From assembly GCA_963665665.1 (NCBI GenBank), contig OY762428.1:3144323-3208322 (forward strand): a stretch of 64,000 nucleotides of DNA. Reading direction: 5' to 3'. The notes under the pieces are model-generated. The model ran no database searches. It saw only the letters and a program-made list of their open reading frames with translations, and was not told where the DNA came from. Positions 1-64,000 of this stretch are shown piece by piece. Origin of the DNA: Candidatus Kapaibacterium sp. (GTDB taxonomy: Bacteria; Bacteroidota; Ignavibacteria; Kapaibacteriales; UBA2268). Numbering within the stretch: the first letter of the stretch is position 1; each line of letters opens with the position of its first letter. The position numbers were made by a program, and so were the translations under genes.

Positions 1-36
1 CGTGCCGGAACTTCGATAAGTGATACCGTTAAAGTC

Positions 37-903
37 ATGAATACATCGGACAAGAACCTGACGATTAATGGCATTGAAATGCAAAACGGAAGTAAATTCT
101 TTATTAAAAACAGCCAGGATTATGTTGGCCTTGCTTTCAACTCCGGAACTGATGTTGATATTATTATTGATTACATCGCTCCTCTTGAGGACATGAAATC
201 TGATGATATCGATACGCTGATAGTTCACACGGTTTGCTTCGAGTACAAGTATCAGATATCCGCCTCGGCTTTGATTAATAATATCATGGTGGAAGATTTT
301 GATTTTGGCAAACATGAAGTTAATACAAGCGTTTGCATAGAGGATATAAATAACGACGGACTGAAAATCACAAACTCCGGCGAATGGCCCCTTCTTCTGA
401 AATCCCTTGAAGGCGCTGCCGATCCGTTCTTTGTTGAAATTAATTCTCCATCTTTGCCAAAAGTACTTGAACCTGGTGAGGAAATATATTTCAAATCAAT
501 ATGCTTCTTCCCTAAGGACAGCGGCAGTTTCAGCGCCGAACTAACGTTTACATCCGATGCTATGAGCGGCGACAGTGTTATCAGCCTTACCGGGCTTGCA
601 TTCAAAGTAGATACTACAGGTATTATAGATAATCCTGCCGGCAGCTCCGATATCAGTGTTATCTCTATGCCTGTGTATTCAGATATTCTTGAAATTGGTT
701 TGCCTGAAATACCGGCAGGCGAGATCAACTTGTCAATATTCAACATAAACGGAATAAACACCGGCATTAACAGGAAAGTCATGATTCAGGATTCGCGTCA
801 GGCTGTAAATATCAACACCGGGAAACTTCCCGACGGAGTTTATATTATTCAGGTTTCTGCCGGATCGAGAACATATACTGCCAGATTTATAAGATTGAGA
901 TAG
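37..903 (+). CDS. Secreted protein with type-A T9SS C-terminal sorting domain. The N-terminus may continue upstream of the window, because no in-frame stop lies before the first ATG.
   Basis: C-terminal ~80 aa (INLSIFNINGINTG...GKLPDGVYIIQVSAGSRTYTARFIRLR) matches the Por_Secre_tail pattern seen on other cargo in this window. Confidence 0.5.
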   Translation: MNTSDKNLTINGIEMQNGSKFFIKNSQDYVGLAFNSGTDVDIIIDYIAPLEDMKSDDIDTLIVHTVCFEYKYQISASALINNIMVEDFDFGKHEVNTSVCIEDINNDGLKITNSGEWPLLLKSLEGAADPFFVEINSPSLPKVLEPGEEIYFKSICFFPKDSGSFSAELTFTSDAMSGDSVISLTGLAFKVDTTGIIDNPAGSSDISVISMPVYSDILEIGLPEIPAGEINLSIFNINGINTGINRKVMIQDSRQAVNINTGKLPDGVYIIQVSAGSRTYTARFIRLR

Positions 904-1099
904 TTTTTTTTATATGCGGATTTTCATAAACTCATCGGGTAACTAATTGTAAGCCGATGAGTTTTTTTATTTTTAGCAAAATGAAGATTCCGAAAGCACA
1001 GGGGATTGCTGCTAAAGCATGAACCATTGCCATGAATACAAAAACACAAGCTTAAGATTTTGCCTGAGCTTGTGTTTAAAATGGGAATTTATAAAGATA

Positions 1100-1966
1100 T
1101 TATAGTTTCTTCAAAGCCATCGAAATATTTTTTATTCCTTCGAAAGCCGGCAGAGGCAGGGAAATATTACCTGCCGGAACATCGGATTCTCTCGGGTTTA
1201 TCCTGATCAGCTTTGCATTTCGGCGTATGGAAGAAGATTCTGACTGATAGCGAACCGTAGGAACTGCTTTGCCGGCGCCAATTTCAATTATAACAAGTTT
1301 TTTGCCCTTTAATGAATCGAGCCAGTCATACATCCTTTTTTCCTGGAGGTCCGAACGGTATGAAAGCCAGCTCCAATCGCCAAACATGAGAATATTTGGC
1401 CTTGCCAGTGCGCCGCAATGCGGACATTTTGGCAGCGGGTCGGCTGCGAGCATAGTACTTTCGTCTACGTCGATATTTATATCATCGCCCCGCCATATTT
1501 CCTTGGTGCATGGTTCCGAACACTGAAAACTATGAATGGAACCGTGGCATTCCACTATTTTCTCCCTGTCGAAGCCTGCTTTCTGAAATTGTCCGTCAAC
1601 ATTGGATGTAAATGCAAAGTAACCATCAGGTTTTTTATCGCAAATCTCTCTTAATATTCTGAAACCGTCATGCGGGTTGGTATCCCTGTATAAATGCAAC
1701 CTGTGGCCGTAGAAACCCCATGCCAGGTTCGGATTTGTTTTGAACCACCTGGGATTGGCCATTTTCGTGAAAGAAATTCCTGCTTTCTCGAGTGGTGGGT
1801 ATGCTTTCCAGAATCCTTCATCACCCCTGAAATCGGGCAGGCCCGAATCAACACCGATTCCTGCACCGGCAAGAACAAACAAAGCGTCAGCCTGTTTGAT
1901 TTCGCGGGCAGCTTCTTCAATAACACCCTGTATATTCATTTGGCCCTCCGAAAATAGTAGTTTCAA
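1100..1966 (-). CDS. NAD-dependent protein deacylase, sirtuin (SIR2) family
   Basis: GAGIGVDSGLPDFRG Rossmann/NAD motif, catalytic HG, and a CSEPC...CPHC zinc tetrad. Length is typical of a standalone sirtuin. Confidence 0.8.
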   Translation of the reverse strand: MKLLFSEGQMNIQGVIEEAAREIKQADALFVLAGAGIGVDSGLPDFRGDEGFWKAYPPLEKAGISFTKMANPRWFKTNPNLAWGFYGHRLHLYRDTNPHDGFRILREICDKKPDGYFAFTSNVDGQFQKAGFDREKIVECHGSIHSFQCSEPCTKEIWRGDDINIDVDESTMLAADPLPKCPHCGALARPNILMFGDWSWLSYRSDLQEKRMYDWLDSLKGKKLVIIEIGAGKAVPTVRYQSESSSIRRNAKLIRINPRESDVPAGNISLPLPAFEGIKNISMALKKL

Positions 1967-2360
1967 TAAAAGATAAAAATCAAGTAATCAATGTTCGTGT
2001 TCCCGGGGCTGCCATCACAATTTTAACAAATAATCATTTCGCCTGTAAAATAATACTGAAAAAAATAATATTATAAAAGACTTATTTTTTTGAATATTAG
2101 TGAATATGATAGGATTATCTATCAATTTTTTGGTTTCCACCTTTAAAATCATTGATGTATAAAAACTTAATAATATTAGGCAATCCAAAGAAAAAAATTA
2201 CTATGTAACCATAATGTTGTAGAAATTTAAAATCAAAGCCGGGATTAATTTTAATGAATTAAATTTGCTGACATGAGCCCAAAAACAGAATTGTTTTGAT
2301 ACAAACAATTAAAATGCTAAATTCCGTTCGGAACATAATAACAACCTGCGATATTGAAAA

Positions 2361-3287
2361 ATGACTGAAACAAAATTATTTAAAGAAATTGCTGCGCTGG
2401 AAACAGAGCAGAGAAATCCAGTATCATCGAATATTGATAAAGCTTCTACAAGAGAAATTCTTGAAATAATTAATTCCCAGGATATGCTGGTGTCAAGAGC
2501 TGTTAGTGCCGAAATTGAGAATATTGGCAAAGCCGTGGACGGAATTGTTGATGCTTTCAGGGCAGGAGGGCGACTGTTCTATTTTGGCGCGGGTACCAGC
2601 GGAAGGCTCGGGGTGGTTGATGCATCCGAATGCCCGCCAACATTCGGAACTGACCCCGAAATGGTACAGGGAATTATCGCAGGCGGCAGAGAGGCTATGT
2701 TCGTTGCACAGGAGGGGGCAGAGGATTCCGAAGAAAACGGCGGAAATGAACTTGAGGAACGTGGAATTGACAAACCGGACGTTGTTTGCGGAATTGCCGC
2801 TTCCGGCAGGACGCCCTTTGTGAAAGGAGCCGTGAACGGCGCCAAGGAAAAGGGAATTTTCACAATAATGATATCCACGGTGCCAAGGCACAAAGTAATT
2901 TCCCTCGGGATAAATGCCGATGTTTATATATGTCCGGATGTAGGCCCGGAAGTTATCACAGGCTCAACAAGAATGAAATCCGGAACAGCGCAGAAAATGG
3001 TACTCAATATGCTTACAACAGCGGCAATGGTTCGAATGGGGAAAACTCACGGAAATATTATGGTTGACCTTCAGCTGACAAATGCCAAGCTTGTGGAAAG
3101 AGCGAAGAAGACAATAATGACGATTTGCAATGTTGATTACGCTACTGCCGGGGATCTGCTTGAGAAATCCCAAGGGCATGTAAAATCAGCCCTTGTAATG
3201 TCTCTTGGGGGAGTTGACTATAACAAAGCAAAGGAGTTGCTGATAAAAGCCAAAGGATTTGTCCGGGTGGCTATTGATATGGCCTGA
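2361..3287 (+). CDS. murQ: N-acetylmuramic acid 6-phosphate etherase (SIS domain)
   Basis: RLFYFGAGTSGRLGVVDASECPPTFG SIS motif; the N-terminal LETEQRNP...ILEIINSQD stretch is characteristic of MurQ; 308 aa. Confidence 0.85.
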   Translation: MTETKLFKEIAALETEQRNPVSSNIDKASTREILEIINSQDMLVSRAVSAEIENIGKAVDGIVDAFRAGGRLFYFGAGTSGRLGVVDASECPPTFGTDPEMVQGIIAGGREAMFVAQEGAEDSEENGGNELEERGIDKPDVVCGIAASGRTPFVKGAVNGAKEKGIFTIMISTVPRHKVISLGINADVYICPDVGPEVITGSTRMKSGTAQKMVLNMLTTAAMVRMGKTHGNIMVDLQLTNAKLVERAKKTIMTICNVDYATAGDLLEKSQGHVKSALVMSLGGVDYNKAKELLIKAKGFVRVAIDMA

Positions 3288-3343
3288 TAGGCAATCAATA
3301 TTCAGGCCCAGTTATAAAATTTTGCAAAAAGCAATAACAGGTA

Positions 3344-4015
3344 TTACCTGCCTTCAACTACCAAAATTTCCACTCTCCTGTTTTTTCTTCTGCCTTGTTC
3401 CGTATCATTTCTGGCAAGAGGGTTTGTTGCCCCACGGCCTGTAGAAAGGATAAGTCGCCTGCTTAACCCTTTACTTAACAGATAATTTACAACATTTTCA
3501 GCTCTGCTTTGGGATAATCTGAAATTTTTAGAAGTTGATAATGTATTATCAGAATATCCGACGATTCTAATTTCATATCCCTCGTTGGCTTTACAGAATT
3601 CAATAATTTTATCTAAGTATTCGATCAGTGCCGGGTACATATCAGTATCTTCAGTCTTTTGATATGGAAATTTCTCGGTTTTTTCGATAATAAGTGTGTC
3701 GGGTGTTTTGATCTCAGTTTCTACTAATGGATATTCTGTAATTTCTCCGTCAATCATTTCTTTGCTGGGGGATGAACTTAATACCATCGCCACAGGTTCT
3801 GACTTATGAATATGAGGCATTCTACTGTCTTCACCTGTTTCAGGCGGCTCCAACAGTTTTATTGAAGTATCTGCTTCTTTCTTTTCATTATCGGCGGTTT
3901 CAGGCGGCTCCAACAATTTTATTGAAGCATCTGCTTCTTTCTTTTCATTATCGGCAGTTTTGCATGATGAAAGAACTAAGATAGAAAGTATGATTAACGT
4001 CAATATTTGTCTCAT
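3344..4015 (-). CDS. OmpA/Pal-like C-terminal domain lipoprotein with an internal 20-aa tandem repeat
   Basis: Lipobox LSSCKT; C-terminal OmpA_C-like segment (RIVGYSDN...TGRGATNPLARNDTEQGRRKNRRVEILV); repeated ADNEKKEAD.SIKLLEPPET. Confidence 0.65.
   Translation of the reverse strand: MRQILTLIILSILVLSSCKTADNEKKEADASIKLLEPPETADNEKKEADTSIKLLEPPETGEDSRMPHIHKSEPVAMVLSSSPSKEMIDGEITEYPLVETEIKTPDTLIIEKTEKFPYQKTEDTDMYPALIEYLDKIIEFCKANEGYEIRIVGYSDNTLSTSKNFRLSQSRAENVVNYLLSKGLSRRLILSTGRGATNPLARNDTEQGRRKNRRVEILVVEGR
3841..3960. repeat. Two tandem 60-bp copies with 3 mismatches, in frame within the OmpA-like gene
   Basis: 3841-3900 and 3901-3960 are near-identical (caggcggctccaaca.ttttattgaag.atctgcttctttcttttcattatcggc.gttt). 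Confidence 0.9.
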
Positions 4016-4082
4016 TATAATATTCTCTGATTAATTGATAGTAAAAAGCCACTTTATAATTAATGTCATTATCAGAAACACC

Positions 4083-4595
4083 TTAATTTTTCATCACTAA
4101 AATTTCCACTCTTCGGTTTTTTCTTCTGCCTTCTTCGTTGTTATTTTTTGCTATAGGCTGAATTGGCCCCCTTCCTGTAGATAATATGTGCTTTTTGCTT
4201 ATTCCTTTGCTTATTAGATAATCCGTTACTTTTTTTGCTCTTATCTTCGATATTTCATAATTTTTTTCCATTGATAACGAGTTGTCGGAATGTCCGATTA
4301 TCCTGATTGTATATCCGTGGTTTGTTTGCAGGAAGCCGGCTACTTTATCTAAATATTCGATCAGAGAGTCATAAAGGTTACTGTCCTCAGGTTTATCATA
4401 ATAGAAAATTTCAATTTTTCCGATAACAATTGGAAGTGGCATTGTGATTTCAGCAGACTTTTGTGAAACGGGTTTTTCGCTGATATTATCCAGTTTTTTT
4501 ACTTCGCTGCCGGAATGGCTGCTATCTGATTCTGTAGTCTTGCATGATGTAAGTATCAAAACCGTAAGTAATATTAAGGTGGAAATATATTTCAT
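4083..4595 (-). CDS. OmpA/Pal-like C-terminal domain lipoprotein, paralog of the upstream gene
   Basis: Lipobox LTSCKT; C-terminal TIRIIGHSDN...TGRGPIQPIAKNNNEEGRRKNRRVEILV is very similar to 3344..4015. Confidence 0.65.
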   Translation of the reverse strand: MKYISTLILLTVLILTSCKTTESDSSHSGSEVKKLDNISEKPVSQKSAEITMPLPIVIGKIEIFYYDKPEDSNLYDSLIEYLDKVAGFLQTNHGYTIRIIGHSDNSLSMEKNYEISKIRAKKVTDYLISKGISKKHILSTGRGPIQPIAKNNNEEGRRKNRRVEILVMKN

Positions 4596-4683
4596 GTTCT
4601 TATCCCGGTAAATTCAATATCATGATTTTTAGTAATATAAATATCATTAAAATAATATACAAACAAAGATTTGCAATTTTTTA

Positions 4684-5691
4684 TCAACTCCATTTTGATT
4701 CAAACCACAAATAGGCCTTAGGATTGGTCATTTCAGGTGTAAAAGTAAATTTAAAATGGTGAAATCCCATAAATGTTTCTATCAATCTGATTTTTTGGTT
4801 TCCGCTAACAAGGTTTATTTCATTGTCGTGGTAAACAGGTTCCGGAATCATGGGAATAATCCCTGCAATATTATCAATTAGAAGGTTGCTGCTGATCATT
4901 TTATCGATTAGAATCTCGGTTTTTCTTTTCTGGATAAAATCAAAACTGTTATTGATAAAACATTCCACCCCGATTCTGTCCGATAGATTTCCGCCAACAA
5001 TGCTAAGCTGCAATGAAAATACATCGAAAAATTTATTATATAAAGAAACAAATTGTAACAGATTATCTATTCCGGTTTCGGAATATCCTGACAGGGTTAG
5101 AAAACTTTTAATATTCCCGGGATTAACCGAAGATATTAAAAGCCTGACTGCGTTGTTTTTACGGCCAAGCATTATGCCAATGCAATTCAGATTAGATTCC
5201 GGGGGCATAGCTGATACTATCGTTGATATTTGCTGAATGGTATTGGGATTGATTTCAGAACTTTCTTTTCCCATGGCTTTGCTTATGGCAGTGAAATAGT
5301 CCTTTGTTATATTGAAATTTTCCTGGTTTATACCCCAGAAATATGAAGGGTAAGGCACAAAATCATTCTTTCCGGTATCGTATTCATACCAGGTGAAATC
5401 AATATGATCCTTAAGTTCACTTGAAAAAAGTAAATTTGCTTTCAGATCAGTGTGTTTTGCGATATTATCTGAATGAAGAAGATTAACGGAGTTCCTGCCC
5501 AGCTTTGATAAAGATAATAGAAGGTCAGCCCCCGGAGTGCTAATATTGCATGGGAATTCAAAACCCGATAAAAAATATGCTAATTCGGCAGGTAAGCGGG
5601 AAGATAAATCAAATATTGCTTTTCTGCTTTTTGAAGAAATTGTATTGCAAATCCGCCGGAGAGGCGCTTCTATGTAGTCCGAAAGAACCAT
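4684..5691 (-). CDS. Hypothetical cytoplasmic protein (335 aa, no recognisable motifs), divergently transcribed from the Gly-rich peptide genes
   Basis: Long uninterrupted ORF with no signal peptide; a 155-bp AT-rich divergent intergenic region is shared with 5846..6307. Confidence 0.5.
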   Translation of the reverse strand: MVLSDYIEAPLRRICNTISSKSRKAIFDLSSRLPAELAYFLSGFEFPCNISTPGADLLLSLSKLGRNSVNLLHSDNIAKHTDLKANLLFSSELKDHIDFTWYEYDTGKNDFVPYPSYFWGINQENFNITKDYFTAISKAMGKESSEINPNTIQQISTIVSAMPPESNLNCIGIMLGRKNNAVRLLISSVNPGNIKSFLTLSGYSETGIDNLLQFVSLYNKFFDVFSLQLSIVGGNLSDRIGVECFINNSFDFIQKRKTEILIDKMISSNLLIDNIAGIIPMIPEPVYHDNEINLVSGNQKIRLIETFMGFHHFKFTFTPEMTNPKAYLWFESKWS

Positions 5692-5845
5692 AATTATTCA
5701 TTTCCAAAATTTTTTTTAGCTTAAATTAAAAATTTTCGTGATTTTTTTTACATTTTTCTTTATATTATTAAAAGTTAAACTGAATATAAAATCCGAAAGA
5801 CTATACTTTTGAAATTCCATTTACTAACAATCACGAGAGGATACA

Positions 5846-6307
5846 ATGGCAAAAATTGAATTCAAAGACCTCGAACAGAATGCAGAACTTGATGCCGATG
5901 CAATGAAAAAAGTTGTAGGCGCAGGCCTTTACGACAAATCAACCGGTGTATATGGAAATACCGGACATAAGCATGGCGGTGATGCTACAAATCAGGGCGA
6001 TCAGGCCGGCGGAGCCGGTGGAGCCGGTGGAAGTTCGCGGGGTTCAACCTGGGGCTGGAACCAGGGCGGCGGCGGCGGAAGCGCATCGCAATCTGCCGGT
6101 GGCGGCGGCGGTGGCTGGCTTAGTGCCGGCGGCGGCGGTTCCATTACTAATTCCAATGCTACAGGCGGAGCCGGTGGTGGTGTAACTGATATTGGCGCTG
6201 TAGGCGGTGCCGGCGGTGCCGGTGGCGCTGCTGTAGGAGCTATGGGCGGTGCTGTATCAGACCAGATTACTAATTCTGTCAGCATCCCGGTAACTATGAA
6301 TATCTAA
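5846..6307 (+). CDS. Glycine-rich peptide precursor with a double-glycine-type leader (bacteriocin/microcin-like)
   Basis: Leader MAKIEFKDLEQNAELDADAMKKVVGAG, then a ~125-aa core (about one third Gly, plus Ser/Thr/Asn/Ala, no Cys). The C-terminal SIPVTMNI is shared with 6898..7317. RBS-like gagagga lies upstream. Confidence 0.6.
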   Translation: MAKIEFKDLEQNAELDADAMKKVVGAGLYDKSTGVYGNTGHKHGGDATNQGDQAGGAGGAGGSSRGSTWGWNQGGGGGSASQSAGGGGGGWLSAGGGGSITNSNATGGAGGGVTDIGAVGGAGGAGGAAVGAMGGAVSDQITNSVSIPVTMNI

Positions 6308-6378
6308 GTTCATTTAAAGATGATTTTTTATACCCGGGATATTAGTATTCCGGGTTTATTTTTTTAACTGGAAAAAAA

Positions 6379-6867
6379 ATGGTAAGAATTATAGCAATCA
6401 TTGTATTACTGGCAATTACAGTTCTTGCTTGTGATGATGACAGTACATCGGCGAAGCCAACAGGGCAGGATACTTTAATAGCAACAATCAGCGGTTCAAA
6501 AGTTCTTGAATTTTCAGCACAGGGAGTGAACGTGAATATTTACCCTCAGGATGGTTTTGATCTTGCGCTATATTCCGGAACCATGATTGAAAATACAAGC
6601 CATATTTATTCTGTTTATTTTGCTCTTATCGACAGTAGTGATACTTACACTTTCGATTTGGCCGGCAGCGAAGGTTTTACCCGTTTTGAATATGATATAG
6701 GTATGGCCGGGGCAATTGTTTATGGCGACAGCATAAGTGGAAAAGTGGTTGTTTCTGAAGTTACAAAAGATTATATTAAAGGCAGTTTTGATTTCGAGGC
6801 GGTTAATAATAACGGTTCCGGAAAAGTAAGCATAACAAACGGCTATTTTGTTCGTTATAAAAATTAA
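6379..6867 (+). CDS. Small lipoprotein (162 aa) between the two Gly-rich precursor genes; candidate immunity or accessory protein
   Basis: Signal peptide plus lipobox (ITVLAC-DDD); no catalytic motifs. Confidence 0.5.
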   Translation: MVRIIAIIVLLAITVLACDDDSTSAKPTGQDTLIATISGSKVLEFSAQGVNVNIYPQDGFDLALYSGTMIENTSHIYSVYFALIDSSDTYTFDLAGSEGFTRFEYDIGMAGAIVYGDSISGKVVVSEVTKDYIKGSFDFEAVNNNGSGKVSITNGYFVRYKN

Positions 6868-6897
6868 ATACATTGAAAAACCTGAAGCGGAGTATAT

Positions 6898-7317
6898 ATG
6901 GCTAAGATTTCTCTTCACGACCTTGACCACAAGAAAGAAATAAGCAGCGAGGAAGCCGACAGTATTATCGGAGGAAGCAATAACTATGGCATGGCTGCCA
7001 ATACAGGAAGCAAAACCGGCGGGAATGCAACTAATAACGGCGATATTGCCGGAGGCGCAGGAGGGGGCGGAGGAAGCGCCACAGGTAATACTTATGGCAA
7101 CAACACGGCCGGATTTGGCGGATCGGCTAACCAATGGACTCCGTTTGGTTCAATTGCCGGATCGAATGTAACCGGCGGTGCTGGCGGTTCTGTAACAAAC
7201 ATTGGTGCCAAAGCCGGAGACGGTGGTGCGGGCGGAAATGCCGTGGGTGCTGAAGGCGGGGCTGTAACTGACAATATTATCACTGAGATAAATATTCCGG
7301 TAACGATGAATATTTAA
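6898..7317 (+). CDS. Glycine-rich peptide precursor with a canonical double-glycine leader, paralog of 5846..6307
   Basis: Leader MAKISLHDLDHKKEISSEEADSIIGG fits the LSxxELxxIxGG consensus. Gly/Asn/Ser/Thr/Ala-rich core and a C-terminal NIPVTMNI identical in its last 6 residues to the paralog. Confidence 0.65.
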   Translation: MAKISLHDLDHKKEISSEEADSIIGGSNNYGMAANTGSKTGGNATNNGDIAGGAGGGGGSATGNTYGNNTAGFGGSANQWTPFGSIAGSNVTGGAGGSVTNIGAKAGDGGAGGNAVGAEGGAVTDNIITEINIPVTMNI

Positions 7318-7512
7318 AATATTATAACTTAGACGTGATTGTTTTTAAGTATTTCAAATTTCCTGTCGATTAATTCATAAAATGGGCATTTGCAAGGAGT
7401 GTCCTGCTATGGATAATAATTATATTCCAATGAAACATTAGCCTGATAGTATCGTATAATAACCACCCGTCCGTTTTTAGTTATTTGTTTGGTTTAATTT
7501 GTCAGGTTATTT

Positions 7513-9753
7513 ATGAATAAACGCTACTTAATTATCGCGGGTATTTCTATTTCGCTGATAGCAATGGAAATTTCCTGGACTCGTATTTTTTCTGCCGAAT
7601 TCTTCTATACCTTTGCTTTTTTGATATTATCTACGGCTGTTCTCGGCATAGGGCTCGGAGGGCTTGCTCTTCGATATGTTAAAGCATTCAACCGTGACGT
7701 AGTGGCAAATCTGTCTATGTCATTGTCAGGTTTGTTTATTTTGCTGGGGCCTGTTCTTGTATTTCAGATAAATCCGGAATTCACAAAGATATTTGCCGGA
7801 TTAACTGATTTTCTGAAGGTATTCAGTTCCGGAATAATTCTCGGGCTTCCCTATTTCTTTGGGGGTATGGCACTCAGTTATTTATTTAAGAAAAATTACA
7901 GTGATATGCCCAGGATGTACATGTGGGATATGGCCGGTGCGGCATTTGGAGTAATAATTGCTATTGCTGCAATGAATATTTGCGGCACTCCGAGGGCTGT
8001 AACATATACTGCTATGCCCATTTTATTTGCCGGGCTTATTGCATCCGGGAATTGGCAAAAGATTATTCCTGCAATATTAATTATTGCAACTGCAATTGGC
8101 GGATTCTTTTCTGAAGATATGCTTCAAAAACAAAACAGGCAGGAAAGAGCAAAGGTTATTTATACTCATTGGGATGCAATGGCGAAAGTAAAAATGTACG
8201 ATTTCGAAGGCCAATACAGGGGGCTGAATATTGATAATGTTGCCAATTCACCGGTTTTTCCGTTTGACGGGGAAATTGACAGGCCGGATTCTTTGAAGTA
8301 TCATTTCAATATTAATGTCGGAAATTTGATTCGTATGTTCGATTCTTGTAGATTTCTTTCGCTTGGCGCCGGTGGCGGCGGTGATGTCCTAATGGCATTG
8401 CAGGAAGGCGCTGCCGAGATTCACGCCGTAGAGGTGGTTCCGCATATTAATGATATGATGACAGAAGGGATGCTATCAGAATATACCGGCAATATGTATA
8501 ATTTACCACAGGTGAAAGTTGTAACAGAAGATGCCCGGGCTTACAGCCGAATGTTCGAAAATAAATTTGATATAATATATTCTTTAAGTTCCAATTCCTG
8601 GGCTGCACTTGCCTCAGGGGCATTTGCCCTTGCCGAGAATTACCTGTTCACCGAGGAGGCTTTCCGGGATTACTGGAATGCTTTAAGCGATAAAGGGTTT
8701 ATGAGCATGGAACATCAGTTCTATATGCCGAGAATTGCAACAATGGTGGAACAGGCGCTTTGGAAAGAAGGGGTTGACGATCCTGACAAACACTTTGCTA
8801 TATATCATCTTCCGCACATGAGAAGAATGCTTCTTCTGCTTTCAAAAAGAGAATTGACTCCTGAGCTTTTGGCTGCTGCTTACGGTAGTTCTGTACCAAA
8901 CAGGAGGGACTATAAGTATTTACTTTATCCGGCAGCTGATTCACTGAAAGGCAACCTGATAAACAGGATAGTTACCGAAGGCTGGGAAAATGTACAGGAT
9001 TCTGCACATGCAGATATTTCTCCATGTTCCGATGACAGGCCATTCATAGCTCAGCTCGGTTTGTGGAAAAATTTCAAATCTGACAATATGGAACAACTGC
9101 CGCAATACGAATTTATGGGTTATCCGTTGTCCAAGCTGATCATTTTAATGATATTGGCATTAGCGCTGATAATTATACTACCGTTAAATTTAATACCTTT
9201 TGCGTTTAAATCTTCAAGGCTCGGGATTCGGCCATGGATGTATTTTTTTATGATAGGTATGGGATTTATGATAATAGAGGTGATATTAATTCAGCAGTAC
9301 TCCCTGTTTATCGGGCCATCTGTATGGAGCATTATTACCGTGCTTTTCACCATGCTGATTGCTTCCGGTATCGGCAGCCGCTATTCGGAAATGTTTGCTG
9401 ATAAAATTGTGTTCATGGCAATAATTGCCTGGGTAGCGCTCAATATTCTTGTTTTTACAAACCTGTTCGGAGTTTTTGGCGGGCTTCCTTTAGTACCGCG
9501 TATGCTGATTTCAGCAATAATGATAGCCCCGGGTGGTTTTTTCATGGGTATGCCTTTTCCAAAAGCTGCACAGAAAGTCGGTGAAAATGTGGACTGGGGC
9601 TTTGCCGTGAATGGTATGGCCTCGGTTCTTGGTTCTACCGGGATACTTCTGGTAGCATTCGAGTTCGGATTTGATATATCACTTGTTGTGGGCGCCTTGT
9701 GCTATTTAATTGCTATGTTTTTATCGGGTTTTAATAAACCTGTACAGGCATAA
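7513..9753 (+). CDS. Polytopic membrane protein with a fused spermidine-synthase-like (aminopropyltransferase) domain
   Basis: N- and C-terminal multi-TM regions; central LSLGAGGGGDVLMAL...VEVVPHINDMM...DIIYSLSSNSW resembles the SpeE GGGDG and acidic-site motifs. Confidence 0.6.
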   Translation: MNKRYLIIAGISISLIAMEISWTRIFSAEFFYTFAFLILSTAVLGIGLGGLALRYVKAFNRDVVANLSMSLSGLFILLGPVLVFQINPEFTKIFAGLTDFLKVFSSGIILGLPYFFGGMALSYLFKKNYSDMPRMYMWDMAGAAFGVIIAIAAMNICGTPRAVTYTAMPILFAGLIASGNWQKIIPAILIIATAIGGFFSEDMLQKQNRQERAKVIYTHWDAMAKVKMYDFEGQYRGLNIDNVANSPVFPFDGEIDRPDSLKYHFNINVGNLIRMFDSCRFLSLGAGGGGDVLMALQEGAAEIHAVEVVPHINDMMTEGMLSEYTGNMYNLPQVKVVTEDARAYSRMFENKFDIIYSLSSNSWAALASGAFALAENYLFTEEAFRDYWNALSDKGFMSMEHQFYMPRIATMVEQALWKEGVDDPDKHFAIYHLPHMRRMLLLLSKRELTPELLAAAYGSSVPNRRDYKYLLYPAADSLKGNLINRIVTEGWENVQDSAHADISPCSDDRPFIAQLGLWKNFKSDNMEQLPQYEFMGYPLSKLIILMILALALIIILPLNLIPFAFKSSRLGIRPWMYFFMIGMGFMIIEVILIQQYSLFIGPSVWSIITVLFTMLIASGIGSRYSEMFADKIVFMAIIAWVALNILVFTNLFGVFGGLPLVPRMLISAIMIAPGGFFMGMPFPKAAQKVGENVDWGFAVNGMASVLGSTGILLVAFEFGFDISLVVGALCYLIAMFLSGFNKPVQA

Positions 9754-9889
9754 TGAAATATTAGGGTAAATCAAAAAAGCCTTCCGGACATTTTGGACGG
9801 GAGGCTTTTTGTTTGCCAGCTGAAAAAATTATGATGGAATTAATGGCTTATGAATTTATGGATATTGTGAATCTGCCGATAAGCAAGTA

Positions 9890-10522
9890 TTATCGGAAAT
9901 CGATAATTTCAACTCCTTCGGGCGGAGTGAATTTAAAACTGTTGCTACTGATATTACTGTTTACATTTAAATTTTCAATTATCCATTTCAGAAAATCATT
10001 ATCTGATTCGATACCTACCGCGATTATCGAGAGGTCTTTCTTCGAAAGCCATATTTTAACCCTGCGAATATCATTTATTGCTTCATCTTCATTATCAGGT
10101 TCCAGTTCCAGGAAATAGACGCTTCCCCTGCCGGATTCAGTCATCGAGGTAAGGCCAACGGGGTAATACTTTTCAAGAAAAATAAAAAAGAACTGCTCCA
10201 GGCCGGCATCAGCACTTTCTGCATCATAATCGCTGATAACTACATTTTTATCTGTTTTTGAATAGTTCCATATTGTTTCACCGTCGCATACTATCCGGCG
10301 TGTTCCAAGAAGCAGGTTGTATTTATTCCCACGTACCGCCTTCAGCTTTCCTTTCAGCCCGGGTTCACTTTCCAGCGAGAAATCAACAGAAACAGATTCA
10401 ATTTCACCGTATTTGGCAATCAGGTTGTTGTAAACATCGTCTTTGTCCGGTTCAAGGGCAAAAACCGGTAAAATACTATTCAGCAGCAGAAGCAATCCCG
10501 TAATAATTGTTTTTTTTATCAT
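9890..10522 (-). CDS. LolA-like outer-membrane lipoprotein carrier/sorting family protein. The ORF track extends to 10597; the likely start is the internal MIKKTII.
   Basis: Signal peptide MIKKTIITGLLLLLNSILPVFA. Length, secreted context and hydrophobic C-terminal segments are consistent with a LolA-like fold. Confidence 0.45.
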   Translation of the reverse strand: MIKKTIITGLLLLLNSILPVFALEPDKDDVYNNLIAKYGEIESVSVDFSLESEPGLKGKLKAVRGNKYNLLLGTRRIVCDGETIWNYSKTDKNVVISDYDAESADAGLEQFFFIFLEKYYPVGLTSMTESGRGSVYFLELEPDNEDEAINDIRRVKIWLSKKDLSIIAVGIESDNDFLKWIIENLNVNSNISSNSFKFTPPEGVEIIDFR

Positions 10523-10526
10523 AATA

Positions 10527-11357
10527 TTAATTATCCCTGATCTTTGCATCGACTTTACCCCGAACACCTGAATATTTTGTAAGCTCGGCCCCGACATATC
10601 CTATCAGTATTTTTGTGGCTACCTTCACCGGAATTTTCCTGTCATCATCAGTAAGCCACACAAGAATTTTACCTTCGCTTTTAAACAGCCCGCCTTTAAC
10701 AACCATTGGCTCGACAACTACGCATTTAAACTCTCCGGCTTTTACTTCAATTGTCTGCCTGCCCCGAATTTTCACTCCGAGCTGGTAAGTAGAATCCTTG
10801 TAGAAATTCTTCAGCATAATAGTGCTGTCCTTTGGAATATTTTTCAGGTCCATAGTCCGCACGTAAAACAAAGCAGAAACAATATCATGAACATAGGGCG
10901 GGATATCAAAAGTATCGGTTTTCTTTTTATTGCGGGTATATGCCTTATGATTTTGCTGGTCGAAATCGGCATACATATCTCTTTTATATTTTCCTTCGCG
11001 AATATGCTGTTCGAAAAGATAGGGGAATATCCCGCCAATATCAATTACAGTCCTGTAGGCGTCTTTCACCCGGTATAGCATATCAAGAGCTGGAAGAGAC
11101 CTTACCTCGAAGCGGATATCATAGCATTTTCTGCCGTCGATAACCACAGGTTCCGGCAGAATATGGAAATATCCCGTTCCGGCAGTAATAAATTTGTAAC
11201 CAACATCGTATTCAAGTTTCTCTCCAAGTCCGAATGCTTCGTTCGGAACGTAGCGGTACGAAGGAGTTTCAAAGTCGGATTTTTCCTGTGCAGTAGAAAG
11301 GGAATGAATTCCGGCCACAGAAAATATTATCAGTATTATTTTAAAAATTTTATGCAT
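10527..11357 (-). CDS. Secreted DUF3108-like protein
   Basis: Signal peptide; architecture and conserved patches resemble the Bacteroidota DUF3108 family; co-oriented with the LolA-like gene with a 4-nt gap. Confidence 0.4.
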   Translation of the reverse strand: MHKIFKIILIIFSVAGIHSLSTAQEKSDFETPSYRYVPNEAFGLGEKLEYDVGYKFITAGTGYFHILPEPVVIDGRKCYDIRFEVRSLPALDMLYRVKDAYRTVIDIGGIFPYLFEQHIREGKYKRDMYADFDQQNHKAYTRNKKKTDTFDIPPYVHDIVSALFYVRTMDLKNIPKDSTIMLKNFYKDSTYQLGVKIRGRQTIEVKAGEFKCVVVEPMVVKGGLFKSEGKILVWLTDDDRKIPVKVATKILIGYVGAELTKYSGVRGKVDAKIRDN

Positions 11358-11874
11358 GATAATTATCTTTATTAAAAAAATTAATTTACATTATTCTTTG
11401 CAAACCGGCAAGATTAATTTTGAAGTATAGATTTTGACGGTTATCAATTATATTTTCACATTTTTCTTTTTTGCCAGGGTATGCAGTGCTTGTTTTAAAT
11501 TCCTGATGATATATTAATCCTGTTTCAACATTCAGCCTGCTCCCTTTTTTACCTGACGGCTGAAGAAAAAGAAATTGTCGATCCTTATATTATAAACGGT
11601 TGAAATTTCCAAAGGTTCATAATTTTCAAGTGAAATTATGTAATCGGCTCTTTTAATTGAGGCCCTTAATATTATTCTTTTGCCATTAGGAACGAAATTC
11701 CGAGAGTTTTTTTATGCCGGCATCCAAAGCTTCAAAATAAATTATTGAAGGCATATTTTAACACGCGTACATATATATCCGGCGCATCCCGGGTAAATAT
11801 TCTTCCGGTAAATTTGAACACGGGAGTCAAATAATTTTATAATTTCCGGGCTTCTGAAAAGAAAGATTTCAACT

Positions 11875-12174
11875 TCACGAAATATTGATTCCTTTCATTA
11901 TAAGCTGTTCCTGCAGGTGGTTCTTAAGCACCCTGCCCCGATAGGTTAAGCGTGAGAAGCTGCATTCCCGACCGTTCAGAATAGTGCCGCGCAAAAAGCC
12001 CTGCTCAATAAGCCGGCGGGCGCCTCGGTATATATCCTGATCGCTGTATTTATTCAGTAATTTATTTGTTTCCGATACAGATTCGAGAATAAGATAAAGT
12101 AACTCATCGGAAAATTTTGGTTCCGGTTCCATGTCGTCGAAAAATGGCTGTTCAAATTCAATACTTCCTATCAT
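11875..12174 (-). CDS. Small hypothetical protein (99 aa), translationally coupled to the upstream S24 peptidase gene
   Basis: ATGA start/stop overlap with 12171..12782. Confidence 0.35.
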   Translation of the reverse strand: MIGSIEFEQPFFDDMEPEPKFSDELLYLILESVSETNKLLNKYSDQDIYRGARRLIEQGFLRGTILNGRECSFSRLTYRGRVLKNHLQEQLIMKGINIS

Positions 12175-12782
12175 TGATTTCCTCCCGGTTCAATTCCAAT
12201 AACTTTAGCAAAAATTCTGAAATTCCTGCATTTTTCAATCGGGACGGGCGGGTATTTGCGGTTTTCGGATACAAGATACTTTCCGTTTCGTTCCACGATA
12301 TATTTTTTAATAAACAGCCTGCCGTCCACTTCTGCAATTATTATATCTCCGCTTTTGCACTTCTTTCCCGGTGCTATAATTGCCTTCATGCCTTCGAAAA
12401 TTCCTGCTCCCTGCATTGAATCCCCGTATATCATGCATTCCTTCAGCTCTGAAATATTGATATTTTCAGGTATGCCGGGCATTTCAGTTTCTGAATAAGA
12501 CAGGCGAAAGGGACGCAGCGGGGCATTGAGCCCGAGTATCGTGCCTGTCAGTATGTATTCCGCGTCTTCTTTGGCGTTTTCAAATGCATCCGACCCGCGT
12601 TGCAGGCATTCCCTGCTTAGTATTTCAAGCCTTTCAATATCAGGCCTGCCCGATTCGGCACCGCCGAGCAGGTATTTCCTGCTTAAGCGGTATATATCGG
12701 CATCCGGGGCCATTGCTGCCCAATCCCTGAATTCAGCCTTAGTCATCATTTTTCTTTCTCTGGTTAAGAATGTCGCCTGCAA
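12171..12782 (-). CDS. S24 (LexA/CI-like) serine peptidase domain protein with a ~110-aa unknown N-terminal extension and no HTH
   Basis: C-terminal ECMIYGDSMQGAGI...GDIIIAEVDGRLFIKKY supplies a Ser/Lys dyad in S24 spacing. Confidence 0.6.
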   Translation of the reverse strand: MQATFLTRERKMMTKAEFRDWAAMAPDADIYRLSRKYLLGGAESGRPDIERLEILSRECLQRGSDAFENAKEDAEYILTGTILGLNAPLRPFRLSYSETEMPGIPENINISELKECMIYGDSMQGAGIFEGMKAIIAPGKKCKSGDIIIAEVDGRLFIKKYIVERNGKYLVSENRKYPPVPIEKCRNFRIFAKVIGIEPGGNQ

Positions 12783-13161
12783 CGGCGCTTATCAGTTCCA
12801 GCTTTTCGTCCATACTCATTTTTTTTGTATCCAGGCTGGCACTGCCAATCGGGATAACCTTATCGTTATGAAATACTTCACTTTCTTCAAGGCGTTCTTT
12901 CAGTATTTTGCCGGCACGGTTGGCAGCAAAAATACTTTCCTCGCCCGTAAGTATAAAAACCGGGTTTATACCTTTGCGGTAGAGCTTAACAAGAAGTTCC
13001 GGGGGAACTCCGGAACGCCCGTTTTCGTAATTGCGGATCTTGTCCTGGCTGACATTAAGCAATTGGGCAAACTGCGAAGCCGACAGCTTCACGCCCTCGT
13101 TGAATATGTTTACCCTGATTTCCCGCAGCCTTCTGCCAATTTCTATTCCTATCTTATCCAT
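12739..13161 (-). CDS. XRE-family helix-turn-helix transcriptional regulator (Cro/CI-like)
   Basis: N-terminal LSASQFAQLLNVSQDKIRNYENGRS HTH; immediately upstream of, and overlapping, the S24 peptidase gene. Confidence 0.65.
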   Translation of the reverse strand: MDKIGIEIGRRLREIRVNIFNEGVKLSASQFAQLLNVSQDKIRNYENGRSGVPPELLVKLYRKGINPVFILTGEESIFAANRAGKILKERLEESEVFHNDKVIPIGSASLDTKKMSMDEKLELISAVAGDILNQRKKNDD

Positions 13162-13294
13162 ATTTTATAAACTATTTTTAAAATAAACAAAAATAATTTA
13201 CTTGGAATATAAGCAATATATACATATATTACAAGTAAAAATTACCAAAAATAATTGTATATATTACATTTGTAATAAAATAAGGTAAAAAATC

Positions 13295-13534
13295 ATGCAA
13301 CAATCAAAGCAAAATGCAAGTGCTGCCGACAGGCTGGAGAAGGCCGGGGAAATTCTCGGGAGTGCCCTGAAGGAAGCCGAGAGCAAAAAGCTGATAAGCC
13401 CCACTTTAAGGTCGGACCTTGAGTTTATAATTGGCGATTTTCTGTTTTCATCAAGCGGGAACGATGCTGAAATCAACTTTCTTATGTTAAACAATAATGG
13501 CTGGGAGCCTGACGGTTATGAACAGTGTTTTTGA
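13295..13534 (+). CDS. Small hypothetical protein (79 aa)
   Basis: ORF with a plausible RBS (aaggtaaaaaatcATG); overlaps an antisense 76-aa ORF, so coding status is uncertain. Confidence 0.3.
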   Translation: MQQSKQNASAADRLEKAGEILGSALKEAESKKLISPTLRSDLEFIIGDFLFSSSGNDAEINFLMLNNNGWEPDGYEQCF

Positions 13535-13784
13535 TCAGATACGCGAAGATGAGCTGACTGACGATTTGAAGCTGGTATCAAAAGTTGTAGGAATTGATGC
13601 TGTAAGAAAAATATTGAAAGATTTTGGCGGCCTGAGTTTTTACATCCCAAAGCTAACACGGCTGGATGGTTTCGTGGACAGGTACATGAAGCAAAACAGG
13701 AATAAAACAGCCAAGCAGATAGCTTTGGACCTTGGCGTGTCCGAGCATTACCTGCGCAGTGTCAGGAAAAGGTTTGGTAATTGA
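13497..13784 (+). CDS. Mor-family (phage Mu middle operon regulator-like) transcriptional activator
   Basis: FGGLSFYIPK followed by the C-terminal HTH AKQIALDLGVSEHYLRSVRKR matches the Mor/C family pattern (FGGxxxYIPK...ELAxxYGxSxxxIxRI). Confidence 0.55.
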   Translation: MAGSLTVMNSVFDQIREDELTDDLKLVSKVVGIDAVRKILKDFGGLSFYIPKLTRLDGFVDRYMKQNRNKTAKQIALDLGVSEHYLRSVRKRFGN

Positions 13785-13806
13785 CAATAGAATACAGGAT
13801 AGAAAA

Positions 13807-14133
13807 TTATCTCATTGATATTCCGAGGTAAGCATGAACCATGCATGCCCAGTCGCCAATGATTTTTCTGTCATCAGTCAGTTCTTTTCGCCAGTCGGTA
13901 TTTTGCCCGGCCTGGCTCATGTTTCTTGCAAGGGCATCAATATTTGAAATAAGGGCGTTATGTGCAGCCGTTCTGTAACTGTCTTTTTCTTTTTTATCAT
14001 CAACAGAAAGAAAGGCCCAGTCAGTCCTTATTCTGGCATATTTAACTACAGAATCGAGCAGTTCAGTTTTCAGGTAATCATTATCAGATTTCATAAGGGA
14101 ATTGTAAATATCAACAACTGAATCCAAAAGCAT
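13807..14133 (-). CDS. Hypothetical protein (108 aa)
   Basis: ORF downstream of the UmuD-like genes on the same strand. Confidence 0.4.
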   Translation of the reverse strand: MLLDSVVDIYNSLMKSDNDYLKTELLDSVVKYARIRTDWAFLSVDDKKEKDSYRTAAHNALISNIDALARNMSQAGQNTDWRKELTDDRKIIGDWACMVHAYLGISMR

Positions 14134-14368
14134 GTATTTCTCCTTGACATAAATTGTACATCAGGAAAAAGATAATAATTAACCATTACCATGCAAGTTC
14201 TTTTTAGTTAATAATTTATATTTTTAAATACTGTAATTTTAGTGTTGATATACTTATTGTTCCGGCAAATTGATTTTTAATTGCTGAAAATGGATTAGTA
14301 CTGACGAATTACCTGATAGCCCGGATAGATAAAATAATCGAGCCTGCCCGGGGGAAAACCATAATCAG

Positions 14369-14821
14369 CTAAATGAGTGAATGTACCACGTGGCGTACTT
14401 TGCCCTGTATGGTGAAAGACATTTCCGGGCTTATCTCAATTGGCAGGAAACGGCTGTTTTCCGATTGCAGATAATAAACACCTTTTTTTTCAATCAGCCT
14501 TTTTACTGTCAGCTCACCGTTCAGAGACGATATAACGATATCGCCGGGGCTGGCAGTATTACATTCCTCAACGATGAGTATATCCCCGTCGAATATATTT
14601 ATATCTATCATACTTTCGCCGTTAACCCTTACAAGATAGAAATTATCCTGGTTTCCTGGCAGAAGGTATTTATAAAGGTCGAGGTCGCCGACATTATTTA
14701 CCCCGGGAATTTTTCCGGCGGGGAATGCTGCATCGAGCAGGGGAGCTTCGAAGCGAAACCTCCTTCCTATCGAACCAAATTTATCAGCCGATAATTTTTT
14801 GCTTTTATAAGAAACTTTCAT
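14369..14821 (-). CDS. UmuD-like S24 peptidase (predicted active; Ser in GESM, Lys in TVKRL)
   Basis: LVRVNGESMIDINIFDGDILIVEE...NGELTVKRL is closely similar to UmuD/LexA catalytic-domain motifs. Confidence 0.7.
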   Translation of the reverse strand: MKVSYKSKKLSADKFGSIGRRFRFEAPLLDAAFPAGKIPGVNNVGDLDLYKYLLPGNQDNFYLVRVNGESMIDINIFDGDILIVEECNTASPGDIVISSLNGELTVKRLIEKKGVYYLQSENSRFLPIEISPEMSFTIQGKVRHVVHSLI

Positions 14822-14846
14822 TTGAAAATATGTGTATTCTTGTTCT

Positions 14847-15275
14847 CTAAATGCTGTGAATTACTTTAGTTACAACACCAACCGGTTTCAGGCCGATATT
14901 TTCTTCATTGATTTCCAAAGGCATAACACTGCTGTCCGGAGCTTCCAGGTATGGCCAGTGCCTTCCTTCCCTGTATATTTTGATAGTGAACGATCCATTG
15001 ACAGATACAACCACAATTCTTCCGTCGGCTGCTTCTATTGCTGTATCAACAACAAGTATATCTCCGTCGGATATATCTAAGTTATAACCGTCAATACCAC
15101 TTATCCTTGCAAAAAAAGTAGCCTTCGGATGTTCTATCAGAAGGTCGTTCAAATCAATTTCCTTGTCGATTTTATCATCAACAGGTACAGGTATTCCTGC
15201 TGAAACAGACATGTTAAAGAATGGCATTTTAGCGCCGGAATAAGGCTTGAAGCCAAATACCTCAACGATTTCCAT
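14847..15275 (-). CDS. UmuD-like S24-fold protein with the nucleophilic Ser replaced by Asp (predicted pseudo-peptidase)
   Basis: SVSAGIPVPV (A-G cleavage-site-like), IDLNDLLIEHPKATFF (very UmuD-like), then ARISGIDGYNLDISDGDILVVD. Aligned against GESM of its neighbour the Ser position is Asp; the Lys in FTIKIY is retained. Confidence 0.6.
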   Translation of the reverse strand: MEIVEVFGFKPYSGAKMPFFNMSVSAGIPVPVDDKIDKEIDLNDLLIEHPKATFFARISGIDGYNLDISDGDILVVDTAIEAADGRIVVVSVNGSFTIKIYREGRHWPYLEAPDSSVMPLEINEENIGLKPVGVVTKVIHSI

Positions 15276-15426
15276 TTTATTGTCCCCTTTTGCTGCTAAT
15301 AATACATGCCGCTAATGCGACACATTAAGTATTATAATATAATGGAAAAGGCAGCACTTATGCAAATTTTTTTTTCGGGTAGTAATTTTTTTTTAATAAT
15401 TGTTTCAATTTTTTAGAAATAGAATG

Positions 15427-16926
15427 TTAGTGTGCCCAAATCGGCTGCACGGCAGGATCAATTCCCAGAACGGCCGAACCTATGAAATAGAAAAATGTTG
15501 AAATAATTAATGCACCGGCAAGGTTTAATATCAGCCCTGCGCGTGTCATATCGTGAATTTCCAAATATCCCGAACCGAATACGATAGCATTGGGCGGAGT
15601 AGCTATTGGAAGCATGAAAGCACATGAAGCGGATATTGTGGCAGGTATCATCAATAGCAGAGGGTTAATGCCCATACCTATGCCAACAGATGCAAGTATC
15701 GGCAGCAGAGTCTGGGTTGTTGCCGTATTTGAAGTAAGCTCGGTCAGGAATGTCAGTATCAGGCATGTCAGTATTATTATCAGGAAAACCGGAGCATCAC
15801 TTAGGGCACTGAATTGATTTCCGATAATTCCCGAAAGCCCTGAATGCTGAAATCCTTCAGCAAGGGCAAAGCCGCCCCCGAAAAGCAGGATGATTTCCCA
15901 GGGAACTGAGCGAATCTGTTCCACACCTACGATACCGCTACCTTTATTTGTGCTGTCCGGAAGAATAAATAGCAAAACAGACATAGCAACAGCTATAGTT
16001 CCGTCGTCCACAAGGCCGTTTAACCCGATCAGGTTAGTCCATCCGTAAATGGTAATAGCGCCAATATTAATATTTGTCCGGAAAGTCCAAAGCAAAGCAG
16101 ATAGTACAAAAACAAACATTACTTTTTTCTCATTAACGCTCATAGCCGGAAGAGAAGTAAACGATCTGTCGTTGTTTAAATTAATATCACACAGTTCTTT
16201 CCGATGTAAAAACTTTGTAAGTATAAGCCATATCAGCCCCAGCATAGTAAGGCTTAAGGGCAGCGCAAAAATCAGCCAATGGCCAAAACTGATTTCGGGG
16301 GCTTCCGGAAAAGTGGAATGATATATCTGGTTGAATGCAAGATTGGGAGGCGTTCCGATAAGTGTGGCTATACCTCCGGCAGAAGCGGAATAGGCTATGG
16401 CAAGCATTAGCGGCGTACCAAAGGAACGGGCTTTGGAAGCATTCCCCGCTGCATGTGTTACTGCTATGGCTACCGGAAACATCATAACCGCCGTGGCAGT
16501 GTTTGAAATAAACATCGAAAGAAAAGCTGTTGCGATCATGAATCCGAGAATTACAACTGCCGGACTCTTTCCGGTACGGTTCAATATGAAAAAAGCAATA
16601 CGTTTGTGAAGGCCGGTTTTCTGCATGGCCGAGGCAATTATAAAACCACCGAGGAAAAGTAAAATCACAGAATTGAAGTATTCTGCGGCAGTTTCTTTGC
16701 CCTTCATAATTCCAAGCAATGGGAAAAGAACAGCCGGCATCAGAGATGTTGCACTGAGCGGAAGGGCGTTTGTCATCCACCATGTGGCCATTAATACTCC
16801 AACAGCTGTCATATCAGAAGCTGGCTTGCTATCAGAAACAGGAAATATTATCAAAAGAATGAACAATATTATACCGAGGAAGAACCCTGATCGTGAAATT
16901 TTTCTTGCTTTATTTTTGTTTTCCAT
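15427..16926 (-). CDS. Anion permease of the DASS/SLC13 (ArsB/NhaD superfamily) type
   Basis: ~14 TM; repeated SNTATA..M.PI motifs (FISNTATAVMMFPVA; LTSNTATTQTLLPIL) typical of Na+/dicarboxylate-sulfate symporters. Confidence 0.65.
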   Translation of the reverse strand: MENKNKARKISRSGFFLGIILFILLIIFPVSDSKPASDMTAVGVLMATWWMTNALPLSATSLMPAVLFPLLGIMKGKETAAEYFNSVILLFLGGFIIASAMQKTGLHKRIAFFILNRTGKSPAVVILGFMIATAFLSMFISNTATAVMMFPVAIAVTHAAGNASKARSFGTPLMLAIAYSASAGGIATLIGTPPNLAFNQIYHSTFPEAPEISFGHWLIFALPLSLTMLGLIWLILTKFLHRKELCDINLNNDRSFTSLPAMSVNEKKVMFVFVLSALLWTFRTNINIGAITIYGWTNLIGLNGLVDDGTIAVAMSVLLFILPDSTNKGSGIVGVEQIRSVPWEIILLFGGGFALAEGFQHSGLSGIIGNQFSALSDAPVFLIIILTCLILTFLTELTSNTATTQTLLPILASVGIGMGINPLLLMIPATISASCAFMLPIATPPNAIVFGSGYLEIHDMTRAGLILNLAGALIISTFFYFIGSAVLGIDPAVQPIWAH

Positions 16927-17069
16927 TGCAATTCCCGTTTTTTTATCTGAATAAATATATCAAAACGTGCTCAAAATGCAAGGAAACTGTTAATATTATT
17001 TGTTAACAATTGCAGTTTTTTTAAATTGTTCTTTTAATATGCAGCGTAAATAATTTTTAATTTGTAATT

Positions 17070-19358
17070 ATGTCAAGATTCAGATTTCAAATAATAATAT
17101 TACTAATAATACTATTGGGGATTTCCCGGCTGTATTCAGGCGGGAGGATCTGGCATGATGCTTTGAAACGTATCGATACAGTGGACTTTGGAGTTCATTA
17201 TCCGGGCCAGTACAAGGATCATTACTTCTATATAGCAAATGACGGCCCTGAAAAACTAATGCTCGGAGCGGTCGATCCTTCATTTCTTATTGGCAGGACT
17301 CCGTCGCATCCTTATGATTTTCCGGAATTTCAGAAGCAGACAAGCGGCATAATTGAACTTGACCCCGGAGATACTGTTGCTATCATAATCAGGTATTTAG
17401 CCGAGCCTCCGCCAAAATTAGCTACCTACCCGCCGGGGAATAAAGAGGCCCGACTGCTGATGGGACTTTACGACCCGGTTAAATATCCTGACGGCGTGGA
17501 TGACAGGTCGCAGCTTGATACTGTGCGGGAATATATAATGGTTGCCAAAAAGACAATTCAACTATTGGATACTTACCGTGATGCTATTGATTTTGATTCT
17601 GTTTATGTAAATCCGCCAAATTCTTTTGAAAAAAACTGGAAAATAAAAAACAATGCTGATCAATCAATATCAATAAGTAATATTGATTATGGAATTTTTA
17701 CTCCTGTTCCTGACGGGGAGGAGTTTGAGTTTCCGGAAATAAGCGTATCGGCTCCGATACCATCAGGGCAGACAATAGGCGGATTGGTTAGCTATCATCC
17801 GCTGAACAGGGGCTCGGATAGTGCTTTTGGCAGGATAATATATATAGCCCCGGAATCTGATACAAGCGATACGGCAATAACAATATTCAGGGGATTCGGA
17901 GTTCAGCAGGAAATGAGGCTGTTTGAAACGGATACAAAAATTGATACCCTGAATTTCGGAGACCAGGACAGAATTTGCCTTAATGCCGGAAATGTCAGGG
18001 TTGGTACAAATGTCAGAATCAAGGGCAGCCTGGTGAACAAAGGGAATATTCCTTTTCATGCGCTTAGCCAAATAGTAAGAAATTATTACGATAATGAATT
18101 ATCCGGGGCTTTTTCATTTATAAGTGGTTTTGATTTAAGCCGGAACGACATTTTAACAGACGAGAAAACGGATTTTGAAATTCAGTTTCTGCCTGATAGT
18201 GCCGGTGAGTTTTTTGCCCGCTATATTATCGGAAGCGATATCAAAGAACGTAATATCTGGGGGATACCCGCTGAGGCTTCAAATGTTATTGTATATATCA
18301 GAGGGCGTGGCATAAACCCGAAAATTTCAATTCCGGATACTATTGATTTTGGTAATATTGTTGTGAATCCGCCATATTGTTCTGCTGACAGGGACACGGT
18401 AATAAAAATTTTGAATACCGGCAACGAAGAATTGCTGATAAATAACCTGGATATTACTACCGGTGATTTTGGTTTTATTCCGGGTAATCTGTCGATCCCG
18501 CAGTATTCAGCCGGGTCAATGACATTTACTTTCAGCTCAGGGGCTCTTGGCGATTCAGAATCAAAATTCAGGCTGTTCACAAACGAGAACGCCGGTTTTA
18601 ATGTTCATGAAATTATTCTGAAAGCAAGGGGGGTATTGCCACTTGAATCAAGTATATCCATTCCGGATACCAGGTCGGCCCCCGGAAGGAATATCAGTAT
18701 TCCGATTATAACCGAAGGAAGTAAGCTGGGGAATGCCAGGAATTTTGAGGATACTGTCAGCTTTGATCCTACTTCTCTGCAATTTCTCCGGACTGACCCC
18801 ATAGGAACTGCTTCAGAGGGGGCGATAATAAGCGCTGATCCTGATAATTCCAAAGGCCTGCTGTATCTTTCAATGAGAATTCCTTCCGGAGGATTTTTCC
18901 GGAACAAAGATACATTGATAAAGATTCAGTTCAGAACATATCTCGGAGACAGGATTTCATATCCTGTTGCATTTTCCGAGCCCCGAATCGGGGATGATAA
19001 ATGCTCGCACGTGATAAATTTAAACAGTGATAACGGAAGTTTTTCAATAGATTCTGTTTGCGGGTTGTCGCTTAAGGTTTATACCAAAGACGGAGGTGTT
19101 TTTAAATTTGATATGCCATCTCCGAATCCTGCAGATGAATATATTAATCTAAGTTTCGAGACAGCTTTCAAATCAAGAACAAGGATTTCAATTCATAATT
19201 CTTACGGCGAAGAAGTAAGGTCTATCAATAACAGTGTTCTTCCCGGTGGAAGATATGAATGGAGTGTGGATCTTTTGGGCCTGCCTTCAGGAACATATTA
19301 TTGTGAAATGTCCGCGGGGATTTTCAGGCAGCAAAGGATTTTTGTGATAAAAAGGTAA
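17070..19358 (+). CDS. Large secreted protein with repeated choice-of-anchor-D-like domains and a type-A T9SS C-terminal domain
   Basis: Repeats of DFG.V....G...........I.N.G...L.I; C-terminal PSPNPADEYINLSFE...GRYEWSVDLLGLPSGTYYCEMSAGIFRQQRIFVIKR. Confidence 0.55.
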   Translation: MSRFRFQIIILLIILLGISRLYSGGRIWHDALKRIDTVDFGVHYPGQYKDHYFYIANDGPEKLMLGAVDPSFLIGRTPSHPYDFPEFQKQTSGIIELDPGDTVAIIIRYLAEPPPKLATYPPGNKEARLLMGLYDPVKYPDGVDDRSQLDTVREYIMVAKKTIQLLDTYRDAIDFDSVYVNPPNSFEKNWKIKNNADQSISISNIDYGIFTPVPDGEEFEFPEISVSAPIPSGQTIGGLVSYHPLNRGSDSAFGRIIYIAPESDTSDTAITIFRGFGVQQEMRLFETDTKIDTLNFGDQDRICLNAGNVRVGTNVRIKGSLVNKGNIPFHALSQIVRNYYDNELSGAFSFISGFDLSRNDILTDEKTDFEIQFLPDSAGEFFARYIIGSDIKERNIWGIPAEASNVIVYIRGRGINPKISIPDTIDFGNIVVNPPYCSADRDTVIKILNTGNEELLINNLDITTGDFGFIPGNLSIPQYSAGSMTFTFSSGALGDSESKFRLFTNENAGFNVHEIILKARGVLPLESSISIPDTRSAPGRNISIPIITEGSKLGNARNFEDTVSFDPTSLQFLRTDPIGTASEGAIISADPDNSKGLLYLSMRIPSGGFFRNKDTLIKIQFRTYLGDRISYPVAFSEPRIGDDKCSHVINLNSDNGSFSIDSVCGLSLKVYTKDGGVFKFDMPSPNPADEYINLSFETAFKSRTRISIHNSYGEEVRSINNSVLPGGRYEWSVDLLGLPSGTYYCEMSAGIFRQQRIFVIKR

Positions 19359-20107
19359 TGAAAAGATTAATCTGCATATTATTTTTCTTAATTGTTCCGC
19401 CGCTACTGAACGCGCAGGGATTTGACTGGCAATATTCATCAAGGCTTCCTGCCGAACAACCTGATATATTCGTTGGAATAGGAGTATCTTACGGCTTAGA
19501 TGAGCACTATGGAAGCTTTTCGTTTTTCGAGGATTATTTCTGCGGAAAATACGAGAACGGAAACGGTAATGGTATTGCTATTGATTTGAATATTGAAAAA
19601 TGGATTGGTGAAAATACTGCGATATTTATTGAAGCCGGATGGAGGAAACTGACTGCTGATTTCATCAGCCGACAGGTTTATGAAATGATAGATGAACCTC
19701 TGATTACAGAATACGCATATAACAGCAGTATTTCGGTTGTAAGGATCAATCCCGGGATAAGATACCGGCTGTTTGATTCAAAATTGTCTGTAGGTGCAAT
19801 TTTAGGTATTGAATATTTTATTAGTGAATCTTCTGATTTTAGTGAAAAAGTCATATCGCCGGATTGGTATCATTTTGACACCGATCCGCCAAGCCAGGAA
19901 AGGGTTCTTACAGCCGGCAGGCTGAAAGGATTCAGCTCGATTATAGTTAATCCCGCATTGCAGCTTGCATACGGCCTGAACCTGGGGCGTGGAAAATATG
20001 CAACGCCTTACTTCAGGGCCGAATTCCCAATCAACAGTTTTATTTCCGGTGAAGATTGGAGGCGATATTCATTAACTTTTGGAATTTCTGTTAAATTCGG
20101 GCTCTGA
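19358..20107 (+). CDS. Outer-membrane beta-barrel protein, translationally coupled (ATGA overlap) to the upstream T9SS cargo gene
   Basis: Signal peptide ending LLNAQG; alternating amphipathic strands; C-terminal aromatic residue (…SVKFGL). Confidence 0.4.
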   Translation: MKRLICILFFLIVPPLLNAQGFDWQYSSRLPAEQPDIFVGIGVSYGLDEHYGSFSFFEDYFCGKYENGNGNGIAIDLNIEKWIGENTAIFIEAGWRKLTADFISRQVYEMIDEPLITEYAYNSSISVVRINPGIRYRLFDSKLSVGAILGIEYFISESSDFSEKVISPDWYHFDTDPPSQERVLTAGRLKGFSSIIVNPALQLAYGLNLGRGKYATPYFRAEFPINSFISGEDWRRYSLTFGISVKFGL

Positions 20108-20131
20108 GCTTTATTAAAGCAGGCCGGGATT

Positions 20132-22621
20132 TTAATAATTCATTGAAGCAGAAACCGATATGCCGAATTTTCCTGAGGCGAGATTTCCTATGCCCCACCT
20201 TGTATCAACCGACATATAAAACACATTGCTTATAAACATTGGTATCCTGGCCAGGCTGAAACCTGTTTCGATGTAATAATCAGAAAAATCAGGGACATAA
20301 AAAATTCCTTTGTCGTAGGAAAATGAACCGGCGCTTAAAGCAAGTATAAAATCGATACCGCGTCCCTTATATAGCGGAAGCCCGCATATTCTCCAAAGGT
20401 AATCGGCAGTATTGTACCTGATGTGGACAGTTCTGAAATCCGTACCGCCGTAAGTTCCGTCGGGGGCGGATGTAAAATGCCCGAATTTCGAAATGATGGA
20501 TAAGTCTGTTCTCATCCGGAATTGATACTGAACAGGAGTTTCGGGCGAAGCATTTCCTTCGTGAATAAGAATCTCAAGGTTGAGAGGTGCAAAGCCATAA
20601 TTAAAAGTAGGGATCAGCAGGTATAGTTTGCCTTCAATAATTCTGAATCTGCTACTGTGGTCGTTTTCTCCATAGGTGAATTCCAGTGAGAAATCAGAAT
20701 GAAATTTCCCGGGAATGAAGAATATATCATTCTGAATCAATCGCAAGCCTGTAGTTATTGTTTTGTATTCACCCTGGTTGATATCAGGGTTGTCGCGCCA
20801 TGTTTCCGAACTCAGTATAGAATTGTTTGTTTTCTTTTTCAGAGTGAAATGATTCGATTTCTCGAAGCGGCTGAAAACATTCACACGTTTGTATCCTGCA
20901 TTAAAGCCAATATTCCATCCGTCCTTACGGAAATAATCATAATAGTCTTTGTGGCGAAGCAGGGCAACAACAGAATTCAGAAAGCGTGAATAAGATCTTT
21001 CTGTTGTCATAATATCGTCGGTTGAAAATATTCTTGATGACATTTCCAGAAAGAAATTGTCGGAATTATACAGGCCTTTCCTGAATTCTATATCGGCAAA
21101 AAATCTTTTCTGGCCAAAGCTCCAGTATAAATTGGAATTAACGAGCATAATGTCGCCAATATTGAATTTTTGCCTGATGCCCGAGCTAACACTGACTACC
21201 CTGTTGAAATCAAAATATGGATAAACGTGATAGCCAATTTCATCTTTCTGATTTTTCGTGTATTTAATTTTTTTTGCCTGGCTTAAAATAGCAATTTCCT
21301 GCTCATCAAGCCCTGCAAGTGAATTTCTTTCCCAGAAATCATCCGAAAGAGTATCAATACTTACTGTGTCCCGTATGAATTGATCTTCTGCAAATATTTC
21401 CTCCGGGATCTTGCTATTCGAAATTGCATGAACCATGATATTATCAAGTTTGATATCAGTTCTGATTTTAAAATAATCTGTTAGAAACCTTACATCTGCC
21501 CCGGCCCTGAAGGTTGTATATACCGGAACGCTGATTCCCGGTTCAACCTCCGAGAGTTTCATGAATATCCTGAAATCATCGAAAAGTGTAATTTTTGTTG
21601 ATTTTGAAAGTTGTATATCTATTTCCCGAACAATATAATCATCTTCTGTAACTATGAAATTACCTTTGAAGCCCGGATGCATTTTTGATAAGGGAGCAAA
21701 CTCTATTTCAATATAATCGCGCCCACTGCTGGAATATGCCTTGGTAATAATATATTTGTAATATTCAAGTGCATTGTCTGCGAGGGGTGAAGGTATCTCG
21801 AGATTAAGGATTTTAACCTTATCATTATAGAAATTCAGTAATCCGTCTATCTCGCTCAGGTATTTATCCGGCTGAAAGTCGGCAGCCTGCCTTTTATAGA
21901 TAATATCAAGAAAGGTTCTGTCATCAGAGGAACGATAGTAAATGTTCGAAAAAGACTCAATAAGATAATTCTTTTTATAATCCTCCGGTAATATCGATCT
22001 TGGGCGGGTGATTTTGTAGTTGCTGCCGCTGGCATTGACTATCCCCCAGACAGTTCCGTCCAGATTAATTGAGAACTTAGTGTAAACCAGTCCCTGAAGT
22101 GTTTTCATCAATTTAAATTGATTATTCTTTTTTCTGATGATTCCCGTAATAACCGAATCGGGGTGATACTTTGCAGAGCCGTCATATTTTAGCGGGGCTT
22201 TTACATCAGGAAGTAATTTTATATCATAAACAGAATCAGATTCCGCAAATTCAATATATGCATCCCAAAAACCGATTGCCCTTATTTGTAGCCGCCCGGA
22301 CTTATCAGGGAAAGGCAGCCTGTAATATCCATCGCTTGTGGAATAAGTTCTCAGGCCATTTGATAAACATAATACTTCAGCTCCTCGAACTGGTTTGCCG
22401 GTATTAGAATTAAAAATTTTTCCACCTATTACAGAGGCATGAGAATATCCGGCAATATAAAAAAATAGGATTAAGGATTGTATAAGCAGGTATACGGGTT
22501 GGTGAATGCGAATATTCCTTGAATGTTTCCCAACCCGAATTAACTCAGGTACGGGAATTATTAGTTTTTTACTGCTTATTCTTTTCTCCACAACTATCTT
22601 CCGGCCAATTTCATCATTCAA
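20132..22621 (-). CDS. CarboxypepD_reg-like domain plus large beta-rich outer-membrane protein (DUF5686-like architecture). The true start is probably internal or non-ATG.
   Basis: Signal-like LILFFYIAGYSHA, then SVIGGKIFNSNTGKPVRGAEVLCLSNGLRTYSTSDGYYRL (carboxypeptidase regulatory-like fold); ~830 aa. Confidence 0.45.
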   Translation of the reverse strand: MNDEIGRKIVVEKRISSKKLIIPVPELIRVGKHSRNIRIHQPVYLLIQSLILFFYIAGYSHASVIGGKIFNSNTGKPVRGAEVLCLSNGLRTYSTSDGYYRLPFPDKSGRLQIRAIGFWDAYIEFAESDSVYDIKLLPDVKAPLKYDGSAKYHPDSVITGIIRKKNNQFKLMKTLQGLVYTKFSINLDGTVWGIVNASGSNYKITRPRSILPEDYKKNYLIESFSNIYYRSSDDRTFLDIIYKRQAADFQPDKYLSEIDGLLNFYNDKVKILNLEIPSPLADNALEYYKYIITKAYSSSGRDYIEIEFAPLSKMHPGFKGNFIVTEDDYIVREIDIQLSKSTKITLFDDFRIFMKLSEVEPGISVPVYTTFRAGADVRFLTDYFKIRTDIKLDNIMVHAISNSKIPEEIFAEDQFIRDTVSIDTLSDDFWERNSLAGLDEQEIAILSQAKKIKYTKNQKDEIGYHVYPYFDFNRVVSVSSGIRQKFNIGDIMLVNSNLYWSFGQKRFFADIEFRKGLYNSDNFFLEMSSRIFSTDDIMTTERSYSRFLNSVVALLRHKDYYDYFRKDGWNIGFNAGYKRVNVFSRFEKSNHFTLKKKTNNSILSSETWRDNPDINQGEYKTITTGLRLIQNDIFFIPGKFHSDFSLEFTYGENDHSSRFRIIEGKLYLLIPTFNYGFAPLNLEILIHEGNASPETPVQYQFRMRTDLSIISKFGHFTSAPDGTYGGTDFRTVHIRYNTADYLWRICGLPLYKGRGIDFILALSAGSFSYDKGIFYVPDFSDYYIETGFSLARIPMFISNVFYMSVDTRWGIGNLASGKFGISVSASMNY

Positions 22622-22669
22622 AGATTTCGTTCTGATGATTTGTTATACAATATAATAGCAAAGCGAAAG

Positions 22670-23176
22670 TTATTCCTCGGCGGGCCTTACAAATAATTCA
22701 TCCACTTTGAAAGACTTCGCCATTTTTTTCATCTCATTCCGGCTCATATATTTCATAACCATGAACATGAAAGTTGCTTTGGCATAAGGGATTTTCATGT
22801 ATAGCATAGTATACGGGAATTTTGAATCAGAAGTCATGTAAACAGACCTGAAACCATCAATATTGAATGGATCGGATTTATCCATATTCTTAATATGTTT
22901 CAGGTTGTTAAAATCAATTATATCAGCAATTTTTATTTTCAGTTTACCTTCCTTGCCGGCAAGTGAAGCCGAGTACATGAAGAATTTTGTACCTTTTGCG
23001 CCTTCAGTGTCAAAATCAACAGGTTTGAATCCAACAGGATGATTGTCCTTAATCCACTGTTTAAAATCTTGAAATGAAAGTTTTTCTGAAAAATGATTAA
23101 CGGCAAAAGCCGTAGACAAAGCTATAAGAAATAACGGGAACAAAATAATTTTTTTCAACACAATAAACCTGTACAA
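22670..23176 (-). CDS. Hypothetical secreted protein (168 aa)
   Basis: Signal peptide FPLFLIALSTAFA. Confidence 0.4.
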   Translation of the reverse strand: MYRFIVLKKIILFPLFLIALSTAFAVNHFSEKLSFQDFKQWIKDNHPVGFKPVDFDTEGAKGTKFFMYSASLAGKEGKLKIKIADIIDFNNLKHIKNMDKSDPFNIDGFRSVYMTSDSKFPYTMLYMKIPYAKATFMFMVMKYMSRNEMKKMAKSFKVDELFVRPAEE

Positions 23177-23179
23177 TCA

Positions 23180-23806
23180 TCAGTTAGTAAAATTCTTATC
23201 CACAATAGTAAGCCTTCCGGGGTATGAAATCATTCCCAGGCTGGTTTTTACAGTTGGTTTGGCATCAAGTTTCAGCCTGGCAGCACTGCCGTCAATACCG
23301 CCCAGGGCAAGTGCCAGATTAACAATACCATCGTAACCTTTGTTGCCAAAAAACTGAAACAGGTCCAGCCCGACGCTTAGCGGGATAATCTCTTTCTGGC
23401 CCGTCCCGGGAATTACGAATTCACGTCCGATATCACCATGAACTGTTTCAACTTCGTCAATATATAATTTCCAGTCGAAACCTGTAACGGTGGCAGGGGT
23501 TGATTTTGTGTTTTTCCCGCCGGTGTTCGGATTTTTGGCAGCAACATTAAGCATGAAGTCAGCCGGTAATTTTTTGCTTGTAAAAGATTTTGTCAGGCCA
23601 AGTCCGTCTGTTATCGAAAAGTCTGAAATATTTTTCTTTTTGTCTAAATTAATTCCTGCCAGCCTAAAATCCGAGACTCCGTCGAGCTTAAATTCAAGCC
23701 TTTGCAGGTTAGTTACGGCGTCGGCAATTTGTTTTAAGGTTTTGCAGCCGAAAAATACGGCAAAGGAAAGAAAGCTGATGATAACGATTAAACTGATTTT
23801 CTTCAT
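23180..23806 (-). CDS. Hypothetical lipoprotein (208 aa)
   Basis: Signal peptide plus lipobox (FFGCKT); 4 nt from the downstream gene. Confidence 0.4.
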   Translation of the reverse strand: MKKISLIVIISFLSFAVFFGCKTLKQIADAVTNLQRLEFKLDGVSDFRLAGINLDKKKNISDFSITDGLGLTKSFTSKKLPADFMLNVAAKNPNTGGKNTKSTPATVTGFDWKLYIDEVETVHGDIGREFVIPGTGQKEIIPLSVGLDLFQFFGNKGYDGIVNLALALGGIDGSAARLKLDAKPTVKTSLGMISYPGRLTIVDKNFTN

Positions 23807-23941
23807 GATAATAACCGGTAATGTTAAAAAACGAATTAGATTTAAAGAAGAATATCCTAAAAAAATATTATAAACCTTCTAAATACAAAAAAATACAAGA
23901 ACCCGTCTCGGGGTTCTTGTATTAACATTTTTAGTCATTGA

Positions 23942-24424
23942 TTATTCCAGGCCGGCTTCGCTTACCACCTCATCAACTGATTTACCGGCATATTCGCCAT
24001 TAAGAGCCTTTTCGAGTATTTCTCTCAGGGCTTTTGCTTTTTGGTTGCCAATATTTAATGTAGAAAGAAGTTTAACTTTTGCAATCAATAATTTTTCCTC
24101 AATAGGTTTGCTCAGAAAATCATCAGCACCTGCTTCGATCGATTTTAATTGATTGGCCACATCATTAAGAGCTGTAACAATCACAACTGGTATATGCTGA
24201 GTTTCTTCATTACTTTTCAACCTTTTTACCGTTTCATAACCATCCAGACGCGGCATCATAACATCAAGCACAATGGCATCGGGATGCTTTTCGTCAACTT
24301 TTTCCAGGCATTCGATGCCGTCATAGGCTTCAACAGCATCATACCCGTTTGCTTCAAGGTATCTCCTGAGAAGCTTTGTTGTTATCCTGTTGTCATCAAC
24401 TACCAGTATATAGGGCTTTTTCAT
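23942..24424 (-). CDS. Stand-alone response regulator receiver (CheY-like) protein
   Basis: ILVVDDN...LDVMMP.LDGYE...VVIVTA...GADDFLSKP gives the receiver-domain Asp pocket, phospho-acceptor Asp and Lys. Confidence 0.75.
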   Translation of the reverse strand: MKKPYILVVDDNRITTKLLRRYLEANGYDAVEAYDGIECLEKVDEKHPDAIVLDVMMPRLDGYETVKRLKSNEETQHIPVVIVTALNDVANQLKSIEAGADDFLSKPIEEKLLIAKVKLLSTLNIGNQKAKALREILEKALNGEYAGKSVDEVVSEAGLE

Positions 24425-25278
24425 AAAAAAATTCCTTTTGACATATTTTATTTATTTTTCAATTAATAGTTCTTCATTATGTTGAAATCGTAATATTTTC
24501 CAAAAAGAAGATAATAATAAATCACATTATTCACAAATTTATTATCAGAGTAACGGTTAAATAACAGAAATATTCTTGTATTTACAAATTCATTTTAAAT
24601 ATATCGCCTTCAGATTAATGATTTTCTTAAAAAGAATCCAACATCCTGACGGAAGCAACCAGACAGCAAACGAATAAAAAAATTTTCTGCTAATTCCTGT
24701 GAATCCAATTTTCAATTGTCCAATAAATATATTACAATTTTCTGAACAAATAAAAAAACACTTTTTAAAAACTAAATATTTTTATTTAATGGACAAATTC
24801 AGAGGGATGAAATAATAATTAATATTACCTGATCTAAATATTTTGTTTTTGAATATTTGTTTTTAGAAAAGCATAGCAAAATTGCTTTAAATTAAGGCTT
24901 TTGCTTAAAGCTGCTTTACCGGGCGGGGCCGTGATAAAGTTTACACGATTATTATTCTATTGATATAAAAAATTGCTGAAATATTATTTATGCCGGAAGT
25001 TATTTAATTTGGCTTTAAAAAACTCTTCGATAAAGAAATATAAAAACGAACACACTAAATATATGATATAATATGTGATTACAAAATATTTGGTTTTGTG
25101 CGATATTTGACTTATTTTGAAACAATAAGCTGATTATTGACTTTTTGGGGGCTTATCCTATAAATCAAAAACAATTAAATTGAAAATATTCAGATAACAC
25201 GATCACATAACTTTCTCTGTTTAAGTTATTTAACAATAAACTATAACTATAGTTCCACAATTTTTTCAGGTAATCCAT

Positions 25279-26676
25279 ATGAGTACACGCATTGAAAAAG
25301 ATTCGATGGGCGAAATTGAAGTTCCGTCCGATGTTTATTGGGGTGCGCAATCAGCGCGTTCATTAATTCATTTTGAAATTGGTATCGAAAAAATGCCGCG
25401 TCCCGTTATCCGGGGAATGGGAATATTGAAGAAAGCCTGCGCCATGGCAAATAAGGAACTTGGTATGCTTCCCGCAGAAAAGGCCGACCTTATCATCAAA
25501 GCAGCCGATGAAGTTATTGAAGGCAAGCTTGATACTCATTTCCCGCTTTCAATATGGCAAACAGGCTCAGGAACCCAGTCCAATATGAACTCCAACGAGG
25601 TTATTGCCAACCGTGCTATTGAAATGGCCGGCGGAGTAATGGGAAGTAAAGAACCAATCCATCCCAATGACCATGTAAACAAATCCCAGTCATCGAATGA
25701 TACTTTCCCTACCGCTATGCATATTGCTGCTGCCGAGGAACTTGTTAATCACCTGCTGCCGAATGTAAAAGCTCTCAGGGATACTTTTAAAAAGAAATCA
25801 GATGAATTCAAAGATATTATCAAAGTTGGGCGTACACACCTGATGGATGCTGTTCCTCTTTCACTCGGGCAGGAATTCTCAGGCTACGTGCAGCAGCTTG
25901 ATATGGCAATAAACAGGGTAGAACTTGTGCTTCCGGGTATTTATGAAATAGCACTCGGCGGAACTGCTGTGGGCACAGGCCTTAATGCGCACCCGGATTT
26001 TGCTGTAACAGCCGCTGCCAAGATATCCGAAATTACCGGCCTGAACTTTGTAAGCGCTCCGAATAAATTCGAAGCTCTCGCATCGCACGATGCACTGGTG
26101 TTTGCACACGGGGCAATGAAAACACTGGCAGCCTCGCTAATGAAAATTGCAAATGATGTTCGCTGGCTGGCTTCCGGCCCTCGTTGCGGATTCGGAGAGC
26201 TGTCAATTCCTGCAAACGAACCCGGATCGTCAATCATGCCCGGTAAAGTTAATCCCACTCAGTCTGAAGCTATGACAATGGTTGCAGTTCAGGTAATGGG
26301 TAATGATGCTGCAATTAATTTTGGCGGAGCATCGGGGAACTTCGAATTGAATGTTTATAAACCGGTGATTATTTATAATTTCCTTCAGAGTGTAAGGCTG
26401 CTTGGTGATACATGCCGTATGTTCAATATTCATTGTGCAGAAGGAATCGAGCCGCTTAAAGAGAAAATCCAGTACTTCCTGGAAAATACTCTTATGCTTG
26501 TAACCGCGCTAAACCCGCACATTGGTTATGATAATGCTGCAAAAATTGCCAAACATGCACATAAAAACGGTTCTACGCTTAAAGAAGCCGCGATTGAACT
26601 TGGTATCCTGACAGCGGAAGAGTTTGACCAGAAAGTTAAACCCTCGGAAATGTTAGGCCCAAAAGCAAAAAAATAG
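25279..26676 (+). CDS. fumC: Fumarate hydratase class II
   Basis: [20 protein letters not shown] lyase-family signature; 465 aa; overall FumC-like. Confidence 0.9.
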
Positions 26677-26701
26677 ATTATTAATAATTTATTTCCATTA
26701 T

Positions 26702-26730
26702 ATCCCCTCCATTACGGAGGGGATATTTTA
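26702..26730 (+). terminator. Rho-independent terminator of fumC
   Basis: atcccctcc-attac-ggaggggat hairpin (9-bp stem) followed by a tttta tract. Confidence 0.6.
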
Positions 26731-26860
26731 TTATGTTTATGCGCTTAAGATATCCTTACTTGATAACAACAAACCAAAAATTAGAAGAACAACAGCGCTA
26801 AATATTATATCGTAATTATCTCAACTTTTACCACATCAATATATTTGGTCTATAAAATAT

Positions 26861-26957
26861 TATCATGTCTGACCTCCCCAAACCCCTCCGAAGGAGGGGC
26901 TTACTGCTATTATCATGTCTGACCTACCCAAACCCCTCCGAAGGAGGGGCTTACTGC
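26861..26957. repeat. Two tandem ~50-bp units, each carrying a CCCCTCC-GAA-GGAGGGG hairpin
   Basis: tatcatgtctgacct.cccaaacccctccgaaggaggggcttactgc occurs at 26861-26907 and 26911-26957 with 1 mismatch; the stem sequence is related to the fumC terminator. Confidence 0.8.
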
Positions 26958-27297
26958 AAGACCTTAGTATGGGATAGGTCTGAAAGTGAATTGGAATAAA
27001 CAAAAAACCTGACTTTAAAAAAATTACGTTGATACCGGATAATATCTGAACTTTTTATAGACATTGTCTGAAATAAATTATAACAACTTGTATATTAGCA
27101 ATTTGTTACAAATAATTGTTTTTGAATATGTTCAAGGCTATATTAAATTTATTACAATATAAAATAACATTTAAAATCTGATCTAATATCAGTTTAGTTA
27201 AAGGAATAATTACTGAGATTTCAACTTTTCTTCTTATATTATAATTCTTTAAAATATAGAAATTATATTGATTTGTTTGAAATATTGCAGGTATAAG

Positions 27298-28974
27298 ATG
27301 AAAAACGTTAAATTTTTAATTATCACTCTATTAGCATCTTTTGTTCTTTTCTCTTGCGGCAAAGGAGAAGATAAACCGGCGGAGGACACTAAAATGAACG
27401 AACAGACAGAATTACTAAAAGAAAGAGTCGGAATTTATGCCCCGACCAAAATATCAGCTGATATATCATATTTAACTGACAATCAGAAGAAGGTTATTGA
27501 TCTGCTTGTAAAAGCAGCCAAGCTTGCTGATGAAGTATTCTGGAAACAGACAGGTATTGATGCTATTCCGCTAAGGGATTCTCTTGCTGCATTGGACACA
27601 GAGAATGCTAAAGTTGCTCTTGAGTTCGTAAAGATAAACTATGGCCCTTACGATCTTCTTGAAGAAGGGAAGAGAATGCTTGGTAACGGCCCGGAGAAAA
27701 AACCGGCAGTAGCGAACTTCTATCCGCAGGATATGACAAAAACTGAATTCGAAAACTACGTTGTTGAACATCCGGAACAAAAAGATGCTCTGGAAAGCTA
27801 CTATACCATCGTCCGCCGTGACGGAGAAAAATTGAAAGCTATTCCTTATCATCAGGCTTATCCGGAACAAATGCAGATAGCTGAACTTCTGGACGAAGCA
27901 TCAGAGTTCGCAGAAAATCCTACATTGAAAAATTATCTTGTTGAAAAAGCAATTAGCCTGCGCCATGATACTTATTTTGCAAGCGATATGGCCTGGATGG
28001 AAATTGCCGACAATGATATTGATGTGATTATAGGCCCGACCGAAAATTACGAAGATGCACTTTTCAACTATAAAACTGCTTATGAAGCTGTAGTATTTGT
28101 TCGCGACAGGGAAGCATCGAAAGAATTGCAGATGTTCAAAGGCCATATTGATGAATTTGAAAAACGCCTGCCTTCCGAAAAGAAATATATTCGTGAATCA
28201 GTTGGCGGTGGAAATCACATACTGAATATTGTAAATGTATTATATTTTGCCGGTGATTGCCAGGCCGGATCAAAAACAATCGCCTGCAACCTGCCAAACG
28301 ATCCTGAAGTCAGGAAAGTAAAAGGCGGCAAGAACACTATGTACAAGAATATGATGGAAGCAAAATTTGATAAAATCGTTATTCCTATCGGCCAGGAAAT
28401 TCTTGCACCGGAAATTGCAGGTAATGTTGATAAAAAAGCTTTTATGAGCTTTGTTACATTGCATGAGATTTCCCATACGCTTGGTCGCGATTATGTTTAT
28501 GGAAACGATGAATTATCAGTAAGAAAAGCTTTAATGGAAAGATATTCGGCAATTGAAGAATGCAAGGCGGATATCGTTTCGATGTGCAATCACAAAAACC
28601 TGATTGATATGGGTGTATGGACGGAAGAATATGGCAAAAAAGCCATGGCTACGTATATTGCCGGCCTTTACCGCTCGCTTCGTTTCGGAGCTGAAGAAGC
28701 TCATGGCAAAGCAAATATTATTCAGCTTAACTTCCTGCGTGATAAAGGAGCTATCACTGTTGATGAGAACGGTAAATTTAACGTGAACGAAGAAATTTTC
28801 TTCGACAAATGCCGTGAACTGGCTAAACTTGTTCTTGAAATTGAAGCCAGAGGTGATTACGAAGCTGCCGGTAAAGTTCTTGCAGAATACGGGCAGATCA
28901 ATGACGAGATAAAATCAAACATTGATAAGCTGAAAGGTATTCCGAGGGATTTAAACACAACTTATGAATATTGA
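27298..28974 (+). CDS. Zinc metallopeptidase-like lipoprotein (HExxH...EECxAD; possibly DPP III/M49-related). The ORF track starts at 27268; the likely start is MKNVKF.
   Basis: Signal plus lipobox (LFSCGKG); VTLHEISHTLG and IEECKADIVSM resemble the paired zinc-binding motifs of DPP3-like hydrolases. Confidence 0.4.
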   Translation: MKNVKFLIITLLASFVLFSCGKGEDKPAEDTKMNEQTELLKERVGIYAPTKISADISYLTDNQKKVIDLLVKAAKLADEVFWKQTGIDAIPLRDSLAALDTENAKVALEFVKINYGPYDLLEEGKRMLGNGPEKKPAVANFYPQDMTKTEFENYVVEHPEQKDALESYYTIVRRDGEKLKAIPYHQAYPEQMQIAELLDEASEFAENPTLKNYLVEKAISLRHDTYFASDMAWMEIADNDIDVIIGPTENYEDALFNYKTAYEAVVFVRDREASKELQMFKGHIDEFEKRLPSEKKYIRESVGGGNHILNIVNVLYFAGDCQAGSKTIACNLPNDPEVRKVKGGKNTMYKNMMEAKFDKIVIPIGQEILAPEIAGNVDKKAFMSFVTLHEISHTLGRDYVYGNDELSVRKALMERYSAIEECKADIVSMCNHKNLIDMGVWTEEYGKKAMATYIAGLYRSLRFGAEEAHGKANIIQLNFLRDKGAITVDENGKFNVNEEIFFDKCRELAKLVLEIEARGDYEAAGKVLAEYGQINDEIKSNIDKLKGIPRDLNTTYEY

Positions 28975-29067
28975 AATTACAATGACAAAAACATTTAAAT
29001 TATTTATTTTGATTTGTTGCCAACAGGCAACATTGAAGTATGAGGTAAAAAATAATAAGGAGAAACG

Positions 29068-30141
29068 ATGTCTCAGTTTAAAATAACAAAAGCGACCGAT
29101 ACGCGGATAAATGATATTGATTACAATAATCTCGGCTTTGGAAAATATTTTTCCGATCACATGTTCGTTACAAAATTCTCGGATGGTAAATGGGATGAAG
29201 GTGAAATAAAGCCCTACGGTAAGATTGAAATAGAACCGGCAATGTGCACTTTGCATTATGGCCAGGCTTTGTTCGAAGGGCTTAAAGCATTCAGATCTGC
29301 AAAAGGAGGGGTTAATCTTTTCCGGCCCGAGAAAAATGGCGAAAGAATGAACAATTCCGCTGAAAGGATTTGCATTCCAACCTATGATATTGATACAATG
29401 ATCGATGCAATATCCGAACTCGTAAAAATCGATATCAATTTCATCCCAAAGGAACGGGGCCATTCACTGTACATACGTCCTGTTATGTTTGGTGACGGCA
29501 ATTTTCTTGGTGTTCATGCCAGTGACACTTACCAATTGATAATTATGACCGGCCCGGTATCTTCCTATTATCCGGAAGGTATTAAGCCGGTGAAAATCAT
29601 GGTTTGCGATGAATATGTACGCGCAGCAAAAGGCGGAACCGGGTATGCAAAAGTTGCCGGAAATTATGCAGCTTCTCTGCTTGCCGGCAAAAAAGCCCAG
29701 GCTGCGGGATTTTCTCAGGTACTTTGGCTTGATGCTATTCACAGGGAGTATGTGGATGAAGTCGGCGCCATGAACATAATGTTCGTTATTGGAGATGAAC
29801 TTATTACTCCGACACTTGAAAACGGAACAATACTTCCCGGCGTTACAAGGAATTCGGTGCTTACACTTGCAAAAGAGTGGGGTATGAAGGTAAGCGAAAG
29901 GCCTTTGAGCATTAACGAAATTACCTCAGCTTCTTCTGACGGCACTCTGAAGGAATGCTTCGGAACAGGAACTGCTGCCGTGATTTCTCCTGTTGGGCTG
30001 CTGAATTACAAAGGCGAAGAGATAATTGTTAATAATCAGGAAATTGGCCCGGTAGCACAAAAACTTTACGATACGCTTACCGGCGTTCAGTATGGCGAAA
30101 TTGAAGATACCCGAGGCTGGATAACTCATATTGACGTATAA
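29068..30141 (+). CDS. ilvE: Branched-chain amino acid aminotransferase (fold type IV)
   Basis: FSDHMF...EGLKAFR...GGTGYAKVAGNYAASL...PGVTR are BCAT-family motifs; 357 aa. Confidence 0.85.
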   Translation: MSQFKITKATDTRINDIDYNNLGFGKYFSDHMFVTKFSDGKWDEGEIKPYGKIEIEPAMCTLHYGQALFEGLKAFRSAKGGVNLFRPEKNGERMNNSAERICIPTYDIDTMIDAISELVKIDINFIPKERGHSLYIRPVMFGDGNFLGVHASDTYQLIIMTGPVSSYYPEGIKPVKIMVCDEYVRAAKGGTGYAKVAGNYAASLLAGKKAQAAGFSQVLWLDAIHREYVDEVGAMNIMFVIGDELITPTLENGTILPGVTRNSVLTLAKEWGMKVSERPLSINEITSASSDGTLKECFGTGTAAVISPVGLLNYKGEEIIVNNQEIGPVAQKLYDTLTGVQYGEIEDTRGWITHIDV

Positions 30142-30258
30142 TTCCAGTTTATTTTTTATTTTTAATAAGCCGGGTTTTAAAATCCGGCTTTTTTTTATTT
30201 TTTTTAAATATTTTTTTTTATATTCTTTAAAAGTAACCATCAACCTCACGGGTTAATT

Positions 30259-33186
30259 ATGACTCCTGAAGAGAATAAAATAAAAAAATTGGAAACCGAA
30301 ATAGAACAATTGAAACAGGAAATAGAAAGCCTGAGAACTACACGATTTCCGGATAAGATTAATTCCGTTTCCGAATTATTGAAATTTATATATGATTCAG
30401 CTCAGTTTGGTATCGGTATTGCTGATCCTGATATGAACATAATCTATTTGAACAACTACTTTCTTGATTTGCTTGGCTATAAGATGGATGAGCTTATAGG
30501 AAAGAATGTATCAACATTTCACGATTCTGAAACACTTGCCTTTATGAATAAGTCCAGGGAGGAAATGGCCGATTCCGGCAAGAGTTTTGCCCGGCAGGTT
30601 CCACATTTGAAAAAGAATGGTGAAATAGTTCAGATGCTTTTAAAACCGGTTATTTTTAAAAATAACGAGGGAGAAATAATTTATTATGCTACAACTGCTC
30701 TGGACCTGACAGAATTACTGGAACTAAATAACCAGCTTGAGGAAAGAGAAATTCATTTCAGGTCTATTTTTGAGAATTCAAATTTTGCCATTGCTTTTAC
30801 TGATAATAATTTGAAAATCCAATTTGTAAATGATGCATTTATCAGCTTGTTTGGCTATACTATCGAAGAAATGAAAAAAATCGGTATTAAAGGAATTTCT
30901 CACCCGGATGACTTTGAAGAAGACATTAAATTTTTGCGAAAGATCCGAAGTGAGGAATCCAGTAAATATTCTTTGGAAAAAAGGTATATAAGGAAAAACG
31001 GAGAAGTGTTCTGGGGGAAAATTACCGTTTCGTTAGTAAGGGACAAAGAAGGCAGAATGAGTAATATCCTTGGAATTATTGAAGATATCGGGGAAAGGAA
31101 GAGAAAAGAAAAATATATTCATAGCCTTAACGACCGCCTGCTAATGGCTTTGAGCCTTAGTAATATGATTATTTGGGAGATTGATTTGATACGTGGAAAG
31201 GTATCGCAATATCTTTCATCAAATAATCAGATAAATGATAATTTTCATCTTAATTCCAGTGTTAAATCTTTGCTGCGCGGTATCCACGAGGAAGATAAAA
31301 ATAAAGTTTACGACAGTATAAGACTAATAATTGATAAACATCAAATATTAAACGAAGAATACAGGTTTACATTTCCAACCGGCGAAACGCACTGGCTGCA
31401 ATCTTTTGCACGGCCTGTTGAAATACAGGAGGGTGTTGTTTCAAGAATTCTCGGGGCATCCTGGATTATTACCGACAGGAAGGAAACGGAGCTTTTCCTG
31501 CAAATGAGCCAGGAAAAATATAGTAGTATTGTTGAAAATTCAAGGGATTGTATAGTCAGGTTCGATCGGGATAGGAGACATATTTTTGCGAACCATTCAG
31601 CACTTGAAAATCTGGATCTGAAATTAGAAAATATTTTGGGGCAGAGAATTGATTCAGCAGGATTTTCTGAAAAAACAGTTGATCTGATGAATAACAAAAT
31701 TGATGAGTTATTTACAACGAGAGAATCCCAGCAACTTATTTTTGAATGTGACCTGAATGACTGCCGAAAAGTATTCGACTGGAGGATACATCCTGAATAT
31801 GATGAAAACAAGGAAATAAAATCTATTCTTGCTGTTTCAAGAGACATTACAAAGCAAAAGGAATATGAAAATAACCTAAAGGAATCCAGAGAAAACGAAG
31901 CTTTGATGCATTCTATTGTTTCAGAATTTTTGATGCATTCCGACGAAAAGGTTTATGATGCTGTACAAGATATCCTGTTGGAAAAATTTGATTGTAAATA
32001 CGGGTTGTTCGGATTTATTGATGATGACGGGAACCTTGTTCTACCAACACTGTCTACTGAAATATGGGATGTTTGCCGGGTAGAGGATAAAAAGATAACT
32101 TTTGAACCCAAACAGTGGGGAGGGCTTTGGGGCAGATCGCTGAATGAAAAAAAAGTGCTGGTTCAAAATTCCGGCTTGAAAGTACCAATAGGCCATATCA
32201 GGCTTAAAAATGCAATTTCAGTACCGATTATATTCAAAGACGATGTTATTGGTTTGTTGCTATTAGCAGATAAATATTGTGATTTTGATGATACTGATGT
32301 TCTTAGAATGAAAGAAATTGCTGAATATATTGCTCCTGTGCTGTCGGCCAGGCTGGATACTGAAACTCTTAGCCGGCAGCGGGATCTGGCTGAACAGGAA
32401 ATTCAGAAAATGAATGTGGAGCTGGAACAGAAGGTCATTAACCGGACTATCGAGCTTAAAGAAACTAACCAGAGGCTTGAATTTGCCCTGGAAAAAGAGA
32501 AAAACCTGAATTCTATGAAAAGCCAGTTTATAAATATGGTATCGCACGAATACAGAACCCCGCTAACAGTTATCATGTCGTCTGCTCATCTTATTGACAA
32601 ATTTATAGAGAATGATAAAATTGATAAGATTGGCAATCATACATTAAAAATAAAAAGATCTGTTGATAATATGATAAGCCTGATTGAAGATGTGGTTAAC
32701 GTTGGCAAATCCACAGACAAGAAATTAAAAACAAATTTAATCGATATCAATATACTTGCAGAGTTAGAAGATTTAATTAATGAGTTAAAAAGTGCAAATC
32801 ATAAGAATCATAACTTTATCATTGATGCTGAAGATATCAAATTCAGAACCGATCGCAAACTTTTTAAATTAATTTGTTATAATATTATTTCAAATTCAAT
32901 AAAGTATTCTCCTGAAAAAACTACTATAGAATTGAAAGCTATATGCGATTCAGAAGGCCTGGTAATTACTTTTATTGATCAGGGTATTGGATTTACGGAC
33001 GAGGATATGAAAAATCTTTATGAACCTTTTTACAGAAATAAAAACCACATCGGCACAATACCCGGAACCGGGCTTGGTATGACTATCATCCAGCAATCTG
33101 TAGAAGCCCTGAACGGTAATTTTGCCATCAACAGTGCTCCCGGGCAGGGTACTAAAATTTTGCTTATGCTTCCGGCTGTGAAGTAG
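30259..33186 (+). CDS. Multi-PAS/GAF sensor histidine kinase
   Basis: N-terminal coiled coil, several PAS/PAC-like blocks, HisKA (MVSHEYRTPLTVI) and HATPase_c (GTGLGMTII...G.GT). Confidence 0.8.
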   Translation: MTPEENKIKKLETEIEQLKQEIESLRTTRFPDKINSVSELLKFIYDSAQFGIGIADPDMNIIYLNNYFLDLLGYKMDELIGKNVSTFHDSETLAFMNKSREEMADSGKSFARQVPHLKKNGEIVQMLLKPVIFKNNEGEIIYYATTALDLTELLELNNQLEEREIHFRSIFENSNFAIAFTDNNLKIQFVNDAFISLFGYTIEEMKKIGIKGISHPDDFEEDIKFLRKIRSEESSKYSLEKRYIRKNGEVFWGKITVSLVRDKEGRMSNILGIIEDIGERKRKEKYIHSLNDRLLMALSLSNMIIWEIDLIRGKVSQYLSSNNQINDNFHLNSSVKSLLRGIHEEDKNKVYDSIRLIIDKHQILNEEYRFTFPTGETHWLQSFARPVEIQEGVVSRILGASWIITDRKETELFLQMSQEKYSSIVENSRDCIVRFDRDRRHIFANHSALENLDLKLENILGQRIDSAGFSEKTVDLMNNKIDELFTTRESQQLIFECDLNDCRKVFDWRIHPEYDENKEIKSILAVSRDITKQKEYENNLKESRENEALMHSIVSEFLMHSDEKVYDAVQDILLEKFDCKYGLFGFIDDDGNLVLPTLSTEIWDVCRVEDKKITFEPKQWGGLWGRSLNEKKVLVQNSGLKVPIGHIRLKNAISVPIIFKDDVIGLLLLADKYCDFDDTDVLRMKEIAEYIAPVLSARLDTETLSRQRDLAEQEIQKMNVELEQKVINRTIELKETNQRLEFALEKEKNLNSMKSQFINMVSHEYRTPLTVIMSSAHLIDKFIENDKIDKIGNHTLKIKRSVDNMISLIEDVVNVGKSTDKKLKTNLIDINILAELEDLINELKSANHKNHNFIIDAEDIKFRTDRKLFKLICYNIISNSIKYSPEKTTIELKAICDSEGLVITFIDQGIGFTDEDMKNLYEPFYRNKNHIGTIPGTGLGMTIIQQSVEALNGNFAINSAPGQGTKILLMLPAVK

Positions 33187-33275
33187 GTATTATCTAAATG
33201 TAACTTTTCAGGCTATAAAATGTTGGAATAACAAATTGGGAATTGTTTTTTAAATAAATTTTAAGCGGAATAAAT

Positions 33276-36200
33276 ATGAAAACAAATTTAAGAATTTTAT
33301 TTTTTACAGTAATTTTTAGTACTTTTTTATCATCTTATAGCAGTGATAAGGTATATTCACAAGAATTTTGGAGCAAATCAATGGCTCCTGCCCCAAAACA
33401 TGTTACATCCTTGCAGGTTGACAGCGAGGATGTGCTTTATGCTTCTACCTGGGGCGGGGGAATGTTCCGCTCGCTTAATGACGGTGAAAGTTTTACTGAA
33501 TTGAACAACGGGCTGGATAATCTTTTTATAAATGATATTTTTGTTGACAGTGACGATAATGTTTGGGTAGGTAGCGAAGGCGGCGGAGTTTACAAACTTC
33601 CTGAAGGTACGTTGGACTGGGAGCAGATGGATGAAGGGCTTCGGCATAAAAAGGTCAGGGCAGTTACGGTAAATTCCGACGGACTGGTATTTGCAGGTAC
33701 TTATGGCGGCGGAGTTTATGTATGGAACTCAGTTGATTCAAAATGGGAAGAATGGAATATTGGCCTTCATTACATGAATATCAGCGAACTGTTTATTGCA
33801 GATAATGGCGATGTAGTTGCAGGTACTTACGGTGGTGGCTGCTATATTTCGGAAGATGACGGTATAAACTGGGCCAAAGCGAATTCCGGGTTGGGGAATT
33901 TATATATTAACCAGATAATTATGAATTCTTCGGGGGTGTTGTTCGCTGCAACAAATGGCAGGGGAATTGCCACATCTGTAAATAACGGGCTTTTCTGGAC
34001 TGAAACAGATACTGTTATGACAGACCTTAGTATTACATGTTTGGCTCTTAACGAAAGCAACGACCTGGTTGCCGGTTCCCGCACTGACGGGGTTTATTGG
34101 TTTGACGGCAGATCCTATATGGAATGGCTGCAATCGTCAATAATCAGGGGCGGAGTTACGGCCATGACTGTCAATTCCGACGGAGTGCTGTTCTGCACAA
34201 GGTCAAACTATGGCCTGTATATTAGTTCGGATAAGGGCAAAACCTGGGATTGGACAGAGTTGTTTTATGATGATGGCGGCTATGTTGCTTCATCGGACGA
34301 TACAAGGAAGAGTAAAGTTTTTGCACATAGAAAATATGATAAAACGTGGGTGACTTTTGATAACGGGAATAGCTGGCAGGGAACAACTTTACCTGATTCA
34401 AATATAATTGATTATGCAATCGACGAAAATGGATATGTTTATGCTGCCACAGAATTTTCAGGGCTTTACAAAACCGAGGACAACGGACAGACCTGGAATT
34501 ATCTTGAATATAACCAGAAAAGACTCAGCAGTGTGGCTGTAAACAGGGATGACGAGGTTTTTGTTTCAGGCTTATACATGACCGCAGGCTCCCAGCCCGA
34601 ACAAAGAACATTTATTGACAGGTCAACAGATAATGGAAGCACGTGGGAAAAAATCGATCAGCTTAATAACGAAGAAGAGGCAGTTGATATTCATATAAAA
34701 CCGGGGGGAGATATTTACTATGGAAGAAAACGAGGCGGAGTTGACAAATCAACAGATAATGGAACAACATGGACTACTCTTTCCGATATTAATTCAACCG
34801 GCTTGATCAATGCTTTCAAGATGAACAAAAAAGGATATATTTTTACCGGTAATTATGATTACCTGCATTGGAGTACTGATGATGCAGCTAATTGGGAAAT
34901 GAGCAATCTTGGAATGAGTACTCCTGAAATATCAGACATCTGCTTTAATACTTCCGACGAGATGTTCCTGATATGTGATTATGATGGCGGTATTTACCAT
35001 ATTGAAAATTCATCTATGGAATGGGATTCATCAAATGCAAGTATCTATTACGACAAGCTGAACAGCCTGGGAACAAATTCCGAAGGATATACTTTCCTTT
35101 GTTCAGATGTTATCTACCGTTCTATTGATCCGGCAAAACTTGAAGTGCCGCAATTATTATCTCCGGCATCCAACACCACAGGTATCCACATTGAAAACCT
35201 CCGGCTTGACTGGAATGCCGCTGATAATGCTGACCTATACGAATTCCAGGTATCAACAAACGATGATTTTACTTTCCGGATAGAGTATGTTGTTCAGGCG
35301 GATACTTTCAGAATACTGAACAGAACACTGGATAATAACACGGAATATTACTGGCGTGTAAGGTCAAAATTCAACAGCGCATACAGTGATTGGTCGGAAG
35401 TAAGAACTTTCCGGACAGAAATTGCTGCTCCTGAATTAATCTTCCCTGAAAATAATGCTACGGGAATAGCACAGGCTATCGAGCTTCTTTGGCATTGGCC
35501 GGACGGAGCTGAAACCTTTACGTTGAAAGTCAGCCCCAACAGCGACATGAGTGAAGAGATCATATTTGAAGAAGGTATTGAGGACAGCACTAAGATGATC
35601 AGTGGCCTGCAACCATATAAAAATTATTACTGGATGGTTAAAGCTTTCGACGAAGTAAGCGAAAGCCCATGGTCGGCAACATGGACATTCCGCACAGTTG
35701 TAGCTCCTCCCGTGCTCCGTAGCCCGGCTGATGATACATTGAACCTGAACCGGTCTGTTACAATGGAATGGTTTGAATCAACCGGCGCTGACAGATATAT
35801 TATTCAGGTAGCGAGGGACAGCCTGTTTGAAAGTATGGTATATAATGGAAATAGTTCGGAACTACTGTCGCATAATATTGATATTCTTGAGTTTAATGCT
35901 GTTTACTATTGGAAAGTCCAGGCCGGGGATAAAGATGCTTACGGGCTATTTTCAGATACCTGGAAATACACAACAGCTTATGCTCCTGTTGTGCTTACCG
36001 GGCCAGATAATGATATTATTAATACTGATACAAGCCTTGTCCTTACATGGCAGTATGAAATTGATGACTTAAAATATCATTTGCAAATTGCCAAGGATGC
36101 GGGATTCAACGATATGATCCTTGATGATACTCTCGAAACCATGTATTCTTATAATCTGAACGACCTGGAATATTATCAGGAATATTACTGGCGTATAAGA

Positions 36201-36827
36201 GTAATTAACGGCGACAGAATTGGCCTGTGGCCTGATTCAAGAAAGTTCAGAACCAGGCTTGGCCGCCCGGAACTTGATTATCCGGCTTATGATGCAAAGG
36301 AAATTGCTCTGACAATGTATGTTCGCTGGCTGGAACTGAAAGGAGCTGATTATTACAGGTTGCAGCTATCCACCGATCCCCTTTTCAATAATCCCGAGCA
36401 TGACATGGATTCAATTGAAATACAAAGAGGCGATTTCTGGTCTCTTCCAAAGAATACAAAGCATTACTGGCGGGTAAAAGGCTTTAACTCCGATGGTGAA
36501 GGACTGTGGTCGGAAACTTGGAACTTTACAACAGGAGACCCCGGAAGTGTTGTTGAAAAGCCTGCCGGAATTAGTGAAATGAAAATTTATCCCAACCCAT
36601 TCCAGTCATCTGTTTCGATAAACCTGACTGCGGCTATACCAATGAATATTGATATTGATATTGTTGATATGAGCGGGCGCGTGGTCAGATCATTACATTC
36701 GGGATACCTGAACAGCGGTGATACTGAATTAAGATGGGAACCCTCGGGATTATCCGGAGGAGTTTATTATATACGAATGCAAAGCGGATCTGATATGAGT
36801 CTTTATAAGCTTAACTATATGCCGTAA
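33276..36827 (+). CDS. Large secreted BNR/Asp-box beta-propeller plus fibronectin-III-like repeat protein with a type-A T9SS C-terminal domain
   Basis: Many SxDxGxTW-type motifs (SEDDGINW, STDNGSTW, TEDNGQTW...). Repeated ~90-aa W/Y-rich FN3-like modules. C-terminal KIYPNPFQSSVSINL...GVYYIRMQSG. Confidence 0.6.
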   Translation: MKTNLRILFFTVIFSTFLSSYSSDKVYSQEFWSKSMAPAPKHVTSLQVDSEDVLYASTWGGGMFRSLNDGESFTELNNGLDNLFINDIFVDSDDNVWVGSEGGGVYKLPEGTLDWEQMDEGLRHKKVRAVTVNSDGLVFAGTYGGGVYVWNSVDSKWEEWNIGLHYMNISELFIADNGDVVAGTYGGGCYISEDDGINWAKANSGLGNLYINQIIMNSSGVLFAATNGRGIATSVNNGLFWTETDTVMTDLSITCLALNESNDLVAGSRTDGVYWFDGRSYMEWLQSSIIRGGVTAMTVNSDGVLFCTRSNYGLYISSDKGKTWDWTELFYDDGGYVASSDDTRKSKVFAHRKYDKTWVTFDNGNSWQGTTLPDSNIIDYAIDENGYVYAATEFSGLYKTEDNGQTWNYLEYNQKRLSSVAVNRDDEVFVSGLYMTAGSQPEQRTFIDRSTDNGSTWEKIDQLNNEEEAVDIHIKPGGDIYYGRKRGGVDKSTDNGTTWTTLSDINSTGLINAFKMNKKGYIFTGNYDYLHWSTDDAANWEMSNLGMSTPEISDICFNTSDEMFLICDYDGGIYHIENSSMEWDSSNASIYYDKLNSLGTNSEGYTFLCSDVIYRSIDPAKLEVPQLLSPASNTTGIHIENLRLDWNAADNADLYEFQVSTNDDFTFRIEYVVQADTFRILNRTLDNNTEYYWRVRSKFNSAYSDWSEVRTFRTEIAAPELIFPENNATGIAQAIELLWHWPDGAETFTLKVSPNSDMSEEIIFEEGIEDSTKMISGLQPYKNYYWMVKAFDEVSESPWSATWTFRTVVAPPVLRSPADDTLNLNRSVTMEWFESTGADRYIIQVARDSLFESMVYNGNSSELLSHNIDILEFNAVYYWKVQAGDKDAYGLFSDTWKYTTAYAPVVLTGPDNDIINTDTSLVLTWQYEIDDLKYHLQIAKDAGFNDMILDDTLETMYSYNLNDLEYYQEYYWRIRVINGDRIGLWPDSRKFRTRLGRPELDYPAYDAKEIALTMYVRWLELKGADYYRLQLSTDPLFNNPEHDMDSIEIQRGDFWSLPKNTKHYWRVKGFNSDGEGLWSETWNFTTGDPGSVVEKPAGISEMKIYPNPFQSSVSINLTAAIPMNIDIDIVDMSGRVVRSLHSGYLNSGDTELRWEPSGLSGGVYYIRMQSGSDMSLYKLNYMP

Positions 36828-36846
36828 TCGTTTAGTTATTGAGTAC

Positions 36847-36890
36847 AAATCTCCTTTCGGTGATCGTCCGGAAGGAGGTTTGTTCGTTTT
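36847..36890 (+). terminator. Hairpin terminator after the 1183-aa gene
   Basis: aaatctcctttc...ggaaggaggttt 12-bp stem (2 G-U pairs) followed by gttcgttttt. Confidence 0.5.
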
Positions 36891-37406
36891 TAGAGATCCT
36901 GGTATTGACAGGCGGTATACGGCTGATACGATTTGCGTGGCCATAAAAGTCATGCCTTTTACCTGAAAGCCACATCTTCGCAAACCCCTGTGAAAATGCC
37001 CTGAATATTGAATATTCCCTGATAGAATTAAGACAGATTTAATTCTCCCGGTGAATCTGTTTAAAAAATTATTTTCAGCAAACAACGAATCAACCGGGCA
37101 CAACAAGTTCAAAGCAGTTATAATCAATCTTGCCAAAGGCGTTTACTGAGTAATCCTGAAAACATCGAGCCGGCTTTTTTATTGGTAAGCTTACGGTGAT
37201 TATGCAGGGATATGAGAAACTTTTATATTTCAATATTCATAGTAATTAACTGGCTTCAATATTTCTTATAATACTGCTTTAAAATTAAAATTTTTAAAAA
37301 AAACAACAAAAAATGATATAAATTTTCAGGTGCTATTGATTTTATAGTGAAAATTAGATAATTTATAGGAGACAAAAATAATAATAGTTTTTTATAGGAA
37401 AATTTT

Positions 37407-37763
37407 ATGTTTCTTGAATATTTGCCCCTGATACTAATGTTAGTTATCGGATTTGTCATTGGATTCGCCTTTCTTTTTGGTTCCGAATACCTTGGTGCCA
37501 GGCGCGATACTCCCGGCAAACGAACAACTTACGAAAGCGGTATGATACCCTGGAAAAGCGCAAGGGATCGTTTCTCAGTAAAATTTTACCTGGTAGCGAT
37601 GCTGTTTATTTTGTTTGATATAGAAATTGTTTTCATGTATCCCTGGGCTTTGCAGATCAATGAGCTTGGTGTTACCGGGCTTGTAGCCATGATTTTGTTT
37701 ATTGTTCTGCTGCTTGCAGGCTATCTGTATGTAATCAAGAAGGGAGCATTGAAATGGGAATAG
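37407..37763 (+). CDS. nuoA: NADH-quinone oxidoreductase subunit A
   Basis: 118 aa with 3 TM; the LILMLVIGF...[22 protein letters not shown] pattern is typical of NuoA/NdhC. Confidence 0.8.
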
Positions 37764-38290
37764 ATAAAGCACTTGAAAAACAGGGATTTATAACAACTTC
37801 CGTGGACTGGTTAGTGAAATGGGCTCAGAAGAATTCAGTATGGCCGATGCCGCTTGGCATATCCTGCTGCGGTATTGAAATGATGGCTTTTGCCAGCCCG
37901 CGATTCGATGTGGCAAGATTTGGCTCTGAAGTATTCAGGATGACACCGAGGCAGTCCGACCTGCTGCTGGTTGCTGGAACCGTTACATACAAAATGGCAT
38001 GGGTTGTAAGAAAAATTTATGATCAGATGCCTGACCCGAAATGGGTGGTATCAATGGGTGTTTGTGCTTCCACCGGAGGTATGTTCCGTAGCTATCCGGT
38101 TGTTCAGGGAGTTGACCAGTTCCTGCCTGTTGACGCTTATATTGCGGGATGCCCGCCAAGGCCGGAAGCGGTAATTGATGCACTTATGCTGATTCAGGAC
38201 AAGATTAAAAAAGAACATAAGCCTGATATTATCAATTTTGGTAAAAATGTATCAAAAATGCCAACTCAGGAAAATACGAGTATTTTTTAA
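37754..38290 (+). CDS. nuoB: NADH-quinone oxidoreductase subunit B
   Basis: [13 protein letters not shown]...GCPPRPE with the Fe-S (N2) cluster-ligating cysteines; overlaps the nuoA stop. Confidence 0.85.
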
Positions 38291-38318
38291 CCCTATGTAC
38301 ATAGATCGACACGTTCCA

Positions 38319-38346
38319 AAGCGCCCCCCGATAGGGCGCTTTTTCA
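38319..38346 (+). terminator. Rho-independent terminator directly after nuoB
   Basis: agcgccc-cccgata-gggcgct followed by ttttt. Confidence 0.6.
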
Positions 38347-38566
38347 ATTTATAAATATTGATTGTATGGTTAAAGCTATTATAGCCAATTATTTGCATCT
38401 ATAATCATAGTTATAGTAATAATACGTTAAACTTGAACAACTAAAATCATATCTAAAAGTATATATATAGGGTTAACTATCGGGCAACTATTTCGTTATA
38501 TTAATTAAGAGAGTAATTCGTTCTTTGAAAAGCAGCAAAAAAAAAACCGTGAAAAATCACGGTTTG

Positions 38567-38652
38567 TACTCGGAGTGGGACTTGAACCCACACGAACCTT
38601 ACGATTCCCAGGATTTTAAGTCCTGTGCGTCTACCAATTCCGCCATCCGAGC
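38567..38652 (-). tRNA. tRNA-Leu (anticodon UAA), type II with a long variable arm
   Basis: The reverse complement GCTCGGATGGCGGAATTGGTAGACGCACAGGACTTAAAATCCTGGG...GGTTCAAGTCCCACTCCGAGTA folds with a 7-bp acceptor stem, anticodon loop CTTAAAA and T-loop GTTCAAGTCC. Confidence 0.85.
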
Positions 38653-38805
38653 GGAATTCAAAATTAATTATATTTTTTGTATTTGCAAAAGTAATTCTTA
38701 AAATATAAAAAATAAAATTGTGAGTGCAACTATTAGTTATTAGATTTGTCAATTAAAGTATTGAAAAACAATTATAAAATATAAATACCCGAACAGGAGG
38801 GCAAA

Positions 38806-40410
38806 ATGAAATTATTTATCAAATACAGCGGAATAGCATTACTGGCAGTATGGATACTCCAGTCCTGCTCGTCGGTTCAGGGCGAAAAAGACGACTATTT
38901 CGGCTATAATAACAATCCCGACCCTATCGAAAGCCCTGCCAGGGTCTCCGAGTCCGATGCAATCAGGAAAGCTGAGACTAAAGATGCCTGGACTAATCCT
39001 CTTGCCGGCAGTTCCGAAGAAGCTTCCTATACTGGTGGCGAAAACTATGTTCAGGAGGATGGTGCTAACCAGACAGTAGTGCAGTACACTTATTACAACA
39101 CAAGCCCGGTTTATGTTCCTGTAATGGTGCCCTGGTGGAGCCAGCATTACTGGTGGAAAAACCGCAGGAGCCATTTCAGTGTTTATGTTAATTACGGCCC
39201 GTACTGGTATGATCCTTACTACAGGGATCCATGGTATTATGCCTATTACACTCCCTGGTATGATTATCATCCATATTACGGCGGGTACTGGGTGAATTAC
39301 CACCATTGGAATTCCTACCATCCCAGGTATCACCACGTTCCTTATGGCTATTACGCCCGGGAAAGGGATAAAATCGTTAAAAAGGACAGGAATTTCGGGC
39401 CTTCACGCGGATATACCCATAATCCTAATACAGGACTCTCGGCAGATAATATGAACAGAGGCAGTCGTTCGGGTTCCACAAATACATCCGGAATTGCAAG
39501 TTCACGGGGTACAAGCGGCGGATCATTGAAAAGGGGCACAACAACCGGGATTTCTTCCATTGACCGTTCGGGCAGGACAGCTACGCTTGCTGATAACAAA
39601 ACTGCAAGTTCCACTGCCGGCGGTGCTTTCAAGAAAATTACCACACCGGAAAAAAGCAGTTCCAAATCATCTGCTGTTCCGGTTAGGAATACCGGATTAT
39701 ATACCGGGAATTCCGGGAACTTATCTTCATCCTCTTCAAGGAACTCTACAATAAAGGGAATTTCAAATCCTTCTTCAGGGTCGAGAATACAGTCCAGGCC
39801 TTCAGCAAATTATACCGGAACTCAAAGCAGGTCTTCGAGCGCCGGTACTAATACAAAGAGTTCCCTTACCCCGCGAAGCAGTGGTTCCTCTTCCAAAACA
39901 ACATTGAAGCGAGGCTCTACCTATAGTGGAAGCAGCAGGAACAGTTCATCAACTAACAGAAGTTCAACTCCGGTTCTCAAGAGTCCCGTATCAAGAAGTA
40001 CCCCCTCTTCAGGCAGTGTTAAATCAACAAGGCCTTCGTACAGTCCTTCGAGCAGTCCGAGAGTGAAGTCGAACAGGTCAGGAAGTTCAAGTTCAAAATC
40101 AACAATTAAATCTCCGCGATCATCCAGGTCGGGATCATCTTCCGGATCATCATACTCATCCCCGAGAAGCAGTTCTTCTAAAAGTTCTTCACGTTCTACT
40201 TATTCGCCACCGAAAAGATCTTCGACTCCCAAATCTTCCGGGTCTTCATATAAAGCTCCAAGAAGTTCGGGATCGTCAAGTTCTTCACGTTCTTCAGGGT
40301 CGTCATATAAGCCGTCAGGCTCTTCTTCGTCATCTAAATCCTCAGGATCAAGATCATCAGGAAGCAGCAGCAGTTCAAGTTCACCGAAAAGAGGCAGCCG
40401 CGGGCGTTGA
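38806..40410 (+). CDS. Lipoprotein with a Tyr/Trp/His/Pro-rich block and a ~330-aa Ser/Arg/Lys-rich low-complexity tail
   Basis: Lipobox ILQSC; PWWSQHYWWKN...YYRDPWYYAYYTPWYDYHPYYGGYWVNYHHW; then ...SSGSSYKAPRSSGSSSSSRSSGSS.... Ser is encoded by all six codons, so this is not a simple nucleotide repeat. Confidence 0.55.
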   Translation: MKLFIKYSGIALLAVWILQSCSSVQGEKDDYFGYNNNPDPIESPARVSESDAIRKAETKDAWTNPLAGSSEEASYTGGENYVQEDGANQTVVQYTYYNTSPVYVPVMVPWWSQHYWWKNRRSHFSVYVNYGPYWYDPYYRDPWYYAYYTPWYDYHPYYGGYWVNYHHWNSYHPRYHHVPYGYYARERDKIVKKDRNFGPSRGYTHNPNTGLSADNMNRGSRSGSTNTSGIASSRGTSGGSLKRGTTTGISSIDRSGRTATLADNKTASSTAGGAFKKITTPEKSSSKSSAVPVRNTGLYTGNSGNLSSSSSRNSTIKGISNPSSGSRIQSRPSANYTGTQSRSSSAGTNTKSSLTPRSSGSSSKTTLKRGSTYSGSSRNSSSTNRSSTPVLKSPVSRSTPSSGSVKSTRPSYSPSSSPRVKSNRSGSSSSKSTIKSPRSSRSGSSSGSSYSSPRSSSSKSSSRSTYSPPKRSSTPKSSGSSYKAPRSSGSSSSSRSSGSSYKPSGSSSSSKSSGSRSSGSSSSSSSPKRGSRGR

Positions 40411-40438
40411 TAACATAATTATTATGGAGAGGTAAAAA

Positions 40439-41857
40439 ATGAAAAAGTTAATTTTAATATTGATCGGAATTATTTTAATAAGTCCTGTTGCAAAATCGCA
40501 GTTTATCGAAGATGCTCTGAGGTTTTCACAACCCAATAGTATCATCACTGCCAGGGCAGGCGGCCTTGGTACTGCATTCCACGGTGTTAGTGATGATTTC
40601 TCAGCTCTGTATTATAATCCTGCCGGATTGTCGCTTATGCAGAAAAGGGAGCTTACTTTTGGCTTTGGATTCCTGAGAAATACTACTGAAACAGATTATC
40701 ATGACGTTGTAATGGATTTATCTGCAAATGATGCTTACCTTAGCCACTTTGGTATTGTAGCTCCTTTCACAACGAGTAAGGGTAAGGCTGCAATAGCTAT
40801 CGGCTATATGCTGGAATCCAATTTTGACAATACCTACGATTTCAGCGGGTTCAACCAGAACTCTACATATATTGACTTCCGCGCTCGTAATGACGGTGAA
40901 GATAATATGCCTTATTATCTGAATCTGGCAGATCTGAAAGGAGAGTCAATCTTTACACCTGTAACCGACAGCCTGCTTCAGGAAGGTAGCGTTATAGAAA
41001 ATGGCGGACTTCACAATATTACAGGCGGCGCCGGATTCGACCTTAATAAAAACGTATCAATAGGTTTCTCGGTTACCGGAAAATGGGGAACTTATGATTT
41101 CAACAGGGAATACATGGAAAAAGACATTTTCAACAAGTACAATGAATTCGTAAGTGATTATTCGAATGTTGACCTGGATTACATGAAGGTTGAAGAGCAG
41201 ATAACCCAGAATATCTCCGGTATAACCGGTTCTGTTGGAATCCAGGGTCGTGTTGGCGAGAATATCCGCCTTGGTGTGGGAGTAAAGTTCCCGACTTTCT
41301 ATTCTATTGAAGAAAACTATTGGGAAGAAGCAACTGCCGGATTTGATAATGGCGATTATATTACTGAGCCTTATCAAAATGAAGGAGAAACATCGTACAA
41401 ACTGAGATCACCATGGATATTTTCGGCAGGTTTGTCGGTTCATGCTATGGGTATCACTTTCACGAGCGGCGTGGAATACTGCGATGTTACACAGATTGAA
41501 TTCTCAGATGCCACGAAAGCGGTTGAATCTTTGAATAAGTATATCCTTAGGGAACTTGTAGGCCAGACTACATGGGGATTCGGAGTTGAATATGACATTC
41601 CGATGATGCCATTCGTTGTAAGGGGTAGTTTTAGTTCTACCACTTCGCCATATTCAGAAGATGTTCCGGGTGCTACACTATCGAACCTTTCCCTTGGCGG
41701 AGGTGTTTATCTGGCAAAGAATGTCAGGATAGACGGACTCTTCAGGTTTTCCGACCTGACACAGGTTCGTTCTAATTACGGAACTGACGAAAGTGCAAGA
41801 TATACTTATAATGTTAGCCCGCTTAATATCGCGATGCAGCTTACCTACAGATACTGA
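40439..41857 (+). CDS. FadL/TodX-family-like outer-membrane beta-barrel protein (the family that includes T9SS PorV)
   Basis: Signal peptide; the N-terminal ALRFSQPNSIITARAGGLGTAFHGVSDDFSALYYNPAGLS matches the FadL-family NPAG motif region; ends with aromatic YRY. Confidence 0.55.
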   Translation: MKKLILILIGIILISPVAKSQFIEDALRFSQPNSIITARAGGLGTAFHGVSDDFSALYYNPAGLSLMQKRELTFGFGFLRNTTETDYHDVVMDLSANDAYLSHFGIVAPFTTSKGKAAIAIGYMLESNFDNTYDFSGFNQNSTYIDFRARNDGEDNMPYYLNLADLKGESIFTPVTDSLLQEGSVIENGGLHNITGGAGFDLNKNVSIGFSVTGKWGTYDFNREYMEKDIFNKYNEFVSDYSNVDLDYMKVEEQITQNISGITGSVGIQGRVGENIRLGVGVKFPTFYSIEENYWEEATAGFDNGDYITEPYQNEGETSYKLRSPWIFSAGLSVHAMGITFTSGVEYCDVTQIEFSDATKAVESLNKYILRELVGQTTWGFGVEYDIPMMPFVVRGSFSSTTSPYSEDVPGATLSNLSLGGGVYLAKNVRIDGLFRFSDLTQVRSNYGTDESARYTYNVSPLNIAMQLTYRY

Positions 41858-41882
41858 TTTTACAATAATAAATAAAATATTC

Positions 41883-41916
41883 AGCCCTGACCTTTGAAGT
41901 TAGGGCTTTTTTTTTT
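41883..41916 (+). terminator. Rho-independent terminator after the FadL-like gene
   Basis: agccctga-cctttgaag-ttagggct hairpin followed by T10. Confidence 0.55.
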
Positions 41917-42000
41917 AAATTATAGTTCGGAGCGTAATGAACAGGCAGAGTAAGAAAGTAGCAAGTCAGGCGGAAGATATTCAAACAACAATATTGGGTT

Positions 42001-43311
42001 TTGATCATGAAATATTTATGGTATTTTATACTTGTTATAATGTTATTATCCTGCGGGGAGGACAATCCTTCAACACCCGGTGACGGCGGCCCTTATCCTG
42101 ATGATAATGTGGTCTGCGATATTGAATACAGGGACGATGCCATGATTGTTGAATCATCTGCCTTGCTAACTTGCGATACTGTCAACCCTGAATCTGCATT
42201 CGATGAAAAAATTATTAACCTGACTGTTGATAAAGAACTTTTTGGCCCGCCGCCTATGGCCGGGGATGTTTTTTTTATTAAAGGGTATGGCACGAGAAAA
42301 GTTATATCAGTTGATGATCATGGTTCATTCATGATAATTGAAAGTGAATTTGCAGCGCTTACCGAAGCAGTAAAAAATGCTAATATATCATGGGATTTTA
42401 CGCCTGTTATTGAAGAACCGGGGATAATCAACGTTGAAGGTGTTGATCACAGGCCCGTAAGGATAAGCACCGAAGGTTATGAATACAGCTTTGAATGGGG
42501 TAATAATAAATATACCTTATGGTTCAATCCTAAAGGAACAAGTGAAAACGGCCTGCCTGAAATGCAGGTGAATTTTATTGTTGAGAATAAAATTGATGCT
42601 GATGGAAAAGTTACTGCAACTTACGGTGCCAAGGGAACAACAAGGCTTCCGCATATTTCAGCCGATATTGATATTCAGGACAGTGAACTAACCGGATTTA
42701 CAACAAACAACAGCGGTTACCACAGTGAATTTACTCTTGAATATATTGCTACGTTTTCCCCGGGCAGCGAAGGCACTCAGATACTGACAATGCCGAATAT
42801 TACTTTGAAAGTGCCGCTTCAGTCGCTTACTGCTATTCCTATTCCGATTCCTATATATATTAACTTTGGCCTGGGATTCCAGACTTATCTTAATCTTCCG
42901 CAAGTTCAGGCTTTTTGCAATGCAAAGGTGAAAATGATAATGGACTCGAAAACAGGTTTTGAATTTAAAGGGCCAAGCGTGGGATTCAACTATAAGGTGG
43001 GTAAAAAGGATCTTGGTGACTGTACTTTCGAAGTAGGGGACCTTTCGCTTTGCCCCACCGGAATTGAAATGAAATGGGAAGTATTATGCCCGAGAATTGC
43101 CCTGAATGTTATGGGGCAGGAGGTTTGCTGGATTGCTCCTATATTCGGAAGCAGGACTAAACTGATAGTGCCTTCGCTTTGCAAGGCGCAGATGACACAG
43201 GTCAGGCTGGAAGGCGGTTACGGATTTAAAATTTTTGGAAATAGTATAGCAGAAGGAAAAAAAGTTTTTTTCAATGCTGATAAAACTTATAAATCACCGG
43301 AATGTCCTTAA
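42001..43311 (+). CDS. Hypothetical lipoprotein (436 aa)
   Basis: Signal plus lipobox (MLLSCGED); no catalytic motifs recognised. Confidence 0.45.
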   Translation: MIMKYLWYFILVIMLLSCGEDNPSTPGDGGPYPDDNVVCDIEYRDDAMIVESSALLTCDTVNPESAFDEKIINLTVDKELFGPPPMAGDVFFIKGYGTRKVISVDDHGSFMIIESEFAALTEAVKNANISWDFTPVIEEPGIINVEGVDHRPVRISTEGYEYSFEWGNNKYTLWFNPKGTSENGLPEMQVNFIVENKIDADGKVTATYGAKGTTRLPHISADIDIQDSELTGFTTNNSGYHSEFTLEYIATFSPGSEGTQILTMPNITLKVPLQSLTAIPIPIPIYINFGLGFQTYLNLPQVQAFCNAKVKMIMDSKTGFEFKGPSVGFNYKVGKKDLGDCTFEVGDLSLCPTGIEMKWEVLCPRIALNVMGQEVCWIAPIFGSRTKLIVPSLCKAQMTQVRLEGGYGFKIFGNSIAEGKKVFFNADKTYKSPECP

Positions 43312-43864
43312 TTATATTAATTGCGAGGTTAACTTGGATTCGATTTTAAACGAAGATATTATCCCGAAAATACTTGTTGTTGACGACTCAACAACTTTGC
43401 TTTCGTTGATAAAAGGTGTATTAACCGTAAACAAATATGAAGTGATTACTGCTGAAAGCGGAGCAGCTGCTATTGAAACAGCATATAATGATTTTCCTGA
43501 CCTTATATTACTTGATATAATGATGCCGGGAATGGATGGTTTTGAGACCTGTAAAATATTAAAAAGCAACGAAATTACAGCAAATATTCCTGTAATATTC
43601 CTGACTGCAAAAACATCAAAGCAGGATATAGTGGAAGGGCTTGAATGCGGCGGGGTTGACTACATTACAAAACCATTTGATAATAAAGAATTGCTTGCCA
43701 GAATTTATACTCATCTTGAACTTAAATATGCACGGCAAATAATTGAAGAGCAGAAAATTGAATTGGAAAATCTTGTTGAGGAACTTCGTATAAGCAATGA
43801 AATGCTTGAAGAAAGAACTCATGACCTTCTTGTTTTAAGAGAAAAAATGGGTGAATCAGATTAG
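43274..43864 (+). CDS. Response-regulator receiver protein with a C-terminal coiled coil (no DNA-binding domain)
   Basis: ILVVDDS...LLDIMMPGMDGFE...VIFLTAKT...GGVDYITKPF receiver motifs; C-terminal EEQKIELENLVEELRISNEMLEE heptads. The start may be internal. Confidence 0.7.
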   Translation: MLIKLINHRNVLNYINCEVNLDSILNEDIIPKILVVDDSTTLLSLIKGVLTVNKYEVITAESGAAAIETAYNDFPDLILLDIMMPGMDGFETCKILKSNEITANIPVIFLTAKTSKQDIVEGLECGGVDYITKPFDNKELLARIYTHLELKYARQIIEEQKIELENLVEELRISNEMLEERTHDLLVLREKMGESD

Positions 43865-43886
43865 AAGTGTATTCTGATAAATATCT

Positions 43887-44279
43887 TTACTTTGGTTCCC
43901 AGGATGAACCGTCACAAGGTATGTAATCAGAACTTACATGTTCGTCATAAATCCGGCAAAACTGTCCGGATTTTTCAAAATGCCGACATGTTCCGCAAAG
44001 AGTTTCCTCCTCGAATTTATCGATTCTTTTATTAAAAGCCTGAAACTGCCTGTAAGCAGGCCAGGCTACCAGGAACCACATCAGGAAAAGAACGTACCAC
44101 CAGTATTTGTATAGTTCGTAATATTGAAAAATTACAATACTCAAAAATATTATTATTGATGCCCGTATTAGAATTCCCCATACAATCGAGCCTGTTGTTA
44201 CTATTGGCTGTGTTGAAGAGTTGTCGTCATCGCTTGCTTCGCGAAACATCAGAATATTTTTTATTTTCTCGGTATCCAT
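43887..44279 (-). CDS. Hypothetical membrane protein with a C-terminal Cys-rich (zinc-ribbon-like) segment
   Basis: Two TM helices; C-terminal CGTCRHF...CRIYDEHVSSDYIPCDGSSW. Confidence 0.4.
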   Translation of the reverse strand: MDTEKIKNILMFREASDDDNSSTQPIVTTGSIVWGILIRASIIIFLSIVIFQYYELYKYWWYVLFLMWFLVAWPAYRQFQAFNKRIDKFEEETLCGTCRHFEKSGQFCRIYDEHVSSDYIPCDGSSWEPK

Positions 44280-44519
44280 TACTCACCGTTATGATTATTC
44301 TTTCACTTGCAATAACGCAATGATACGGAAATAATTTCATTTAGCAGCAGCTTAGGGATAATTGTATGTTTTGTTTCCCTGTATTACTGCCATGAAGAAT
44401 AGGAAAAGATCAAATCAAAAAAAATCATTAGATATGTGTGTATAATTAAATATAATATATTCAACTATTTAAAAACATACTATCATGTCGATCTCCGGAA
44501 AAATTGAAATAAATAAGAA

Positions 44520-46979
44520 ATGAGTGCATCATTTTTCATCTTTGTGTCTCTTACTACTAAATTCAGAAATGATGTATTTTTTAACTCGAAGGGTATAACG
44601 ATGAAGATATTCGAGGCAATATGCTTTTGCTTAATTATGATTTTTGCAGTAACCAACTATTCGGAAGCAACGGAAAGAACAAACTTTGTAAGGGGCAGAA
44701 TTGTAGATGCTGATGTTAAAACGGCTATTGTGGGTGCGACAGTTCAGGTGCTGACAACTGAACCGGCAAGAGGCGGATATACTGATAAAAACGGTGAATT
44801 TAAAATTGACGGCGTACCGCTGGGAAGGCATACTTTAAGAATAACATCCATAGGATACAAACCAAAAATTATTGATAATGTTATTGTAATATCCGGTAAA
44901 GAAACCTACCTGAATGTATATATGGATGAAAGTGTAATACAAACTGAAGATATTAAAGTGGTTGCTAATAAAAACCACTCTGAATCAATTAATGAGATAA
45001 TTACAAATAGTGTTGTAACTTTTGAACCGGAAACTATTAACAGGTTTGCCGGCGCCAGGGGAGATATTAGTAAAATTGCGGCTACAAGTGCCGGCGCTGT
45101 AAGCAGTGCGAACCTGAGAAATGATATTATTATCCGTGGAAACTCTCCGCTCGGAGTGTTGTGGATGGTAGAAGGGGCCGAAATTCCAAATCCGAACCAT
45201 TTTATGGTATCTGCTTCCGGCGGCGGGATCTTTGGTATTATAAATAATAACATGCTTGCATCAAGCGACTTTATGACCGGGGCTTTCCCGGCTGAATACG
45301 GCAACAAAATGGCGGGTGCATTCGATGTGAAGCTGAGAAACGGGAATAACAAAAACTACGAGCACACTTTTCAGTTGGGGCTTAACGGGCTGGAATTCGG
45401 ATCGGAAGGCCCTTTCAGCAGCGACAGCAGGGCATCTTATGTTGCAAATGGGCGATTCGTAACATTGCAGCCTGTTACTGCCATGGGTGTGGATATTGAA
45501 GTGGATGCTGTCCCGGAATACATGGACGGAACTTTTAAAGTAAACCTGCCGACTGATGACATAGGTTCATTGTCTGTCTGGGGGCTGGGCGGATACAGCA
45601 ATGTAAATATGAAGGACAGCGAGGACGAAGATATAAACTGGACTGATTCAACTGTGATTGAAGATACGAAAATGAGATCGAGTATGTATGCCATTGGAAT
45701 GAACCACAAATGTTTTTTTGGCGATAACACGCTCGGCGAATTCATCCTTTCAAATTCTGCCAGTATTATCCGGACAGAAGATGAAAATGTTTACCTGAAT
45801 AAACCCAAAATAAAAGAAGAAAAATTCGAAGGAACCGAGGGAAGATTTCTTGCTAAATATCTTCTTACCCATAAATTCAACAGGAATATTCTAATCAGGG
45901 CGGGGCTTTCATATACCTTACTTTACTATGACCTGGATATGTTTGCCTGGAATGAGGATGAAAATAAATATCGCACTACTCTTGCAGAGAAGAATAACTC
46001 AGGTTTATTCAGAACTTTCATGCACTGGCAGTGGCGTCCAAATGAAATTATCGAACTAAATGCCGGTATGAATTATCAGCAGTTACAACTAAATAATACA
46101 AAATCAATAGAACCCAGGGCCTCAATAAAAATAAATACAAGTGAAACACAAAGCATTTCTTTTGCTTACGGATTACACAGCCAGGTTCACCCCCTGCTAT
46201 ATTATTTCTATCAGTTTGAAAAAGACGGGGAAATGGTCGCAACAAATAAAAATCTTGAAATGAGTAAAGCTCATCACTTTGTTCTGGGTTTCCAGGAATC
46301 TATAAACAGTGATTTTTTTGTAAAAGCTGAAGCTTACTACCAGGATCTGTATGATATACCGGTTTCCAAAACCGAAGGCGATGAATATTATTCTTTTTCT
46401 AATCTCGGAGGTGTGTTCCATTTCGATCCCGAACCGGATCTTGTAAATGACGGTAAAGGCAAAAACTATGGCCTTGATATAACATTGAGCAAAAGAATGA
46501 GTAACGGGTACTATATGATGCTGACCGGCTCACTGTTTGAATCAAAATATACCGACGGGCTTGGCCGCGAACACAGCACGGCTTTTGATCTGGGACATGT
46601 TGTAAACTTCCTGGGTGGTATTGAATATGAACTTGATGACGATAGTAAATATACTCTCTCGGCAGACTTTAAAATGACTCACTCCGGCGGAAGAAGAGCC
46701 ATGCCTGTTGATATAGCAGCATCTATGGCTGAAAAAGACGTTGTTTACGATAATACAAGGCCTTATGAAAATCAGTACGACGATTATTTCGCCCTGGACC
46801 TGAAGATCGGTTTTAATATTAATATGGAATCAGTTACACATAATTTCTTTATTGCCGCTGACAATGTAACCAATCAAAAGAATGTTTTCGAGGAGGAATG
46901 GGACAGCGCGGAAAACAAACTTGACAAGCAGTATCAACTGGGAATTTTCCCCTATCTCGGCTACAGGCTTAATTTTTAG
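44520..46979 (+). CDS. TonB-dependent outer-membrane receptor with an N-terminal CarboxypepD_reg-like domain. The likely start is MKIFEAICF at ~44601.
   Basis: VRGRIVDADVKTAIVGATVQV...GEFKIDGVPLGRHTLRITSIGYKP (carboxypeptidase regulatory fold), a plug-like region, a long beta-barrel, and a terminal aromatic (…YRLNF). Confidence 0.65.
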   Translation: MSASFFIFVSLTTKFRNDVFFNSKGITMKIFEAICFCLIMIFAVTNYSEATERTNFVRGRIVDADVKTAIVGATVQVLTTEPARGGYTDKNGEFKIDGVPLGRHTLRITSIGYKPKIIDNVIVISGKETYLNVYMDESVIQTEDIKVVANKNHSESINEIITNSVVTFEPETINRFAGARGDISKIAATSAGAVSSANLRNDIIIRGNSPLGVLWMVEGAEIPNPNHFMVSASGGGIFGIINNNMLASSDFMTGAFPAEYGNKMAGAFDVKLRNGNNKNYEHTFQLGLNGLEFGSEGPFSSDSRASYVANGRFVTLQPVTAMGVDIEVDAVPEYMDGTFKVNLPTDDIGSLSVWGLGGYSNVNMKDSEDEDINWTDSTVIEDTKMRSSMYAIGMNHKCFFGDNTLGEFILSNSASIIRTEDENVYLNKPKIKEEKFEGTEGRFLAKYLLTHKFNRNILIRAGLSYTLLYYDLDMFAWNEDENKYRTTLAEKNNSGLFRTFMHWQWRPNEIIELNAGMNYQQLQLNNTKSIEPRASIKINTSETQSISFAYGLHSQVHPLLYYFYQFEKDGEMVATNKNLEMSKAHHFVLGFQESINSDFFVKAEAYYQDLYDIPVSKTEGDEYYSFSNLGGVFHFDPEPDLVNDGKGKNYGLDITLSKRMSNGYYMMLTGSLFESKYTDGLGREHSTAFDLGHVVNFLGGIEYELDDDSKYTLSADFKMTHSGGRRAMPVDIAASMAEKDVVYDNTRPYENQYDDYFALDLKIGFNINMESVTHNFFIAADNVTNQKNVFEEEWDSAENKLDKQYQLGIFPYLGYRLNF

Positions 46980-47017
46980 TCAAAAATCTATAAATATAAA
47001 AAATGCGGATAATTCAT

Positions 47018-47041
47018 GGGGCTTCGGCCCCTGTTTTTTTT
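47018..47041 (+). terminator. Rho-independent terminator of the TonB-dependent receptor gene
   Basis: ggggc-ttcg-gcccc followed by tg and T8. Confidence 0.6.
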
Positions 47042-47235
47042 GCGAAGTAAAGAGTTCTAAATATTTAAAAAATTGCTTATCGGGATCTCTCGTTCCCCGA
47101 AAAATTTTACTCTTATAATAGCTACCTGCTTTGGCTCGTGGATAAGAACGGAGCGACACAGAGGGATAAGATAACATCGCCTGTTCTGCGCCGGCGAAGG
47201 GGGGGGGGCAGGGTAACAGTTATGACTATGAACTC

Positions 47236-47271
47236 GCATCTAAGCCCCTGCTTAGATGTGATGTTTTTTTT
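47236..47271 (+). terminator. Intrinsic-terminator-like hairpin plus T8, possibly the 3' end of a small non-coding transcript
   Basis: gcatctaag-cccctg-cttagatgtg followed by atg and tttttttt; no convincing CDS upstream. Confidence 0.45.
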
Positions 47272-47360
47272 CTGTAGAATTTACCTTCCCAAGCGGGGCT
47301 TGGGAAGTATTCAAACGCTATCCATTTATTTATTCTGTAAATGGAAAAGAGTAGTTCAAT

Positions 47361-47392
47361 AACAAAACCCCGGCTGTGGCAAGCAGTCGGGG
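47361..47392 (-). terminator. Terminator of the minus-strand 772-aa gene
   Basis: On the minus strand: ccccgactg-cttgcca-cagccgggg followed by ttttgtt. Confidence 0.5.
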
Positions 47393-47402
47393 CAAACAAT
47401 TT

Positions 47403-49721
47403 CTATTGGATAACTAATTTGAAATCAAAAATTTTATCAGAGGAAGTTACCTTAATAAAATATGCTCCATTTAATAAATCACCCGGTAATTTGTACTGAA
47501 TATCCTGGCGTATGGCTCCGAAAAGAGATAGTTTTTCTTTCTTTATCGTTCTTCCGCTAAGGTCAATCAATTCAATTATTGTCTCACCGGCAAATTCATC
47601 ATTCAAAGTCAAAGTAATCAAAGAGCCGGGATGAGCGGGATTAGGAAAAATATTTGCCTTAATGCCCTGGGTTTCTTCAACTGATGTGATCGGATTATAT
47701 TCTATAGCGCATAAAAAGCCTGCATCATGTTGATATGGAAAATGAGGATCAAAGGCATTGTATATCGGAAAATCATAGCTTTCTGTCATTCCTGATAGAT
47801 ATATTCTTCCTGTACTGTCAATTGCCGATCCTCTCAATTCATTGAACCACCCTCTTCCTGCAAGATATGAACAATATAAAACACTATCCAACTTACTACT
47901 TATTACCATAACAAAGCCTCTGTTTTCACCCAGAAATTGACTATCCGTCGTTGTTAATGCATCATTTGTAACATCTAATTCTCCCCCTTGTCCTGTTCCT
48001 GATACAATATAACAATTATCAGGAGTCCGGTCAAACTGAATCATATCATAAGGGTAGGTTTGTCCGTATGTTGAAATTATCTCATTTCCGCTCAAAATGT
48101 TCTTTTTAATTAAGAACAATACCATACCAGATTCTGTATCCGTAGTTTTATGTGCTCCTGGAGTAGTGGTAATATCTTCTTCCTCTGTCAAGCCAAATAT
48201 TTGAAAATTGTTGTTACCAGAATATAATACATATTGGATTCTAAGTAACTCCTCATATGTTTGGTATAATGTAGTTTTATAGTCTGATAAATCTAAAAGA
48301 CTATAATATGCAGAATCGATTTCTGTTGAATAAACATCAACACCTGATAAACAAAGCGTATCTTCAAAAAGAGTACAAAACATTAACTCGGTTTGTTTTC
48401 CTCTTCCGTAATACGAAGAGAATTTAATTTCAGAACCATTAGCGCCTAAAATTGTTATAAATCCGTCAAATTTCTGTTTCTTTTCTTTTCGTATAGCATT
48501 TTCGGTTGTAAATATATTTGTATTTTCATTAATCGATCCAACATGATAACAATTACCTTTGTCGTCTATTTCAATAAAATCATGGGAAAAATAACCATCT
48601 GCTATTTCCCAAAAAGAACCATTATATAAAGAATCACCTGTATTCGATAGATTTACTGAATAATACATATCATTTCTAATAGAAAAATCAGGATTTCCCA
48701 AATATGCATGATCACAAACAGGCATAGTATCTCTTGAAAAACCATATAACTTATAGGAACCATCATTAAGAAAGGCTATTTTATGTATCATGAATTCCGG
48801 AAAATGACTTAACCACAAAGGATATTTCCCGTCCCTGTCAAAACAGCATACGACTCCTTCGACTTCTCCCCGTGCAATATTATATCTTTTCAATGAATCA
48901 GGGAAATACATTTTATCAAAAATGTACATTCCGAAAACCGGATTATTATCCTGATTAACACAAATTGACAATCCTGATGCATCGGCCCCCCCAAGAAAAG
49001 TTGAAAAAACTGTCGGATCGATTATCAATTCCTCTGTTTCGTCATATTTACCGAGTTTAAATGTCAGGTGCTTGCCGTCGTAAATAACAGGTGAACAATC
49101 TATTGGCTGCAATTGATATTCAGATTTTTGAAAAGCTTTCAGCGCCCCGTGCGTATATTCTACATTACCTGAAACAACTTTGAAGTTGCCATTATCAGAA
49201 TAATCAAGATGCCCCTCGCCTTGGAATTCAATTTTCAAATTACCTGGATTAGCACCGGGAGGAAGGATAATATCATATCTCGGTTTGTGACTATCAATTG
49301 TCAGTTTCAGGCTAAAATCCTGGTAATCAACCGTTATTTCACGATAAGATTTAACCGAAACGGCTTTATTGCTTTTATGATCATAAAAGTAATTATGAAC
49401 AGTCGGTTTCTCACCATTGGTATTCAAATTAATAACTTTATTGCGTTGATTGTCTGATGAAAATAACAACATATAGGCGCAACCGATTATGGTATCATGA
49501 GCATTTGATTCATATTTACCGGGGCTTTTCAGCCCCGGTTTAATATTATAATGATCAAATACAAGCCCGTCCCCGGTTATCCATACATTGATACCATCAG
49601 CAGAAGCTTTGGCCAATATGTTTTCCGGCCACTGCCCGGCGTTCGGAATAATGGATTCTTCGGAATAAACAAATCCGGCGGAAAGGAATAAAATACAAAA
49701 TAAAACTACTGCATTTCTCAT
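47403..49721 (-). CDS. Hypothetical secreted protein with a type-A T9SS C-terminal domain
   Basis: Signal peptide; C-terminal IKANIFPNPAHPGSLITLTLN...GRTIKKE...LLNGAYFIKVTSSDKIFDFKLVIQ. Confidence 0.55.
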   Translation of the reverse strand: MRNAVVLFCILFLSAGFVYSEESIIPNAGQWPENILAKASADGINVWITGDGLVFDHYNIKPGLKSPGKYESNAHDTIIGCAYMLLFSSDNQRNKVINLNTNGEKPTVHNYFYDHKSNKAVSVKSYREITVDYQDFSLKLTIDSHKPRYDIILPPGANPGNLKIEFQGEGHLDYSDNGNFKVVSGNVEYTHGALKAFQKSEYQLQPIDCSPVIYDGKHLTFKLGKYDETEELIIDPTVFSTFLGGADASGLSICVNQDNNPVFGMYIFDKMYFPDSLKRYNIARGEVEGVVCCFDRDGKYPLWLSHFPEFMIHKIAFLNDGSYKLYGFSRDTMPVCDHAYLGNPDFSIRNDMYYSVNLSNTGDSLYNGSFWEIADGYFSHDFIEIDDKGNCYHVGSINENTNIFTTENAIRKEKKQKFDGFITILGANGSEIKFSSYYGRGKQTELMFCTLFEDTLCLSGVDVYSTEIDSAYYSLLDLSDYKTTLYQTYEELLRIQYVLYSGNNNFQIFGLTEEEDITTTPGAHKTTDTESGMVLFLIKKNILSGNEIISTYGQTYPYDMIQFDRTPDNCYIVSGTGQGGELDVTNDALTTTDSQFLGENRGFVMVISSKLDSVLYCSYLAGRGWFNELRGSAIDSTGRIYLSGMTESYDFPIYNAFDPHFPYQHDAGFLCAIEYNPITSVEETQGIKANIFPNPAHPGSLITLTLNDEFAGETIIELIDLSGRTIKKEKLSLFGAIRQDIQYKLPGDLLNGAYFIKVTSSDKIFDFKLVIQ

Positions 49722-49725
49722 TATA

Positions 49726-52149
49726 TTACCTGTTTATTTGCAAAGATTTATTATCAATAATAATTCGACCGTCTTTTGTTAGTAGAATTATATTAACAAT
49801 ATACTGACCGGACGGCAAAGAAGCAACATCCAAAGAAATATCATTACTGTTTTGCGATAAGTTTTTGACGCTTTCGTCTATATACTTTTTGCCATTGCCA
49901 TCGTAAATTACTACGGATATTTCTTTTGGAGATTTTGCGCCTATATATAGGTTTATGACATCAATTGCAGGATTTGGGAATATCCCGTCCGAATCAAAAG
50001 ATTTGTTATTTTTTATGTTGGGATATAAAGTTTTGCCGCTGATAATTATTGTCGGAGCATCATAAGAATCACGTCCCGGATCATCCGCAATCTTAGCTTT
50101 ACATGCGCTTACTTTCCACGAACCGGCTGGAGGTGGGACAGATTGAACCCCCATCCAGCATTCATAAGCTCTTTGGTCATTAACATATTGCACAACATTA
50201 ATTGAGTCCCATTCGTTGTTACCATTCAGTTTATATATCTTGTAATAATCCTCAGCATTCTTATATAAATCAGGAGATTCTTTATCCCAGGAATAATTGA
50301 TATCGTCATCGTAAGAGCGACTTTGCCAATGGAAAACAAAACCATTAGCATCATTTGTATAATGTAATCCTTTGATCTGTGCAGACCGCATAGTAGCTAT
50401 CGGCTGACTTAATGAATACATGTTGTCAAAAATAAGATCCATTGATTCTTCAAGCTCATCGTTAGGAACAATATAAGCTTTGAAGGAATTATAAAATTCA
50501 TTTTTTGGAATAGTTTGTTCTCTGGGTTCAGATGATTTCAGATCGGGAAATAAACTGACAAACTCAAATAGAATTCGACCCAATGAAACATCTTCATTAT
50601 CTAATCCAAAGAAAGGGCTTGCTCCAAAATCTGAATCATCATAACAATCATATAAATTGTGCATTAAACCTGCCATTCTGGAAATTCTCTGCTTATAATC
50701 CCAACGGGATCCATTGGTTCCCCATGGAGCAACCTTAGGAAAACGCCTCCCTTGTGAATCAAACCTGAACGGATCGGCTTCATACGAGTATGAAGTATTG
50801 TAATACTCATAATCATAATTATTTGAAGCCCATTGCTGGCATTCTTCAGCAAAAAATCTTGCAAATCCTTCACTAAAAGTTTGAGTTCCAGGTATACCAG
50901 TAGTAGGCCTACCAGCCATACTATGATGTACATAATGAGCATATTCATGATACATAACAATTATATAATTGTCACAGGAAATAGTTGTCATAAGATCAGC
51001 ATTACTAGCTGAATACTGACCGGATATGTTTGTTTGAGTGCCCCAAAAAAATCTAATACATGGTATGTCGAAAGACATATTATTGTCAAATACAGCTTTA
51101 ATGAATTCGTTTGCAATTGTGTTATACCTTAATGCTCTCCCTTCAAGTTTTCTCATTTGCAAATCAACATTATTAACTGTGTAAGATGTTGTAGAATTAT
51201 TGATAGGAATTACAGATCTGGCATCTTTACTTTCTGACAATAGAGACTGTGATCTATAATTAGAATTTACATTATGCACTACATCAAATATATCAGTTTC
51301 AGTCATAAAGATAACATCATTTTCAAGGCTGGCTACAATTAGTATTTCCCAATTTTCTTGATCATCAAATTCAAATCCTGAAAATGAGAAATTAAATTGG
51401 TAATTACCATCTTTATCACATTTGGCATAATGTATTCCTTCTATATACTCAGCTGTTGAACCAGACCCTGAAAGTGGAACTGGATGATATAATCGCCAGT
51501 ATTCCTCTCCTATAGGAATCTTTTTCTCTCTGAACCACAGCCTTACATAAGGAAAAGTTGTGTAGTCTTCACAACCATCAAATTTATTCCAATCACCATA
51601 AGTAACATTTCCTGAAATATTGAATGTATAGACGTTTGAAATAGATGGATTTAAAAAGGAAGTAGTAAGTATTTCATAGAATTCATAATTTTCAAATGGT
51701 ATATCCAGTTCTATACCAGATAATGGATCACTGTGTGTCGAAATTGTAGTAGCAACATCAACCGTAAAATCAATTTGTTCACCATTTTCGAAATTTGGGG
51801 ATAGATTTTGAATATCCAATCGAATACTTGCAAGTCCCGTATCCTGAACTATTAGTTCATAATCGACTGTGTATGTCGAACTTTCTTGTACAACATGATA
51901 ATCGAAAATTCTTTTTTCTGTGTTTGAAGCATCCTCATCCTTATAAACTGGATCAAAAGAAATTCCTACCCAAAGAGTATCAGTAACATTAGCTTCGAAA
52001 ACAGCTCGAACAGTAACAGTATCCCCTAAAATCGGATCGTCAATAACAGAAAATGAACTTAGATTAGCAAGCGGAGGATCAGGAAAGGATTCTGATCTCA
52101 AAGTACTAATTAAAAATAAAAAACATAAGAAAACACATAAGTATTTCAT
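49726..52149 (-). CDS. Secreted putative zinc metalloprotease (HExxH) with a type-A T9SS C-terminal domain
   Basis: IVMYHEYAHYVHHSMAG zincin-like motif; C-terminal IFPNPAIDVINLYIG...LPSGQYIVNIILLTKDGRII. Confidence 0.5.
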   Translation of the reverse strand: MKYLCVFLCFLFLISTLRSESFPDPPLANLSSFSVIDDPILGDTVTVRAVFEANVTDTLWVGISFDPVYKDEDASNTEKRIFDYHVVQESSTYTVDYELIVQDTGLASIRLDIQNLSPNFENGEQIDFTVDVATTISTHSDPLSGIELDIPFENYEFYEILTTSFLNPSISNVYTFNISGNVTYGDWNKFDGCEDYTTFPYVRLWFREKKIPIGEEYWRLYHPVPLSGSGSTAEYIEGIHYAKCDKDGNYQFNFSFSGFEFDDQENWEILIVASLENDVIFMTETDIFDVVHNVNSNYRSQSLLSESKDARSVIPINNSTTSYTVNNVDLQMRKLEGRALRYNTIANEFIKAVFDNNMSFDIPCIRFFWGTQTNISGQYSASNADLMTTISCDNYIIVMYHEYAHYVHHSMAGRPTTGIPGTQTFSEGFARFFAEECQQWASNNYDYEYYNTSYSYEADPFRFDSQGRRFPKVAPWGTNGSRWDYKQRISRMAGLMHNLYDCYDDSDFGASPFFGLDNEDVSLGRILFEFVSLFPDLKSSEPREQTIPKNEFYNSFKAYIVPNDELEESMDLIFDNMYSLSQPIATMRSAQIKGLHYTNDANGFVFHWQSRSYDDDINYSWDKESPDLYKNAEDYYKIYKLNGNNEWDSINVVQYVNDQRAYECWMGVQSVPPPAGSWKVSACKAKIADDPGRDSYDAPTIIISGKTLYPNIKNNKSFDSDGIFPNPAIDVINLYIGAKSPKEISVVIYDGNGKKYIDESVKNLSQNSNDISLDVASLPSGQYIVNIILLTKDGRIIIDNKSLQINR

Positions 52150-52598
52150 AAGAAAACCTCAATGAAAAATTAAACATTATGAATTGTGCCCGAAGGCTTT
52201 TTGCAAATGTTACAAATGGCAGTTCTAACTTGGTATTTTTTTTAGCTCAATCTTTTTAATATTTGGTTCAATAATATTTCCCTAACCCTTTATTTTAATA
52301 GTAATATTGATTTCTTTTCACAAGGTAAAGTGAAAAAATGTAGAAAACAATCCTTAATGTATATTTGTATCTATAGTGTTGTTAATGTTATTAATTCTAT
52401 TTTTTTTCAAACAATTAAATATCAGTGAACAACGAACAACCAGGATTCAAATATTATTATTTGATAATAAATGTACCAGAAATGTTTATAATTTTCATTT
52501 GGATGGATCGGATACTGTATCAGAATAATCAAAGCGAATACATCAAAATTTAGAAATTTACTCAGTAAAAAAAAAGAGAGCTACTAAAAATATAGTTG

Positions 52599-52620
52599 TA
52601 CTACTAAAAAATTAGTAGTA
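52599..52620. promoter_or_regulatory. Perfect 9-4-9 palindrome upstream of the BlaI-family repressor gene; candidate autoregulatory operator
   Basis: TACTACTAA-AAAA-TTAGTAGTA, ~45 bp upstream of the likely start (52665). A related half-site tactaaaaa lies at 52582-52590. Confidence 0.5.
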
Positions 52621-52664
52621 TATTGCATTCAGGATCAACTAAGAATTTAGTAGAAGAGAATATA

Positions 52665-53039
52665 ATGAAAGAATTGACAAAAGCGGAAGAACAGGTAATG
52701 CTTATACTCTGGAAAAAAGAGAAAGCATTTGTAAGGGATATAATAAACGAGTTGCCGGATCCGAAACCGGCTTATACAACTGTTTCTACAATTGTCCGGA
52801 TACTGGAAAGCAAGGGATTTGTGAAACATGAAGAGCAGGGCAATATCCATAATTACTATCCTGTTGTAAACCAGGAGGAATATGCCGGCAGGTTTATGGA
52901 GGGCTTTGTTAAAAACTATTTTTCCAATTCCTTCAAGAACCTTGTTTCCTTTTTTTCAAAGCAGGATGATATCAGCATCAGCGAGCTTGAAGAGATCAGG
53001 CAGATAGTAAATTCAGAAATAAACAGGAAAAAGGATTAA
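52665..53039 (+). CDS. BlaI/MecI/CopY-family transcriptional repressor. The ORF track starts at 52623; the likely start is MKELTKAEE.
   Basis: LTKAEEQVMLILWKKEKAFVRDIINELPDPKPAYTTVSTIVRILESKGFV is a winged-helix penicillinase-repressor pattern. Confidence 0.75.
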   Translation: MKELTKAEEQVMLILWKKEKAFVRDIINELPDPKPAYTTVSTIVRILESKGFVKHEEQGNIHNYYPVVNQEEYAGRFMEGFVKNYFSNSFKNLVSFFSKQDDISISELEEIRQIVNSEINRKKD

Positions 53040-53041
53040 AA

Positions 53042-54688
53042 ATGGATATAATCTCTTATCTTGTTGAATCATCGGTTTGTATGGGAATGTTTTATGTCTT
53101 TTATGCCTTAATGCTTCACAGGGGAACGTTTTTTAGCCTGAACAGGTTTGTTATCATTCTCATGATCGGCGTTTCATTTGTTATTCCTTTCCTGGAATTC
53201 AATATCTCTTCTACGCCGATATATCCGGTTAACCAGGAAATAGTAAACAATATTGGCGATTCAATTGTTATTTATTCAGACAATCAGAACATAGCTTCCG
53301 ATACGTTTGATTTTTCTAACCTTATATTTTTAATATTTCCTGCAATTTCGCTAATTCTACTTGCCAGGTTTTTAACAGGACTTATCAGAATACGCCGTAC
53401 AATAAAACAATCAAAACCGGAACTTGTCTCCGGCAGGGTAATATATTTAAGCGCCGATGAAACCAGCCCTTTCACATTTATTAATAAAATTGTTTTGCCG
53501 GGGAGCGTATTTCATTCAGACAATTTGCAAACGCTCATCAAACATGAATCGGCGCATGCCAGGGGCCTGCATAATATCGATATCATAGCAATTGAGTTAA
53601 TTAAAATCTTTTTCTGGTTCAATCCGTTTTTATGGCTGTTTTCAAGAAGAATAAGGGAAGTTCATGAATTTATTGCAGACAGATTTGCAACGGAAAATCA
53701 TACAAAAAACAAATATATAGATACAATGCTTAGCCTGACATTTAGCGCGCAAAATACCGGGCTTGCAAATAACTGGAACGGTATAAAACTAATCAAGAGG
53801 TTAAAAATGCTTACAAAACCTAAGTCTCCGCTAATATCTATTGTTAGATATTTTTTGATAATTCCTGTATTTACTTTGCTGATTTTCCTTTTTGCCTGTG
53901 AAAAAGGTGAAAAGTTCAGGAGTTTTTCCCATTCTTCTTATGGAAAAGTAGATGAAATGCCAAAGATTTATCCCGAATATCAAAAATTCGGTTCAATGAT
54001 AAAGGAAAGGCTGAATTTACCGGAAAGCTGGAAGAATAAAACAGCTAAATACATGCTGAGCTACGAAGTAACGAAAGAAGGGAAATTATGGAATCCCATA
54101 ATAACGGCTGTAAAAATAGCCGACGAACCAGGATGGAAACATTATAGTATTGATTCAGAAGTAGAAGATCAGATTATTCGAATTATGAAAGAGATATATC
54201 CGAAATTCGAACCGGCATTGAAGAACGGCAAACCTGTTAAACATTACAACGGCATGGCACTGATAGTCGGCGACCCTGAAATCTGGTATCGGCACAACCT
54301 TGGCAGTACTGTTCTGCAGGGAAAAGGAAAAGGTTCCTTGGCAGGACTGAAAGTTCCCTACGAAGAAGCGAAAGAATCAGGAAAAACCGGAATATCATTA
54401 CTCAGCAAAAAGCAGGTAAGATATATATTAAACAATATGAATTACCCCGATGAAGCAGAGAAAAACAAGGTCAGTGGCAAGGTAGAATTATCATTTTTGA
54501 TAAATTCCAAAGGCAGGCCGGACGACGTTATAGTTGAAGAAGCCCTCGGATACGGATGCGACGAGGAAGCTGTCAGGATTATAAAATCGTTGAAAGGATT
54601 CAAACCAAATCAAAAATATAAGGGTCGTGAAAGAATTAAATTGACCCTGGAATTTATGTACAGGTATGAAGATACTTTGAATTCCTGA
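53042..54688 (+). CDS. BlaR1-like M56 peptidase signal transducer fused to a C-terminal TonB-like domain
   Basis: 4 TM; IKHESAHARGLH (HExxH of M56). The C-terminal GKVELSFLINSKGRPDDVIVEEALGYGCDEEAVRIIKSLKGFKP resembles the TonB_C fold. Starts 3 nt after the blaI-like stop. Confidence 0.65.
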   Translation: MDIISYLVESSVCMGMFYVFYALMLHRGTFFSLNRFVIILMIGVSFVIPFLEFNISSTPIYPVNQEIVNNIGDSIVIYSDNQNIASDTFDFSNLIFLIFPAISLILLARFLTGLIRIRRTIKQSKPELVSGRVIYLSADETSPFTFINKIVLPGSVFHSDNLQTLIKHESAHARGLHNIDIIAIELIKIFFWFNPFLWLFSRRIREVHEFIADRFATENHTKNKYIDTMLSLTFSAQNTGLANNWNGIKLIKRLKMLTKPKSPLISIVRYFLIIPVFTLLIFLFACEKGEKFRSFSHSSYGKVDEMPKIYPEYQKFGSMIKERLNLPESWKNKTAKYMLSYEVTKEGKLWNPIITAVKIADEPGWKHYSIDSEVEDQIIRIMKEIYPKFEPALKNGKPVKHYNGMALIVGDPEIWYRHNLGSTVLQGKGKGSLAGLKVPYEEAKESGKTGISLLSKKQVRYILNNMNYPDEAEKNKVSGKVELSFLINSKGRPDDVIVEEALGYGCDEEAVRIIKSLKGFKPNQKYKGRERIKLTLEFMYRYEDTLNS

Positions 54689-55102
54689 TGATGTAATATT
54701 GTATTTTTTATCAACGAACAATATTGGAATATTGATTCCATTTATCAGAGTACAGTTAATATTTACAGAAAATCAAATTAACTGTACTCTTTGAGTTAAT
54801 GTTATTATTATACTTTTTTATTTGCTCAGGCGATTGTCATTTCGATGTGTGCTTCCATAATAAGTTTGGCAGGGGGTGGTAACTGTATTGTGAAATAATC
54901 AAAAATTATGACGAGAGTTATTATGTGGATTCCTGAAACCTGTATCATACGGATATTAATATCAGGTTATATGAATAATAGAAAGATGTTGATTGCTTTT
55001 TCTATTTTCGTATTTAATGGAATTAAACTACATTTGTAGAATAAATGATATATTGCAGTGGCTGTATTGGCTCATTTGGGTTTTAAACATTTAGAATAAA
55101 CG

Positions 55103-55876
55103 ATGATTGAAATAAAAGATCTACATAAGTCCTTCGGCCCGAAAAATGTATTGGATGGTATTGACATGACAATTCCAACGGGCGCTACCATGTGTGTTAT
55201 CGGAAAGTCAGGCTGCGGGAAAAGCGTATTGTTGAAGCATATTGTTGGGTTGCTCGTGCCCGACAGGGGAAGCGTGAAAGTTGATGGCAGTGAAATTGCG
55301 GGGCTTAGCAAAAAGGATTTGTTTGGCCTGAGAAGAAAAATGGGATTTGTTTTCCAGGGTGCGGCTCTTTTCGACAGCTATACAGTTTACGAAAATGTGG
55401 TTACAGGCCTGTATGAACATGGCGAAAGAGACGAAGCGATACTTGAGAACGAAGCCATCAGAGTTCTTTCTGCTGTTGCCATGCTTCCTGAAAAAACCGG
55501 GGAAGGTGACGCGGAATTCCGGAAGGAATGGGAAATACTGAAAAATAAAAAACCTTCCGACCTGTCCGGTGGCATGAGAAAAAGAGTTGGTGTGGCAAGG
55601 GCTCTTGTCGGCAATCCGAAATATGTTTTTTATGATGAGCCTACCACCGGGCTCGACCCCGTAACCTCCGAGCAGATTGATAATCTTATTGCCGACCTGA
55701 CAGATAAACTAAATGTTACTTCCCTTGTTATTACGCATGATATGTTCTCGGTTGAAAAAATTGCTGATTCTGTTGTTATGCTGAATAATGGCAAAGTACA
55801 TTTTCAGGGCAGTTATAAAGAACTGCAAAATACAGACAATAAGGTAATCCGTGAATTTATGGAACGCTACGAGTAG
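55103..55876 (+). CDS. ABC transporter ATP-binding protein (MlaF/Ttg2A-like), with no adjacent permease gene
   Basis: Walker A GKSGCGKS, Q-loop FQGAALF, signature LSGGMRKRV, Walker B VFYDEPTTGLD, H-loop ITHD. Confidence 0.75.
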   Translation: MIEIKDLHKSFGPKNVLDGIDMTIPTGATMCVIGKSGCGKSVLLKHIVGLLVPDRGSVKVDGSEIAGLSKKDLFGLRRKMGFVFQGAALFDSYTVYENVVTGLYEHGERDEAILENEAIRVLSAVAMLPEKTGEGDAEFRKEWEILKNKKPSDLSGGMRKRVGVARALVGNPKYVFYDEPTTGLDPVTSEQIDNLIADLTDKLNVTSLVITHDMFSVEKIADSVVMLNNGKVHFQGSYKELQNTDNKVIREFMERYE

Positions 55877-56019
55877 GGATTTGCAAAAGTCCGGCTTAGA
55901 ATTTTTTACAGACATATAATATAAATGTTTTCTGAAAAAGAAATCAGGCATAAAACAGCCCCGTCGGCGCTGTATTTATCCTGGTACAAATATTCCTTCG
56001 GGGCTGTAAATCAATAATA

Positions 56020-56919
56020 TTACTCGAAATTAAATTCTTCCTCCGCATCTTCTTTCAGAATGTACTCATCGAATAGTACATTAGTGTTCGGAAGGCATTT
56101 AATGATATTTGCAATTTTTTCAAATGGAATTTTGTTGTTCCTGATATTCAGAATTTTCAGGTTTTTCATTTCGCATATTCCGGGAGGCAGATCTTTCAGC
56201 CTGTTGTCTGACAGGTCCAGTTCCCAAAGTTTATCCAGCTTTCCAATCCCGTTGGGAATAGTTTTCAGCCTGTTTTCGCTAAGGTCAAGCCAGTGGAGAT
56301 TTTTTAGCAGGTAAATATTATCCGGAACACTTTTTATTCTGTTACCGGATATATCAATATGCTTCAGGCCGGGATAACTTAAAAGTCCCGAGGGGAATTC
56401 GTTGAAGCGGTTGTCCGCAAGGCTAAGATTTTCAATATCAGCGGGGATATCCGGTGGAAGGTTTTTTAGCTTTTGTTTATCGAAGTTTAGAATATTTTTT
56501 GCGTCCGGTGTATTTCTTTTGCTCATTCCGGAAAGTTGGTCTTCGATAGCTTTCAGGCTGTTCATTGCTGATTCAACGGCTACCTGGCTACCGTCAGCCA
56601 TAGATATCAGGTTGGAATACTGCTGCTTAGCTTCTTTCAGATATGCTTCGGCTTCCTCAAGCATTCCAATATCACGGAAAAGATAACCGAAAAATTCATT
56701 TGCAGCAGCTGTCCAGTATTTTCCTTCCCAGCTTTTCACGTTATTCAGAAGTTTACGCCCCTTGTTCAGGTAGTCAGCGGCTTTTTCGTAATGTCCGGCC
56801 TCGCGGTATGTGTTTCCAAGCTTCAGGTAGCGGGTGCCGAGCGATACATTATCCTCCGAAAAGGAAAGCAGCATCAATGTTACGATAAATATAGTCAGTG
56901 TTTTTATAATATTTTTCAT
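56020..56919 (-). CDS. Secreted TPR-repeat plus leucine-rich-repeat (LRR) protein
   Basis: Signal peptide; TPR-like helices (GNTYREAGHYEKAADYLNKG...); 6-7 LRRs (L.NL..LDLS.NRLK.LP..I). Confidence 0.6.
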   Translation of the reverse strand: MKNIIKTLTIFIVTLMLLSFSEDNVSLGTRYLKLGNTYREAGHYEKAADYLNKGRKLLNNVKSWEGKYWTAAANEFFGYLFRDIGMLEEAEAYLKEAKQQYSNLISMADGSQVAVESAMNSLKAIEDQLSGMSKRNTPDAKNILNFDKQKLKNLPPDIPADIENLSLADNRFNEFPSGLLSYPGLKHIDISGNRIKSVPDNIYLLKNLHWLDLSENRLKTIPNGIGKLDKLWELDLSDNRLKDLPPGICEMKNLKILNIRNNKIPFEKIANIIKCLPNTNVLFDEYILKEDAEEEFNFE

Positions 56920-56921
56920 TT

Positions 56922-58034
56922 CTATCCTCTTATCCGATTAATAAGCTGTTTCCAGAAATTATACTTTACGCCGAGATTCAATGCAATATGTGTTCTGCCC
57001 ACATTCAACGGGGGAATTCCAAGATTCTCGTGCCCTGTGCTGAATACCAGGTCGTCCTCGAAAGAGTGGTACAGCGAGAAACCAAGGGTGAATTCGAGTG
57101 GTACACGCCCCGCTGGCTGCCCGGCAAAATATCCGAAATCGAATTTAAGGCCTTTCCAGTCGAAACTGCCAAGATCACGGTTGTAAATATTACCCTTGCC
57201 CCAGAAATAGCCGAGCCCTACCCTGAAACCGTCGTGATAATCACCACTGCCGAATATTGGTTTTATAGTGCTGCTGAGCCCCATGGAATTTATATGGCTT
57301 TCCCATTTTTCGCTTATGTTATCCCTTGTACCGGGAAAATAGGACAATGTTGTAATTTTAGGTGCGGAATATTCATACCAGAAGTCAAGCCCGGGCCAGA
57401 ATCCGAGAAGCTTATATGCATTTACGTTAAGCCTCAGGCTAAGCCAGGGATCGTTTTCAACCACGTTATCACCATTCGATATAAACATGTTTTCACTAAC
57501 AACCACCGACATAACAGTAATTTTTTCTTCTTCGGGCGCATTGTATTCTTCCTCGAGTCTTTTCAAGCGTTTATTGCAAAGCCTTTCACTTTCGTTGATC
57601 AGCCTTGCCTGCTCTTCAATGCAATTGTGCTTGATCTGCCAGCATGTATCAATATAATACTTAACGGTATCAGCCAGAAGTTTCCTGTAATAACTTGCCG
57701 GATGTTCCGGCAGGGATATTATCTGTTCTTCAAGTTTTTTTGAAATGAAGTGGTATCGTTTAATATATTTGATATCAAGATCCTCAAGCTGGTCGAAAGT
57801 AGGGGCTGAAAATTTTATTACAGGTTCATAACCAAGAAATACCAGCTGGTTCTTTAATTCCATGGCAGTGTTATAGTAATCCATAATTAACTTTGTAAAA
57901 AGGCCCTCGCTGTCCTCGTAGAGTTCAAGTTCAGAATCAGGCGGGAGTGGCGGAGTTTCTACAACAGGTTCGGCAGCATTTATCAGCCAGGCTGATAAAA
58001 AGCTTGTGATCAATATAAGGATAAGTTTTCTCAT
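56922..58034 (-). CDS. Hypothetical secreted or outer-membrane protein, co-transcribed with the TPR-LRR gene
   Basis: Signal peptide LITSFLSAWLINAAEP; beta-rich C-terminal third; 3-nt gap to the downstream gene. Confidence 0.4.
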   Translation of the reverse strand: MRKLILILITSFLSAWLINAAEPVVETPPLPPDSELELYEDSEGLFTKLIMDYYNTAMELKNQLVFLGYEPVIKFSAPTFDQLEDLDIKYIKRYHFISKKLEEQIISLPEHPASYYRKLLADTVKYYIDTCWQIKHNCIEEQARLINESERLCNKRLKRLEEEYNAPEEEKITVMSVVVSENMFISNGDNVVENDPWLSLRLNVNAYKLLGFWPGLDFWYEYSAPKITTLSYFPGTRDNISEKWESHINSMGLSSTIKPIFGSGDYHDGFRVGLGYFWGKGNIYNRDLGSFDWKGLKFDFGYFAGQPAGRVPLEFTLGFSLYHSFEDDLVFSTGHENLGIPPLNVGRTHIALNLGVKYNFWKQLINRIRG

Positions 58035-58671
58035 TTTATCACCATTAAATTATGAAATTATTAATTTTCAATATCTTAGGGTGTTTTATTGCAACAATTG
58101 TGCCAATAGAAAGCACAATCAGTTATCTGTATTGATACGACCCGGAATACATGTTGGAATAATGAAGAACTGAGAGGTGCGAACTACATTTTGTGAATTC
58201 TGACAGAAAGTTTTATGGAAGAAAATCGAAGAAAAAAAGACAAATATTTCACCTTCGAAAAGCAAAATAGAAATATATGTAACCATTGTGTGGTTGAAAA
58301 ATAAAAAAAATTTGTGCTTATATTAAAAAAATTGCTTTGAATAAATATCTAATAAAAATTTAAGAATTTGCGAAAAATAGTAATAGCCTTGGCGAAAAAT
58401 AAAGATTGTTGTAACATAATATTGATTTATGCTGCTTATGTCTTTGTTAAATAATAAATATAGATAATATTGCCACATTGAAATAGAATTTGCCGGGATA
58501 GAAACATTTGCAGAATATGTGTTAGGCAAGCCTAAATATACCATGATTTTAGGTTAGCAACACTTTGTTTACATAAATTTCAAAAAAATTGCGTTTTCAG
58601 GGTCTCAGTCATATACTTGTACTCGCAAATTGAATTTTCGTAATCCACTCAGAGTTATTCGGAGATAGACA

Positions 58672-59898
58672 ATGTCAACAAAACTTATCAGCCCACACGG
58701 AAGCCCGGAATTAATCGAATTGTTACTTTCCGGCGACGAACTTAAGGCAGAGCAGGAAAAAGCTGCCGGTTTAATGAAAGTAAACGTCACAAGCCGTGAA
58801 GCGGGTGACCTTATCATGCTTGGAATCGGTGGTTTTACACCTCTAACAGGCTTCATGGGTAAGGAAGACTGGAAGAGCGTATGCTCAGATATGAAAATGC
58901 CGAGCAAAGATGGTTTGTTCTGGCCGATCCCGGTTACTCTTTCAGTAACGAAAGAAGAAGCCGACAAAATGAACATTGGTGATGAAATCGCATTGTATTC
59001 AGAAGAATATGGCGAGATCATGGCAACAATGAAAGTTGAAGAAAAATACTCGATCGACAAAGAATTCGAATGTCAGCATGTTTACAAAACAGCTGAAATG
59101 GAACACCCCGGTGTAAAAATGGTTATGGAACAAAAAGAAGTTAACCTGGCCGGCCCGGTTAAAGTTCTTTCCGAAGGCCCGTTCCCGACAGAATTCAAAG
59201 GTATCTATCAGAGGCCGAGCGAATCAAGAGCAGTTTTCGAGAAAAAAGGATGGAAAACAATCGCAGCTCTTCAGCTCAGAAACCCGATGCACCGCAGCCA
59301 CGAATTCCTGGCAAAGATAGCTTTGGAAGTTTCAGACGGCCTTTATATTCACCAGCTGGTTGGTAAACTGAAACCAGGTGATATACCCGCAGACGTCAGG
59401 GTGAACTGTATAAATACCCTTGTTGATTACTATTTCGTAAAAGATTCAGTGCTTACAGGCGGTTATCCTCTGGATATGCGTTATGCAGGCCCGCGCGAAG
59501 GCCTTCTTCACGCTCTCTTCCGCCAGAACTTTGGCTGTACTCACATGATTATTGGCCGCGACCATGCCGGTGTTGGCAACTATTACGGCCCGTTTGACGC
59601 ACAGGATATTTTTGACGAGCTTTGGGAAGGCGCACTTCTTTGCAAGCCATTGAAAATTGACTGGACATTCTGGTGCTACAAATGCGGCGGTATGGCTTCA
59701 ATGAAAACCTGCCCGCACTCAAAAGAAGACAGGCTTCTGCTTTCCGGTACAATGCTGCGTAAAGGCCTTTCGGAAGGTGCAGATATTCCGGCAGAATTCA
59801 GCCGTCCTGAAGTACTCAAGATATTGAGGGAATACTATGGCGGACTGAAAGAAAAAGTTGAAGTGAAACTTCACCGCGGCGCCACAGGCGAAGGCTGA
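58672..59898 (+). CDS. sat: Sulfate adenylyltransferase (ATP sulfurylase), dissimilatory type
   Basis: [13 protein letters not shown] and GRDHAGVG motifs, C-terminal Cys cluster, 408 aa. Confidence 0.85.
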
Positions 59899-59999
59899 TA
59901 GACTTTAGTAGTAAAGTTATAAACAGGAAATTAATTATATCCTGGCTATATAAATAATATTTCAATTAACCTAGTTAAATCACAAACAGGAGAACAAAC

Positions 60000-60437
60000 A
60001 TGCCAAGTTATGTTATCCAGGAAAAATGCGACGGATGTAAAGCGCTTGACAAAACTGCATGCCAGTACATCTGCCCTAATGACCTCATGGTACTTAACAA
60101 AGAAGCAATGAAGGCTTTCAATCTTGAGCCTGAAATGTGCTGGGAATGCTACAACTGCGTAAAAATTTGCCCTCAGCAGGCTATTGAAGTTCGCGGTTAT
60201 GCAGACTTTATGCCCCTCGGTGGCGTAGTAACACCGATGAGAAGCTCCGATTCTATCATGTGGACAATTAAATTCCGTAATGGAACTCTTAAACGCTTCA
60301 AATTCCCGATCCGTACAACACCGGAAGGTTCTGCCGTTCCTAATGGCGGTTGGGATACTTGTAAAGAAGATGATGTATCCAGCCCGTTCCTTTATACAGA
60401 GCCGGATTCACTTCGTACAGAGTTGTTCACGAAATAA
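60000..60437 (+). CDS. aprB: Adenylylsulfate (APS) reductase beta subunit
   Basis: N-terminal CDGCK...C..ICP and CWECYNCVKICP two-[4Fe-4S] ferredoxin motifs plus the AprB-specific tail. Confidence 0.8.
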   Translation: MPSYVIQEKCDGCKALDKTACQYICPNDLMVLNKEAMKAFNLEPEMCWECYNCVKICPQQAIEVRGYADFMPLGGVVTPMRSSDSIMWTIKFRNGTLKRFKFPIRTTPEGSAVPNGGWDTCKEDDVSSPFLYTEPDSLRTELFTK

Positions 60438-60475
60438 TTGATTGTAATTAATTAAATAGATTAGGAGAAATTCAC

Positions 60476-62347
60476 ATGGCTAATTTCGAAACTGTAGAAG
60501 TCACCACTGATTTTCTAATCATTGGTGGTGGTATGTCAGCTTGCGGTGTTGCCGTTGAAGCAGCATACTGGGCAAAGAAACACAACCTTAAGGTTACAAT
60601 GGTTGACAAAGCTGCTGTTGACCGCTCTGGCGCTGTTGCTATGGGCCTCTCAGCTATCAACCAGTACGTTGATCTGAAAAGTGGAAACAACACAATTAAA
60701 GATTATGTAGATTACGTTCGCAATGACCTCATGGGCATTACCCGTGAAGATCTCGTTGCTAATATCGCTCGTCACGTTGACGGTTCGGTTCACCTTTTTG
60801 AAAAATGGGGACTTCCGATCTGGACAGACGAAAATGGCGATTACGTTCATGAAGGCCGCTGGCAGCTCATGATCAATGGCGAATCATATAAAGTTATCGT
60901 TGCTGAAGCAGCTAAAAATGCTCTTGGTATCGAAAACATTTACGAAAGAGTATTTATCGTAGAACCTCTGATGGATGGCGACAAAGTTTCTGGCGCCGTT
61001 GGTTTCAGTGTTCGCGAAAATAAATTCTATGTATTCAAAGCCAAAGCCGTTTATATCGGTGCTGGTGGCGCTGTTCACGTATTCAAACCAAGGTCAACTG
61101 GTGAAGGTCTCGGCCGTGCATGGTATCCGCCGTGGAACTCAGGTTCTTCAGCATACTTCACAATCAAAGCCGGTGCTGAAATGACATGTCAGGAAGTTCG
61201 TTTTATTCCTGTACGTTTCAAAGATGCTTATGGCCCGGTTGGTGCATGGTTCCTTCTCTTCAAATCAAGAGCTATTTCAGCTGTTGGCGGCGAGTACATG
61301 GCCGAAAGAAGAGACGAACTTGAAAAATGGCTTCCCTACGGTAAAGTTAAACCAATGCCTGCTAACTTGCGTAACTGGCTTGGTATGATGGATACTATGG
61401 AAGGTAAGGGTCCGGTTTATATGAAGACTGAAGAAGCTATCCAGAATATTGCAAATGCATACAAAGATGATCCTAAGGGATACAAGAAGAAAATGAAAGA
61501 ACTTGAAGCCGAAGCATGGGAAGACTTCCTTGATATGACTATCTCCCAGGCTCTCCTTTGGGCTTCCACAGATATCTTCCCCGAAAAAGAACCATCAGAA
61601 ATCGCAGCTGCAGAACCATACTTTATCGGTTCTCACTCCGGTGCTTCCGGCGCTTGGGTATCAGGCCCGAAAGACCTTGCTCCTGCAGAATATTTCTGGG
61701 GCTATCCGAACATGACAACAACTAAAGGCCTTTTTGCTGCCGGTGATGCTTCCGGTGCATCAAGCCATAAGTTCTCATCAGGTTCACACGCTGAAGGCCG
61801 TATTGCCGGTAAAGGCGCTATCGAATACATCGTTAAAGAAAATCCGACTCACAACTATGACGATGCTGCTATCACAGCACTGCAGGAAAAAATCCTGAAA
61901 CCTTTGGATATTTACGAACAGTTTGGTAAAGAAACAACTGATCCTAACATCAACCCGAACTATATACGTCCGAAGATGTTTATGTTCCGTCTTCAGAAAA
62001 TTATGGATGAATACGCAGGTGGTGTATCAGCTCAGTTCATGACTAACCAGTTCTTACTTGAAAAAGGCCTCCATCTTCTCAACTTCCTTAAAGAAGATGC
62101 AGAAAAACTCGCTGCTGAAGATATTCACGAACTCATGAGGGTTTGGGAAAATGTTCACAGGATGTGGCAGGCTGAAGCTCACGTTCGCACAATCCTCTTC
62201 CGCGACGAAACTCGCTGGCCGGGTTACTACTACAGAGCAGACAAACCCGAAATTAAAGAAGATTGGGAAAAATTCGTGAACCTGACTTATGATGAAAAAG
62301 AAGACAAATGGAATATGTTCACAAAAGACATCCATCACATCTTCTAA
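60476..62347 (+). CDS. aprA: Adenylylsulfate (APS) reductase alpha subunit (FAD flavoprotein)
   Basis: DFLIIGGGMSACGVAVEAA FAD-binding N-terminus; 623 aa fumarate-reductase-like flavoprotein immediately after aprB. Confidence 0.85.
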   Translation: MANFETVEVTTDFLIIGGGMSACGVAVEAAYWAKKHNLKVTMVDKAAVDRSGAVAMGLSAINQYVDLKSGNNTIKDYVDYVRNDLMGITREDLVANIARHVDGSVHLFEKWGLPIWTDENGDYVHEGRWQLMINGESYKVIVAEAAKNALGIENIYERVFIVEPLMDGDKVSGAVGFSVRENKFYVFKAKAVYIGAGGAVHVFKPRSTGEGLGRAWYPPWNSGSSAYFTIKAGAEMTCQEVRFIPVRFKDAYGPVGAWFLLFKSRAISAVGGEYMAERRDELEKWLPYGKVKPMPANLRNWLGMMDTMEGKGPVYMKTEEAIQNIANAYKDDPKGYKKKMKELEAEAWEDFLDMTISQALLWASTDIFPEKEPSEIAAAEPYFIGSHSGASGAWVSGPKDLAPAEYFWGYPNMTTTKGLFAAGDASGASSHKFSSGSHAEGRIAGKGAIEYIVKENPTHNYDDAAITALQEKILKPLDIYEQFGKETTDPNINPNYIRPKMFMFRLQKIMDEYAGGVSAQFMTNQFLLEKGLHLLNFLKEDAEKLAAEDIHELMRVWENVHRMWQAEAHVRTILFRDETRWPGYYYRADKPEIKEDWEKFVNLTYDEKEDKWNMFTKDIHHIF

Positions 62348-62369
62348 TTCACACGATTAATTTCGGCAA

Positions 62370-62389
62370 TCCCGGGCATTTGCCCGGGA
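62370..62389 (+). terminator. Hairpin terminator after aprA
   Basis: tcccgggc-attt-gcccggga followed by an AT/T-rich tail (weak T-tract). Confidence 0.45.
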
Positions 62390-62444
62390 TGCCGTAATAT
62401 TTTAGCTCTTTGAATAATTTGATTACTTAATACGCGAGGAAATA

Positions 62445-62516
62445 ATACAAAATTCAGTCGCGATAGCCAGGTTAATTGAAATCATAGTAGTGATTAGCCG
62501 CGTCTGAATTTTGTAT
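62445..62516. repeat. 72-nt imperfect palindrome (18-nt arms, 17/18 complementary, 36-nt spacer) between aprA and the downstream genes
   Basis: atacaaaattcagtcgcg ... cgcgtctgaattttgtat. Confidence 0.7.
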
Positions 62517-62642
62517 TTGAACCCCGCAGAAATCCCTATACGAACCAGAAGCTATTTCTTATAAATGATTATGGCATGTTACTTATTTGTTTTAGTGTAA
62601 TGGTTCTTCAAGGGTATCTGTAAATAAACGATAGGAATTGAA

Positions 62643-62912
62643 ATGGAAAAACTTATATGCAAGCATTGCGGCGCCGAACTTAGCAAAGTTCTTATGCCCA
62701 AGGAATCCGACTGGGGGGTTGAATACTTCTTTATTTGTATGAATGATGAATGCTCCTATTTCGTAAGGGGTTGGGACTGGATGATGGAACGTTTCAGCGT
62801 AAAGTCATCCTACAGGTTCAAAATCGATCCTGAAACTGGTGCCTCAGGGCCCATTCCGGTTACATCCCCCGACGATATGAAAAATTGGGTAGTACACAAA
62901 TTTGAAGAATAG
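62643..62912 (+). CDS. Small hypothetical Cys-containing (zinc-ribbon-like) protein
   Basis: CKHCGAEL...CMNDEC; RBS-like aggaattgaaATG. Confidence 0.4.
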   Translation: MEKLICKHCGAELSKVLMPKESDWGVEYFFICMNDECSYFVRGWDWMMERFSVKSSYRFKIDPETGASGPIPVTSPDDMKNWVVHKFEE

Positions 62913-62917
62913 GAGTA

Positions 62918-63742
62918 ATGATGAAAAAACAATATGATATGAATGCAAAGAAGGCTTTACAGGAAAAAATTCTTGAAGATTTTCCCAGAATGAAAAAAAC
63001 TGACAAGTTTCGGTTTGCCTGCAATCCTTCTGTTGAATGCTTTAATAAATGCTGTAATGATGTTAATATTTTTCTTACCCCTTATGATATTATCAGGCTT
63101 AAAAACAGGCTTGGTATATCATCAACTGAATTTTTAAGAAAATATACTCTTCTTCCGCTTGATGAAAATCTTCAGCATCCGGTGGTTATGTTCAGAATGC
63201 AGGACGACACACTGAATTGCCATTTTGTTTCGGACAAAGGCTGCACAGTGTATGAAGACAGGCCCTGGGCCTGCCGTATGTTCCCCGTTGGTATTGCATC
63301 GCCGAAGGATGGTAATGAAGATCTGGACGAGGAATTCTATTTTCTGCTGAAGGAAGATGTCTGCCAGGGATTCGACCAGGGGAAAGAATGGACTATTGAA
63401 GAATGGATGAATGACCAGCAGGTTGAGGATTATATAGAAATCGGCGACCTTTTTAAAGAAATATCATTACACGAGAGGTTCAGGAGCAAACGCCCCATGG
63501 AACCCGTTAAACTGGAAATGTTCTACACCGTCTGCTACGATATTGATAAGTTCAGGGATTTGGTATTTAACAGCACGTTTTTTAAGAGATTCAAAGTTAG
63601 CGGCGAGATGAAAGATAAGATGATGAACGACGACGTGGAACTGCTCAGGTACGGTTTTAAATTCCTCAGGTTCAGCCTTTTTGGCGAAAAAACGCTTGAC
63701 CTGCAGGATGAGTACCAAAAGAAAGTGATGAACGAGAAATAA
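62918..63742 (+). CDS. YkgJ/UPF0153-like putative Fe-S or Zn-chelating protein (CxnCxxxCC motif)
   Basis: FACNPSVECFNKCCNDVN...LNCHF...GCTVYEDRPWACRMFP. Confidence 0.45.
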   Translation: MMKKQYDMNAKKALQEKILEDFPRMKKTDKFRFACNPSVECFNKCCNDVNIFLTPYDIIRLKNRLGISSTEFLRKYTLLPLDENLQHPVVMFRMQDDTLNCHFVSDKGCTVYEDRPWACRMFPVGIASPKDGNEDLDEEFYFLLKEDVCQGFDQGKEWTIEEWMNDQQVEDYIEIGDLFKEISLHERFRSKRPMEPVKLEMFYTVCYDIDKFRDLVFNSTFFKRFKVSGEMKDKMMNDDVELLRYGFKFLRFSLFGEKTLDLQDEYQKKVMNEK

Positions 63743-63774
63743 AAACCTTTATAAATTTTTAAAGGGACAATAAA

Positions 63775-64000
63775 TTGAGCGAAAGAAAAAACGTCGGAAC
63801 AGACCTTGAATTTATCAGGTATCTGAAGGAACATGGCGGCGAAACAATGAAAAAGTGCTATCAATGCGCTACTTGTTCCGTTGTATGTGAACTTTCACCA
63901 AAAGAATACGCTTTTCCGAGAAAAGAAATGATCCAGGCTGCCTGGGGACAAAAGGAAAAACTAATTTCCGACCCGGACATCTGGCTATGCCATGGCTGTA
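63775..64000 (+). CDS. HdrC/QmoC-like 4Fe-4S cluster-binding protein, 5' part only (TTG start; runs off the window end)
   Basis: MSERKNVGTDLEFIRYLKEHGGETMKKCYQCATCSVVCELSP has a CxxCxxCxxxC(P) ferredoxin-like motif; RBS aaaggga. Confidence 0.4.
   Translation, partial: MSERKNVGTDLEFIRYLKEHGGETMKKCYQCATCSVVCELSPKEYAFPRKEMIQAAWGQKEKLISDPDIWLCHGC

Follow-up and report, generated by a model that had tools for sequence, protein, structure and literature searches.

A four-gene cassette encoding two leadered glycine-rich peptides, a lipoprotein, and a prenyltransferase-fold protein in an uncultured FCB-group bacterium

Results

The 64-kb window analyzed here (the whole stretch of DNA under study) holds a genuine four-gene cassette composed of two leadered glycine-rich peptides, a lipoprotein, and a gene for a protein of the prenyltransferase fold. 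We consider it somewhat more probable than the alternatives combined (about 0.55) that the locus supplies the precursors and tailoring functions for a dispersed RiPP/microcin-like secretion system, the host being an uncultured member of the FCB group. The two exported peptides of ~10-11 kDa are probably prenylated and possibly cross-linked, and the product is possibly a bacteriocin. The cassette looks like a new modified secreted peptide system because the peptides of its relatives adjoin a peptide-cleaving exporter and ATP-grasp enzymes.

Organization of the cassette

The cassette consists of the following features:
4684-5691, minus strand: prenyltransferase-like gene (335 aa), divergent from pepA, ABBA-fold
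5692-5845, no strand: AT-rich divergent intergenic region, read from the sequence; presumed promoters of the prenyltransferase-like gene and pepA
5846-6307, plus strand: pepA, 153-aa A-type precursor; leader 5846-5923, ending VVGA, and a 127-aa glycine-rich core
6332-6365, plus strand: intrinsic-terminator-like hairpin (10-bp stem and T-run) between pepA and the lipoprotein gene
6379-6867, plus strand: lipoprotein (162 aa) with signal peptide and Cys at VLAC, then DDD; candidate immunity/accessory protein
6898-7317, plus strand: pepB, 139-aa B-type precursor; leader 6898-6975, ending IIGG, and a 113-aa glycine-rich core

All four ORFs, including the divergent 335-aa gene and the intervening lipoprotein gene, were located by their ORF positions where the initial annotation had placed them. 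Region 5692-5845 presumably acts as a promoter region; a TAnnTTTG motif lies 42 nt 5' of the pepA ATG, which is immediately preceded by GAGG. A hairpin with a T-run, of other sequence, occupies the same post-pepA position in the lineages L002, L010, and L033, making four lineages with the window; a hairpin after the first structural gene is usual in bacteriocin and lantibiotic operons. Proteins with Por_Secre_tail C-terminal sorting domains flank the cassette, in agreement with the T9SS-bearing FCB-group host that had been proposed.

Leaders and cores of the two peptides

The two precursors were recognized from the start as paralogs, and their similarity (52% identity, E = 6e-21) is beyond chance. 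Their leaders are MAKIEFKDLEQNAELDADAMKKVVGA, with cleavage before G, in pepA and MAKISLHDLDHKKEISSEEADSIIGG, with cleavage before S, in pepB. Double-glycine leaders are hydrophilic stretches of 15-30 aa that end in GG, GA, or GS and carry hydrophobic residues at -4, -7, and -12, and both leaders were found to be of this form: each is hydrophilic and 26 aa long, pepA ends in GA with V(-4), M(-7), and L(-12), and pepB ends in GG with I(-4), A(-7), and I(-12). In the alignment, the GA of pepA is in register with the GG of its homologs, and the hydrophobic residues at -4 and -12 and the GG/GA terminus are kept across 12 family members, which bears out the original reading of the leaders as double-glycine export signals. 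Both leaders also contain an L(x)4L/M segment.

Profile searches gave weaker signals. Whole pepA and pepB had no match at E ≤ 1 in Pfam and NCBIfam, and leader-only queries against 18,950 NCBIfam models matched solely double-glycine-leader families, all below cut-off. The window leaders matched TIGR04149 (E = 0.036 and 0.076; 14.0 and 12.9 bits, cut-off 25) and the lacticin-481-family lantibiotic model (E = 0.12), while the leader from lineage L014 matched TIGR01847 (13.6 bits, cut-off 15.7) and TIGR03949. The search with a TIGR01847-like leader model put forward in the initial annotation yielded no match above a curated cut-off, for the whole peptide or the leader alone.

The pepA core (127 aa, 11.2 kDa, pI 5.3) contains 35% Gly and the pepB core (113 aa, 10.3 kDa, pI 4.1) 28%; both lack Cys and share the terminal IPVTMNI, as first described. 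Their length exceeds that of typical RiPP cores ~3-10-fold. The differences among the 12 members of the peptide family concentrate at the third codon position (3198, 2700, and 5849 at positions 1, 2, and 3), the pattern to be expected of real coding sequence. AF2 predicted no structure for the peptide (pLDDT 34.5). Among possible ring-forming residues, only K39, T65, T136, and D125 are invariant in the family; a graspetide ring pattern is not recognizable because D125 is the sole invariant acidic residue and K39 the sole invariant Lys. The family alignment has no strictly invariant aromatic residue.

The divergent 335-aa protein

The 335-aa protein has the ABBA (alpha-beta-beta-alpha) peptide-prenyltransferase fold, a ten-stranded antiparallel barrel of alpha-beta-beta-alpha repeats. 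Its description as lacking recognizable motifs held at the level of sequence, where Pfam and NCBIfam gave no match at E ≤ 1 (including Trp_DMAT, PTase_Orf2, and LynF/TruF/PatF), but not at the level of the fold, which is recognizable. Identity to solved prenyltransferases is 5-11%, no prenyltransferase Pfam model was matched at E ≤ 0.01 by any of 50 family members, and a profile search of PDB sequences with the family found nothing.

At ~22% pairwise identity, the family keeps 17 near-invariant residues, every one of which is retained by the window protein. Several (E44, D55, E102, D104, R176, R182, E242, H311, K313, K324, and Y326) lie on or beside predicted strands, where E102/D104, H311/K313, and K324/Y326 form i/i+2 polar pairs, accompanied by R176 and R182. 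Squalene-hopene-cyclase-like domains are present as fusions in two members, P0076 and P0168, with Pfam scores above the gathering cut-off, and a weaker match in P0141 stays below it; this supports isoprenoid chemistry. Distant members adjoin double-glycine precursors of the NHLP (L035) and Nif11 (L036) types. Three lineages have the gene in this divergent position with only 26-29% identity, and so it is kept by selection. The ABBA fold of the protein and the ties of its family to RiPP precursors make the locus more RiPP-like than microcin-like. ABBA folds may nevertheless be catalytically dead, as in PatF.

The lipoprotein between the peptides

The small lipoprotein proposed at 6379-6867 begins with a signal peptide that leads into a lipobox Cys (VLAC followed by DDD), an arrangement kept in four homologs. 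Orthologs in L002, L010, L012, and L033 are 33-38% identical. Acidic residues follow the Cys in four of five homologs, a pattern resembling the Bacteroidota surface-export signal. No match was found among PDB sequences, and below threshold the protein matched DUF6252 (E = 4e-5) and the Riean_0653 family (E = 1.8e-7). Riean_0653, its only named relative, is tied to haemolysis, not to immunity (PMC7881567).

Occurrence of the cassette in other lineages

The peptide family is present in five other lineages. The search for peptide-lipoprotein-peptide triplets in related genomes that had been suggested was successful: they occur in four other uncultured lineages, with the order A-lipoprotein-B kept in the window, L002, L010/L017, and L033. 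In L012, the lipoprotein-pepB part is preserved, and the contig begins within the gene preceding the lipoprotein. A-type orthologs were found in L002, L010 (two copies), L033, and L014, and B-type orthologs are P0002-P0005 and the 139-aa peptide of L033. The genes neighboring the triplets have relatives named Ignavibacteria or Kapaibacterium.

The prenyltransferase-like gene is also present in two of the four triplet-bearing lineages. Neither it nor the lipoprotein is obligatory, because L002 has the triplet without the former and L014 has peptides without the latter. The genomic context of the cassette differs from lineage to lineage, as it does for accessory modules. In L002, the triplet adjoins a CPBP/Rce1-like protein, whose family includes known bacteriocin immunity proteins.

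The exporter and ATP-grasp operon

The operon of the relatives comprises genes for an HlyD-like protein, a PCAT (cNMP-C39-ABC exporter), a protein of ~760 aa, a TolC-like protein, and a pair of ATP-grasp proteins, of which the 341-346-aa one is a diverged ATP-grasp paralog. The peptides lie 0-4 kb from these genes in three lineages, which upholds the initial view of pepA and pepB as RiPP/bacteriocin-like double-glycine precursors. In L017, the operon runs HlyD-like, PCAT, 759-aa, TolC-like, 341-aa, and ATP-grasp; pepA2 is located 183 bp past the ATP-grasp gene, and a triplet with the prenyltransferase-like gene 3 kb off. In L012, the gap between pepB and the ATP-grasp gene is 25 bp. In L014/L031, a tandem pair of peptides is separated by ~4 kb from the HlyD-like and PCAT genes at the start of an ATP-grasp-bearing operon. 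The PCATs retain the C39 motif QHDExDCGAACLTM, with the Cys intact wherever the N-terminus is available, and carry two cNMP-binding domains.

The nearest solved relatives of the ATP-grasp protein are the graspetide synthetases PsnB (E = 6e-15), CdnC, and MdnC. Its matches to TIGR04187, TIGR04184, and TIGR04185 are weak and far below cut-offs, and DSR stands in place of the DFR motif. The relatives of the gene are annotated Ignavibacteria or Kapaibacterium. TIGR04500-like PpiC-related proteins adjoin the peptides in L017 and L014; in rosaritide biosynthesis, the graspetide synthetase needs a TIGR04500 PpiC-like partner (PMC13097080).

The genome of the window has only the last four operon genes (754-aa, TolC-like, 346-aa, and 362-aa ATP-grasp), at a separate locus, L016. 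There, the operon begins at the 754-aa gene, without the HlyD-like and PCAT genes that precede its counterpart in L017, L030, and L031; C-terminal PCAT fragments precede the ATP-grasp module in L012 and L032. As noted initially for 20 kb on either side, the cassette has no C39 ABC exporter nearby: none was found in the 64-kb window or 10 kb upstream, and the only ABC match in the window was a 257-aa ATPase (55103-55876). A PCAT, HlyD-like, or PpiC-related gene was likewise found neither in the window nor within 10 kb of the L016 module. We attribute this to dispersal of the system, part of the export/maturation operon being at another locus of the same genome. The system may be incomplete in this genome, the PCAT search having covered the window, 10 kb upstream, and the surroundings of L016 in a genome of 5.46 Mb.

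Discussion

Proposed maturation and action

The sequences show that pepA and pepB carry hydrophilic leaders of the double-glycine type, 26 aa long. Both precursors would then be prenylated in the cytoplasm by the ABBA-fold enzyme from the divergent gene, which probably binds the leader at its L(x)4L/M segment by analogy with MppC-like ABBA prenyltransferases, which modify Nif11-leader precursors in a leader-dependent manner (PMC12715784). The likely acceptor would be a core side chain, the best candidate being a near-conserved central Trp or Tyr. More tentatively, the ATP-grasp ligase pair from L016 may add ester or amide cross-links. Judging from the neighboring genes in three lineages, a cNMP-C39-ABC PCAT with HlyD-like and TolC-like partners would cut after GG/GA and export anionic glycine-rich peptides of ~11.2 and ~10.3 kDa across both membranes. 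The conserved A/B pairing suggests that the two act jointly, and their target may be the envelope of another cell, as for two-peptide bacteriocins and class II microcins. The lipoprotein, on a shared transcript with pepB, would shield the producer or aid it.

Alternative explanations

A non-antibiotic role is rather unlikely but deserves weight: the peptides would be exported and modified as surface, matrix, adhesion, or signaling factors, with the lipoprotein as an outer-membrane anchor, receptor, or chaperone. The mature size of 10-11 kDa, ~30% Gly, and predicted disorder fit structural or fibre-forming proteins; the acidic residues behind the lipoprotein Cys resemble a surface-export signal; and the two cNMP-binding domains of the PCATs suggest regulated secretion. 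Prenylated secreted peptides may also be pheromones, as is ComX. The sole named relative of the lipoprotein is needed for haemolysis and is no immunity protein (PMC7881567). Against such a role, a conserved A/B pair flanking one small protein resembles two-peptide bacteriocin operons, the CPBP/Rce1-like neighbor of the L002 triplet belongs to a family with known bacteriocin immunity members, and the cassette is rare, patchy, and shifting between genomic contexts, as conflict systems are.

An unmodified class II microcin-like two-peptide bacteriocin, only cleaved and exported while the prenyltransferase-like and ATP-grasp enzymes serve other substrates, would account for anionic, Gly-rich, Cys-free cores behind double-glycine leaders, for an exporter in relatives that resembles CvaAB/TolC, for the absence of the prenyltransferase-like gene from L002, and for an ATP-grasp module unlinked in the genome of the window. 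We give it little credence, because the prenyltransferase-like gene has been maintained at one position in three lineages and its family repeatedly adjoins double-glycine RiPP precursors, the ATP-grasp pair is near the peptides in three differently arranged loci, and the peptides resemble no Pfam or NCBIfam bacteriocin or microcin family. It is equally improbable that the cassette is an orphan remnant in this genome, its exporter lost and its peptides neither matured nor secreted. The truncated start of the L016 operon, the PCAT fragments in L012 and L032, and the lack of a PCAT in the window would fit such decay; however, none of the four ORFs is disrupted, the prenyltransferase-like protein has lost no near-invariant residue, the peptides retain conserved leaders and C-termini, and a PCAT may occupy a third locus of the genome.

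Implications

If the reading as a dispersed, modified secretion system is true, it extends large glycine-rich double-glycine-exported peptides, so far those of enterobacterial class II microcins, to an uncultured FCB-group lineage, ties such peptides to prenylation and ATP-grasp ligation on unusually long cores, and assigns a fold and likely role to ~170 unannotated proteins. This ~170-protein family appears to be a sequence-divergent peptide prenyltransferase branch beside short double-glycine, NHLP, and Nif11 leaders. Peptide prenyltransferases are wanted as lipidation biocatalysts, and the four-gene cassette would offer a defined, testable unit for heterologous expression. In its most far-reaching and still doubtful form, the proposal is an undescribed RiPP class of Ignavibacteria/Kapaibacterium-like hosts, in which a glycine-rich pair of ~10-11 kDa would be prenylated on both members by a new divergent, leader-dependent ABBA family, cross-linked by the ATP-grasp pair, exported via a cyclic-nucleotide-gated PCAT/HlyD-like/TolC-like system, and countered by a dedicated surface lipoprotein; such products would be lipidated, cross-linked "mega-microcins" outside Proteobacteria.

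Comparison with known systems

With the class II microcins (colicin V, MccE492, H47, and M; CvaAB/TolC export), the peptides share a double-glycine-type leader and an anionic, glycine-rich, largely unstructured core of several kDa, and the exporter of the relatives likewise combines a C39 PCAT, an HlyD-like adaptor, and a TolC-like outer-membrane protein. However, pepA and pepB have no sequence homology with them in Pfam or NCBIfam; at 113-127 aa, the cores exceed those of microcins in length; a hydrophobic C-terminus (...SIPVTMNI) stands where microcins have a Ser-rich siderophore-acceptor tail; no mceCDIJ- or mchA-type genes lie nearby; the host is an FCB-group bacterium and not one of the Enterobacterales; the immunity candidate is a lipoprotein and not a small membrane protein; and prenyltransferase-like and ATP-grasp enzymes are associated. 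Membership in the class IIb microcins, which the peptides had initially been said to recall, is not supported on the grounds of homology, tail, gene content, host phylum, and immunity type.

The prenyltransferase-like gene resembles MppC-like and cyanobactin F-type prenyltransferase genes (PagF, PirF, DciF) in adjoining double-glycine-leader precursors, and the MppC-like genes further in that distant family members sit by Nif11 and NHLP precursors and that the L(x)4L/M segment here is like the one needed by MppC. It differs in its 5-11% identity to solved prenyltransferases, with no Pfam or NCBIfam prenyltransferase model matching the protein. MppC-like enzymes act on 7-aa lanthipeptide cores on ~77-aa Nif11 leaders and F-type enzymes on cyclic cyanobactins, whereas the putative substrates here are glycine-rich cores of 113-127 aa on 26-aa leaders.

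Rosaritide, a group 21 graspetide, is made from a precursor with a TIGR04187 ATP-grasp, a TIGR04500 PpiC-like partner, and a PCAT (PMC13097080). Like the group 21 graspetides and the microviridins, which have two ATP-grasp ligases, relatives of the window cluster a PsnB-like ATP-grasp, a second ATP-grasp paralog, a TIGR04500-like protein, and a PCAT; this ATP-grasp adjoins the peptides in L012 and L017, and that of L014/L031 lies within the operon starting ~4 kb away. The differences are HMM scores that all fall well short of the family cut-offs (37 against 350 bits and 80 against 180 bits), the DSR motif, a core without a recognizable donor/acceptor pattern, and, in the genome of the window, ATP-grasp genes unlinked from the peptides and no PpiC-like genes found. 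The cassette departs from two-peptide (class IIb) bacteriocins and two-component lantibiotics in having peptides of about three times the length, a diderm host, and a lipoprotein accessory between the two peptides; the pairing of two paralogous double-glycine-leader peptides with one small accessory gene, and the hairpin after the first structural gene, are common to both.

Two paralogous glycine-rich precursors with double-glycine leaders

The cassette encodes two leader-bearing paralogous precursors (PepA, A-type; PepB, B-type), a conserved lipoprotein, and a conserved protein with the α-β-β-α (ABBA) prenyltransferase fold that keeps the residues invariant in its family. All four open reading frames of the initial annotation were found at exactly the positions proposed there. 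The peptide genes and the features around them are:

3344-4595, − strand: genes for two OmpA-family lipoproteins (223 and 170 aa) in tandem, immediately downstream of the prenyltransferase-like gene
5846-6307, + strand: pepA, 153 aa
6332-6365: hairpin with a 10-bp stem and a T-run, directly after pepA
6898-7317, + strand: pepB, 139 aa
7513-9753: gene for a 746-aa membrane protein

PepA and PepB share 52% identity (E 6e-21), and each begins with a hydrophilic leader of 26 aa. Sec and Tat signal peptides were rejected because these leaders have no hydrophobic core. The PepB leader ends in IIGG and the PepA leader in VVGA-G; in the family alignment, the GA of PepA falls in register with the GG of every homologue, which makes it a GA version of the double-glycine site and bears out the proposal that one of the two precursors carries a variant leader. 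The predicted cores comprise 127 aa in PepA (35% Gly, 11.2 kDa, pI 5.3) and 113 aa in PepB (28% Gly, 10.3 kDa, pI 4.1), and both, as first described, are Cys-free and end in IPVTMNI. Only K39, T65, T136, and D125 are invariant and qualify as cross-link candidates.

Pfam and NCBIfam scans with full-length PepA and PepB returned zero matches; leader-only queries gave weak, sub-threshold matches to double-glycine families. The AlphaFold2 model of the peptide, built on a 6-sequence alignment, was uninformative (pLDDT 34.5). Across 12 family members, differences at codon positions 1, 2, and 3 numbered 3198, 2700, and 5849; this third-position excess indicates real coding sequence rather than a by-product of GGN-rich DNA, and spurious reading frames were rejected on this ground together with conservation across lineages. 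Also rejected were T9SS cargo, since a C-terminal sorting domain is missing and the conserved tail spans only 7 residues, and RTX or PE-PGRS-type repeat proteins, given the lack of family matches and the short, leader-bearing nature of the proteins. We consider that PepA and PepB are double-glycine-leader peptides exported by an ABC exporter with a C39 peptidase domain (PCAT), with a probability of roughly 0.8.

Rarity and gene order of the peptide family

Among 5.8 billion protein clusters searched, only five were related to PepB, PepB itself included. In a 15-billion-protein collection, the exact sequences of PepB, the lipoprotein, and the 335-aa prenyltransferase-like protein were present and that of PepA was absent, which may reflect a residue difference in another assembly or a different gene call. 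Related loci had the following arrangements, in which the peptide-lipoprotein-peptide triplet that the initial annotation had suggested looking for in other genomes was present in L002, L010/L017, and L033.

Peptide and lipoprotein genes in related loci
L002: pepA' (158 aa), lipoprotein (178 aa), pepB' (141 aa)
L010/L017: 155 aa, 164 aa, 142 aa, plus a third, A-type copy (pepA2)
L012: lipoprotein, then pepB; the contig begins inside the gene preceding the lipoprotein
L033: 148 aa, 169 aa, 139 aa
L014 (Ignavibacteria MAG): two tandem A-like peptides, no lipoprotein

Wherever both peptide genes were readable, the order was A-type, lipoprotein, B-type. Each type forms a conserved subfamily, and the two are distinguished by leader pattern and by a GGGG-GW(L/F)SA-GGGG insert. 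Two metagenome scans yielded no further peptide relatives: alignment-derived patterns gave 600 stretches, dominated by GC-rich chance matches and none of them related, and the pattern GGAGG.A.G-N48-P[VIM]T[ML] gave 12 loci of 67-74% GC, all unrelated. A scan of the genome collection found only 2 relatives, one of them on a contig labelled 'uncultured Hyphomicrobiales' (CAZIXJ010000290.1). This contig is probably mis-binned, since its peptide is almost identical to L010 pepA2; its neighboring genes do not look alphaproteobacterial.

The divergent gene encodes a protein with an ABBA prenyltransferase fold

The 335-aa product had been described as an unknown partner without motifs. It indeed gave zero Pfam and NCBIfam matches; its fold, however, was recognizable as that of an ABBA prenyltransferase. 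The AlphaFold2 model, based on a 50-sequence alignment, was confident (pLDDT 90.4, pTM 0.90) and showed a repeating helix-helix-strand-strand pattern, and the top 44 Foldseek matches in the PDB were all ABBA aromatic prenyltransferases. Fold comparison alone allowed this assignment, and sequence-only searches gave nothing useful: a word-indexed search retrieved only the query, none of 50 family members tested had a meaningful Pfam match, and PDB sequences searched with a profile yielded zero matches for the family. Relatives were obtained by exhaustive phmmer (171 remote homologues among 1.84 billion representatives), and tblastn aligned the protein with a 337-aa product in L010, whose gene is divergent from pepA there (26% identity, E 2e-22). 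At a mean family identity of about 22%, 17 residues are near-invariant, and the window protein has 17/17. They include i/i+2 pairs on predicted strands (E102/D104, H311/K313, and K324/Y326) as well as R176, R182, and E242, a pattern that would be expected for residues lining a diphosphate-binding barrel, with side-chain orientation inferred.

The genomic context of family members supports the prenyltransferase assignment. The gene of one distant member (P0073) is divergent from those of three NHLP-type precursors with leaders of the form ...ELxDEQLExVAGG, and that of another member (P0074) lies within a cluster of four Nif11 precursors, an HlyD-like protein, a C39 PCAT, radical SAM enzymes, and TfuA; around a third (P0069), the four-gene cassette is repeated. 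Three long members (P0076, P0141, and P0168) have squalene-hopene-cyclase Pfam matches in a C-terminal extension, two of the three above the gathering cut-off, which suggests prenylation followed by terpene cyclization on peptides. NCBI names one long member 'prenyltransferase/squalene oxidase repeat-containing protein', and in P0198 the prenyltransferase-like domain is fused to a 2OG-Fe(II) oxygenase. The two precursor-associated loci are:

L035, 6237-7647, − strand: three NHLP-type precursors with ...VAGG leaders, beside P0073 at 8001-9128
L036, 1-17080: large RiPP cluster with an HlyD-like protein, a C39 PCAT, a second ABC protein (973 aa), DUF7005, P0074, and TfuA

The cores of the L035 precursors are short, one being rich in Trp, Pro, and Arg (LSILPGGWPPRWPIRIPTRPRWPGLPIPRTPW); together with P0073, these precursors may represent an uncharacterized prenylated RiPP family. 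The four Nif11 precursors of L036 have Ala/Val/Thr-rich cores and are accompanied by three radical SAM enzymes.

Leader-dependent ABBA prenyltransferases acting on Nif11-leader precursors are documented: MppC transfers a geranyl group onto Trp C5 and requires the L(x)4L motif of the leader, and MppC-like genes are co-localized with Nif11 and NHLP precursors (PMC12715784 and supplement). An L(x)4(L/M) segment comparable to that motif is present in the A-type leaders, which carry EL-DAxA-(L/M)-KKVVGG.

Export and ATP-grasp genes are linked to the cassette in relatives

In line with the initial annotation, we found no C39 ABC transporter within the 64-kb window or 10 kb upstream. In relatives, a C39 PCAT type I-like exporter and a graspetide-type ATP-grasp pair are encoded in physical linkage with parts of the cassette. 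The L017 cassette lies within a cluster of about 16 kb:

Gene 1: HlyD/AprE-like protein, 466 aa
Gene 2, 1943-5005: PCAT, 1020 aa, with cNMP-binding, C39, and ABC domains
Gene 3: 759-aa protein
Gene 4: TolC-like protein, 563 aa, with OEP domain
Gene 5: 341-aa protein
Gene 6: ATP-grasp protein, 358 aa
Gene 7: pepA2
Gene 8: PpiC-related protein, 436 aa (TIGR04500: 80 bits, cut-off 180)
Gene 9: rotamase
Genes 10-13: pepB, lipoprotein, pepA, and the prenyltransferase-like gene

Genes 1-6 recur as a six-gene operon in L030 (PCAT gene at 1908-4964) and, truncated, in the Kapaibacterium MAG L032. In L012, pepB and the ATP-grasp gene of this operon are 25 bp apart. The Ignavibacteria MAG has the HlyD-like and PCAT genes (PCAT at 707-3736 of L031) about 4 kb from its two peptide genes, after which come genes for a PpiC-related protein and a rotamase. 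The PCATs have the canonical C39 motif QHDExDCGAACLTM, preceded by two tandem cNMP-binding domains; these domains, and a sigma-54 activator gene inserted in the L031 operon, hint at regulated secretion.

The best solved relatives of the ATP-grasp protein are the graspetide synthetases PsnB (E 6e-15), CdnC, and MdnC, although its DFR motif reads DSR; the adjacent 341-346-aa protein is a diverged ATP-grasp paralogue. In the rosaritide system, the graspetide synthetase depends on a PpiC-like partner (TIGR04500), and a PCAT is encoded in the same cluster (PMC13097080). The window's own genome has an orthologous module at a second locus (L016), encoding a 754-aa protein, a TolC-like protein (566 aa), a 346-aa protein, and an ATP-grasp protein (362 aa, P0016), which is not preceded by the HlyD-like and PCAT genes. 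At 301-4117 of this contig (ENA), several housekeeping genes (for EF-P, biotin carboxylase, and PNP oxidase) are split into 2-3 adjacent reading frames, which look like frameshift errors of a long-read assembly; single-residue details from this assembly need care.

Proposed pathway and alternative interpretations

We propose that the ABBA enzyme would prenylate the precursors, probably in a leader-dependent manner, with a near-conserved central Trp or Tyr as candidate acceptor (G-W/Y-L/F in A-type and Q-W in most B-type peptides). Cross-links may be added by the ATP-grasp pair. The PCAT would cut after GG or GA, with HlyD-like and TolC-like partners providing the route out of the cell, where the A and B products could act jointly; the lipoprotein might protect or assist the producer. 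That the peptides are post-translationally modified appears somewhat favored; a bacteriocin role with immunity conferred by the lipoprotein is tentative.

The cassette resembles class II microcins and two-peptide bacteriocins in export logic and peptide character, and prenylated and graspetide RiPPs in its associated enzymes. An interpretation as unmodified, microcin-like peptides is weakened by the position of the prenyltransferase-like gene, which is conserved in three lineages at 26-29% identity. The products could instead serve a surface, matrix, or signaling role; peptide size, predicted disorder, and the regulated exporter agree with this, as does the lipoprotein's only named relative, the sub-threshold match Riean_0653, a protein on which haemolysis by Riemerella depends rather than an immunity protein (PMC7881567). 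It is also possible that the cassette in the window's genome is a remnant without exporter; against this, its four reading frames and all conserved residues are intact. The building blocks of the system are already known (double-glycine leader, PCAT, ABBA prenyltransferase, and ATP-grasp). The unusually large precursors, the sequence-novel branch of prenyltransferase-like proteins, the conserved intervening lipoprotein, and the host from an uncultured FCB-group lineage are new. Tests against curated bacteriocin, microcin, prenyltransferase, and graspetide HMMs were all negative or sub-threshold, giving no family membership, and no description of these peptides or this enzyme combination was found in the literature.

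Lipoprotein, hairpin, and flanking genes

In agreement with the small lipoprotein of the initial annotation, the 162-aa protein between PepA and PepB has a signal peptide followed by a lipobox Cys (VLAC|DDD), and 4 homologues keep these features; PDB sequences searched with its profile yielded zero matches. Lipoprotein genes are spaced 9-30 bp from pepB, and the two are therefore probably co-transcribed. A hairpin occupies the same position after pepA in L002, L010, and L033, with a sequence different from that in the window. The OmpA-family lipoprotein genes and the gene for the 746-aa membrane protein were not counted as parts of the cassette because they are not kept beside it in other lineages.

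About 5-8 kb downstream of the cassette (window ~12170-15280; 14977-18376 in L001, the contig covering this region), a cluster of small genes contains three S24 peptidase (LexA or repressor-like) reading frames and an HTH_31 protein and may be a prophage or mobile-element remnant. L010 has an IS21-type transposase pair about 6 kb from the cassette, and L033 an integrase fragment. Of the lineages with the triplet, only L002 lacks the prenyltransferase-like gene. The upstream neighbors of its triplet encode a 1319-aa protein with no Pfam match (3582-7541, − strand) and a CPBP/Rce1-like intramembrane protease (7665-8378, + strand) of PF02517, the family that comprises CAAX prenyl proteases and some bacteriocin immunity proteins.

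Follow-up and report, generated by a model that had tools for sequence, protein, structure and literature searches.

A predicted XRE-S24-Mor-like switch and an apparently unrelated pair of UmuD-like genes lie side by side in a 4-kb region of Candidatus Kapaibacterium sp.

Gene content of the locus

The 4-kb region described here is part of a window of 64,000 nucleotides, by which we mean the whole stretch of DNA analysed, and is flanked according to Pfam by a DUF3108 gene and a Na/sulfate symporter gene. An ORF check recovered every reading frame of the first-pass annotation in its place, and counted eight genes in the block instead of seven (Table 1). The three S24 peptidases and the XRE-type HTH protein called there were upheld by HMM searches: with Pfam cut-offs of 23.3 bits for Peptidase_S24 and 27 bits for HTH_31, the former is matched by orfB, orfG and orfH with 62.5, 85.9 and 59.7 bits, respectively, and the latter by orfC with 33.1 bits.

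Table 1. Genes and other features of the 4-kb region (positions in the window)
Feature	Position	Strand	Description
Gap between DUF3108 gene and orfA	11358..11874	.	Non-coding; assignable feature not found
orfA	11875-12174	-	99 aa; third gene of leftward operon
orfB	12171-12749	-	192 aa from ATG (203 aa with upstream TTG start); stand-alone S24 protease
orfC	12739-13161	-	140 aa; XRE-type HTH repressor
Three GTAA-N3-TTAC palindromes	13213..13267	.	Operator-like; orfC-orfD intergenic region
orfD	13295-13534	+	79 aa; first gene of rightward operon
orfE	13518-13784	+	88 aa (95 aa with upstream ATG); Mor-like HTH protein
orfF	13807-14133	-	108 aa; orphan
orfG	14369-14821	-	150 aa; putative "enzyme" half of UmuD-like pair
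orfH	14847-15275	-	142 aa; putative "substrate" half of UmuD-like pair

The gap next to the DUF3108 gene is real and non-coding (517 bp, in which none of the six frames offers more than short, broken stretches), but its earlier reading as decayed genes found no backing in Rfam, which gave no match, or in blastx against the ORFs of the fetched loci, which gave no similarity. Its sequence is identical in L005, a contig from another strain that is 99.66% identical to the window. Six synonymous and two non-synonymous substitutions separate the two within the islet genes, which fits live coding genes. The region shows no GC anomaly relative to its surroundings and no flanking repeats, the sole tRNA of the window is at 38566, and neither integrase nor structural genes were found in the called flanks of L005. 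A DinB probe, with positive controls included, detected no Y-family polymerase in the whole 64-kb window. As to the absence of att-like repeats, a nearby tRNA, integrase and other phage genes, and umuC, the first reading was sound.

A divergent cassette with a stand-alone S24 protease

The XRE gene, the stand-alone S24 gene and orfA (the last in 9/21 cassette loci, downstream of the S24 gene) make up a translationally coupled operon; a small acidic ORF and a Mor-like gene face away from it on the opposite strand. The stop of orfC overlaps the start of orfB by 11 nt, and orfA overlaps orfB by 4 nt. The intergenic region holds three 11-bp palindromes with starts spaced 22 bp apart, at 13213 (GCAATATATAC), 13235 (GTAAAAATTAC) and 13257 (GTATATATTAC), the last overlapping a TAnnTTTG box (13264-13271) upstream of orfD. 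Each of the 21 cassette loci analysed, the window counted, has GTAA-N3-TTAC between its divergent operons, and in 13 of these the copies are 22 or 44 bp apart; the palindromes number two or three and overlap promoter-like boxes. In a PWM scan of the window they form the only cluster, with a total number of matches equal to the shuffle expectation and no operator found upstream of any further window gene.

Neither orfA nor orfD matches a Pfam family. The orfA product carries the motif ARKL-x3-GF-x-RGT...C-x-WSR-x-T-x-x-G, and that of orfD is acidic (pI 4.4) and weakly conserved, about 11 loci having a weak homologue at the corresponding place; most cassette loci have a small ORF there, and four have none. 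The orfE product, presumed from its sequence to be an activator, is basic (pI 9.7) and has a GG-x2-FYIPK motif. Its assignment to the Mor family holds at the level of the family, where Mor is matched by 20/21 homologues (best E 5.6e-7) and the family profile has Mu Mor (1RR7, E 0.053) as its top match in the PDB, but not for the window protein itself, which scores 18.1 bits against a cut-off of 24.9. That protein also matches phrog_836, "late transcriptional activator" (9.4e-7), and its sole match among phages is the "late transcriptional activator" of BalMu-1 (E 9e-3).

In orfB, the catalytic dyad (Ser111 and Lys148) is preserved in 21/21 family members, and the N-terminal domain (residues 1-67) is acidic, four-helical and not HTH-like, with no family match. 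The N-terminal part of the Pfam model, where orfH has its cleavage site, is not covered by the orfB match. Since it retains the dyad but contains no cleavage-site region, orfB could inactivate the repressor in trans. The likeliest target would be a conserved C-terminal motif of XRE, (A/V)(A/V)A-G, represented in orfC by Ala128-Gly129 (12775-12780). The C-terminal A-G is found in 19/21 XRE homologues, unlike a hinge A-G that is not conserved among them; the remaining two have AAAK, and in both of these loci the protease dyad is still intact. The segment around the motif (e.g., EKLELISAVAGDILNQ) contains many helix-forming residues and has no Pro of the kind commonly seen after the cleavage sites of LexA and UmuD, so AAAG could instead be a helix-packing or dimerization motif, and cleavage of XRE by orfB at this candidate site is best described as possible.

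According to the mechanism we propose, XRE dimers would bind the GTAA-N3-TTAC operators cooperatively and keep the rightward orfD-orfE operon off, until orfB inactivates the repressor in trans and the Mor-like activator is released to switch on its targets. A cut between the last Ala and the Gly of AAAG would leave an ssrA-like or LexA-NTD-like C-terminus ending in AAA or VAA, or would free the repressor from a protease dimer.

A competing and rather doubtful account makes orfB a LexA-like self-cleaver that cuts its own linker and binds XRE through its N-terminal domain as a co- or anti-repressor, XRE remaining uncut and AAAG being structural, as the helical look of the XRE C-terminus would allow. 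Every characterized S24 regulator cuts itself, in cis or within the dimer. A UmuD homologue acting with a small corepressor has a precedent in UmuDAb-DdrR (PMC11332147). The linker (residues 70-98), disordered in the AF2 model, does contain a conserved motif (R-x-D/K-Y/F-L/M-S/T..E), joined by GAAK in one subclade, whose members may indeed cleave themselves; however, no Ala-Gly or Cys-Gly in it is conserved across the family, the AF2 linker is not docked into the active site, and the truncated Pfam match argues in the same direction.

Distribution and genomic context

The core of the five-gene cassette was found at 21 further independent loci in Ignavibacteria, Kapabacteria and Bacteroidota MAGs, and the arrangement of a Mor-like gene divergent from XRE followed by S24N is kept in 19/19 genome loci as well as in L006 and L008. 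At these 21 loci, both the tandem S24 pair and orfF are absent within 8 kb; conversely, no cassette genes were found near the tandem pair at more than 30 loci, and in no locus other than the window were the two found adjacent. What had been described as a single islet thus appears, from this separate recurrence, to be two unrelated conserved chromosomal modules side by side, together with orfF. The latter has no family in Pfam, PHROG, NCBIfam or PADLOC, no match in phages, and among the 85 fetched loci no homologue beyond the same-species contigs L005 and L086; it is an orphan outside both modules.

Both modules have housekeeping genes as neighbours (FBPase, Ndk, response regulators, RNase HI, RarA, glycosyltransferases). 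Around the cassette, this context is partly syntenic within subclades (FBPase in six loci, a response regulator in four), which suggests vertical inheritance and speaks against a role of the five genes as an anti-phage defence or toxin-antitoxin-like module, where a phage cue would trigger the protease and the Mor-like protein or orfD/orfA would be effectors. Compact, patchily distributed XRE regulatory cassettes are common in defence islands, and orfA and orfD are of unknown function; but PADLOC returns weak HTH matches only and an enzyme-like effector domain is absent, and we consider such a role improbable.

Still less probable, and largely refuted, is the origin that the first-pass annotation had favoured, namely the insertion, between the DUF3108 and permease genes, of a single prophage region for immunity and late activation that has since decayed or been domesticated. 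The XRE, S24 and Mor families are indeed typical of temperate-phage switches, PHROG matches include a transcriptional repressor, a CI-like repressor and the late transcriptional activator, the divergent promoters with phased operators resemble lambda OR, and the non-coding gap could be added to this list. However, the same compact cassette recurs, with no phage genes, at 21 other independent loci, and separate decay to one gene set at each of them is improbable; the tandem pair is conserved on its own, and the marks of insertion (integrase, att repeat, nearby tRNA, GC anomaly) are all lacking. Pattern scans with Mor-like, XRE and H-type profiles gave zero matches in 2.9 million viral contigs, whereas the same kind of scan recovered 19 loci in genomes and 57 in metagenomes. 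Given the empty viral scans and the housekeeping contexts, phage ancestry, if any, would be confined to the level of domain families. Another option offered at first, an uncharacterized repressor/protease system, fits the XRE-S24-Mor part.

Reciprocal losses in the UmuD-like pair

The description of orfG and orfH as two tandem UmuD-like genes stands for the S24/UmuD-like fold, but orfH lacks the catalytic Ser. The Pfam match of orfG begins at model position 20, and the protein has an intact Ser70 and Lys107 without a conserved Ala-Gly site. Alignments with E. coli UmuD show that orfH retains Ala26-Gly27 (15195-15200) and Lys99, with Asp62 (15090-15092) at the position of UmuD Ser60; it scores 96.5 bits for the NCBIfam UmuD subfamily, under the cut-off of 110. 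This division recurs across the family: all 34 G-type proteins have Ser and Lys, and one of the 34 has AG at the aligned site. Of the 40 H-type proteins, all have AG, 10 have Ser and 35 have Lys, and the remaining UmuD-like core residues are all preserved in this type. By these counts, loss of the active site in one type and of the cleavage site in the other is systematic, which also disagrees with a simple umuDC remnant, the reading that the first-pass annotation had set against its own. The genes are adjacent in 33/36 informative loci, the pair being conserved at 45-60% identity; three H-type genes have no neighbouring G-type gene (L002, L050, L054).

It is unlikely, and to our minds barely credible, that the two genes go back to a umuD duplication that has been degenerating, with no joint function, since umuC was lost, as the missing polymerase next to the pair and the lost nucleophile of orfH might suggest, given the retention of the pair, the strict reciprocity of its losses, the preserved H-type core and the mostly synonymous substitutions in the pair between the window and L005. 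The sequences suggest instead a subfunctionalized UmuD-like heterodimer, in which we propose that orfG acts in trans on orfH and cuts it, a reaction of which E. coli UmuD dimers are capable; intermolecular cleavage by UmuD is established (PMC9926225 and McDonald et al. 1998, cited there). The DinB probe located umuC directly after distant single umuD-like genes (L064, L066, L069-L077) and no Y-family polymerase within 6-10 kb around any pair locus. A polymerase partner may be encoded beyond that distance, and the processed pair would act on a partner encoded elsewhere.

Taken as a whole, the best explanation of the region is a chromosomal switch, a subfunctionalized UmuD-like pair and an unrelated orfF, with no prophage remnant, a reading in which our confidence and our doubt are about equal. 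In both modules, judging by the residues retained and lost, the S24 enzyme and its substrate would be different polypeptides.

Comparison with known systems

With LexA, lambda cI and UmuD, orfB and orfG share the S24 catalytic fold and the Ser-Lys dyad, and the N-terminal arm of orfH, with its Ala-Gly, is UmuD-like. In those proteins one polypeptide holds both sites, whereas here they are apparently divided between two genes, orfH having the site without Ser, and orfG and orfB the dyad without the site. Further, orfB has a non-DNA-binding acidic helical domain instead of an HTH. The pair resembles E. coli UmuD2, UmuD-UmuD' and Pol V (UmuD'2C) in small size, N-terminal arm and conserved core, but differs in that its genes look like those of an obligate heterodimer, in the sub-threshold NCBIfam score of orfH, and in having no umuC within 6-10 kb at more than 30 loci or in the window.

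The adjacency and co-transcription of an XRE repressor gene and a protease gene recall ImmR/ImmA (ICEBs1, phi105) and DdrO/IrrE (Deinococcus), in which the repressor is cut in its C-terminal part (PMC12828697, PMC6868357). Those proteases are M78/COG2856 zinc metalloproteases and orfB is an S24 serine protease, with XRE as its presumed substrate; we infer that the cassette runs ImmR/ImmA or DdrO/IrrE logic on LexA-type chemistry. Non-canonical LexA proteins of Bacteroidetes, a related phylum, likewise combine a cI/XRE-type HTH with S24 and use short dyad operators (CTAA-N5-TTAG, GGA-N5-TCC, TTAC-N5-GTAA), but are single polypeptides regulating recA, umuDC and dinB (PMC8565304); in the cassette, one gene encodes the HTH part and another the S24 part, the operators read GTAA-N3-TTAC, and SOS genes are not linked to it. 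Phage Mu Mor and C resemble orfE in having a GG-x2-YIP loop ahead of a C-terminal HTH, in line with the family-level Pfam and PDB matches, whereas orfE is shorter (88 versus 129 aa), individually sub-threshold in Pfam and located in a chromosomal cassette without Mu-like genes.

In PrtR/PrtN (pyocin) and SetR/SetCD (SXT), a cleavable S24-linked repressor controls a small activator of distant genes. The cassette would follow the same general scheme, with its repressor split and an activator of another family.

Gene content of the block

Eight open reading frames (orfA-orfH) were called within 11358-15400, one more than in the first-pass annotation, which had read the whole block as a single islet of phage origin. 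We read it as composite, since a cassette, in which orfC (XRE), orfB (S24) and orfA are divergent from orfD and orfE (Mor-like), and a UmuD-like pair, formed by orfH and orfG, each recur elsewhere without the other; orfF is an orphan. Three S24 genes and an XRE gene had been proposed, and all four are above the Pfam cut-offs: Peptidase S24 (PF00717, cut-off 23.3 bits) is matched by orfB, orfG and orfH with 62.5, 85.9 and 59.7 bits, respectively, and orfC matches the XRE-family HTH models HTH_31 (33.1 versus 27) and HTH_3 (23.1 versus 23). For orfA, orfD and orfF, no match was obtained in Pfam, PHROGs, NCBIfam or PADLOC, and the PADLOC-DB 2.0 defence models gave nothing but weak generic HTH matches, to orfC.

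Features of the block and its flanks (window positions)
Feature	Position	Strand	Location	Basis
DUF3108 gene	10527-11357	minus	flank	Pfam
Na/sulfate-symporter-type permease	15427-16926	minus	flank	Pfam
Operator-like core, two mismatches	start 13213		intergenic orfC/orfD	motif comparison
Operator-like core	start 13235		intergenic orfC/orfD	motif comparison
Operator-like core	start 13257		intergenic orfC/orfD	motif comparison

The same genes are present in a strain contig from another metagenome (L005), at 99.66% identity across 20 kb, with six synonymous and two non-synonymous substitutions inside the islet genes. One of the two non-synonymous differences, I61V at window position 15095 (codon 61 of orfH), directly adjoins the degenerate active-site position Asp62.

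A recurrent XRE/S24/Mor-like cassette

Word-indexed homologue searches with orfB and orfE returned only the queries themselves, and the orfB family had to be recovered by an exhaustive protein search. The latter gave a small family matching orfB over its full length, two members of which lie in loci (L006/L007 and L008/L009) with the five-gene arrangement of the window, in which XRE, S24 and a 95-aa gene, in this order, are divergent from a small ORF and a Mor-like gene of 88 aa. An alignment scan of genomes for the Mor-like protein gave 19 loci. Since L012, one of these, shares its contig with L008, the independent cassette loci besides the window number 20 (L006, L008 and 18 from the scan), a lower bound, like our other locus counts, because the scans used degenerate peptide patterns. 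The inspected sequence comprised 6-10 kb around each locus and 64 kb of the source genome. Local HMMs identified the core, with the Mor-like gene divergent from XRE followed by S24, in 19/19 scan loci and orfA homologues in about nine of them; the orfD position is in most cases taken by a small, poorly conserved ORF. The relatives belong to Ignavibacteria, Kapabacteria and Bacteroidota MAGs. Two cassette-bearing MAGs (L010 and L012) are titled "uncultured Hyphomicrobiales", a label that is probably wrong, considering that their neighbour genes and closest relatives are of Ignavibacteria/Kapabacteria type.

Translational coupling links orfC, orfB and orfA, with an 11-nt overlap between the orfC stop and the orfB start and a 4-nt one between orfB and orfA; on the divergent side, the overlap of orfD with orfE is 17 nt. 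In one locus (L028:5112-6883), the XRE and S24 genes, elsewhere adjacent or overlapping, are separated by a 533-aa ORF on the same strand, which may be an insertion into the cassette operon.

The catalytic dyad of orfB (Ser111-Lys148) is intact and is kept in 21/21 family members. Its alignment to the S24 model covers positions from 39 onwards, that of orfH positions from 2 onwards with the Ala-Gly site inside, and the family alignment has no conserved AG in the orfB linker. In the AF2 model (pLDDT 83.6), a four-helix N-domain is joined by a disordered linker to a core of UmuD'/LexA-CTD type, and the model can be superposed on both UmuD' and the C-terminal domain of LexA. The N-domain, modelled by itself with a pLDDT of 90.8, is acidic, with a pI of 4.7; fold comparison gave no specific relative and no HTH-like match for it, and no Pfam family besides S24 was detected in orfB. 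The only conserved Ala-Gly among the cassette proteins is found at the C-terminus of the XRE family, as the motif (A/V)(A/V)A-G(D/N/K)(I/L/M) followed by a short charged tail (19/21 homologues). One protein recovered in the orfB search, P0051, is 7220 aa long and matches orfB at E 1e-42 via 13 separate stretches; the best-scoring one aligns to orfB residues 83-127 (the linker and the start of the S24 core), and P0051 looks like a giant protein made up of repeats of this segment.

With 18.1 bits, orfE itself falls below the gathering score of Pfam Mor (PF08765, 24.9), and it matches phrog_836, "late transcriptional activator", at 9.4e-7. Among its homologues, 20/21 match Mor at E<=0.01 (best 5.6e-7), and the top PDB match of the family profile is Mu Mor 1RR7 (E 0.053), aligned across the GG..YIP loop. 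Judged from these profile matches, the orfE family is Mor-like at the family level.

In each of the 21 cassette loci analysed, counting the window, the divergent intergenic region contains a GTAA-N3-TTAC palindrome, with copies 22 or 44 bp apart in 13 of them. In the window, the third core of the table overlaps a TAnnTTTG box, which lies 24 nt upstream of the orfD ATG. When the whole window was scanned with a PWM, no second cluster of such operators was found. A perfect site at 57183 was rejected as an operator, being inside a 370-aa ORF and within chance expectation. The scan likewise gave no cassette operator upstream of orfF, orfG or orfH, and thus no regulatory link is seen between the modules.

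A UmuD-like pair with divided active-site features

The metagenome scan for the H-type gene (UmuD-like, with an Ala-Gly site) gave 57 loci, again a lower bound. In 33/36 loci with a close H-type gene and sufficient downstream sequence, a G-type gene (with the Ser-Lys dyad) was found within ~145 nt of it. Upon alignment to E. coli UmuD, Ala-Gly occupies the scissile position in 40/40 H-type and 1/34 G-type proteins. The catalytic Ser is kept in 34/34 G-type proteins versus 10/40 of the H-type, the others having N, D, E, M, T, A, F, G, K or L, and the catalytic Lys in 34/34 and 35/40, respectively. Within the window, orfH has Ala26-Gly27 and Lys99, with Asp62 replacing the catalytic Ser, and in orfG both Ser70 and Lys107 are present. 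UmuD dimers cleave intermolecularly (PMC9926225). The simplest reading of the residue pattern is that orfG and orfH would form an obligate enzyme/substrate heterodimer, whose processed form would act on a partner encoded elsewhere.

Using an E. coli DinB sequence as probe, no Y-family polymerase was found in the 64-kb window or in any pair locus. The first-pass annotation had likewise noted no umuC in the block; a simple umuDC remnant, with umuC beside the pair in relatives, had been the alternative raised there. As a positive control, the probe recovered a ~417-aa Y-family polymerase directly downstream of 10 distant single umuD-like genes (among L064, L066 and L069-L077). Around the pair lie genes for RNase HI (7 loci), RarA, glycosyltransferase, thiolase and radical-SAM proteins.

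When the sequences upstream of H-type genes were searched for enriched dyad motifs, only A/T-rich dyads emerged and no SOS-box-like palindrome. In 26/35 loci (among L001 and L029-L063), the 150 nt preceding the H-type gene contain a run of at least five G, versus a background of 0.03 such runs per 150 nt. It is at Shine-Dalgarno distance in some loci and 30-65 nt upstream in others, where a short inverted repeat (CATTTC...GGGGGGAAATG) brackets it; the window equivalent is only GGGG (15284-15287, CCCC on the plus strand), at -12 of orfH. The run could serve as a strong SD, form a leader hairpin or bind a protein. In addition, a near-perfect palindrome with 9-bp arms, TTTCATTTT-GTACA-AAAATGAAA, lies upstream of the pair in L004 (1700-1825) and L041, and was not seen in the other loci.

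A decayed prophage is not the best reading

The first-pass annotation had derived the block from a phage. Its statement that integrase, att repeats, tRNA and structural genes are lacking was confirmed at the locus: the called flanks of L005 contain no integrase or structural gene, the only tRNA in the window is 23 kb away, a repeat scan found no repeats flanking the islet, and the repeat and sigma-70 promoter/terminator scans gave nothing exceeding chance. There is no compositional anomaly either, the GC content of the islet resembling that of the rest of the window. Segments of low GC (0.31-0.36 versus a window mean of ~0.40) are located at 24001-25000, 30001-33000 and 48001-54000.

The phage origin itself was not supported. 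The cassette recurs amid chromosomal genes, its neighbours including fructose-1,6-bisphosphatase (6 loci), a response regulator (4 loci), Ndk and T9SS cargo proteins, and no relative was found when 2.9 million viral contigs were scanned with the Mor-like, XRE and H-type profiles. The sole phage match of orfE is the BalMu-1 "late transcriptional activator" (23% identity, E 9e-3). Neither an H/G pair nor orfF was found within 8 kb of any cassette locus besides the window, and orfH homologues elsewhere lie beside an orfG-like gene amid housekeeping genes, without the other islet genes. Recurrence of the cassette, its non-phage neighbours and the empty viral-contig scans thus argue against a decayed prophage.

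The non-coding stretch 11358-11874 had been suspected of carrying decayed genes; blastx against all fetched ORFs recovered none, and an Rfam search of 10500-16000 gave no match. In L006 (3971-5197), the cassette is directly followed downstream by genes for a response regulator and a ~210-aa lipoprotein-like protein. Both have homologues in L010; in L011 and L018, only the response regulator has one. Given that the window homologues of these two genes lie at ~23180-24430, ~10 kb from the cassette on the Mor side, their displacement suggests a local rearrangement, of which the 517-bp gap might be a scar.

Proposed mechanism and significance

The cassette probably works as a relay of XRE repressor, orfB protease and Mor-like activator. 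The XRE protein would bind the phased operators and repress the rightward operon (orfD-orfE). Upon some signal, orfB, a predicted active protease without a substrate segment of its own, would inactivate XRE in trans, so that the Mor-like protein would be made and activate targets elsewhere. A cut between AAA and G would leave a C-terminus like the end of the LexA N-terminal fragment, which is recognised by ClpX. A serious rival is that orfB is a self-cleaving co-repressor. It remains so because the XRE tail has a helical look, without the usual Pro after the site, because two cassette loci have AAAK in place of AAAG, and because some orfB relatives carry GAAK in their own linker.

The S24 proteins LexA, cI and UmuD are the textbook self-cleavage signalling device. 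A broader reading, which we consider unlikely, is that in Ignavibacteria/Kapabacteria S24 autoproteolysis was split twice, independently, into enzyme and substrate genes, with the cassette as the lineage's "split LexA" master switch and the pair as a polymerase-independent or DinB-directed checkpoint module. If so, a damage- or stress-responsive switch relaying via a Mor-like activator would be a new SOS-type control architecture. Apart from this broader reading, a conserved pair of enzyme-only and substrate-only paralogues would be a natural dissection of S24 self-cleavage and would show a conserved UmuD-like role apart from Pol V. The cassette could also give a clue to the wiring of DNA-damage or stress responses in Ignavibacteria and Kapabacteria.

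Comparison with known systems

In literature searches, neither a split XRE/S24 pair nor an enzyme/substrate UmuD pair was found to have been described. All three S24 proteins fall below the cut-offs of the known families: 96.5 (orfH), 86.6 (orfG) and 48.8 (orfB) bits for UmuD (NF007621, cut-off 110), and 72.1, 50.1 and 36.4 bits for LexA (TIGR00498, cut-off 110.95). Unlike UmuD, orfH and orfG have no umuC as operon partner in the window or the pair loci. The N-terminal winged HTH of LexA has no counterpart, as orfG and orfH lack a DNA-binding domain and the orfB N-domain is not HTH-like. Moreover, the Ala-Gly/Cys-Gly site that S24 proteins carry themselves is present in orfH only, being absent or unconserved in orfG and orfB.

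The ImmR/ImmA and DdrO/IrrE systems share the logic proposed for the cassette, where XRE would be cleaved by orfB; their repressor is cut in its C-terminal part (PMC12828697, PMC6868357). Their protease is an M78/COG2856 metallopeptidase, whereas the cassette partner orfB is an S24 peptidase, and a stand-alone S24 protein with XRE and Mor-like proteins would give the ImmA/IrrE metalloprotease switches a counterpart based on a serine protease. In the non-canonical LexA of Bacteroidetes, which recognises CTAA-N5-TTAG or GGA-N5-TCC boxes upstream of SOS genes (PMC8565304), HTH and S24 are fused. That LexA is one polypeptide, whereas HTH and S24 are encoded by separate genes in the cassette, whose operator, GTAA-N3-TTAC, differs from those boxes and is found only in its own intergenic region.

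Follow-up and report, generated by a model that had tools for sequence, protein, structure and literature searches.

What does a bacterium gain from two adjacent UmuD-like genes, one of them without its catalytic serine, when no umuC lies beside them? E. coli UmuD is a homodimer that undergoes intermolecular cleavage on the RecA filament, with one protomer providing the Ser60-Lys97 active site and the other an N-terminal arm that contains the Cys24-Gly25 bond. The pair considered here lies in a window of 64 kb (the whole stretch of DNA analysed), and its asymmetry suggests that these two roles may have been handed to two separate proteins.

The two S24/UmuD-like ORFs are arranged head to tail on the minus strand with a gap of 25 nt. 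The upstream gene, A (14847..15275), encodes a UmuD-like pseudo-protease of 142 aa, the proposed substrate subunit; the downstream gene, B (14369..14821), encodes a UmuD-like protein of 150 aa with an intact Ser-Lys dyad, the proposed protease subunit. Both exceed the gathering cut-off of Pfam Peptidase_S24 (PF00717; 23.3 bits), A with 59.7 bits (E 2.8e-16) and B with 85.9 bits (E 2e-24), and the two proteins share 33% identity (BLASTP E 5e-16). The best PDB sequence match of A is the UmuD chain 8gmt_B (phmmer, E 2.5e-21), and the best matches of B are UmuD' chains. An AF2 model of A, of moderate confidence (mean pLDDT 66.7, core ~80), is closest to UmuD' (TM 0.75-0.79, normalised to target). 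The NCBIfam UmuD model (NF007621 / PRK10276) is the top-scoring family for both proteins (A 96.5, B 86.6 bits), despite scores below its cut-off of 110. The HumD model (NCBIfam NF051876; A 57.1, B 20.8 bits, cut-off 120) and the LexA model (TIGR00498; A 50.1, B 72.1 bits, cut-off 110.95) do not reach their thresholds either, and the LexA match is confined in both proteins to the C-terminal part of the model. At ~140-150 aa each, A and B consist of an arm and an S24 core without a DNA-binding domain, and Pfam detects no HTH in either. PHROGs matches are restricted to generic UmuD-like and repressor families, and no PADLOC protein model for defence systems matches A or B.

Where UmuD has its nucleophile, Ser60, A has Asp62 (codon 15090..15092, minus strand; gtc on the plus strand, GAC in sense), while Lys99, at UmuD Lys97, is kept (14979..14981, minus strand). 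In B, the nucleophile Ser70 (14612..14614, minus strand, in GESMI) and the general base Lys107 (14501..14503, minus strand, in TVKRL) are both present. Asp62 falls on Ser60 in three alignments: by MAFFT with E. coli UmuD, by phmmer with 8gmt_B, where 'sgidg' stands opposite 'sgdsm', and by BLASTP with B. These alignments agree, and the conserved TFFA and DGD blocks of A are joined without an indel, so that no other serine can be shifted onto the catalytic position; that possibility is ruled out. Given Asp62 at the serine position in A and the dyad in B, A is classed as a non-peptidase homologue and B as a predicted active peptidase. The initial annotation had described tandem UmuD-like paralogues with a Ser-to-Asp change in the upstream one and an intact dyad in the downstream one, and it was correct on all three points; the motifs that it quoted are likewise all found (SVSAGIP, IDLNDLLIEHPKATFF, DGDILVVD, FTIKIY and GIDG in A; GESM and TVKRL in B). 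An Ala/Cys-Gly pair in the N-terminal arm, ~35 residues before the nucleophile position, is present in A as Ala26-Gly27 (15195..15200, minus strand), aligned to the Cys24-Gly25 cleavage site of UmuD, and in the window's B as Ala35-Gly36 (14714..14719, minus strand), where A-G is retained at the aligned position.

The absence of umuC, also remarked on at the outset, extends to the whole 64 kb. In tblastn searches with DinB and UmuC probes no Y-family polymerase gene is found in the window, and a umuC operon partner with IMS, IMS_C and DUF4113 domains is likewise absent from it. The same probes detect umuC or dinB in five control loci (the positives including L069, L071 and L072). In at least 60 related loci they give no match within ~4 kb, and just two related loci have dinB beside the pair, convergently oriented.

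The A-B cassette is conserved in the whole lineage and is no oddity of a single genome. A scan of genome contigs yields 67 loci, all in Kapaibacterium/Ignavibacteria-like MAGs, and when all loci gathered are considered, B follows A on the same strand in 60 of the 71 informative ones. The spacing is 0-215 nt in nearly all cassettes, the flanking genes are unrelated, and a search started from a B homologue retrieved the same pair. Upstream, the sole recurring neighbours are RNase HI (19 loci) and an AmiA-like gene (12 loci); their recurrence is probably a matter of lineage synteny, and gene neighbourhood was rejected as a clue to function.

The constraint on the two proteins, measured as column entropy in 55 non-redundant A-B pairs and given in UmuD numbering, is complementary. 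In A, the A-G cleavage site is kept in all A-type sequences (70/70); entropy is 0 at V22, A24 and G25, 0.13 at S21 and P27, and 0.6 at F18. The catalytic loop of A (57-64) has 2.4-3.3 bits, Ser60 surviving in 14 of the 55 pairs and Lys97 being replaced by Arg in 12. Among 71 distinct A sequences, position 60 is occupied by Ser (24), Asn (14), Met (9), Asp (7), Glu (6), Ala (3), Phe (3), Gly (2), Lys (1), Thr (1) or Arg (1), and position 97 by Lys (59) or Arg (12); the Asp found in the window is one among at least ten residues tolerated. In B, entropy is 0 at G58, S60, M61, G92, V96 and K97, and 0.23 at E93. Positions 21-33 of B reach ~2.6-3.9 bits and contain indels, and A-G stands at the aligned cleavage position in only ~11 of the 55 pairs (column entropies of 3.2 and 2.7 bits). 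The window itself shows a less clean division of labour than most orthologues, with A-G kept at the aligned site of B; since it is retained, this B could still be cleavable, unlike most of its orthologues.

A lost catalytic serine and a highly variable catalytic loop might also be expected of a decaying pseudogene, or of an annotation artefact, beside a single functional umuD-like gene. However, purifying selection on the Ser-less A genes is strong, with a median dN/dS of 0.034 and a maximum of 0.072 in 50 close gene pairs (median for B 0.031). The gene is not a decayed ORF, being full-length; close A homologues share 25 invariant columns in a 20-sequence alignment, and the predicted fold is UmuD'-like. 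With A intact in ~70 genomes and dN/dS at ~0.03 in Ser-less lineages, a pseudogene or frameshift can be ruled out, and we give this explanation as a whole next to no credence.

Because the Ala-Gly bond and arm of A are invariant while its catalytic loop drifts, and because the site of B is usually lost, the most likely roles, as judged from the sequences, are those of cleaved substrate for A and, for B, of a protease that is usually uncleavable itself. We consider it probable, though well short of certain, that UmuD has been subfunctionalised into A and B, with B as the protease and A as its substrate. A duplicated umuD would have had its cutting and being-cut jobs divided over two genes in this lineage. 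Gene A would have kept the fold and the arm with its Ala-Gly bond, a working active site being dispensable (here Ser to Asp), and gene B the active site and the RecA-facing acidic residue, its own cleavage site being mostly lost. The two genes would be co-transcribed and the products would probably form an A-B heterodimer, in which B would cut the arm of A at Ala26-Gly27; by analogy, the trigger would be RecA-ssDNA filaments signalling DNA damage. Cleavage would leave A' bound to B, with Gly-Ile-Pro-Val-Pro as the newly exposed N-terminus, and this A'-B complex might, speculatively, act on the replisome or on a Y-family polymerase whose gene lies elsewhere. Beyond what is observed directly (the conserved cassette, complementary constraint, purifying selection, the lack of a linked polymerase gene and, as described below, the same asymmetry in umuC-linked fusions), we infer heterodimer formation, cleavage in trans and dependence on RecA.

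The pattern of constraint in A and B matches, at the level of aligned residues, the asymmetric, intermolecular cleavage of E. coli UmuD. In the cryo-EM structure of UmuD on RecA, the enzyme protomer touches RecA via residues including E93 and F94, and the substrate protomer gives F18, L21, Q23, C24, F26 and P29 (PMC9926225). E93 is conserved in B only, and position 94 is hydrophobic in both proteins (Met in B, Leu in A); the substrate-protomer positions vary in B but are kept in A, position 26 less strictly. Trans cleavage has been shown to be efficient when UmuD S60A, which serves as substrate only, is combined with UmuD-delta18, which is non-cleavable but active (PMC5342242). In an AlphaFold-based structural model of Pol V, only one UmuD' arm enters UmuC (PMC12926913), which argues that one arm per dimer is enough. 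In the AF2 models of A and of one fused protein the arm is disordered, and its docking is not displayed.

Proteins in which two UmuD-like units are fused provide independent support for the split into protease and substrate, since they have the same polarity and lie directly upstream of umuC. An exhaustive HMM search finds 18 such double-S24 proteins, examples being P0074, P0076 and WP_336653530.1 (Leucobacter, annotated 'LexA family protein'). The cleavage site is present in the N-domain of 18/18, which has an intact dyad in only 4/18; the C-domain has an intact dyad in 18/18 and no arm. The invariant columns comprise the GFPSPA arm and the Ser and Lys of the C-domain. The two domains of one protein are 57-90% identical, which is higher than any identity across proteins, so that several of the fusions are of independent origin. 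Wherever the context includes enough DNA (3/3), umuC lies directly downstream. One fusion is modelled by AF2 as a compact protein of two barrels (pLDDT 82.8, pTM 0.81). A tblastn search of plasmids for such fusions gives single-domain umuD only among the 12 best records listed. The fusions thus share with A-B the polarity and the complementary decay, the N-unit having arm, site and a degenerate dyad; in P0076, the N-unit has even undergone the same Ser-to-Asp change as the window's A. They differ in being single polypeptides with an armless C-domain, whereas B keeps a conserved FEAP-containing arm, and in being linked to umuC, which the A-B pair is not.

These fusions also bear on the role that the initial annotation had proposed. 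Its appeal to UmuD/UmuD' heterodimer-type logic set the right frame, but the comparative data point to the opposite roles within it. Under a model along its lines, A would be an uncleaved pseudo-protease, acting as a stable, non-cleavable partner or pseudo-substrate inhibitor of B and holding B, or a complex containing it, in an 'uncleaved UmuD' state. Such a model accommodates the missing nucleophile of A and the A-G site that the window's B keeps for itself, and a pseudo-substrate would likewise need a conserved arm fitting the active site of B. A non-cleavable partner or inhibitor is opposed, however, by the distribution of A-G, universal in A and rare in B: most B orthologues have no cleavage site, which leaves nothing for A to inhibit, and a binder that is not cleaved could tolerate change at the scissile Ala-Gly, which is invariant. 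The same pattern in the umuC-linked fusions, where activation by arm removal is the expected function, also speaks against it, and we regard a non-cleavable or inhibitory A as unlikely.

In a solo-A subclade, a Ser-less A that keeps VSAGIP occurs without B, or a B remnant, within 4-6 kb (L006, L033, L041 and L045, with Glu at position 60; L002/L003, with Gly). Either B or some other S24 protease is encoded elsewhere in these cases, or something other than cleavage maintains the arm. That the site is retained at loci without B would suit a model in which A is cleaved by another S24 protease, LexA/CI-like, e.g. the S24 core at 12171..12782, while B always stays full-length and serves separately as a UmuD-like manager of a polymerase or as a checkpoint protein. 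A module of an HTH and an S24 core indeed lies 1.5 kb from A in L045, and the module is also present in the window. It adjoins A in only 2 of ~75 loci, however, and eight metagenomic relatives of the module have no A or B nearby. The tight linkage of A and B, in fixed order at 60 loci, is not expected from this model, nor is the invariance of the RecA-facing and catalytic residues of B when most of its orthologues lack a site of their own. A separate protease for A is in our view distinctly improbable, and B remains the favoured candidate for the enzyme that cuts A.

With E. coli UmuD/UmuD', the Pol V accessory subunit (PDB 8GMT, 1AY9, 1UMU), A and B share the S24 fold, the N-terminal arm with Ala/Cys-Gly ~35 residues before the serine and, in B, the dyad; UmuD chains are their best sequence and fold matches. 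The dimeric, intermolecular and asymmetric cleavage of UmuD on RecA filaments would apply to A-B likewise. They differ from it in that UmuD is a homodimer encoded by one gene, whereas here there are two specialised paralogues, A having no nucleophile, B usually having no cleavage site, and umuC not being adjacent. The UmuD' homologue HumD of phage P1, which is produced already in its processed form, resembles A in not relying on its own self-cleavage, although the match of A to the HumD model is weak (57 bits, far below the cut-off of 120). HumD is not known to have any arm; A keeps both the arm and an invariant cleavage site. Engineered UmuD heterodimers of S60A and a non-cleavable active variant (McDonald et al. 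1998, as cited in PMC9926225) follow the logic proposed here, one protomer being only cut and the other only cutting. Those are laboratory mutants of a single gene, whereas A-B is natural, encoded by two genes and conserved in a lineage. We found no description in the literature of a tandem, fused or pseudo-protease UmuD, or of umuD in Ignavibacteria.

The pair and the fusions can be regarded as a natural experiment on UmuD, in which cutting and being cut have been repeatedly separated, over two genes here and over fused domains beside umuC elsewhere. They lend independent comparative support to intermolecular asymmetric cleavage, and to the idea that just a single arm counts in each UmuD dimer. 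As proposed, A would be substrate only and B enzyme only, a clean two-component system that would allow S24 cleavage stimulated by RecA to be dissected with no need for engineered mutants. Annotation pipelines call A and B 'DNA polymerase V' or 'S24 family peptidase' and the fusions 'LexA family protein', labels which hide both the pseudo-protease and the pairing.

The pair also raises the question of the role of a UmuD-type switch in bacteria without a linked umuC. A transcriptional regulator of the damage response is one conceivable answer, the pair being UmuD-derived, like UmuDAb of Acinetobacter, and not a polymerase accessory factor. UmuDAb is a LexA-like repressor that binds DNA and self-cleaves. 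Its gene, derived from umuD, lacks a umuC partner and plays an altered part in the damage response (PMC11332147). The missing umuC linkage, a specific conserved leader element and the absence of canonical LexA from Bacteroidota (PMC8565304) would all be in keeping with a regulator. Unlike UmuDAb, however, neither A nor B has a DNA-binding domain, and enzyme and substrate are split over two proteins. Upstream of A, no LexA-type palindromic operator is apparent, no dyad being enriched in 52 upstream regions against 203 controls, and the arm at the neo-N-terminus, G-[IV]-P-x-P, is similar to GFPSP, the arm inserted into UmuC. We consider a regulatory role very unlikely. An extension of the split protease/substrate reading, possible though on balance unlikely, is that A-B forms a self-contained RecA-sensing proteolytic switch uncoupled from Pol V, in a lineage (Kapaibacteria/Ignavibacteria-like Bacteroidota) that may lack canonical LexA. 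B would cut A after damage, and A'-B, akin to a built-in version of the E. coli UmuD'-UmuD heterodimer, would act on a non-UmuC target (e.g. DinB, the replisome or a checkpoint); a GGGGGA hairpin specific to this operon, in the mRNA leader, would control expression in place of a LexA-type operator.

The promoter and leader of the operon (15276..15426, minus strand) contain a promoter-like sequence of the TTTG ... TATATT type. Common k-mers of the A and HTH promoters are not convincing, promoter and terminator consensus scans of 13700..15500 give no more than chance, and Rfam detects no known RNA family at E up to 1 in 11500..15600. The GGGGGA element is found in 31 of 52 non-redundant upstream regions of relatives, as against 1 of 203 control regions. 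The window's leader carries a weak G4 version only, in the sequence AAAAGGGGACAAT just ahead of the ATG (G run 15284..15287).

The two UmuD-like genes are a tandem pair on the minus strand of the window, in the same orientation and with 25 nt between them. The upstream member, A (14847..15275, minus strand), is an ORF of 142 aa with a Peptidase_S24 E-value of 2.8e-16, and the downstream member, B (14369..14821, minus strand), is an ORF of 150 aa with an E-value of 2e-24. The proteins are 33% identical to each other. UmuD (NCBIfam PRK10276) is the top curated family for both, with A (96.5 bits) and B (86.6 bits) each short of the family cut-off of 110 bits; E. coli UmuD and UmuD' are their nearest solved relatives. 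For A, AF2 gave a fold model of moderate confidence (pLDDT of about 80 in the core) whose top structural matches are UmuD' and UmuD (TM 0.75–0.79, normalised to the target). Three of three independent alignments place Asp62 of A on Ser60 of UmuD, with no indel that would permit a substitute Ser at the catalytic position. A retains Lys99, and its Ala26-Gly27 occupies the place of the Cys24-Gly25 bond of UmuD (residues 15–135 of the E. coli reference were verified by PDB alignment). B carries Ser70 and Lys107, as well as its own Ala35-Gly36; since this A-G is still present, B of the window may also be cleavable. No Y-family polymerase was found in the entire 64 kb by tblastn with DinB and UmuC probes, which were validated by their matches in control loci. 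The initial annotation, which had described tandem UmuD-like paralogues with Asp at the nucleophile position of the upstream one and no umuC, is thus fully confirmed in its observation.

The A-B pair is a conserved cassette and not a local oddity. The nearest A homologues are 43–60% identical and come from Kapaibacterium/Ignavibacteria-like MAGs, Kapaibacterium being placed in Bacteroidota by NCBI. Many cassette-bearing MAG records (including the loci L007, L008, L011 and L012) are titled ‘uncultured Hyphomicrobiales’; the A-type proteins under these titles share 39–54% identity with A of the window, about the same as those in Kapaibacterium/Ignavibacteria-titled records, and the titles look like mislabels. 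A second S24 gene was found immediately downstream of the A homologue in four of six gene-context look-ups, an IMS/umuC gene was absent from all six, and a look-up seeded with a B homologue recovered the same pair. A scan that took one genome for each GTDB species provided 67 loci, and all ORFs in every locus were classified to score the arrangement. A is followed by B on the same strand in 60 of the 71 informative loci, usually with a gap of 0–100 nt, and A occurs without B at 8 loci; three additional loci, truncated at contig ends, were counted as uninformative. The outgroup loci L069, L071 and L072 are ordinary umuDC operons, with a solo Ser+Lys umuD and umuC directly downstream.

The genes flanking the cassette vary among genomes. 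The sole recurrent neighbours, an RNase HI gene (19 loci) and an AmiA-like gene (12 loci), are both upstream and divergent, and probably represent ancestral synteny. The RNase HI gene (for example L005 1218..1730, L070 2930..3652 and L080 2672..3376), often together with the AmiA-like gene, lies immediately upstream of the pair; it is missing from the window. A dinB-like gene in two related loci (L046 5022..5918 and L057 5038..5922, minus strand), just downstream of B and convergent with it, is the sole Y-family polymerase gene seen close to an A-B pair in any locus; its product is 43–44% identical to E. coli DinB. One or two small same-strand ORFs (about 145 and 123 aa) follow B in L010, L013, L016, L017, L018 and L021, at about 4920..5720, as does an ORF of 140 aa in L004 (6925..7347, same strand) with no Pfam match on record; the operon may extend into these small ORFs. 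In the window, a 108-aa ORF lies downstream of B (13807..14133); it is unrelated to them and has no homologue in related loci.

All A and B sequences were aligned to E. coli UmuD, and the functional columns were read off in its numbering. A has Ala-Gly in 70 of 70 sequences, while its position 60 is occupied by S (24), N (14), M (9), D (7), E (6), A (3), F (3), G (2), K (1), T (1) or R (1) and its position 97 by K (59) or R (12); the Asp of the window is one among many residues tolerated at position 60. Every B sequence that covers those columns has the Ser (59 of 59) and the Lys (57 of 57); A-G stands at the aligned cleavage site in only about 11–12, and any AG dipeptide occurs across the N-terminal region in only 16 of 56. 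Column entropies over 55 non-redundant A-B pairs follow the same division. The arm of A (positions 16–31) is nearly frozen (V22, A24 and G25 at 0 bits, S21 and P27 at 0.13, F18 at 0.6) and its catalytic loop (57–64) reaches 2.4–3.3 bits; in B, G58, S60, M61, G92, V96 and K97 are at 0 bits and E93 at 0.23, and positions 21–33 are at about 2.6–3.9 bits, with indels. The N terminus of B has its own conserved motif, [FY]-E-A-P ... A, so the arm of B is still there, but not as a substrate.

Purifying selection on the Ser-less A genes is strong, with a median dN/dS of 0.034 and a maximum of 0.072 (50 close pairs, including a clade with neither Ser nor Lys but Met/Arg); the median for B is 0.031. The selection on the Ser-less genes marks A as a functional pseudo-protease and argues against A as a pseudogene, the least likely of four alternative explanations.

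Cleavage of UmuD is intermolecular, in contrast to that of LexA. On RecA filaments UmuD forms an asymmetric dimer, as seen by cryo-EM, in which the ‘inside’ protomer gives Ser60/Lys97, with RecA contacting Y52, residue 54, F94, D91 and E93, and the ‘outside’ protomer gives the cleavage-site region (F18, L21, Q23, C24, F26 and P29) (PMC9926225). On the enzyme side, conservation of E93 is confined to B, and positions 52, 54 and 94 are constrained in both A and B; on the substrate side, A conserves the positions that vary in B, with position 26 a less clear case. At the level of sequence, the A/B split matches the asymmetry of the UmuD dimer on RecA. UmuD S60A can only be cleaved and UmuD-delta18 is active but uncleavable, and their mixture gives efficient trans cleavage (PMC5342242). 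In a published model of Pol V, a single UmuD' arm inserts into UmuC (PMC12926913), so that a dimer needs no more than a single arm and a single active site, which explains how the redundant copies could decay after duplication. We propose that the redundant arm and active site were lost from duplicated UmuD copies, leaving A as the substrate and B as the enzyme; the two would form a heterodimer in which B cuts A in trans at Ala26-Gly27, in a RecA-dependent manner. We regard this trans-cleavage mechanism as moderately probable. The post-cleavage arm of A, G-[IV]-P-x-P-V-[ED], is conserved and similar to the GFPSP arm of UmuD', which suggests a polymerase-like partner encoded away from the locus.

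An exhaustive search with an A-family profile recovered 18 true two-domain UmuD-UmuD proteins of 220–301 aa (P0069–P0076, P0082, P0084, P0085, P0088, P0105, P0130, P0135, P0188, P0207 and P0214). All 18 N-domains have a cleavage site (AG 14, CG 2, AS 1, TG 1), but only 4 keep both Ser and Lys; the replacements include Ala, Leu, Phe, Asn and Asp for Ser, and Arg or Gln for Lys. Every one of the 18 C-domains carries Ser+Lys and is without the arm. Among the columns invariant across 17 fusions (MAFFT) are those of the GFPSPA arm and, in the C-domain, the Ser and Lys. In five fusions the two domains are 57–90% alike, above their similarity to any domain of another protein, so the duplication took place several separate times, with the same decay after each (for example, Ser to Ala and Lys to Arg in P0214, and Ser to Asp in P0076). 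In three of three contexts with enough DNA (L075 5001..7038, L076 5001..7068 and L078 5001..7096), all with mobile-element-like surroundings, the fusion gene is immediately followed by umuC (IMS + IMS_C + DUF4113). AF2 models P0074 as a compact two-barrel structure (pLDDT 82.8, pTM 0.81) with a disordered arm. One cluster member, a Leucobacter protein, has ‘LexA family protein’ as its sole annotation. Read from N to C terminus, the fusions have the substrate unit ahead of the enzyme unit, just as gene A precedes gene B, and the fused proteins give independent support to the substrate/enzyme split.

The main observation that the trans-cleavage model leaves unexplained, unless a protease is encoded elsewhere, is the existence of solo Ser-less A genes with an intact VSAGIP motif. 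Such genes occur in L006, L033, L041 and L045 (a Glu60 subclade) and in L002/L003 (Gly), with no B gene or remnant within 4–6 kb, and retain both this cleavage-site motif and the G-rich leader. The likeliest of the four alternatives is that A acts as an uncleaved inhibitor, as the initial annotation had proposed; cleavage of A by another S24 protease comes second, and a UmuDAb-like regulatory role third.

Upstream of A no enrichment of a LexA-type palindrome was found. The sense-strand motif GGGGGA, by contrast, is enriched and specific to this operon: it is present in 31 of 52 non-redundant A-upstream regions, and of 203 regions preceding other genes at these loci only 1 has it (Fisher p of about 8e-25). 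It lies in the mRNA leader, 7–90 nt upstream of A (L001–L073), usually 10–20 nt past a TATATT(G)-type box, which we read as a Bacteroidota-like promoter, and often belongs to a short hairpin whose 5' arm is rich in pyrimidines and whose loop or 3' arm it forms. Where it adjoins the ATG it could double as a ribosome-binding site. The leader in the window (15276..15300) has only a weak version (AAAAGGGGACAAT), and Rfam gave no match to the element.

The A-B pair resembles bona fide UmuD in its predicted working; it differs in the scores under the curated cut-off, the absence of a umuC partner and the lack of a nucleophile in A. Profile and defence-model searches showed it to be none of HumD, LexA, UmuDAb or the known defence systems. 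No description of tandem asymmetric UmuD paralogues, fused double UmuD or umuD in Ignavibacteria was found in the literature searched, in which subscription journals are thinly covered, so that an earlier mention is possible. The pair is provisionally classified as a naturally subfunctionalised enzyme/substrate UmuD heterodimer, a variant of UmuD that we did not find described.

Near the pair, the window contains a conserved three-gene module (12171..13784) resembling a LexA/CI-type repressor that has been divided into two parts, consisting of an HTH gene (12739..13161, minus strand), an S24-core ORF (12171..12782, minus strand) and a Mor-like gene (13497..13784, plus strand). The same module is found in L045 (5897..7165) and in L082–L089; of all these copies, only those of the window and L045 have umuD-like gene(s) nearby. 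The XRE-type HTH protein ends 4–17 residues past a LexA-like [AV][AV]AG motif, whose A-G is invariant in 10 homologues; L089 lacks the Gly. The second ORF overlaps the HTH gene in a different frame and encodes the S24 catalytic core with, in most copies, an extra N-terminal 90–115 aa or so. Its Ser-Lys is intact in the window, L045, L082, L083, L087/L088 and L089, and Glu or Asp takes the place of the Ser in L084–L086. The Mor-like gene is divergent and missing only at contig ends. Elsewhere in the window, a run of ten G (47199..47208, plus strand) lies between the convergent ORFs 44520..46979 (plus strand) and 47403..49721 (minus strand).

Follow-up and report, generated by a model that had tools for sequence, protein, structure and literature searches.

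The window analysed here, a 64,000-nucleotide stretch of DNA from Candidatus Kapaibacterium sp., carries two adjacent forward-strand genes, one for a lipoprotein of unusual composition and one for an outer-membrane barrel (Table 1). They form a two-gene unit, preceded by a single promoter-like site and closed by a single terminator. The promoter candidate lies downstream of the nuoB terminator (38318-38342) and of an opposite-strand tRNA-Leu gene (38566-38652). The FadL-like barrel gene that a first-pass annotation of the window had placed just behind the lipoprotein gene is indeed there, and its product has a FadL fold. The same annotation had raised the possibility of an assembly chimera. 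An independent ENA assembly (L009, 99.4% identical) contains the same 534-codon lipoprotein ORF, with five substitutions, four of them synonymous, and no indels. An assembly chimera is therefore unlikely, and the ORF is confirmed as real. Farther downstream, a lipoprotein-like ORF (42001-43311) was weighed as a possible third component; it was dropped, since other loci do not keep it beside the pair.

Table 1. Features of the lipoprotein-barrel locus, in window positions.
Feature	Position	Strand	Remarks
Sigma-70-like promoter candidate for the two-gene unit	38746..38775	+	Consensus scan; pattern match only
Shine-Dalgarno AGGAGG	38795..38800	+	5 nt ahead of the lipoprotein ATG; read from sequence
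Lipoprotein gene	38806..40410	+	534 aa and stop; founding window member of an unnamed family
Signal peptide and lipobox LQS-C	38806..38868	+	Cys21, predicted from the letters as the lipidated first mature residue
Conserved post-Cys segment C-SSVQGEKDD-YFGYNNNP	38866..38919	+	Candidate docking segment
W-x-N-P-L motif, aa 62-66	38989..39003	+	W62, N64, P65 invariant or at least 90% conserved
Aromatic block, aa 103-187	39112..39366	+	YVPVMVPWW ... YYTPWYDYHPYYG ...
R-x-F-G-P-x-R-G motif, aa 195-202, head/tail boundary	39388..39411	+	R195, G198, R201 at least 90% conserved
Polycationic tail rich in Ser/Gly/Thr/Arg/Lys/Pro, aa 203-534	39412..40407	+	S-Y-x(1,2)-P motifs; net charge about +48
Basic C-terminal end ...KRGSRGR-COOH	40387..40407	+	Family: R at -3 in 42/61, R/K at -1 in 54/61
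Spacer between lipoprotein and barrel genes, 28 nt	40411..40438	+	SD-like GGAGAGG at 40426-40432; no terminator
Partner outer-membrane barrel, 472 aa, FadL fold	40439..41857	+	14 strands, N-terminal hatch, conserved mature N-terminus QFIEDALR
Intrinsic-terminator-like hairpin and T-run	41883..41907	+	End of the two-gene unit

The lipoprotein assignment made in the first-pass annotation is borne out. The signal peptide is followed by a match to the lipobox pattern [LVI][ASTVI][GAS]C (MKLFIKYSGIALLAVWILQS followed by C21), which predicts lipidation, and the cysteine is invariant in the family alignments. The segment behind it has the family consensus C-[SA]-[ST]-T-x-G-[ST]-[RK]-[DE]-[DE]-Y-F-G-Y-N-N-x-P, with a spacing from Cys to YFGY of 8–12 residues in 92 family members and of 9–11 in 88 of these 92. 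Residues 23–105 are acidic (charge −9.5). The 85 residues of the aromatic block include 23 Tyr, 9 Trp, 8 His and 9 Pro, together 58%. This block, whose conservation had been left to be checked, retains the motifs YVPV(I/V)VPWW and DWYSPWYxYHPYYG throughout the family alignments. AF2 modeling of the N-terminal 211 residues gave no fold (pLDDT 57 overall and below 50 in the aromatic block), from an alignment of 41 sequences that is shallow enough for an absent fold not to be proof of disorder. The lipoprotein appears to be intrinsically disordered, its conserved N-terminal half included, for which no fold is predicted.

The tail, taken as residues 196–534 (339 aa), consists of 38% Ser, 11% Gly, 9% Thr, 9% Arg, 6% Lys and 6% Pro. 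It contains only four acidic residues (Asp and Glu together), and has a net charge of about +48 and a pI of 12. The earlier description of the tail as more than half serine holds for its last ~135 residues (53%) but not for the tail as a whole. The use of all six serine codons is confirmed by the codon count for the gene (TCA 38, TCT 24, AGT 24, TCC 22, AGC 18, TCG 17). A DNA microsatellite is rejected, as TRF finds only two trivial two-copy matches and no real tandem repeat. Across 61 family tails, Y-x-P and Y-x-x-P are enriched (z about 11), and so is a C-terminal R-x-R motif. In related pairs, the dN/dS is about 0.11–0.20 for the tail versus 0.05–0.12 for the N-terminal half, and the tail of the 99.4%-identical strain shows four synonymous versus no nonsynonymous changes. 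A net-positive low-complexity tail with a basic C-terminus is present in nearly all full-length members listed. The proposal that selection at the protein level shapes the composition thus stands, given the low dN/dS, the conserved tail motifs and the retention of tails in orthologues. Orthologues with a missing or frameshifted tail, named beforehand as evidence that would speak against it, are not what the family presents.

Two further assignments were considered and rejected. The O-glycosylation motif of Bacteroidota is D-[ST]-[AILVMT], and since the tail has almost no Asp, such glycosylation is unlikely. A search with Pfam found no C-terminal sorting domain in the lipoprotein, so it was not taken as a T9SS substrate.

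At E ≤ 1e-3, the lipoprotein family comprises 98 cluster representatives among 1.84 billion, and all of the matches start near residue 1. Every member is unnamed, and those with a named source are Kapabacteria/Ignavibacteria-type MAGs; the members derive from groundwater, activated sludge and many other metagenomes. Pfam and NCBIfam gave no match to the lipoprotein, searched whole, as its N-terminal half and through two relatives, also at E ≤ 10. A PDB sequence search at E ≤ 10 with the N-terminal profile and the consensus post-Cys peptide returned chance antibody matches only, with no BamH chain among them. This is an undescribed protein family.

The pairing with a FadL-like barrel, which the first-pass annotation had suggested following in relatives, is kept. 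The lipoprotein gene lies immediately upstream of the barrel gene in every locus with enough upstream DNA, except in one high-GC subclade, where the barrel is present without an adjacent lipoprotein partner. The barrel can therefore work alone or with a partner encoded elsewhere. In relatives, the gap between the two genes ranges from −4 to +29 nt, and they often overlap. The flanking genes differ at every locus, and no fatty-acid or aromatic catabolic genes are conserved beside the pair.

The AF2 model of the barrel is confident (pLDDT 91) and has the 14-strand FadL fold that is characteristic of BamG. In this model, a FadL-type hatch (helices 23–66) fills the lumen. Foldseek places BamG of B. 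thetaiotaomicron, F. johnsoniae and P. gingivalis at the top of its PDB matches; structurally, FadL and TodX match just as well, at 10–16% sequence identity. The barrel profile found nothing among PDB sequences at E ≤ 0.01, and at E ≤ 10 its only match was BtBamG (E 0.025). The N-terminal 69 residues of the barrel gave chance antibody matches only in the PDB. Among NCBIfam models, that for BamG (NF053685) is matched by the most orthologues (43 of 63; best E 5.7e-12 among the 63), and the window barrel scores 31.2 bits against it, far below the cutoff of 250 bits. The Pfam family Toluene_X (PF03349) reaches 29.0 bits against a cutoff of 29.7, and a precomputed PF03349 match is present in many barrel orthologues. 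A weak match of PorV_fam (NCBIfam) to the hatch region stays at 30 bits, under the 90-bit threshold.

The N-terminus of the barrel adds to this picture. An NPA hatch motif occupies residues 60–62, and the distance from the mature Q21 to N60-P-A is 39 residues, compared with 32 in E. coli FadL (register taken from the N33A/P34A mutants), about 7 residues longer. Among barrel orthologues, Q21 and D25 are invariant, and I23, E24, A26, L27 and R28 are at least 90% conserved. BamG carries an N-terminal extension of ~10–12 residues beyond FadL, which exits through a lateral opening (PMC12611786; PMC12578637). At the other end, the last strand of the AF2 model reaches residue 471 of 472, and the barrel thus has no C-terminal tail. 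In BamG, a C-terminal extension contacts BamD, and the protein associates tightly with the back of BamA (PMC12611786; PMC12578637). Neighboring bamH and bamG genes are known from many FCB phyla, including those of Ignavibacterium album (IALB_1454/1455), Salinibacter, Fibrobacter, Gemmatimonas, Caldithrix and Chitinophaga (PMC12611786; PMC12578637). The first-pass annotation had not brought out the kinship of the barrel with BamG or the bamH-bamG pairs typical of FCB phyla.

The relation between the two proteins was examined through their charges in 24 dereplicated lipoprotein-barrel pairs, with the barrel topology assigned from AF2 secondary structure and a short-turn/long-loop rule rather than from coordinates. 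The positive charge of the tail correlates inversely with the charge of the whole barrel (rho −0.75) and with that of its predicted extracellular part (rho −0.78, p 6e-6), and phylogenetic contrasts retain the latter relation (r −0.65, p 6e-4). The tail charge shows no significant correlation with the periplasmic turns (rho +0.22), and the value for the hatch is −0.08. The extracellular region is the largest part of the barrel (227 of 472 residues) and therefore has the most room to vary in this comparison. Its predicted charge is −32 in the window barrel and only −6 to −8 in barrels without an adjacent partner. Thus, the positive charge of the tail tracks the negative charge of the predicted outer face of the barrel, and not that of the periplasmic turns.

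We propose that the disordered outer-membrane lipoprotein is a dedicated partner of the FadL/BamG-type barrel encoded next to it and forms a charge-matched cap at the cell surface, a reading to which we would give an even chance. The lipobox suggests that the lipoprotein would be exported by Sec, lipidated and cleaved at LQS-C21. From the operon structure seen at these loci, the pair would be co-transcribed and, in relatives, translationally coupled; both proteins would therefore be made together, perhaps as a 1:1 complex. Motifs in the N-terminal ~200 residues (YFGYNNxP at Cys+10, WxNPL, YVPV(I/V)VPWW, DWYSPWYxYHPYYG and RxFGPxRG) may then engage the barrel close to the membrane, docking onto or against it. 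The model for this step is the conserved lipidated N-terminus of BamH, which binds BamG and is wedged into it (PMC12611786; PMC12578637). Both the adjacency to a BamG-like barrel and the conserved post-Cys segment are present here, and the post-Cys segment is the candidate docking element. The remaining 330 residues would extend on the cell-surface side as a flexible chain, rich in Ser and polycationic, whose charge of +48 is matched to the acidic extracellular crown of the barrel (−32) and presumably also to anionic LPS. In this way, the barrel could be covered by a "fuzzy" cap or brush of polyelectrolyte. The setting is most likely outer-membrane biogenesis or maintenance, because the named relatives closest to the barrel are BamG proteins and because the lipoprotein gene lies where bamH would.

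The lipoprotein is probably surface-exposed, sitting on the barrel. [quoted passage not shown] Surface exposure is therefore unsupported by the one available sequence rule, a rule that was defined for Bacteroidota and may not transfer to the host lineage.

Complexes that join a barrel and a surface lipoprotein typify the FCB superphylum, and it was not until 2025 that BamG and BamH were described as an extension of BAM. The family described here indicates that the lipoprotein slot beside a BamG-like barrel can hold a protein for which no fold is predicted. Nothing is conserved in this protein beyond short motifs, charge and a basic C-terminus, and its charge co-evolves with the outer face of the barrel. 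If confirmed, the pair would constitute a bacterial functional fuzzy complex on the cell surface and provide a handle on the outer-membrane biology of uncultured Kapabacteria/Ignavibacteria lineages.

A more specific form of this proposal, which we regard as unlikely, is that the pair is a Kapabacteria-type BamH-BamG. The barrel would bind the back of BamA, and the folded BamH would give way to the disordered lipoprotein, an energy-independent canopy or holdase that covers the BAM folding site from the extracellular side. The gene arrangement is that of bamH and bamG in FCB phyla (PMC12611786; PMC12578637). The host also belongs to the FCB group and has T9SS substrates. BamG provides the top Foldseek matches, the only PDB sequence match and the most often matched NCBIfam model, and the longer, nearly invariant mature N-terminus of the barrel recalls the extension described for BamG. 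The lipoprotein family has a conserved segment of ~17 residues starting at the lipidated Cys, as does BtBamH. However, the barrel remains far below the NCBIfam BamG cutoff and ends at its last strand, without the tail through which BamG touches BamD. BamH is folded, two-domain or arch-shaped, whereas the lipoprotein has no predicted fold, resembles neither the BamH chains of the PDB nor any NCBIfam model in searches at E ≤ 10, and has its acidic export signal moved from +1..+6 to +7..+9.

An extended form of the same idea, which we consider speculative, is that a wholly disordered "sticker-and-spacer" lipoprotein has taken the place of BamH, the folded extracellular canopy of BAM, in Kapabacteria-type bacteria and caps the BamG barrel at the cell surface as a fuzzy, charge-matched polyelectrolyte. 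Its parts would be the Tyr/Trp-rich head and the Arg/Lys/Ser tail, which possibly self-associate through cation-pi interactions. If true, this would be the first intrinsically disordered protein to serve as an extracellular component of outer-membrane biogenesis.

It is also conceivable, although in our view unlikely, that the lipoprotein is anchored in the outer membrane's inner leaflet and faces the periplasm. The basic tail would then bind peptidoglycan or anionic phospholipids or regulate the barrel from below, with the lipoprotein as a tether or plug; in an RcsF-like alternative, the chain would be threaded through the barrel. The near absence of the canonical Bacteroidota export signal is in keeping with such a location. 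Long disordered basic linkers are also known in periplasm-spanning lipoproteins such as RcsF. RcsF-OmpA/C/F resembles the present pair in that a disordered, positively charged segment of the lipoprotein is functionally linked to a barrel of the outer membrane and to the charge of LPS. There is no homology, however; RcsF possesses a folded domain at its C-terminus and passes through porins that are open, whereas the barrel here is plugged and the whole lipoprotein appears disordered. The hatch-filled lumen predicted by AF2 leaves little room for a threading chain, and the charge co-variation maps to the predicted extracellular face rather than to the periplasmic turns or the hatch. Both observations speak against this reading.

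Alternatively, the barrel could be a true FadL-type channel that imports hydrophobic or aromatic compounds, with the lipoprotein as a substrate-capture accessory, the Tyr/Trp-rich block binding hydrophobic ligands and the tail reaching into the surroundings. The equally good structural matches to FadL and TodX, the NPA motif and the near-cutoff Toluene_X score agree with this reading, which we nevertheless consider quite improbable. Catabolic genes are not conserved beside the pair, whose flanks differ from locus to locus, and it is hard to see what a polycationic, Ser-rich tail would contribute to the capture of lipids. The classical E. coli FadL and Pseudomonas TodX, in contrast, act alone, without a dedicated lipoprotein. 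The charge matching between tail and barrel points instead to a structural pairing. Among FadL-like barrels of the FCB group, PorV and PorQ, shuttle and anchor barrels of the T9SS, bind other proteins by way of their extracellular loops.

Another possibility goes back to the first-pass annotation, which had noted a silaffin-like composition and named biomineral or polyanion binding as candidate roles. The tail would act at the surface as a polycation for binding or nucleating silica or another anionic mineral or polymer, in the manner of silaffins or CotB1; we judge this very unlikely. The composition does resemble silaffin peptides such as R5, which are likewise Ser/Lys/Arg-rich, and the family C-termini (...GSRGR, ...SSGRRGR, ...SSGRGR) resemble the ...SSRGR-like ending of the silica-binding tag of Bacillus cereus CotB1, SGRARAQRQSSRGR, and SB7, RQSSRGR (PMC11818168). 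However, any polycation binds silica, and the likeness is therefore not specific. The family members come from the wide set of metagenomes listed above, and the scaling of tail charge with the charge of the partner barrel suggests that the counter-ion is the barrel or the envelope. Unlike silaffin R5 and the CotB1 tag, the lipoprotein is tied to a barrel, and the likeness of its tail to silaffins, SR proteins and the CotB1 silica tag, compared by composition only, is compositional only. The polycationic tail may still serve as a natural silica- or polyanion-binding tag.

Finally, the reading of the tail as non-functional low-complexity drift or an assembly artefact, to which its low-complexity sequence and a run of N inside the tail of one relative (L003) might lend some color, is effectively refuted by the identical-length ORF in an independent assembly, by the tails of nearly all listed full-length members and their dN/dS of about 0.1–0.2, and by the enrichment of internal and C-terminal motifs in tails that no tandem DNA repeat underlies.

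The gene at 38806-40410 is real and encodes an unusual lipoprotein that is under selection. It represents, in the window, a so far undescribed family (about 100 clusters) of probably disordered lipoproteins that accompany a BamG-like barrel in bacteria of the Kapabacteria/Ignavibacteria type. By sequence, its N-terminus is a signal peptide with the lipobox LQS-C21. An acidic region (residues 23-105, charge -9.5) is followed by an aromatic block (residues 103-187) containing 23 Tyr, 9 Trp, 8 His and 9 Pro per 85 residues. The tail (residues 196-534) is composed of 38% Ser, 11% Gly, 9% Thr, 9% Arg, 6% Lys and 6% Pro; no more than four of its residues are acidic, and it has a net charge of +48/+49 and a pI of 12. 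The first-pass annotation put Ser above 50%, which is true of the last ~135 residues (53%) and not of the tail as a whole. All six Ser codons are indeed in use, and the gene is not a DNA microsatellite, because Tandem Repeats Finder gives just two trivial two-copy matches. The G+C content of the gene (47% vs 39% for the window) is explained by the demand for Ser, Arg, Gly and Pro codons rather than by foreign origin.

Coordinates of the features discussed, in window positions
Feature	Position	Strand	Basis or remark
Lipoprotein ORF, 534 codons	38806-40410	+	sequence
AGGAGG, 5' of lipoprotein ORF	38795-38800	+	sequence
Partner barrel, 472 aa	40439-41857	+	AF2 pLDDT 91: FadL-type barrel with N-terminal hatch
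tRNA-Leu (anticodon taa), between nuoB and lipoprotein gene	38566-38652	-	
ORFs within lipoprotein gene	38839-39336; 39351-39665; 39560-39754	-; -; +	long antisense/alternative-frame by-products of biased composition, no genes
ORF over tRNA-Leu	38501-38752	-	read-through of tRNA-Leu
ORF, 436 aa	42001-43311	+	lipobox-like start LLSCGEDNPS
CheY-like response regulator	43274-43864		start overlapped by end of the 436-aa ORF
Four large proteins with T9SS C-terminal sorting domains	17070-19358; 33276-36827; 47403-49721; 49726-52149	+; +; -; -	one with beta-propeller/BNR and fn3-like repeats

The N-terminal 220 residues retrieved one relative in a word-indexed search, and a profile built from six sequences retrieved 16. 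HMMER, run in full over 1.84 billion cluster representatives, gave 98 family matches at E<=1e-3, of which 66 reached E<=1e-10; nearly all start at residue ~1. The named members are "hypothetical proteins" from Kapaibacteriales or "Bacteroidota" MAGs, and no member has a match in Pfam or NCBIfam. In the alignments the lipobox Cys is family-wide and opens the motif C-[SA]-[ST]-T-x-G-[ST]-[RK]-[DE]-[DE]-Y-F-G-Y-N-N-x-P, with a Cys-to-YFGY distance of 9-11 residues in 88/92 members. The short motifs W-x-N-P-L and R-x-F-G-P-x-R-G are also kept. The aromatic block, raised earlier as a possible conserved domain, retains Y-V-P-V-(I/V)-V-P-W-W and D-W-Y-S-P-W-Y-x-Y-H-P-Y-Y-G across the family in profile/HMMER searches and alignments. 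AF2 of residues 1-211 with a shallow, 41-sequence alignment yielded no fold (mean pLDDT 57); the signal helix alone was confident, and the aromatic block stayed below 50. Taken with conservation confined to motifs, this result suggests a protein without a fold of its own that may become ordered when it binds a partner.

Nearly all full-length members listed carry a low-complexity, net-positive tail of ~65-370 residues made up of S/G/T/N/P/R/K; the window's tail is the most charged of these and one of the longest. Compared with shuffled tails, Pro is strongly over-represented two or three residues after Tyr (z about 11), and it never follows Tyr directly; [ST]-Y-[KSTV]-[SPA]-P was observed 17 times against 1.1 expected. 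At the C-terminus, R occupies position -3 in 42/61 members and R/K position -1 in 54/61. Among six reasonably close pairs, dN/dS was 0.11-0.20 for the tail and, where computable, 0.05-0.12 for the N-terminal half. These values are rough, as dS approaches saturation and low-complexity sequence aligns imperfectly, but they lie far from neutral. Orthologues without the tail had been named as evidence against selection at the protein level; the orthologues keep constrained tails, and the claim therefore stands. Some segments of the window tail (39412-40407), for example RPSYSPSSSPR, resemble the RNA polymerase II CTD heptad. The likeness is probably compositional, but the enrichment of Y-x(1,2)-P is strong. 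True short repeats occur in relatives' tails, namely PSYxAPSRSSS three times (L004/L006) and TTTSPSRS six times (P0016).

A chimeric assembly, also named as a possible refutation, is argued against by L009, an independently assembled ENA contig with 99.4% identity across 7 kb, where the 534-codon ORF is intact. The two copies differ by five substitutions and no indel; four of the five are synonymous, all four within the tail. In the barrel gene of L009 (2633-4050), loss of one base (at window 40755) splits the reading frame into parts of 106 and 349 aa; the cause is an error of long-read assembly or else a pseudogene specific to that strain. The lipoprotein gene of L009 has no such break. In another relative, L003, an N run (~5500-5700; masked sequence or a scaffold gap) lies inside the Ser-rich tail, a sign that assembly of these tails is difficult.

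The next gene does begin 28 nt after the lipoprotein gene, and by its AF2 model it encodes the FadL-like barrel noticed earlier. No terminator-like sequence separates them, and the barrel gene is followed by a strong terminator. Upstream of the pair are a terminator after nuoB, the opposite-strand tRNA-Leu and a promoter-like site. In relatives the distance between the two genes is -4 to +29 nt. An HMM of the lipoprotein N-terminal half, run over the retrieved loci, placed the lipoprotein directly 5' of the barrel in every locus with enough upstream DNA, one subclade excepted. This high-GC subclade (L032, L041-L049, L052) has no partner lipoprotein within 3.5 kb of the barrel, whose gene there lies directly 3' of alanine dehydrogenase. 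The other neighbors change between loci, and thus the conserved unit is the pair alone. The 436-aa ORF, with no Pfam/NCBIfam match, is not conserved beside the pair in relatives and was rejected as a third component.

BamG, the FadL-like barrel of the Bacteroidota BAM complex, is the barrel's nearest named relative. In Foldseek against the PDB, the best matches were the BamG chains of B. thetaiotaomicron, F. johnsoniae and P. gingivalis BAM; FadL and TodX came next. The sole match of the barrel family profile among PDB sequences was BtBamG (E 0.025, around a common GGLH motif). The NCBIfam BamG model was the most frequent match of the orthologues (43/63, best E 5.7e-12), ahead of PorV_fam (29/63), both far below cutoff. 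Family membership is not established, since the BamG equivalog cutoff was not reached, the AF2 model has no C-terminal tail beyond the last strand, and the N-terminal extension relative to FadL, although almost invariant among orthologues, is ~7 residues.

We regard the co-variation of their charges as the strongest evidence at hand for a functional coupling of the two proteins and for a tail on the outside. The window barrel has a net charge of -23. Topology was assigned from the AF2 strands (14 after merging two bulged ones), with short turns placed in the periplasm and long loops outside the cell; on this basis the extracellular part carries -32, the periplasmic turns +5 and the hatch 0. 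Across 24 dereplicated pairs, tail charge correlates with whole-barrel charge (Spearman -0.75, p 3e-5) and with that of the inferred extracellular part, the largest region (-0.78, p 6e-6), and not with the periplasmic turns (+0.22) or hatch (-0.08). The signal is distributed over loops L1, L2, L3 and L6 and survives independent contrasts on an NJ tree, a crude correction (r -0.65, p 6e-4). Where no partner is adjacent, the predicted extracellular face of the barrel is near neutral, at -6 to -8 vs -32 in the window. We propose as the likeliest mechanism, at roughly even odds, that the N-terminal motifs would dock on the barrel and that the polycationic tail would lie at the cell surface, charge-matched to the barrel's acidic crown.

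A similar arrangement was shown in 2025, in two papers on Bacteroidota BAM, where BamG sits on the back of BamA and the conserved lipidated N-terminus of the surface lipoprotein BamH (BtBamH residues 18-34) is wedged in BamG (PMC12611786, PMC12578637). Neighboring bamG/bamH genes are listed for Ignavibacterium album (IALB_1455/1454), Salinibacter, Fibrobacter, Gemmatimonas, Caldithrix, Chitinophaga and BamG2/H2 paralogues (Supplementary Table 1; PMC12611786, PMC12578637). The present lipoprotein gene likewise adjoins the gene for a BamG-like barrel, and the genome is of FCB type; the four sorting-domain proteins indicate that the host has a type IX secretion system. However, the lipoprotein has no similarity to BamH and no predicted fold, and no test run placed it in the BamH family. 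Of 92 members, just one has acidic residues at +1..+6 that fit the export signal of Bacteroidota; the family has an [RK]-[DE]-[DE] triad at +7..+9 in its place. By analogy, the lipoprotein may at best work like a BamH-type docked partner. That the pair acts in BAM is plausible, unproven and rather unlikely.

Of still lower probability is the earlier idea that the tail binds a mineral or polyanion. The family C-termini ...GSRGR, ...SSGRRGR and ...SSGRGR do look like the silica tag of B. cereus CotB1, SGRARAQRQSSRGR, and like SB7, the half of it that reads RQSSRGR (PMC11818168), but the likeness is compositional and any polycation would have it, and the matching of tail and barrel charges suggests that the counter-charge is the envelope itself.
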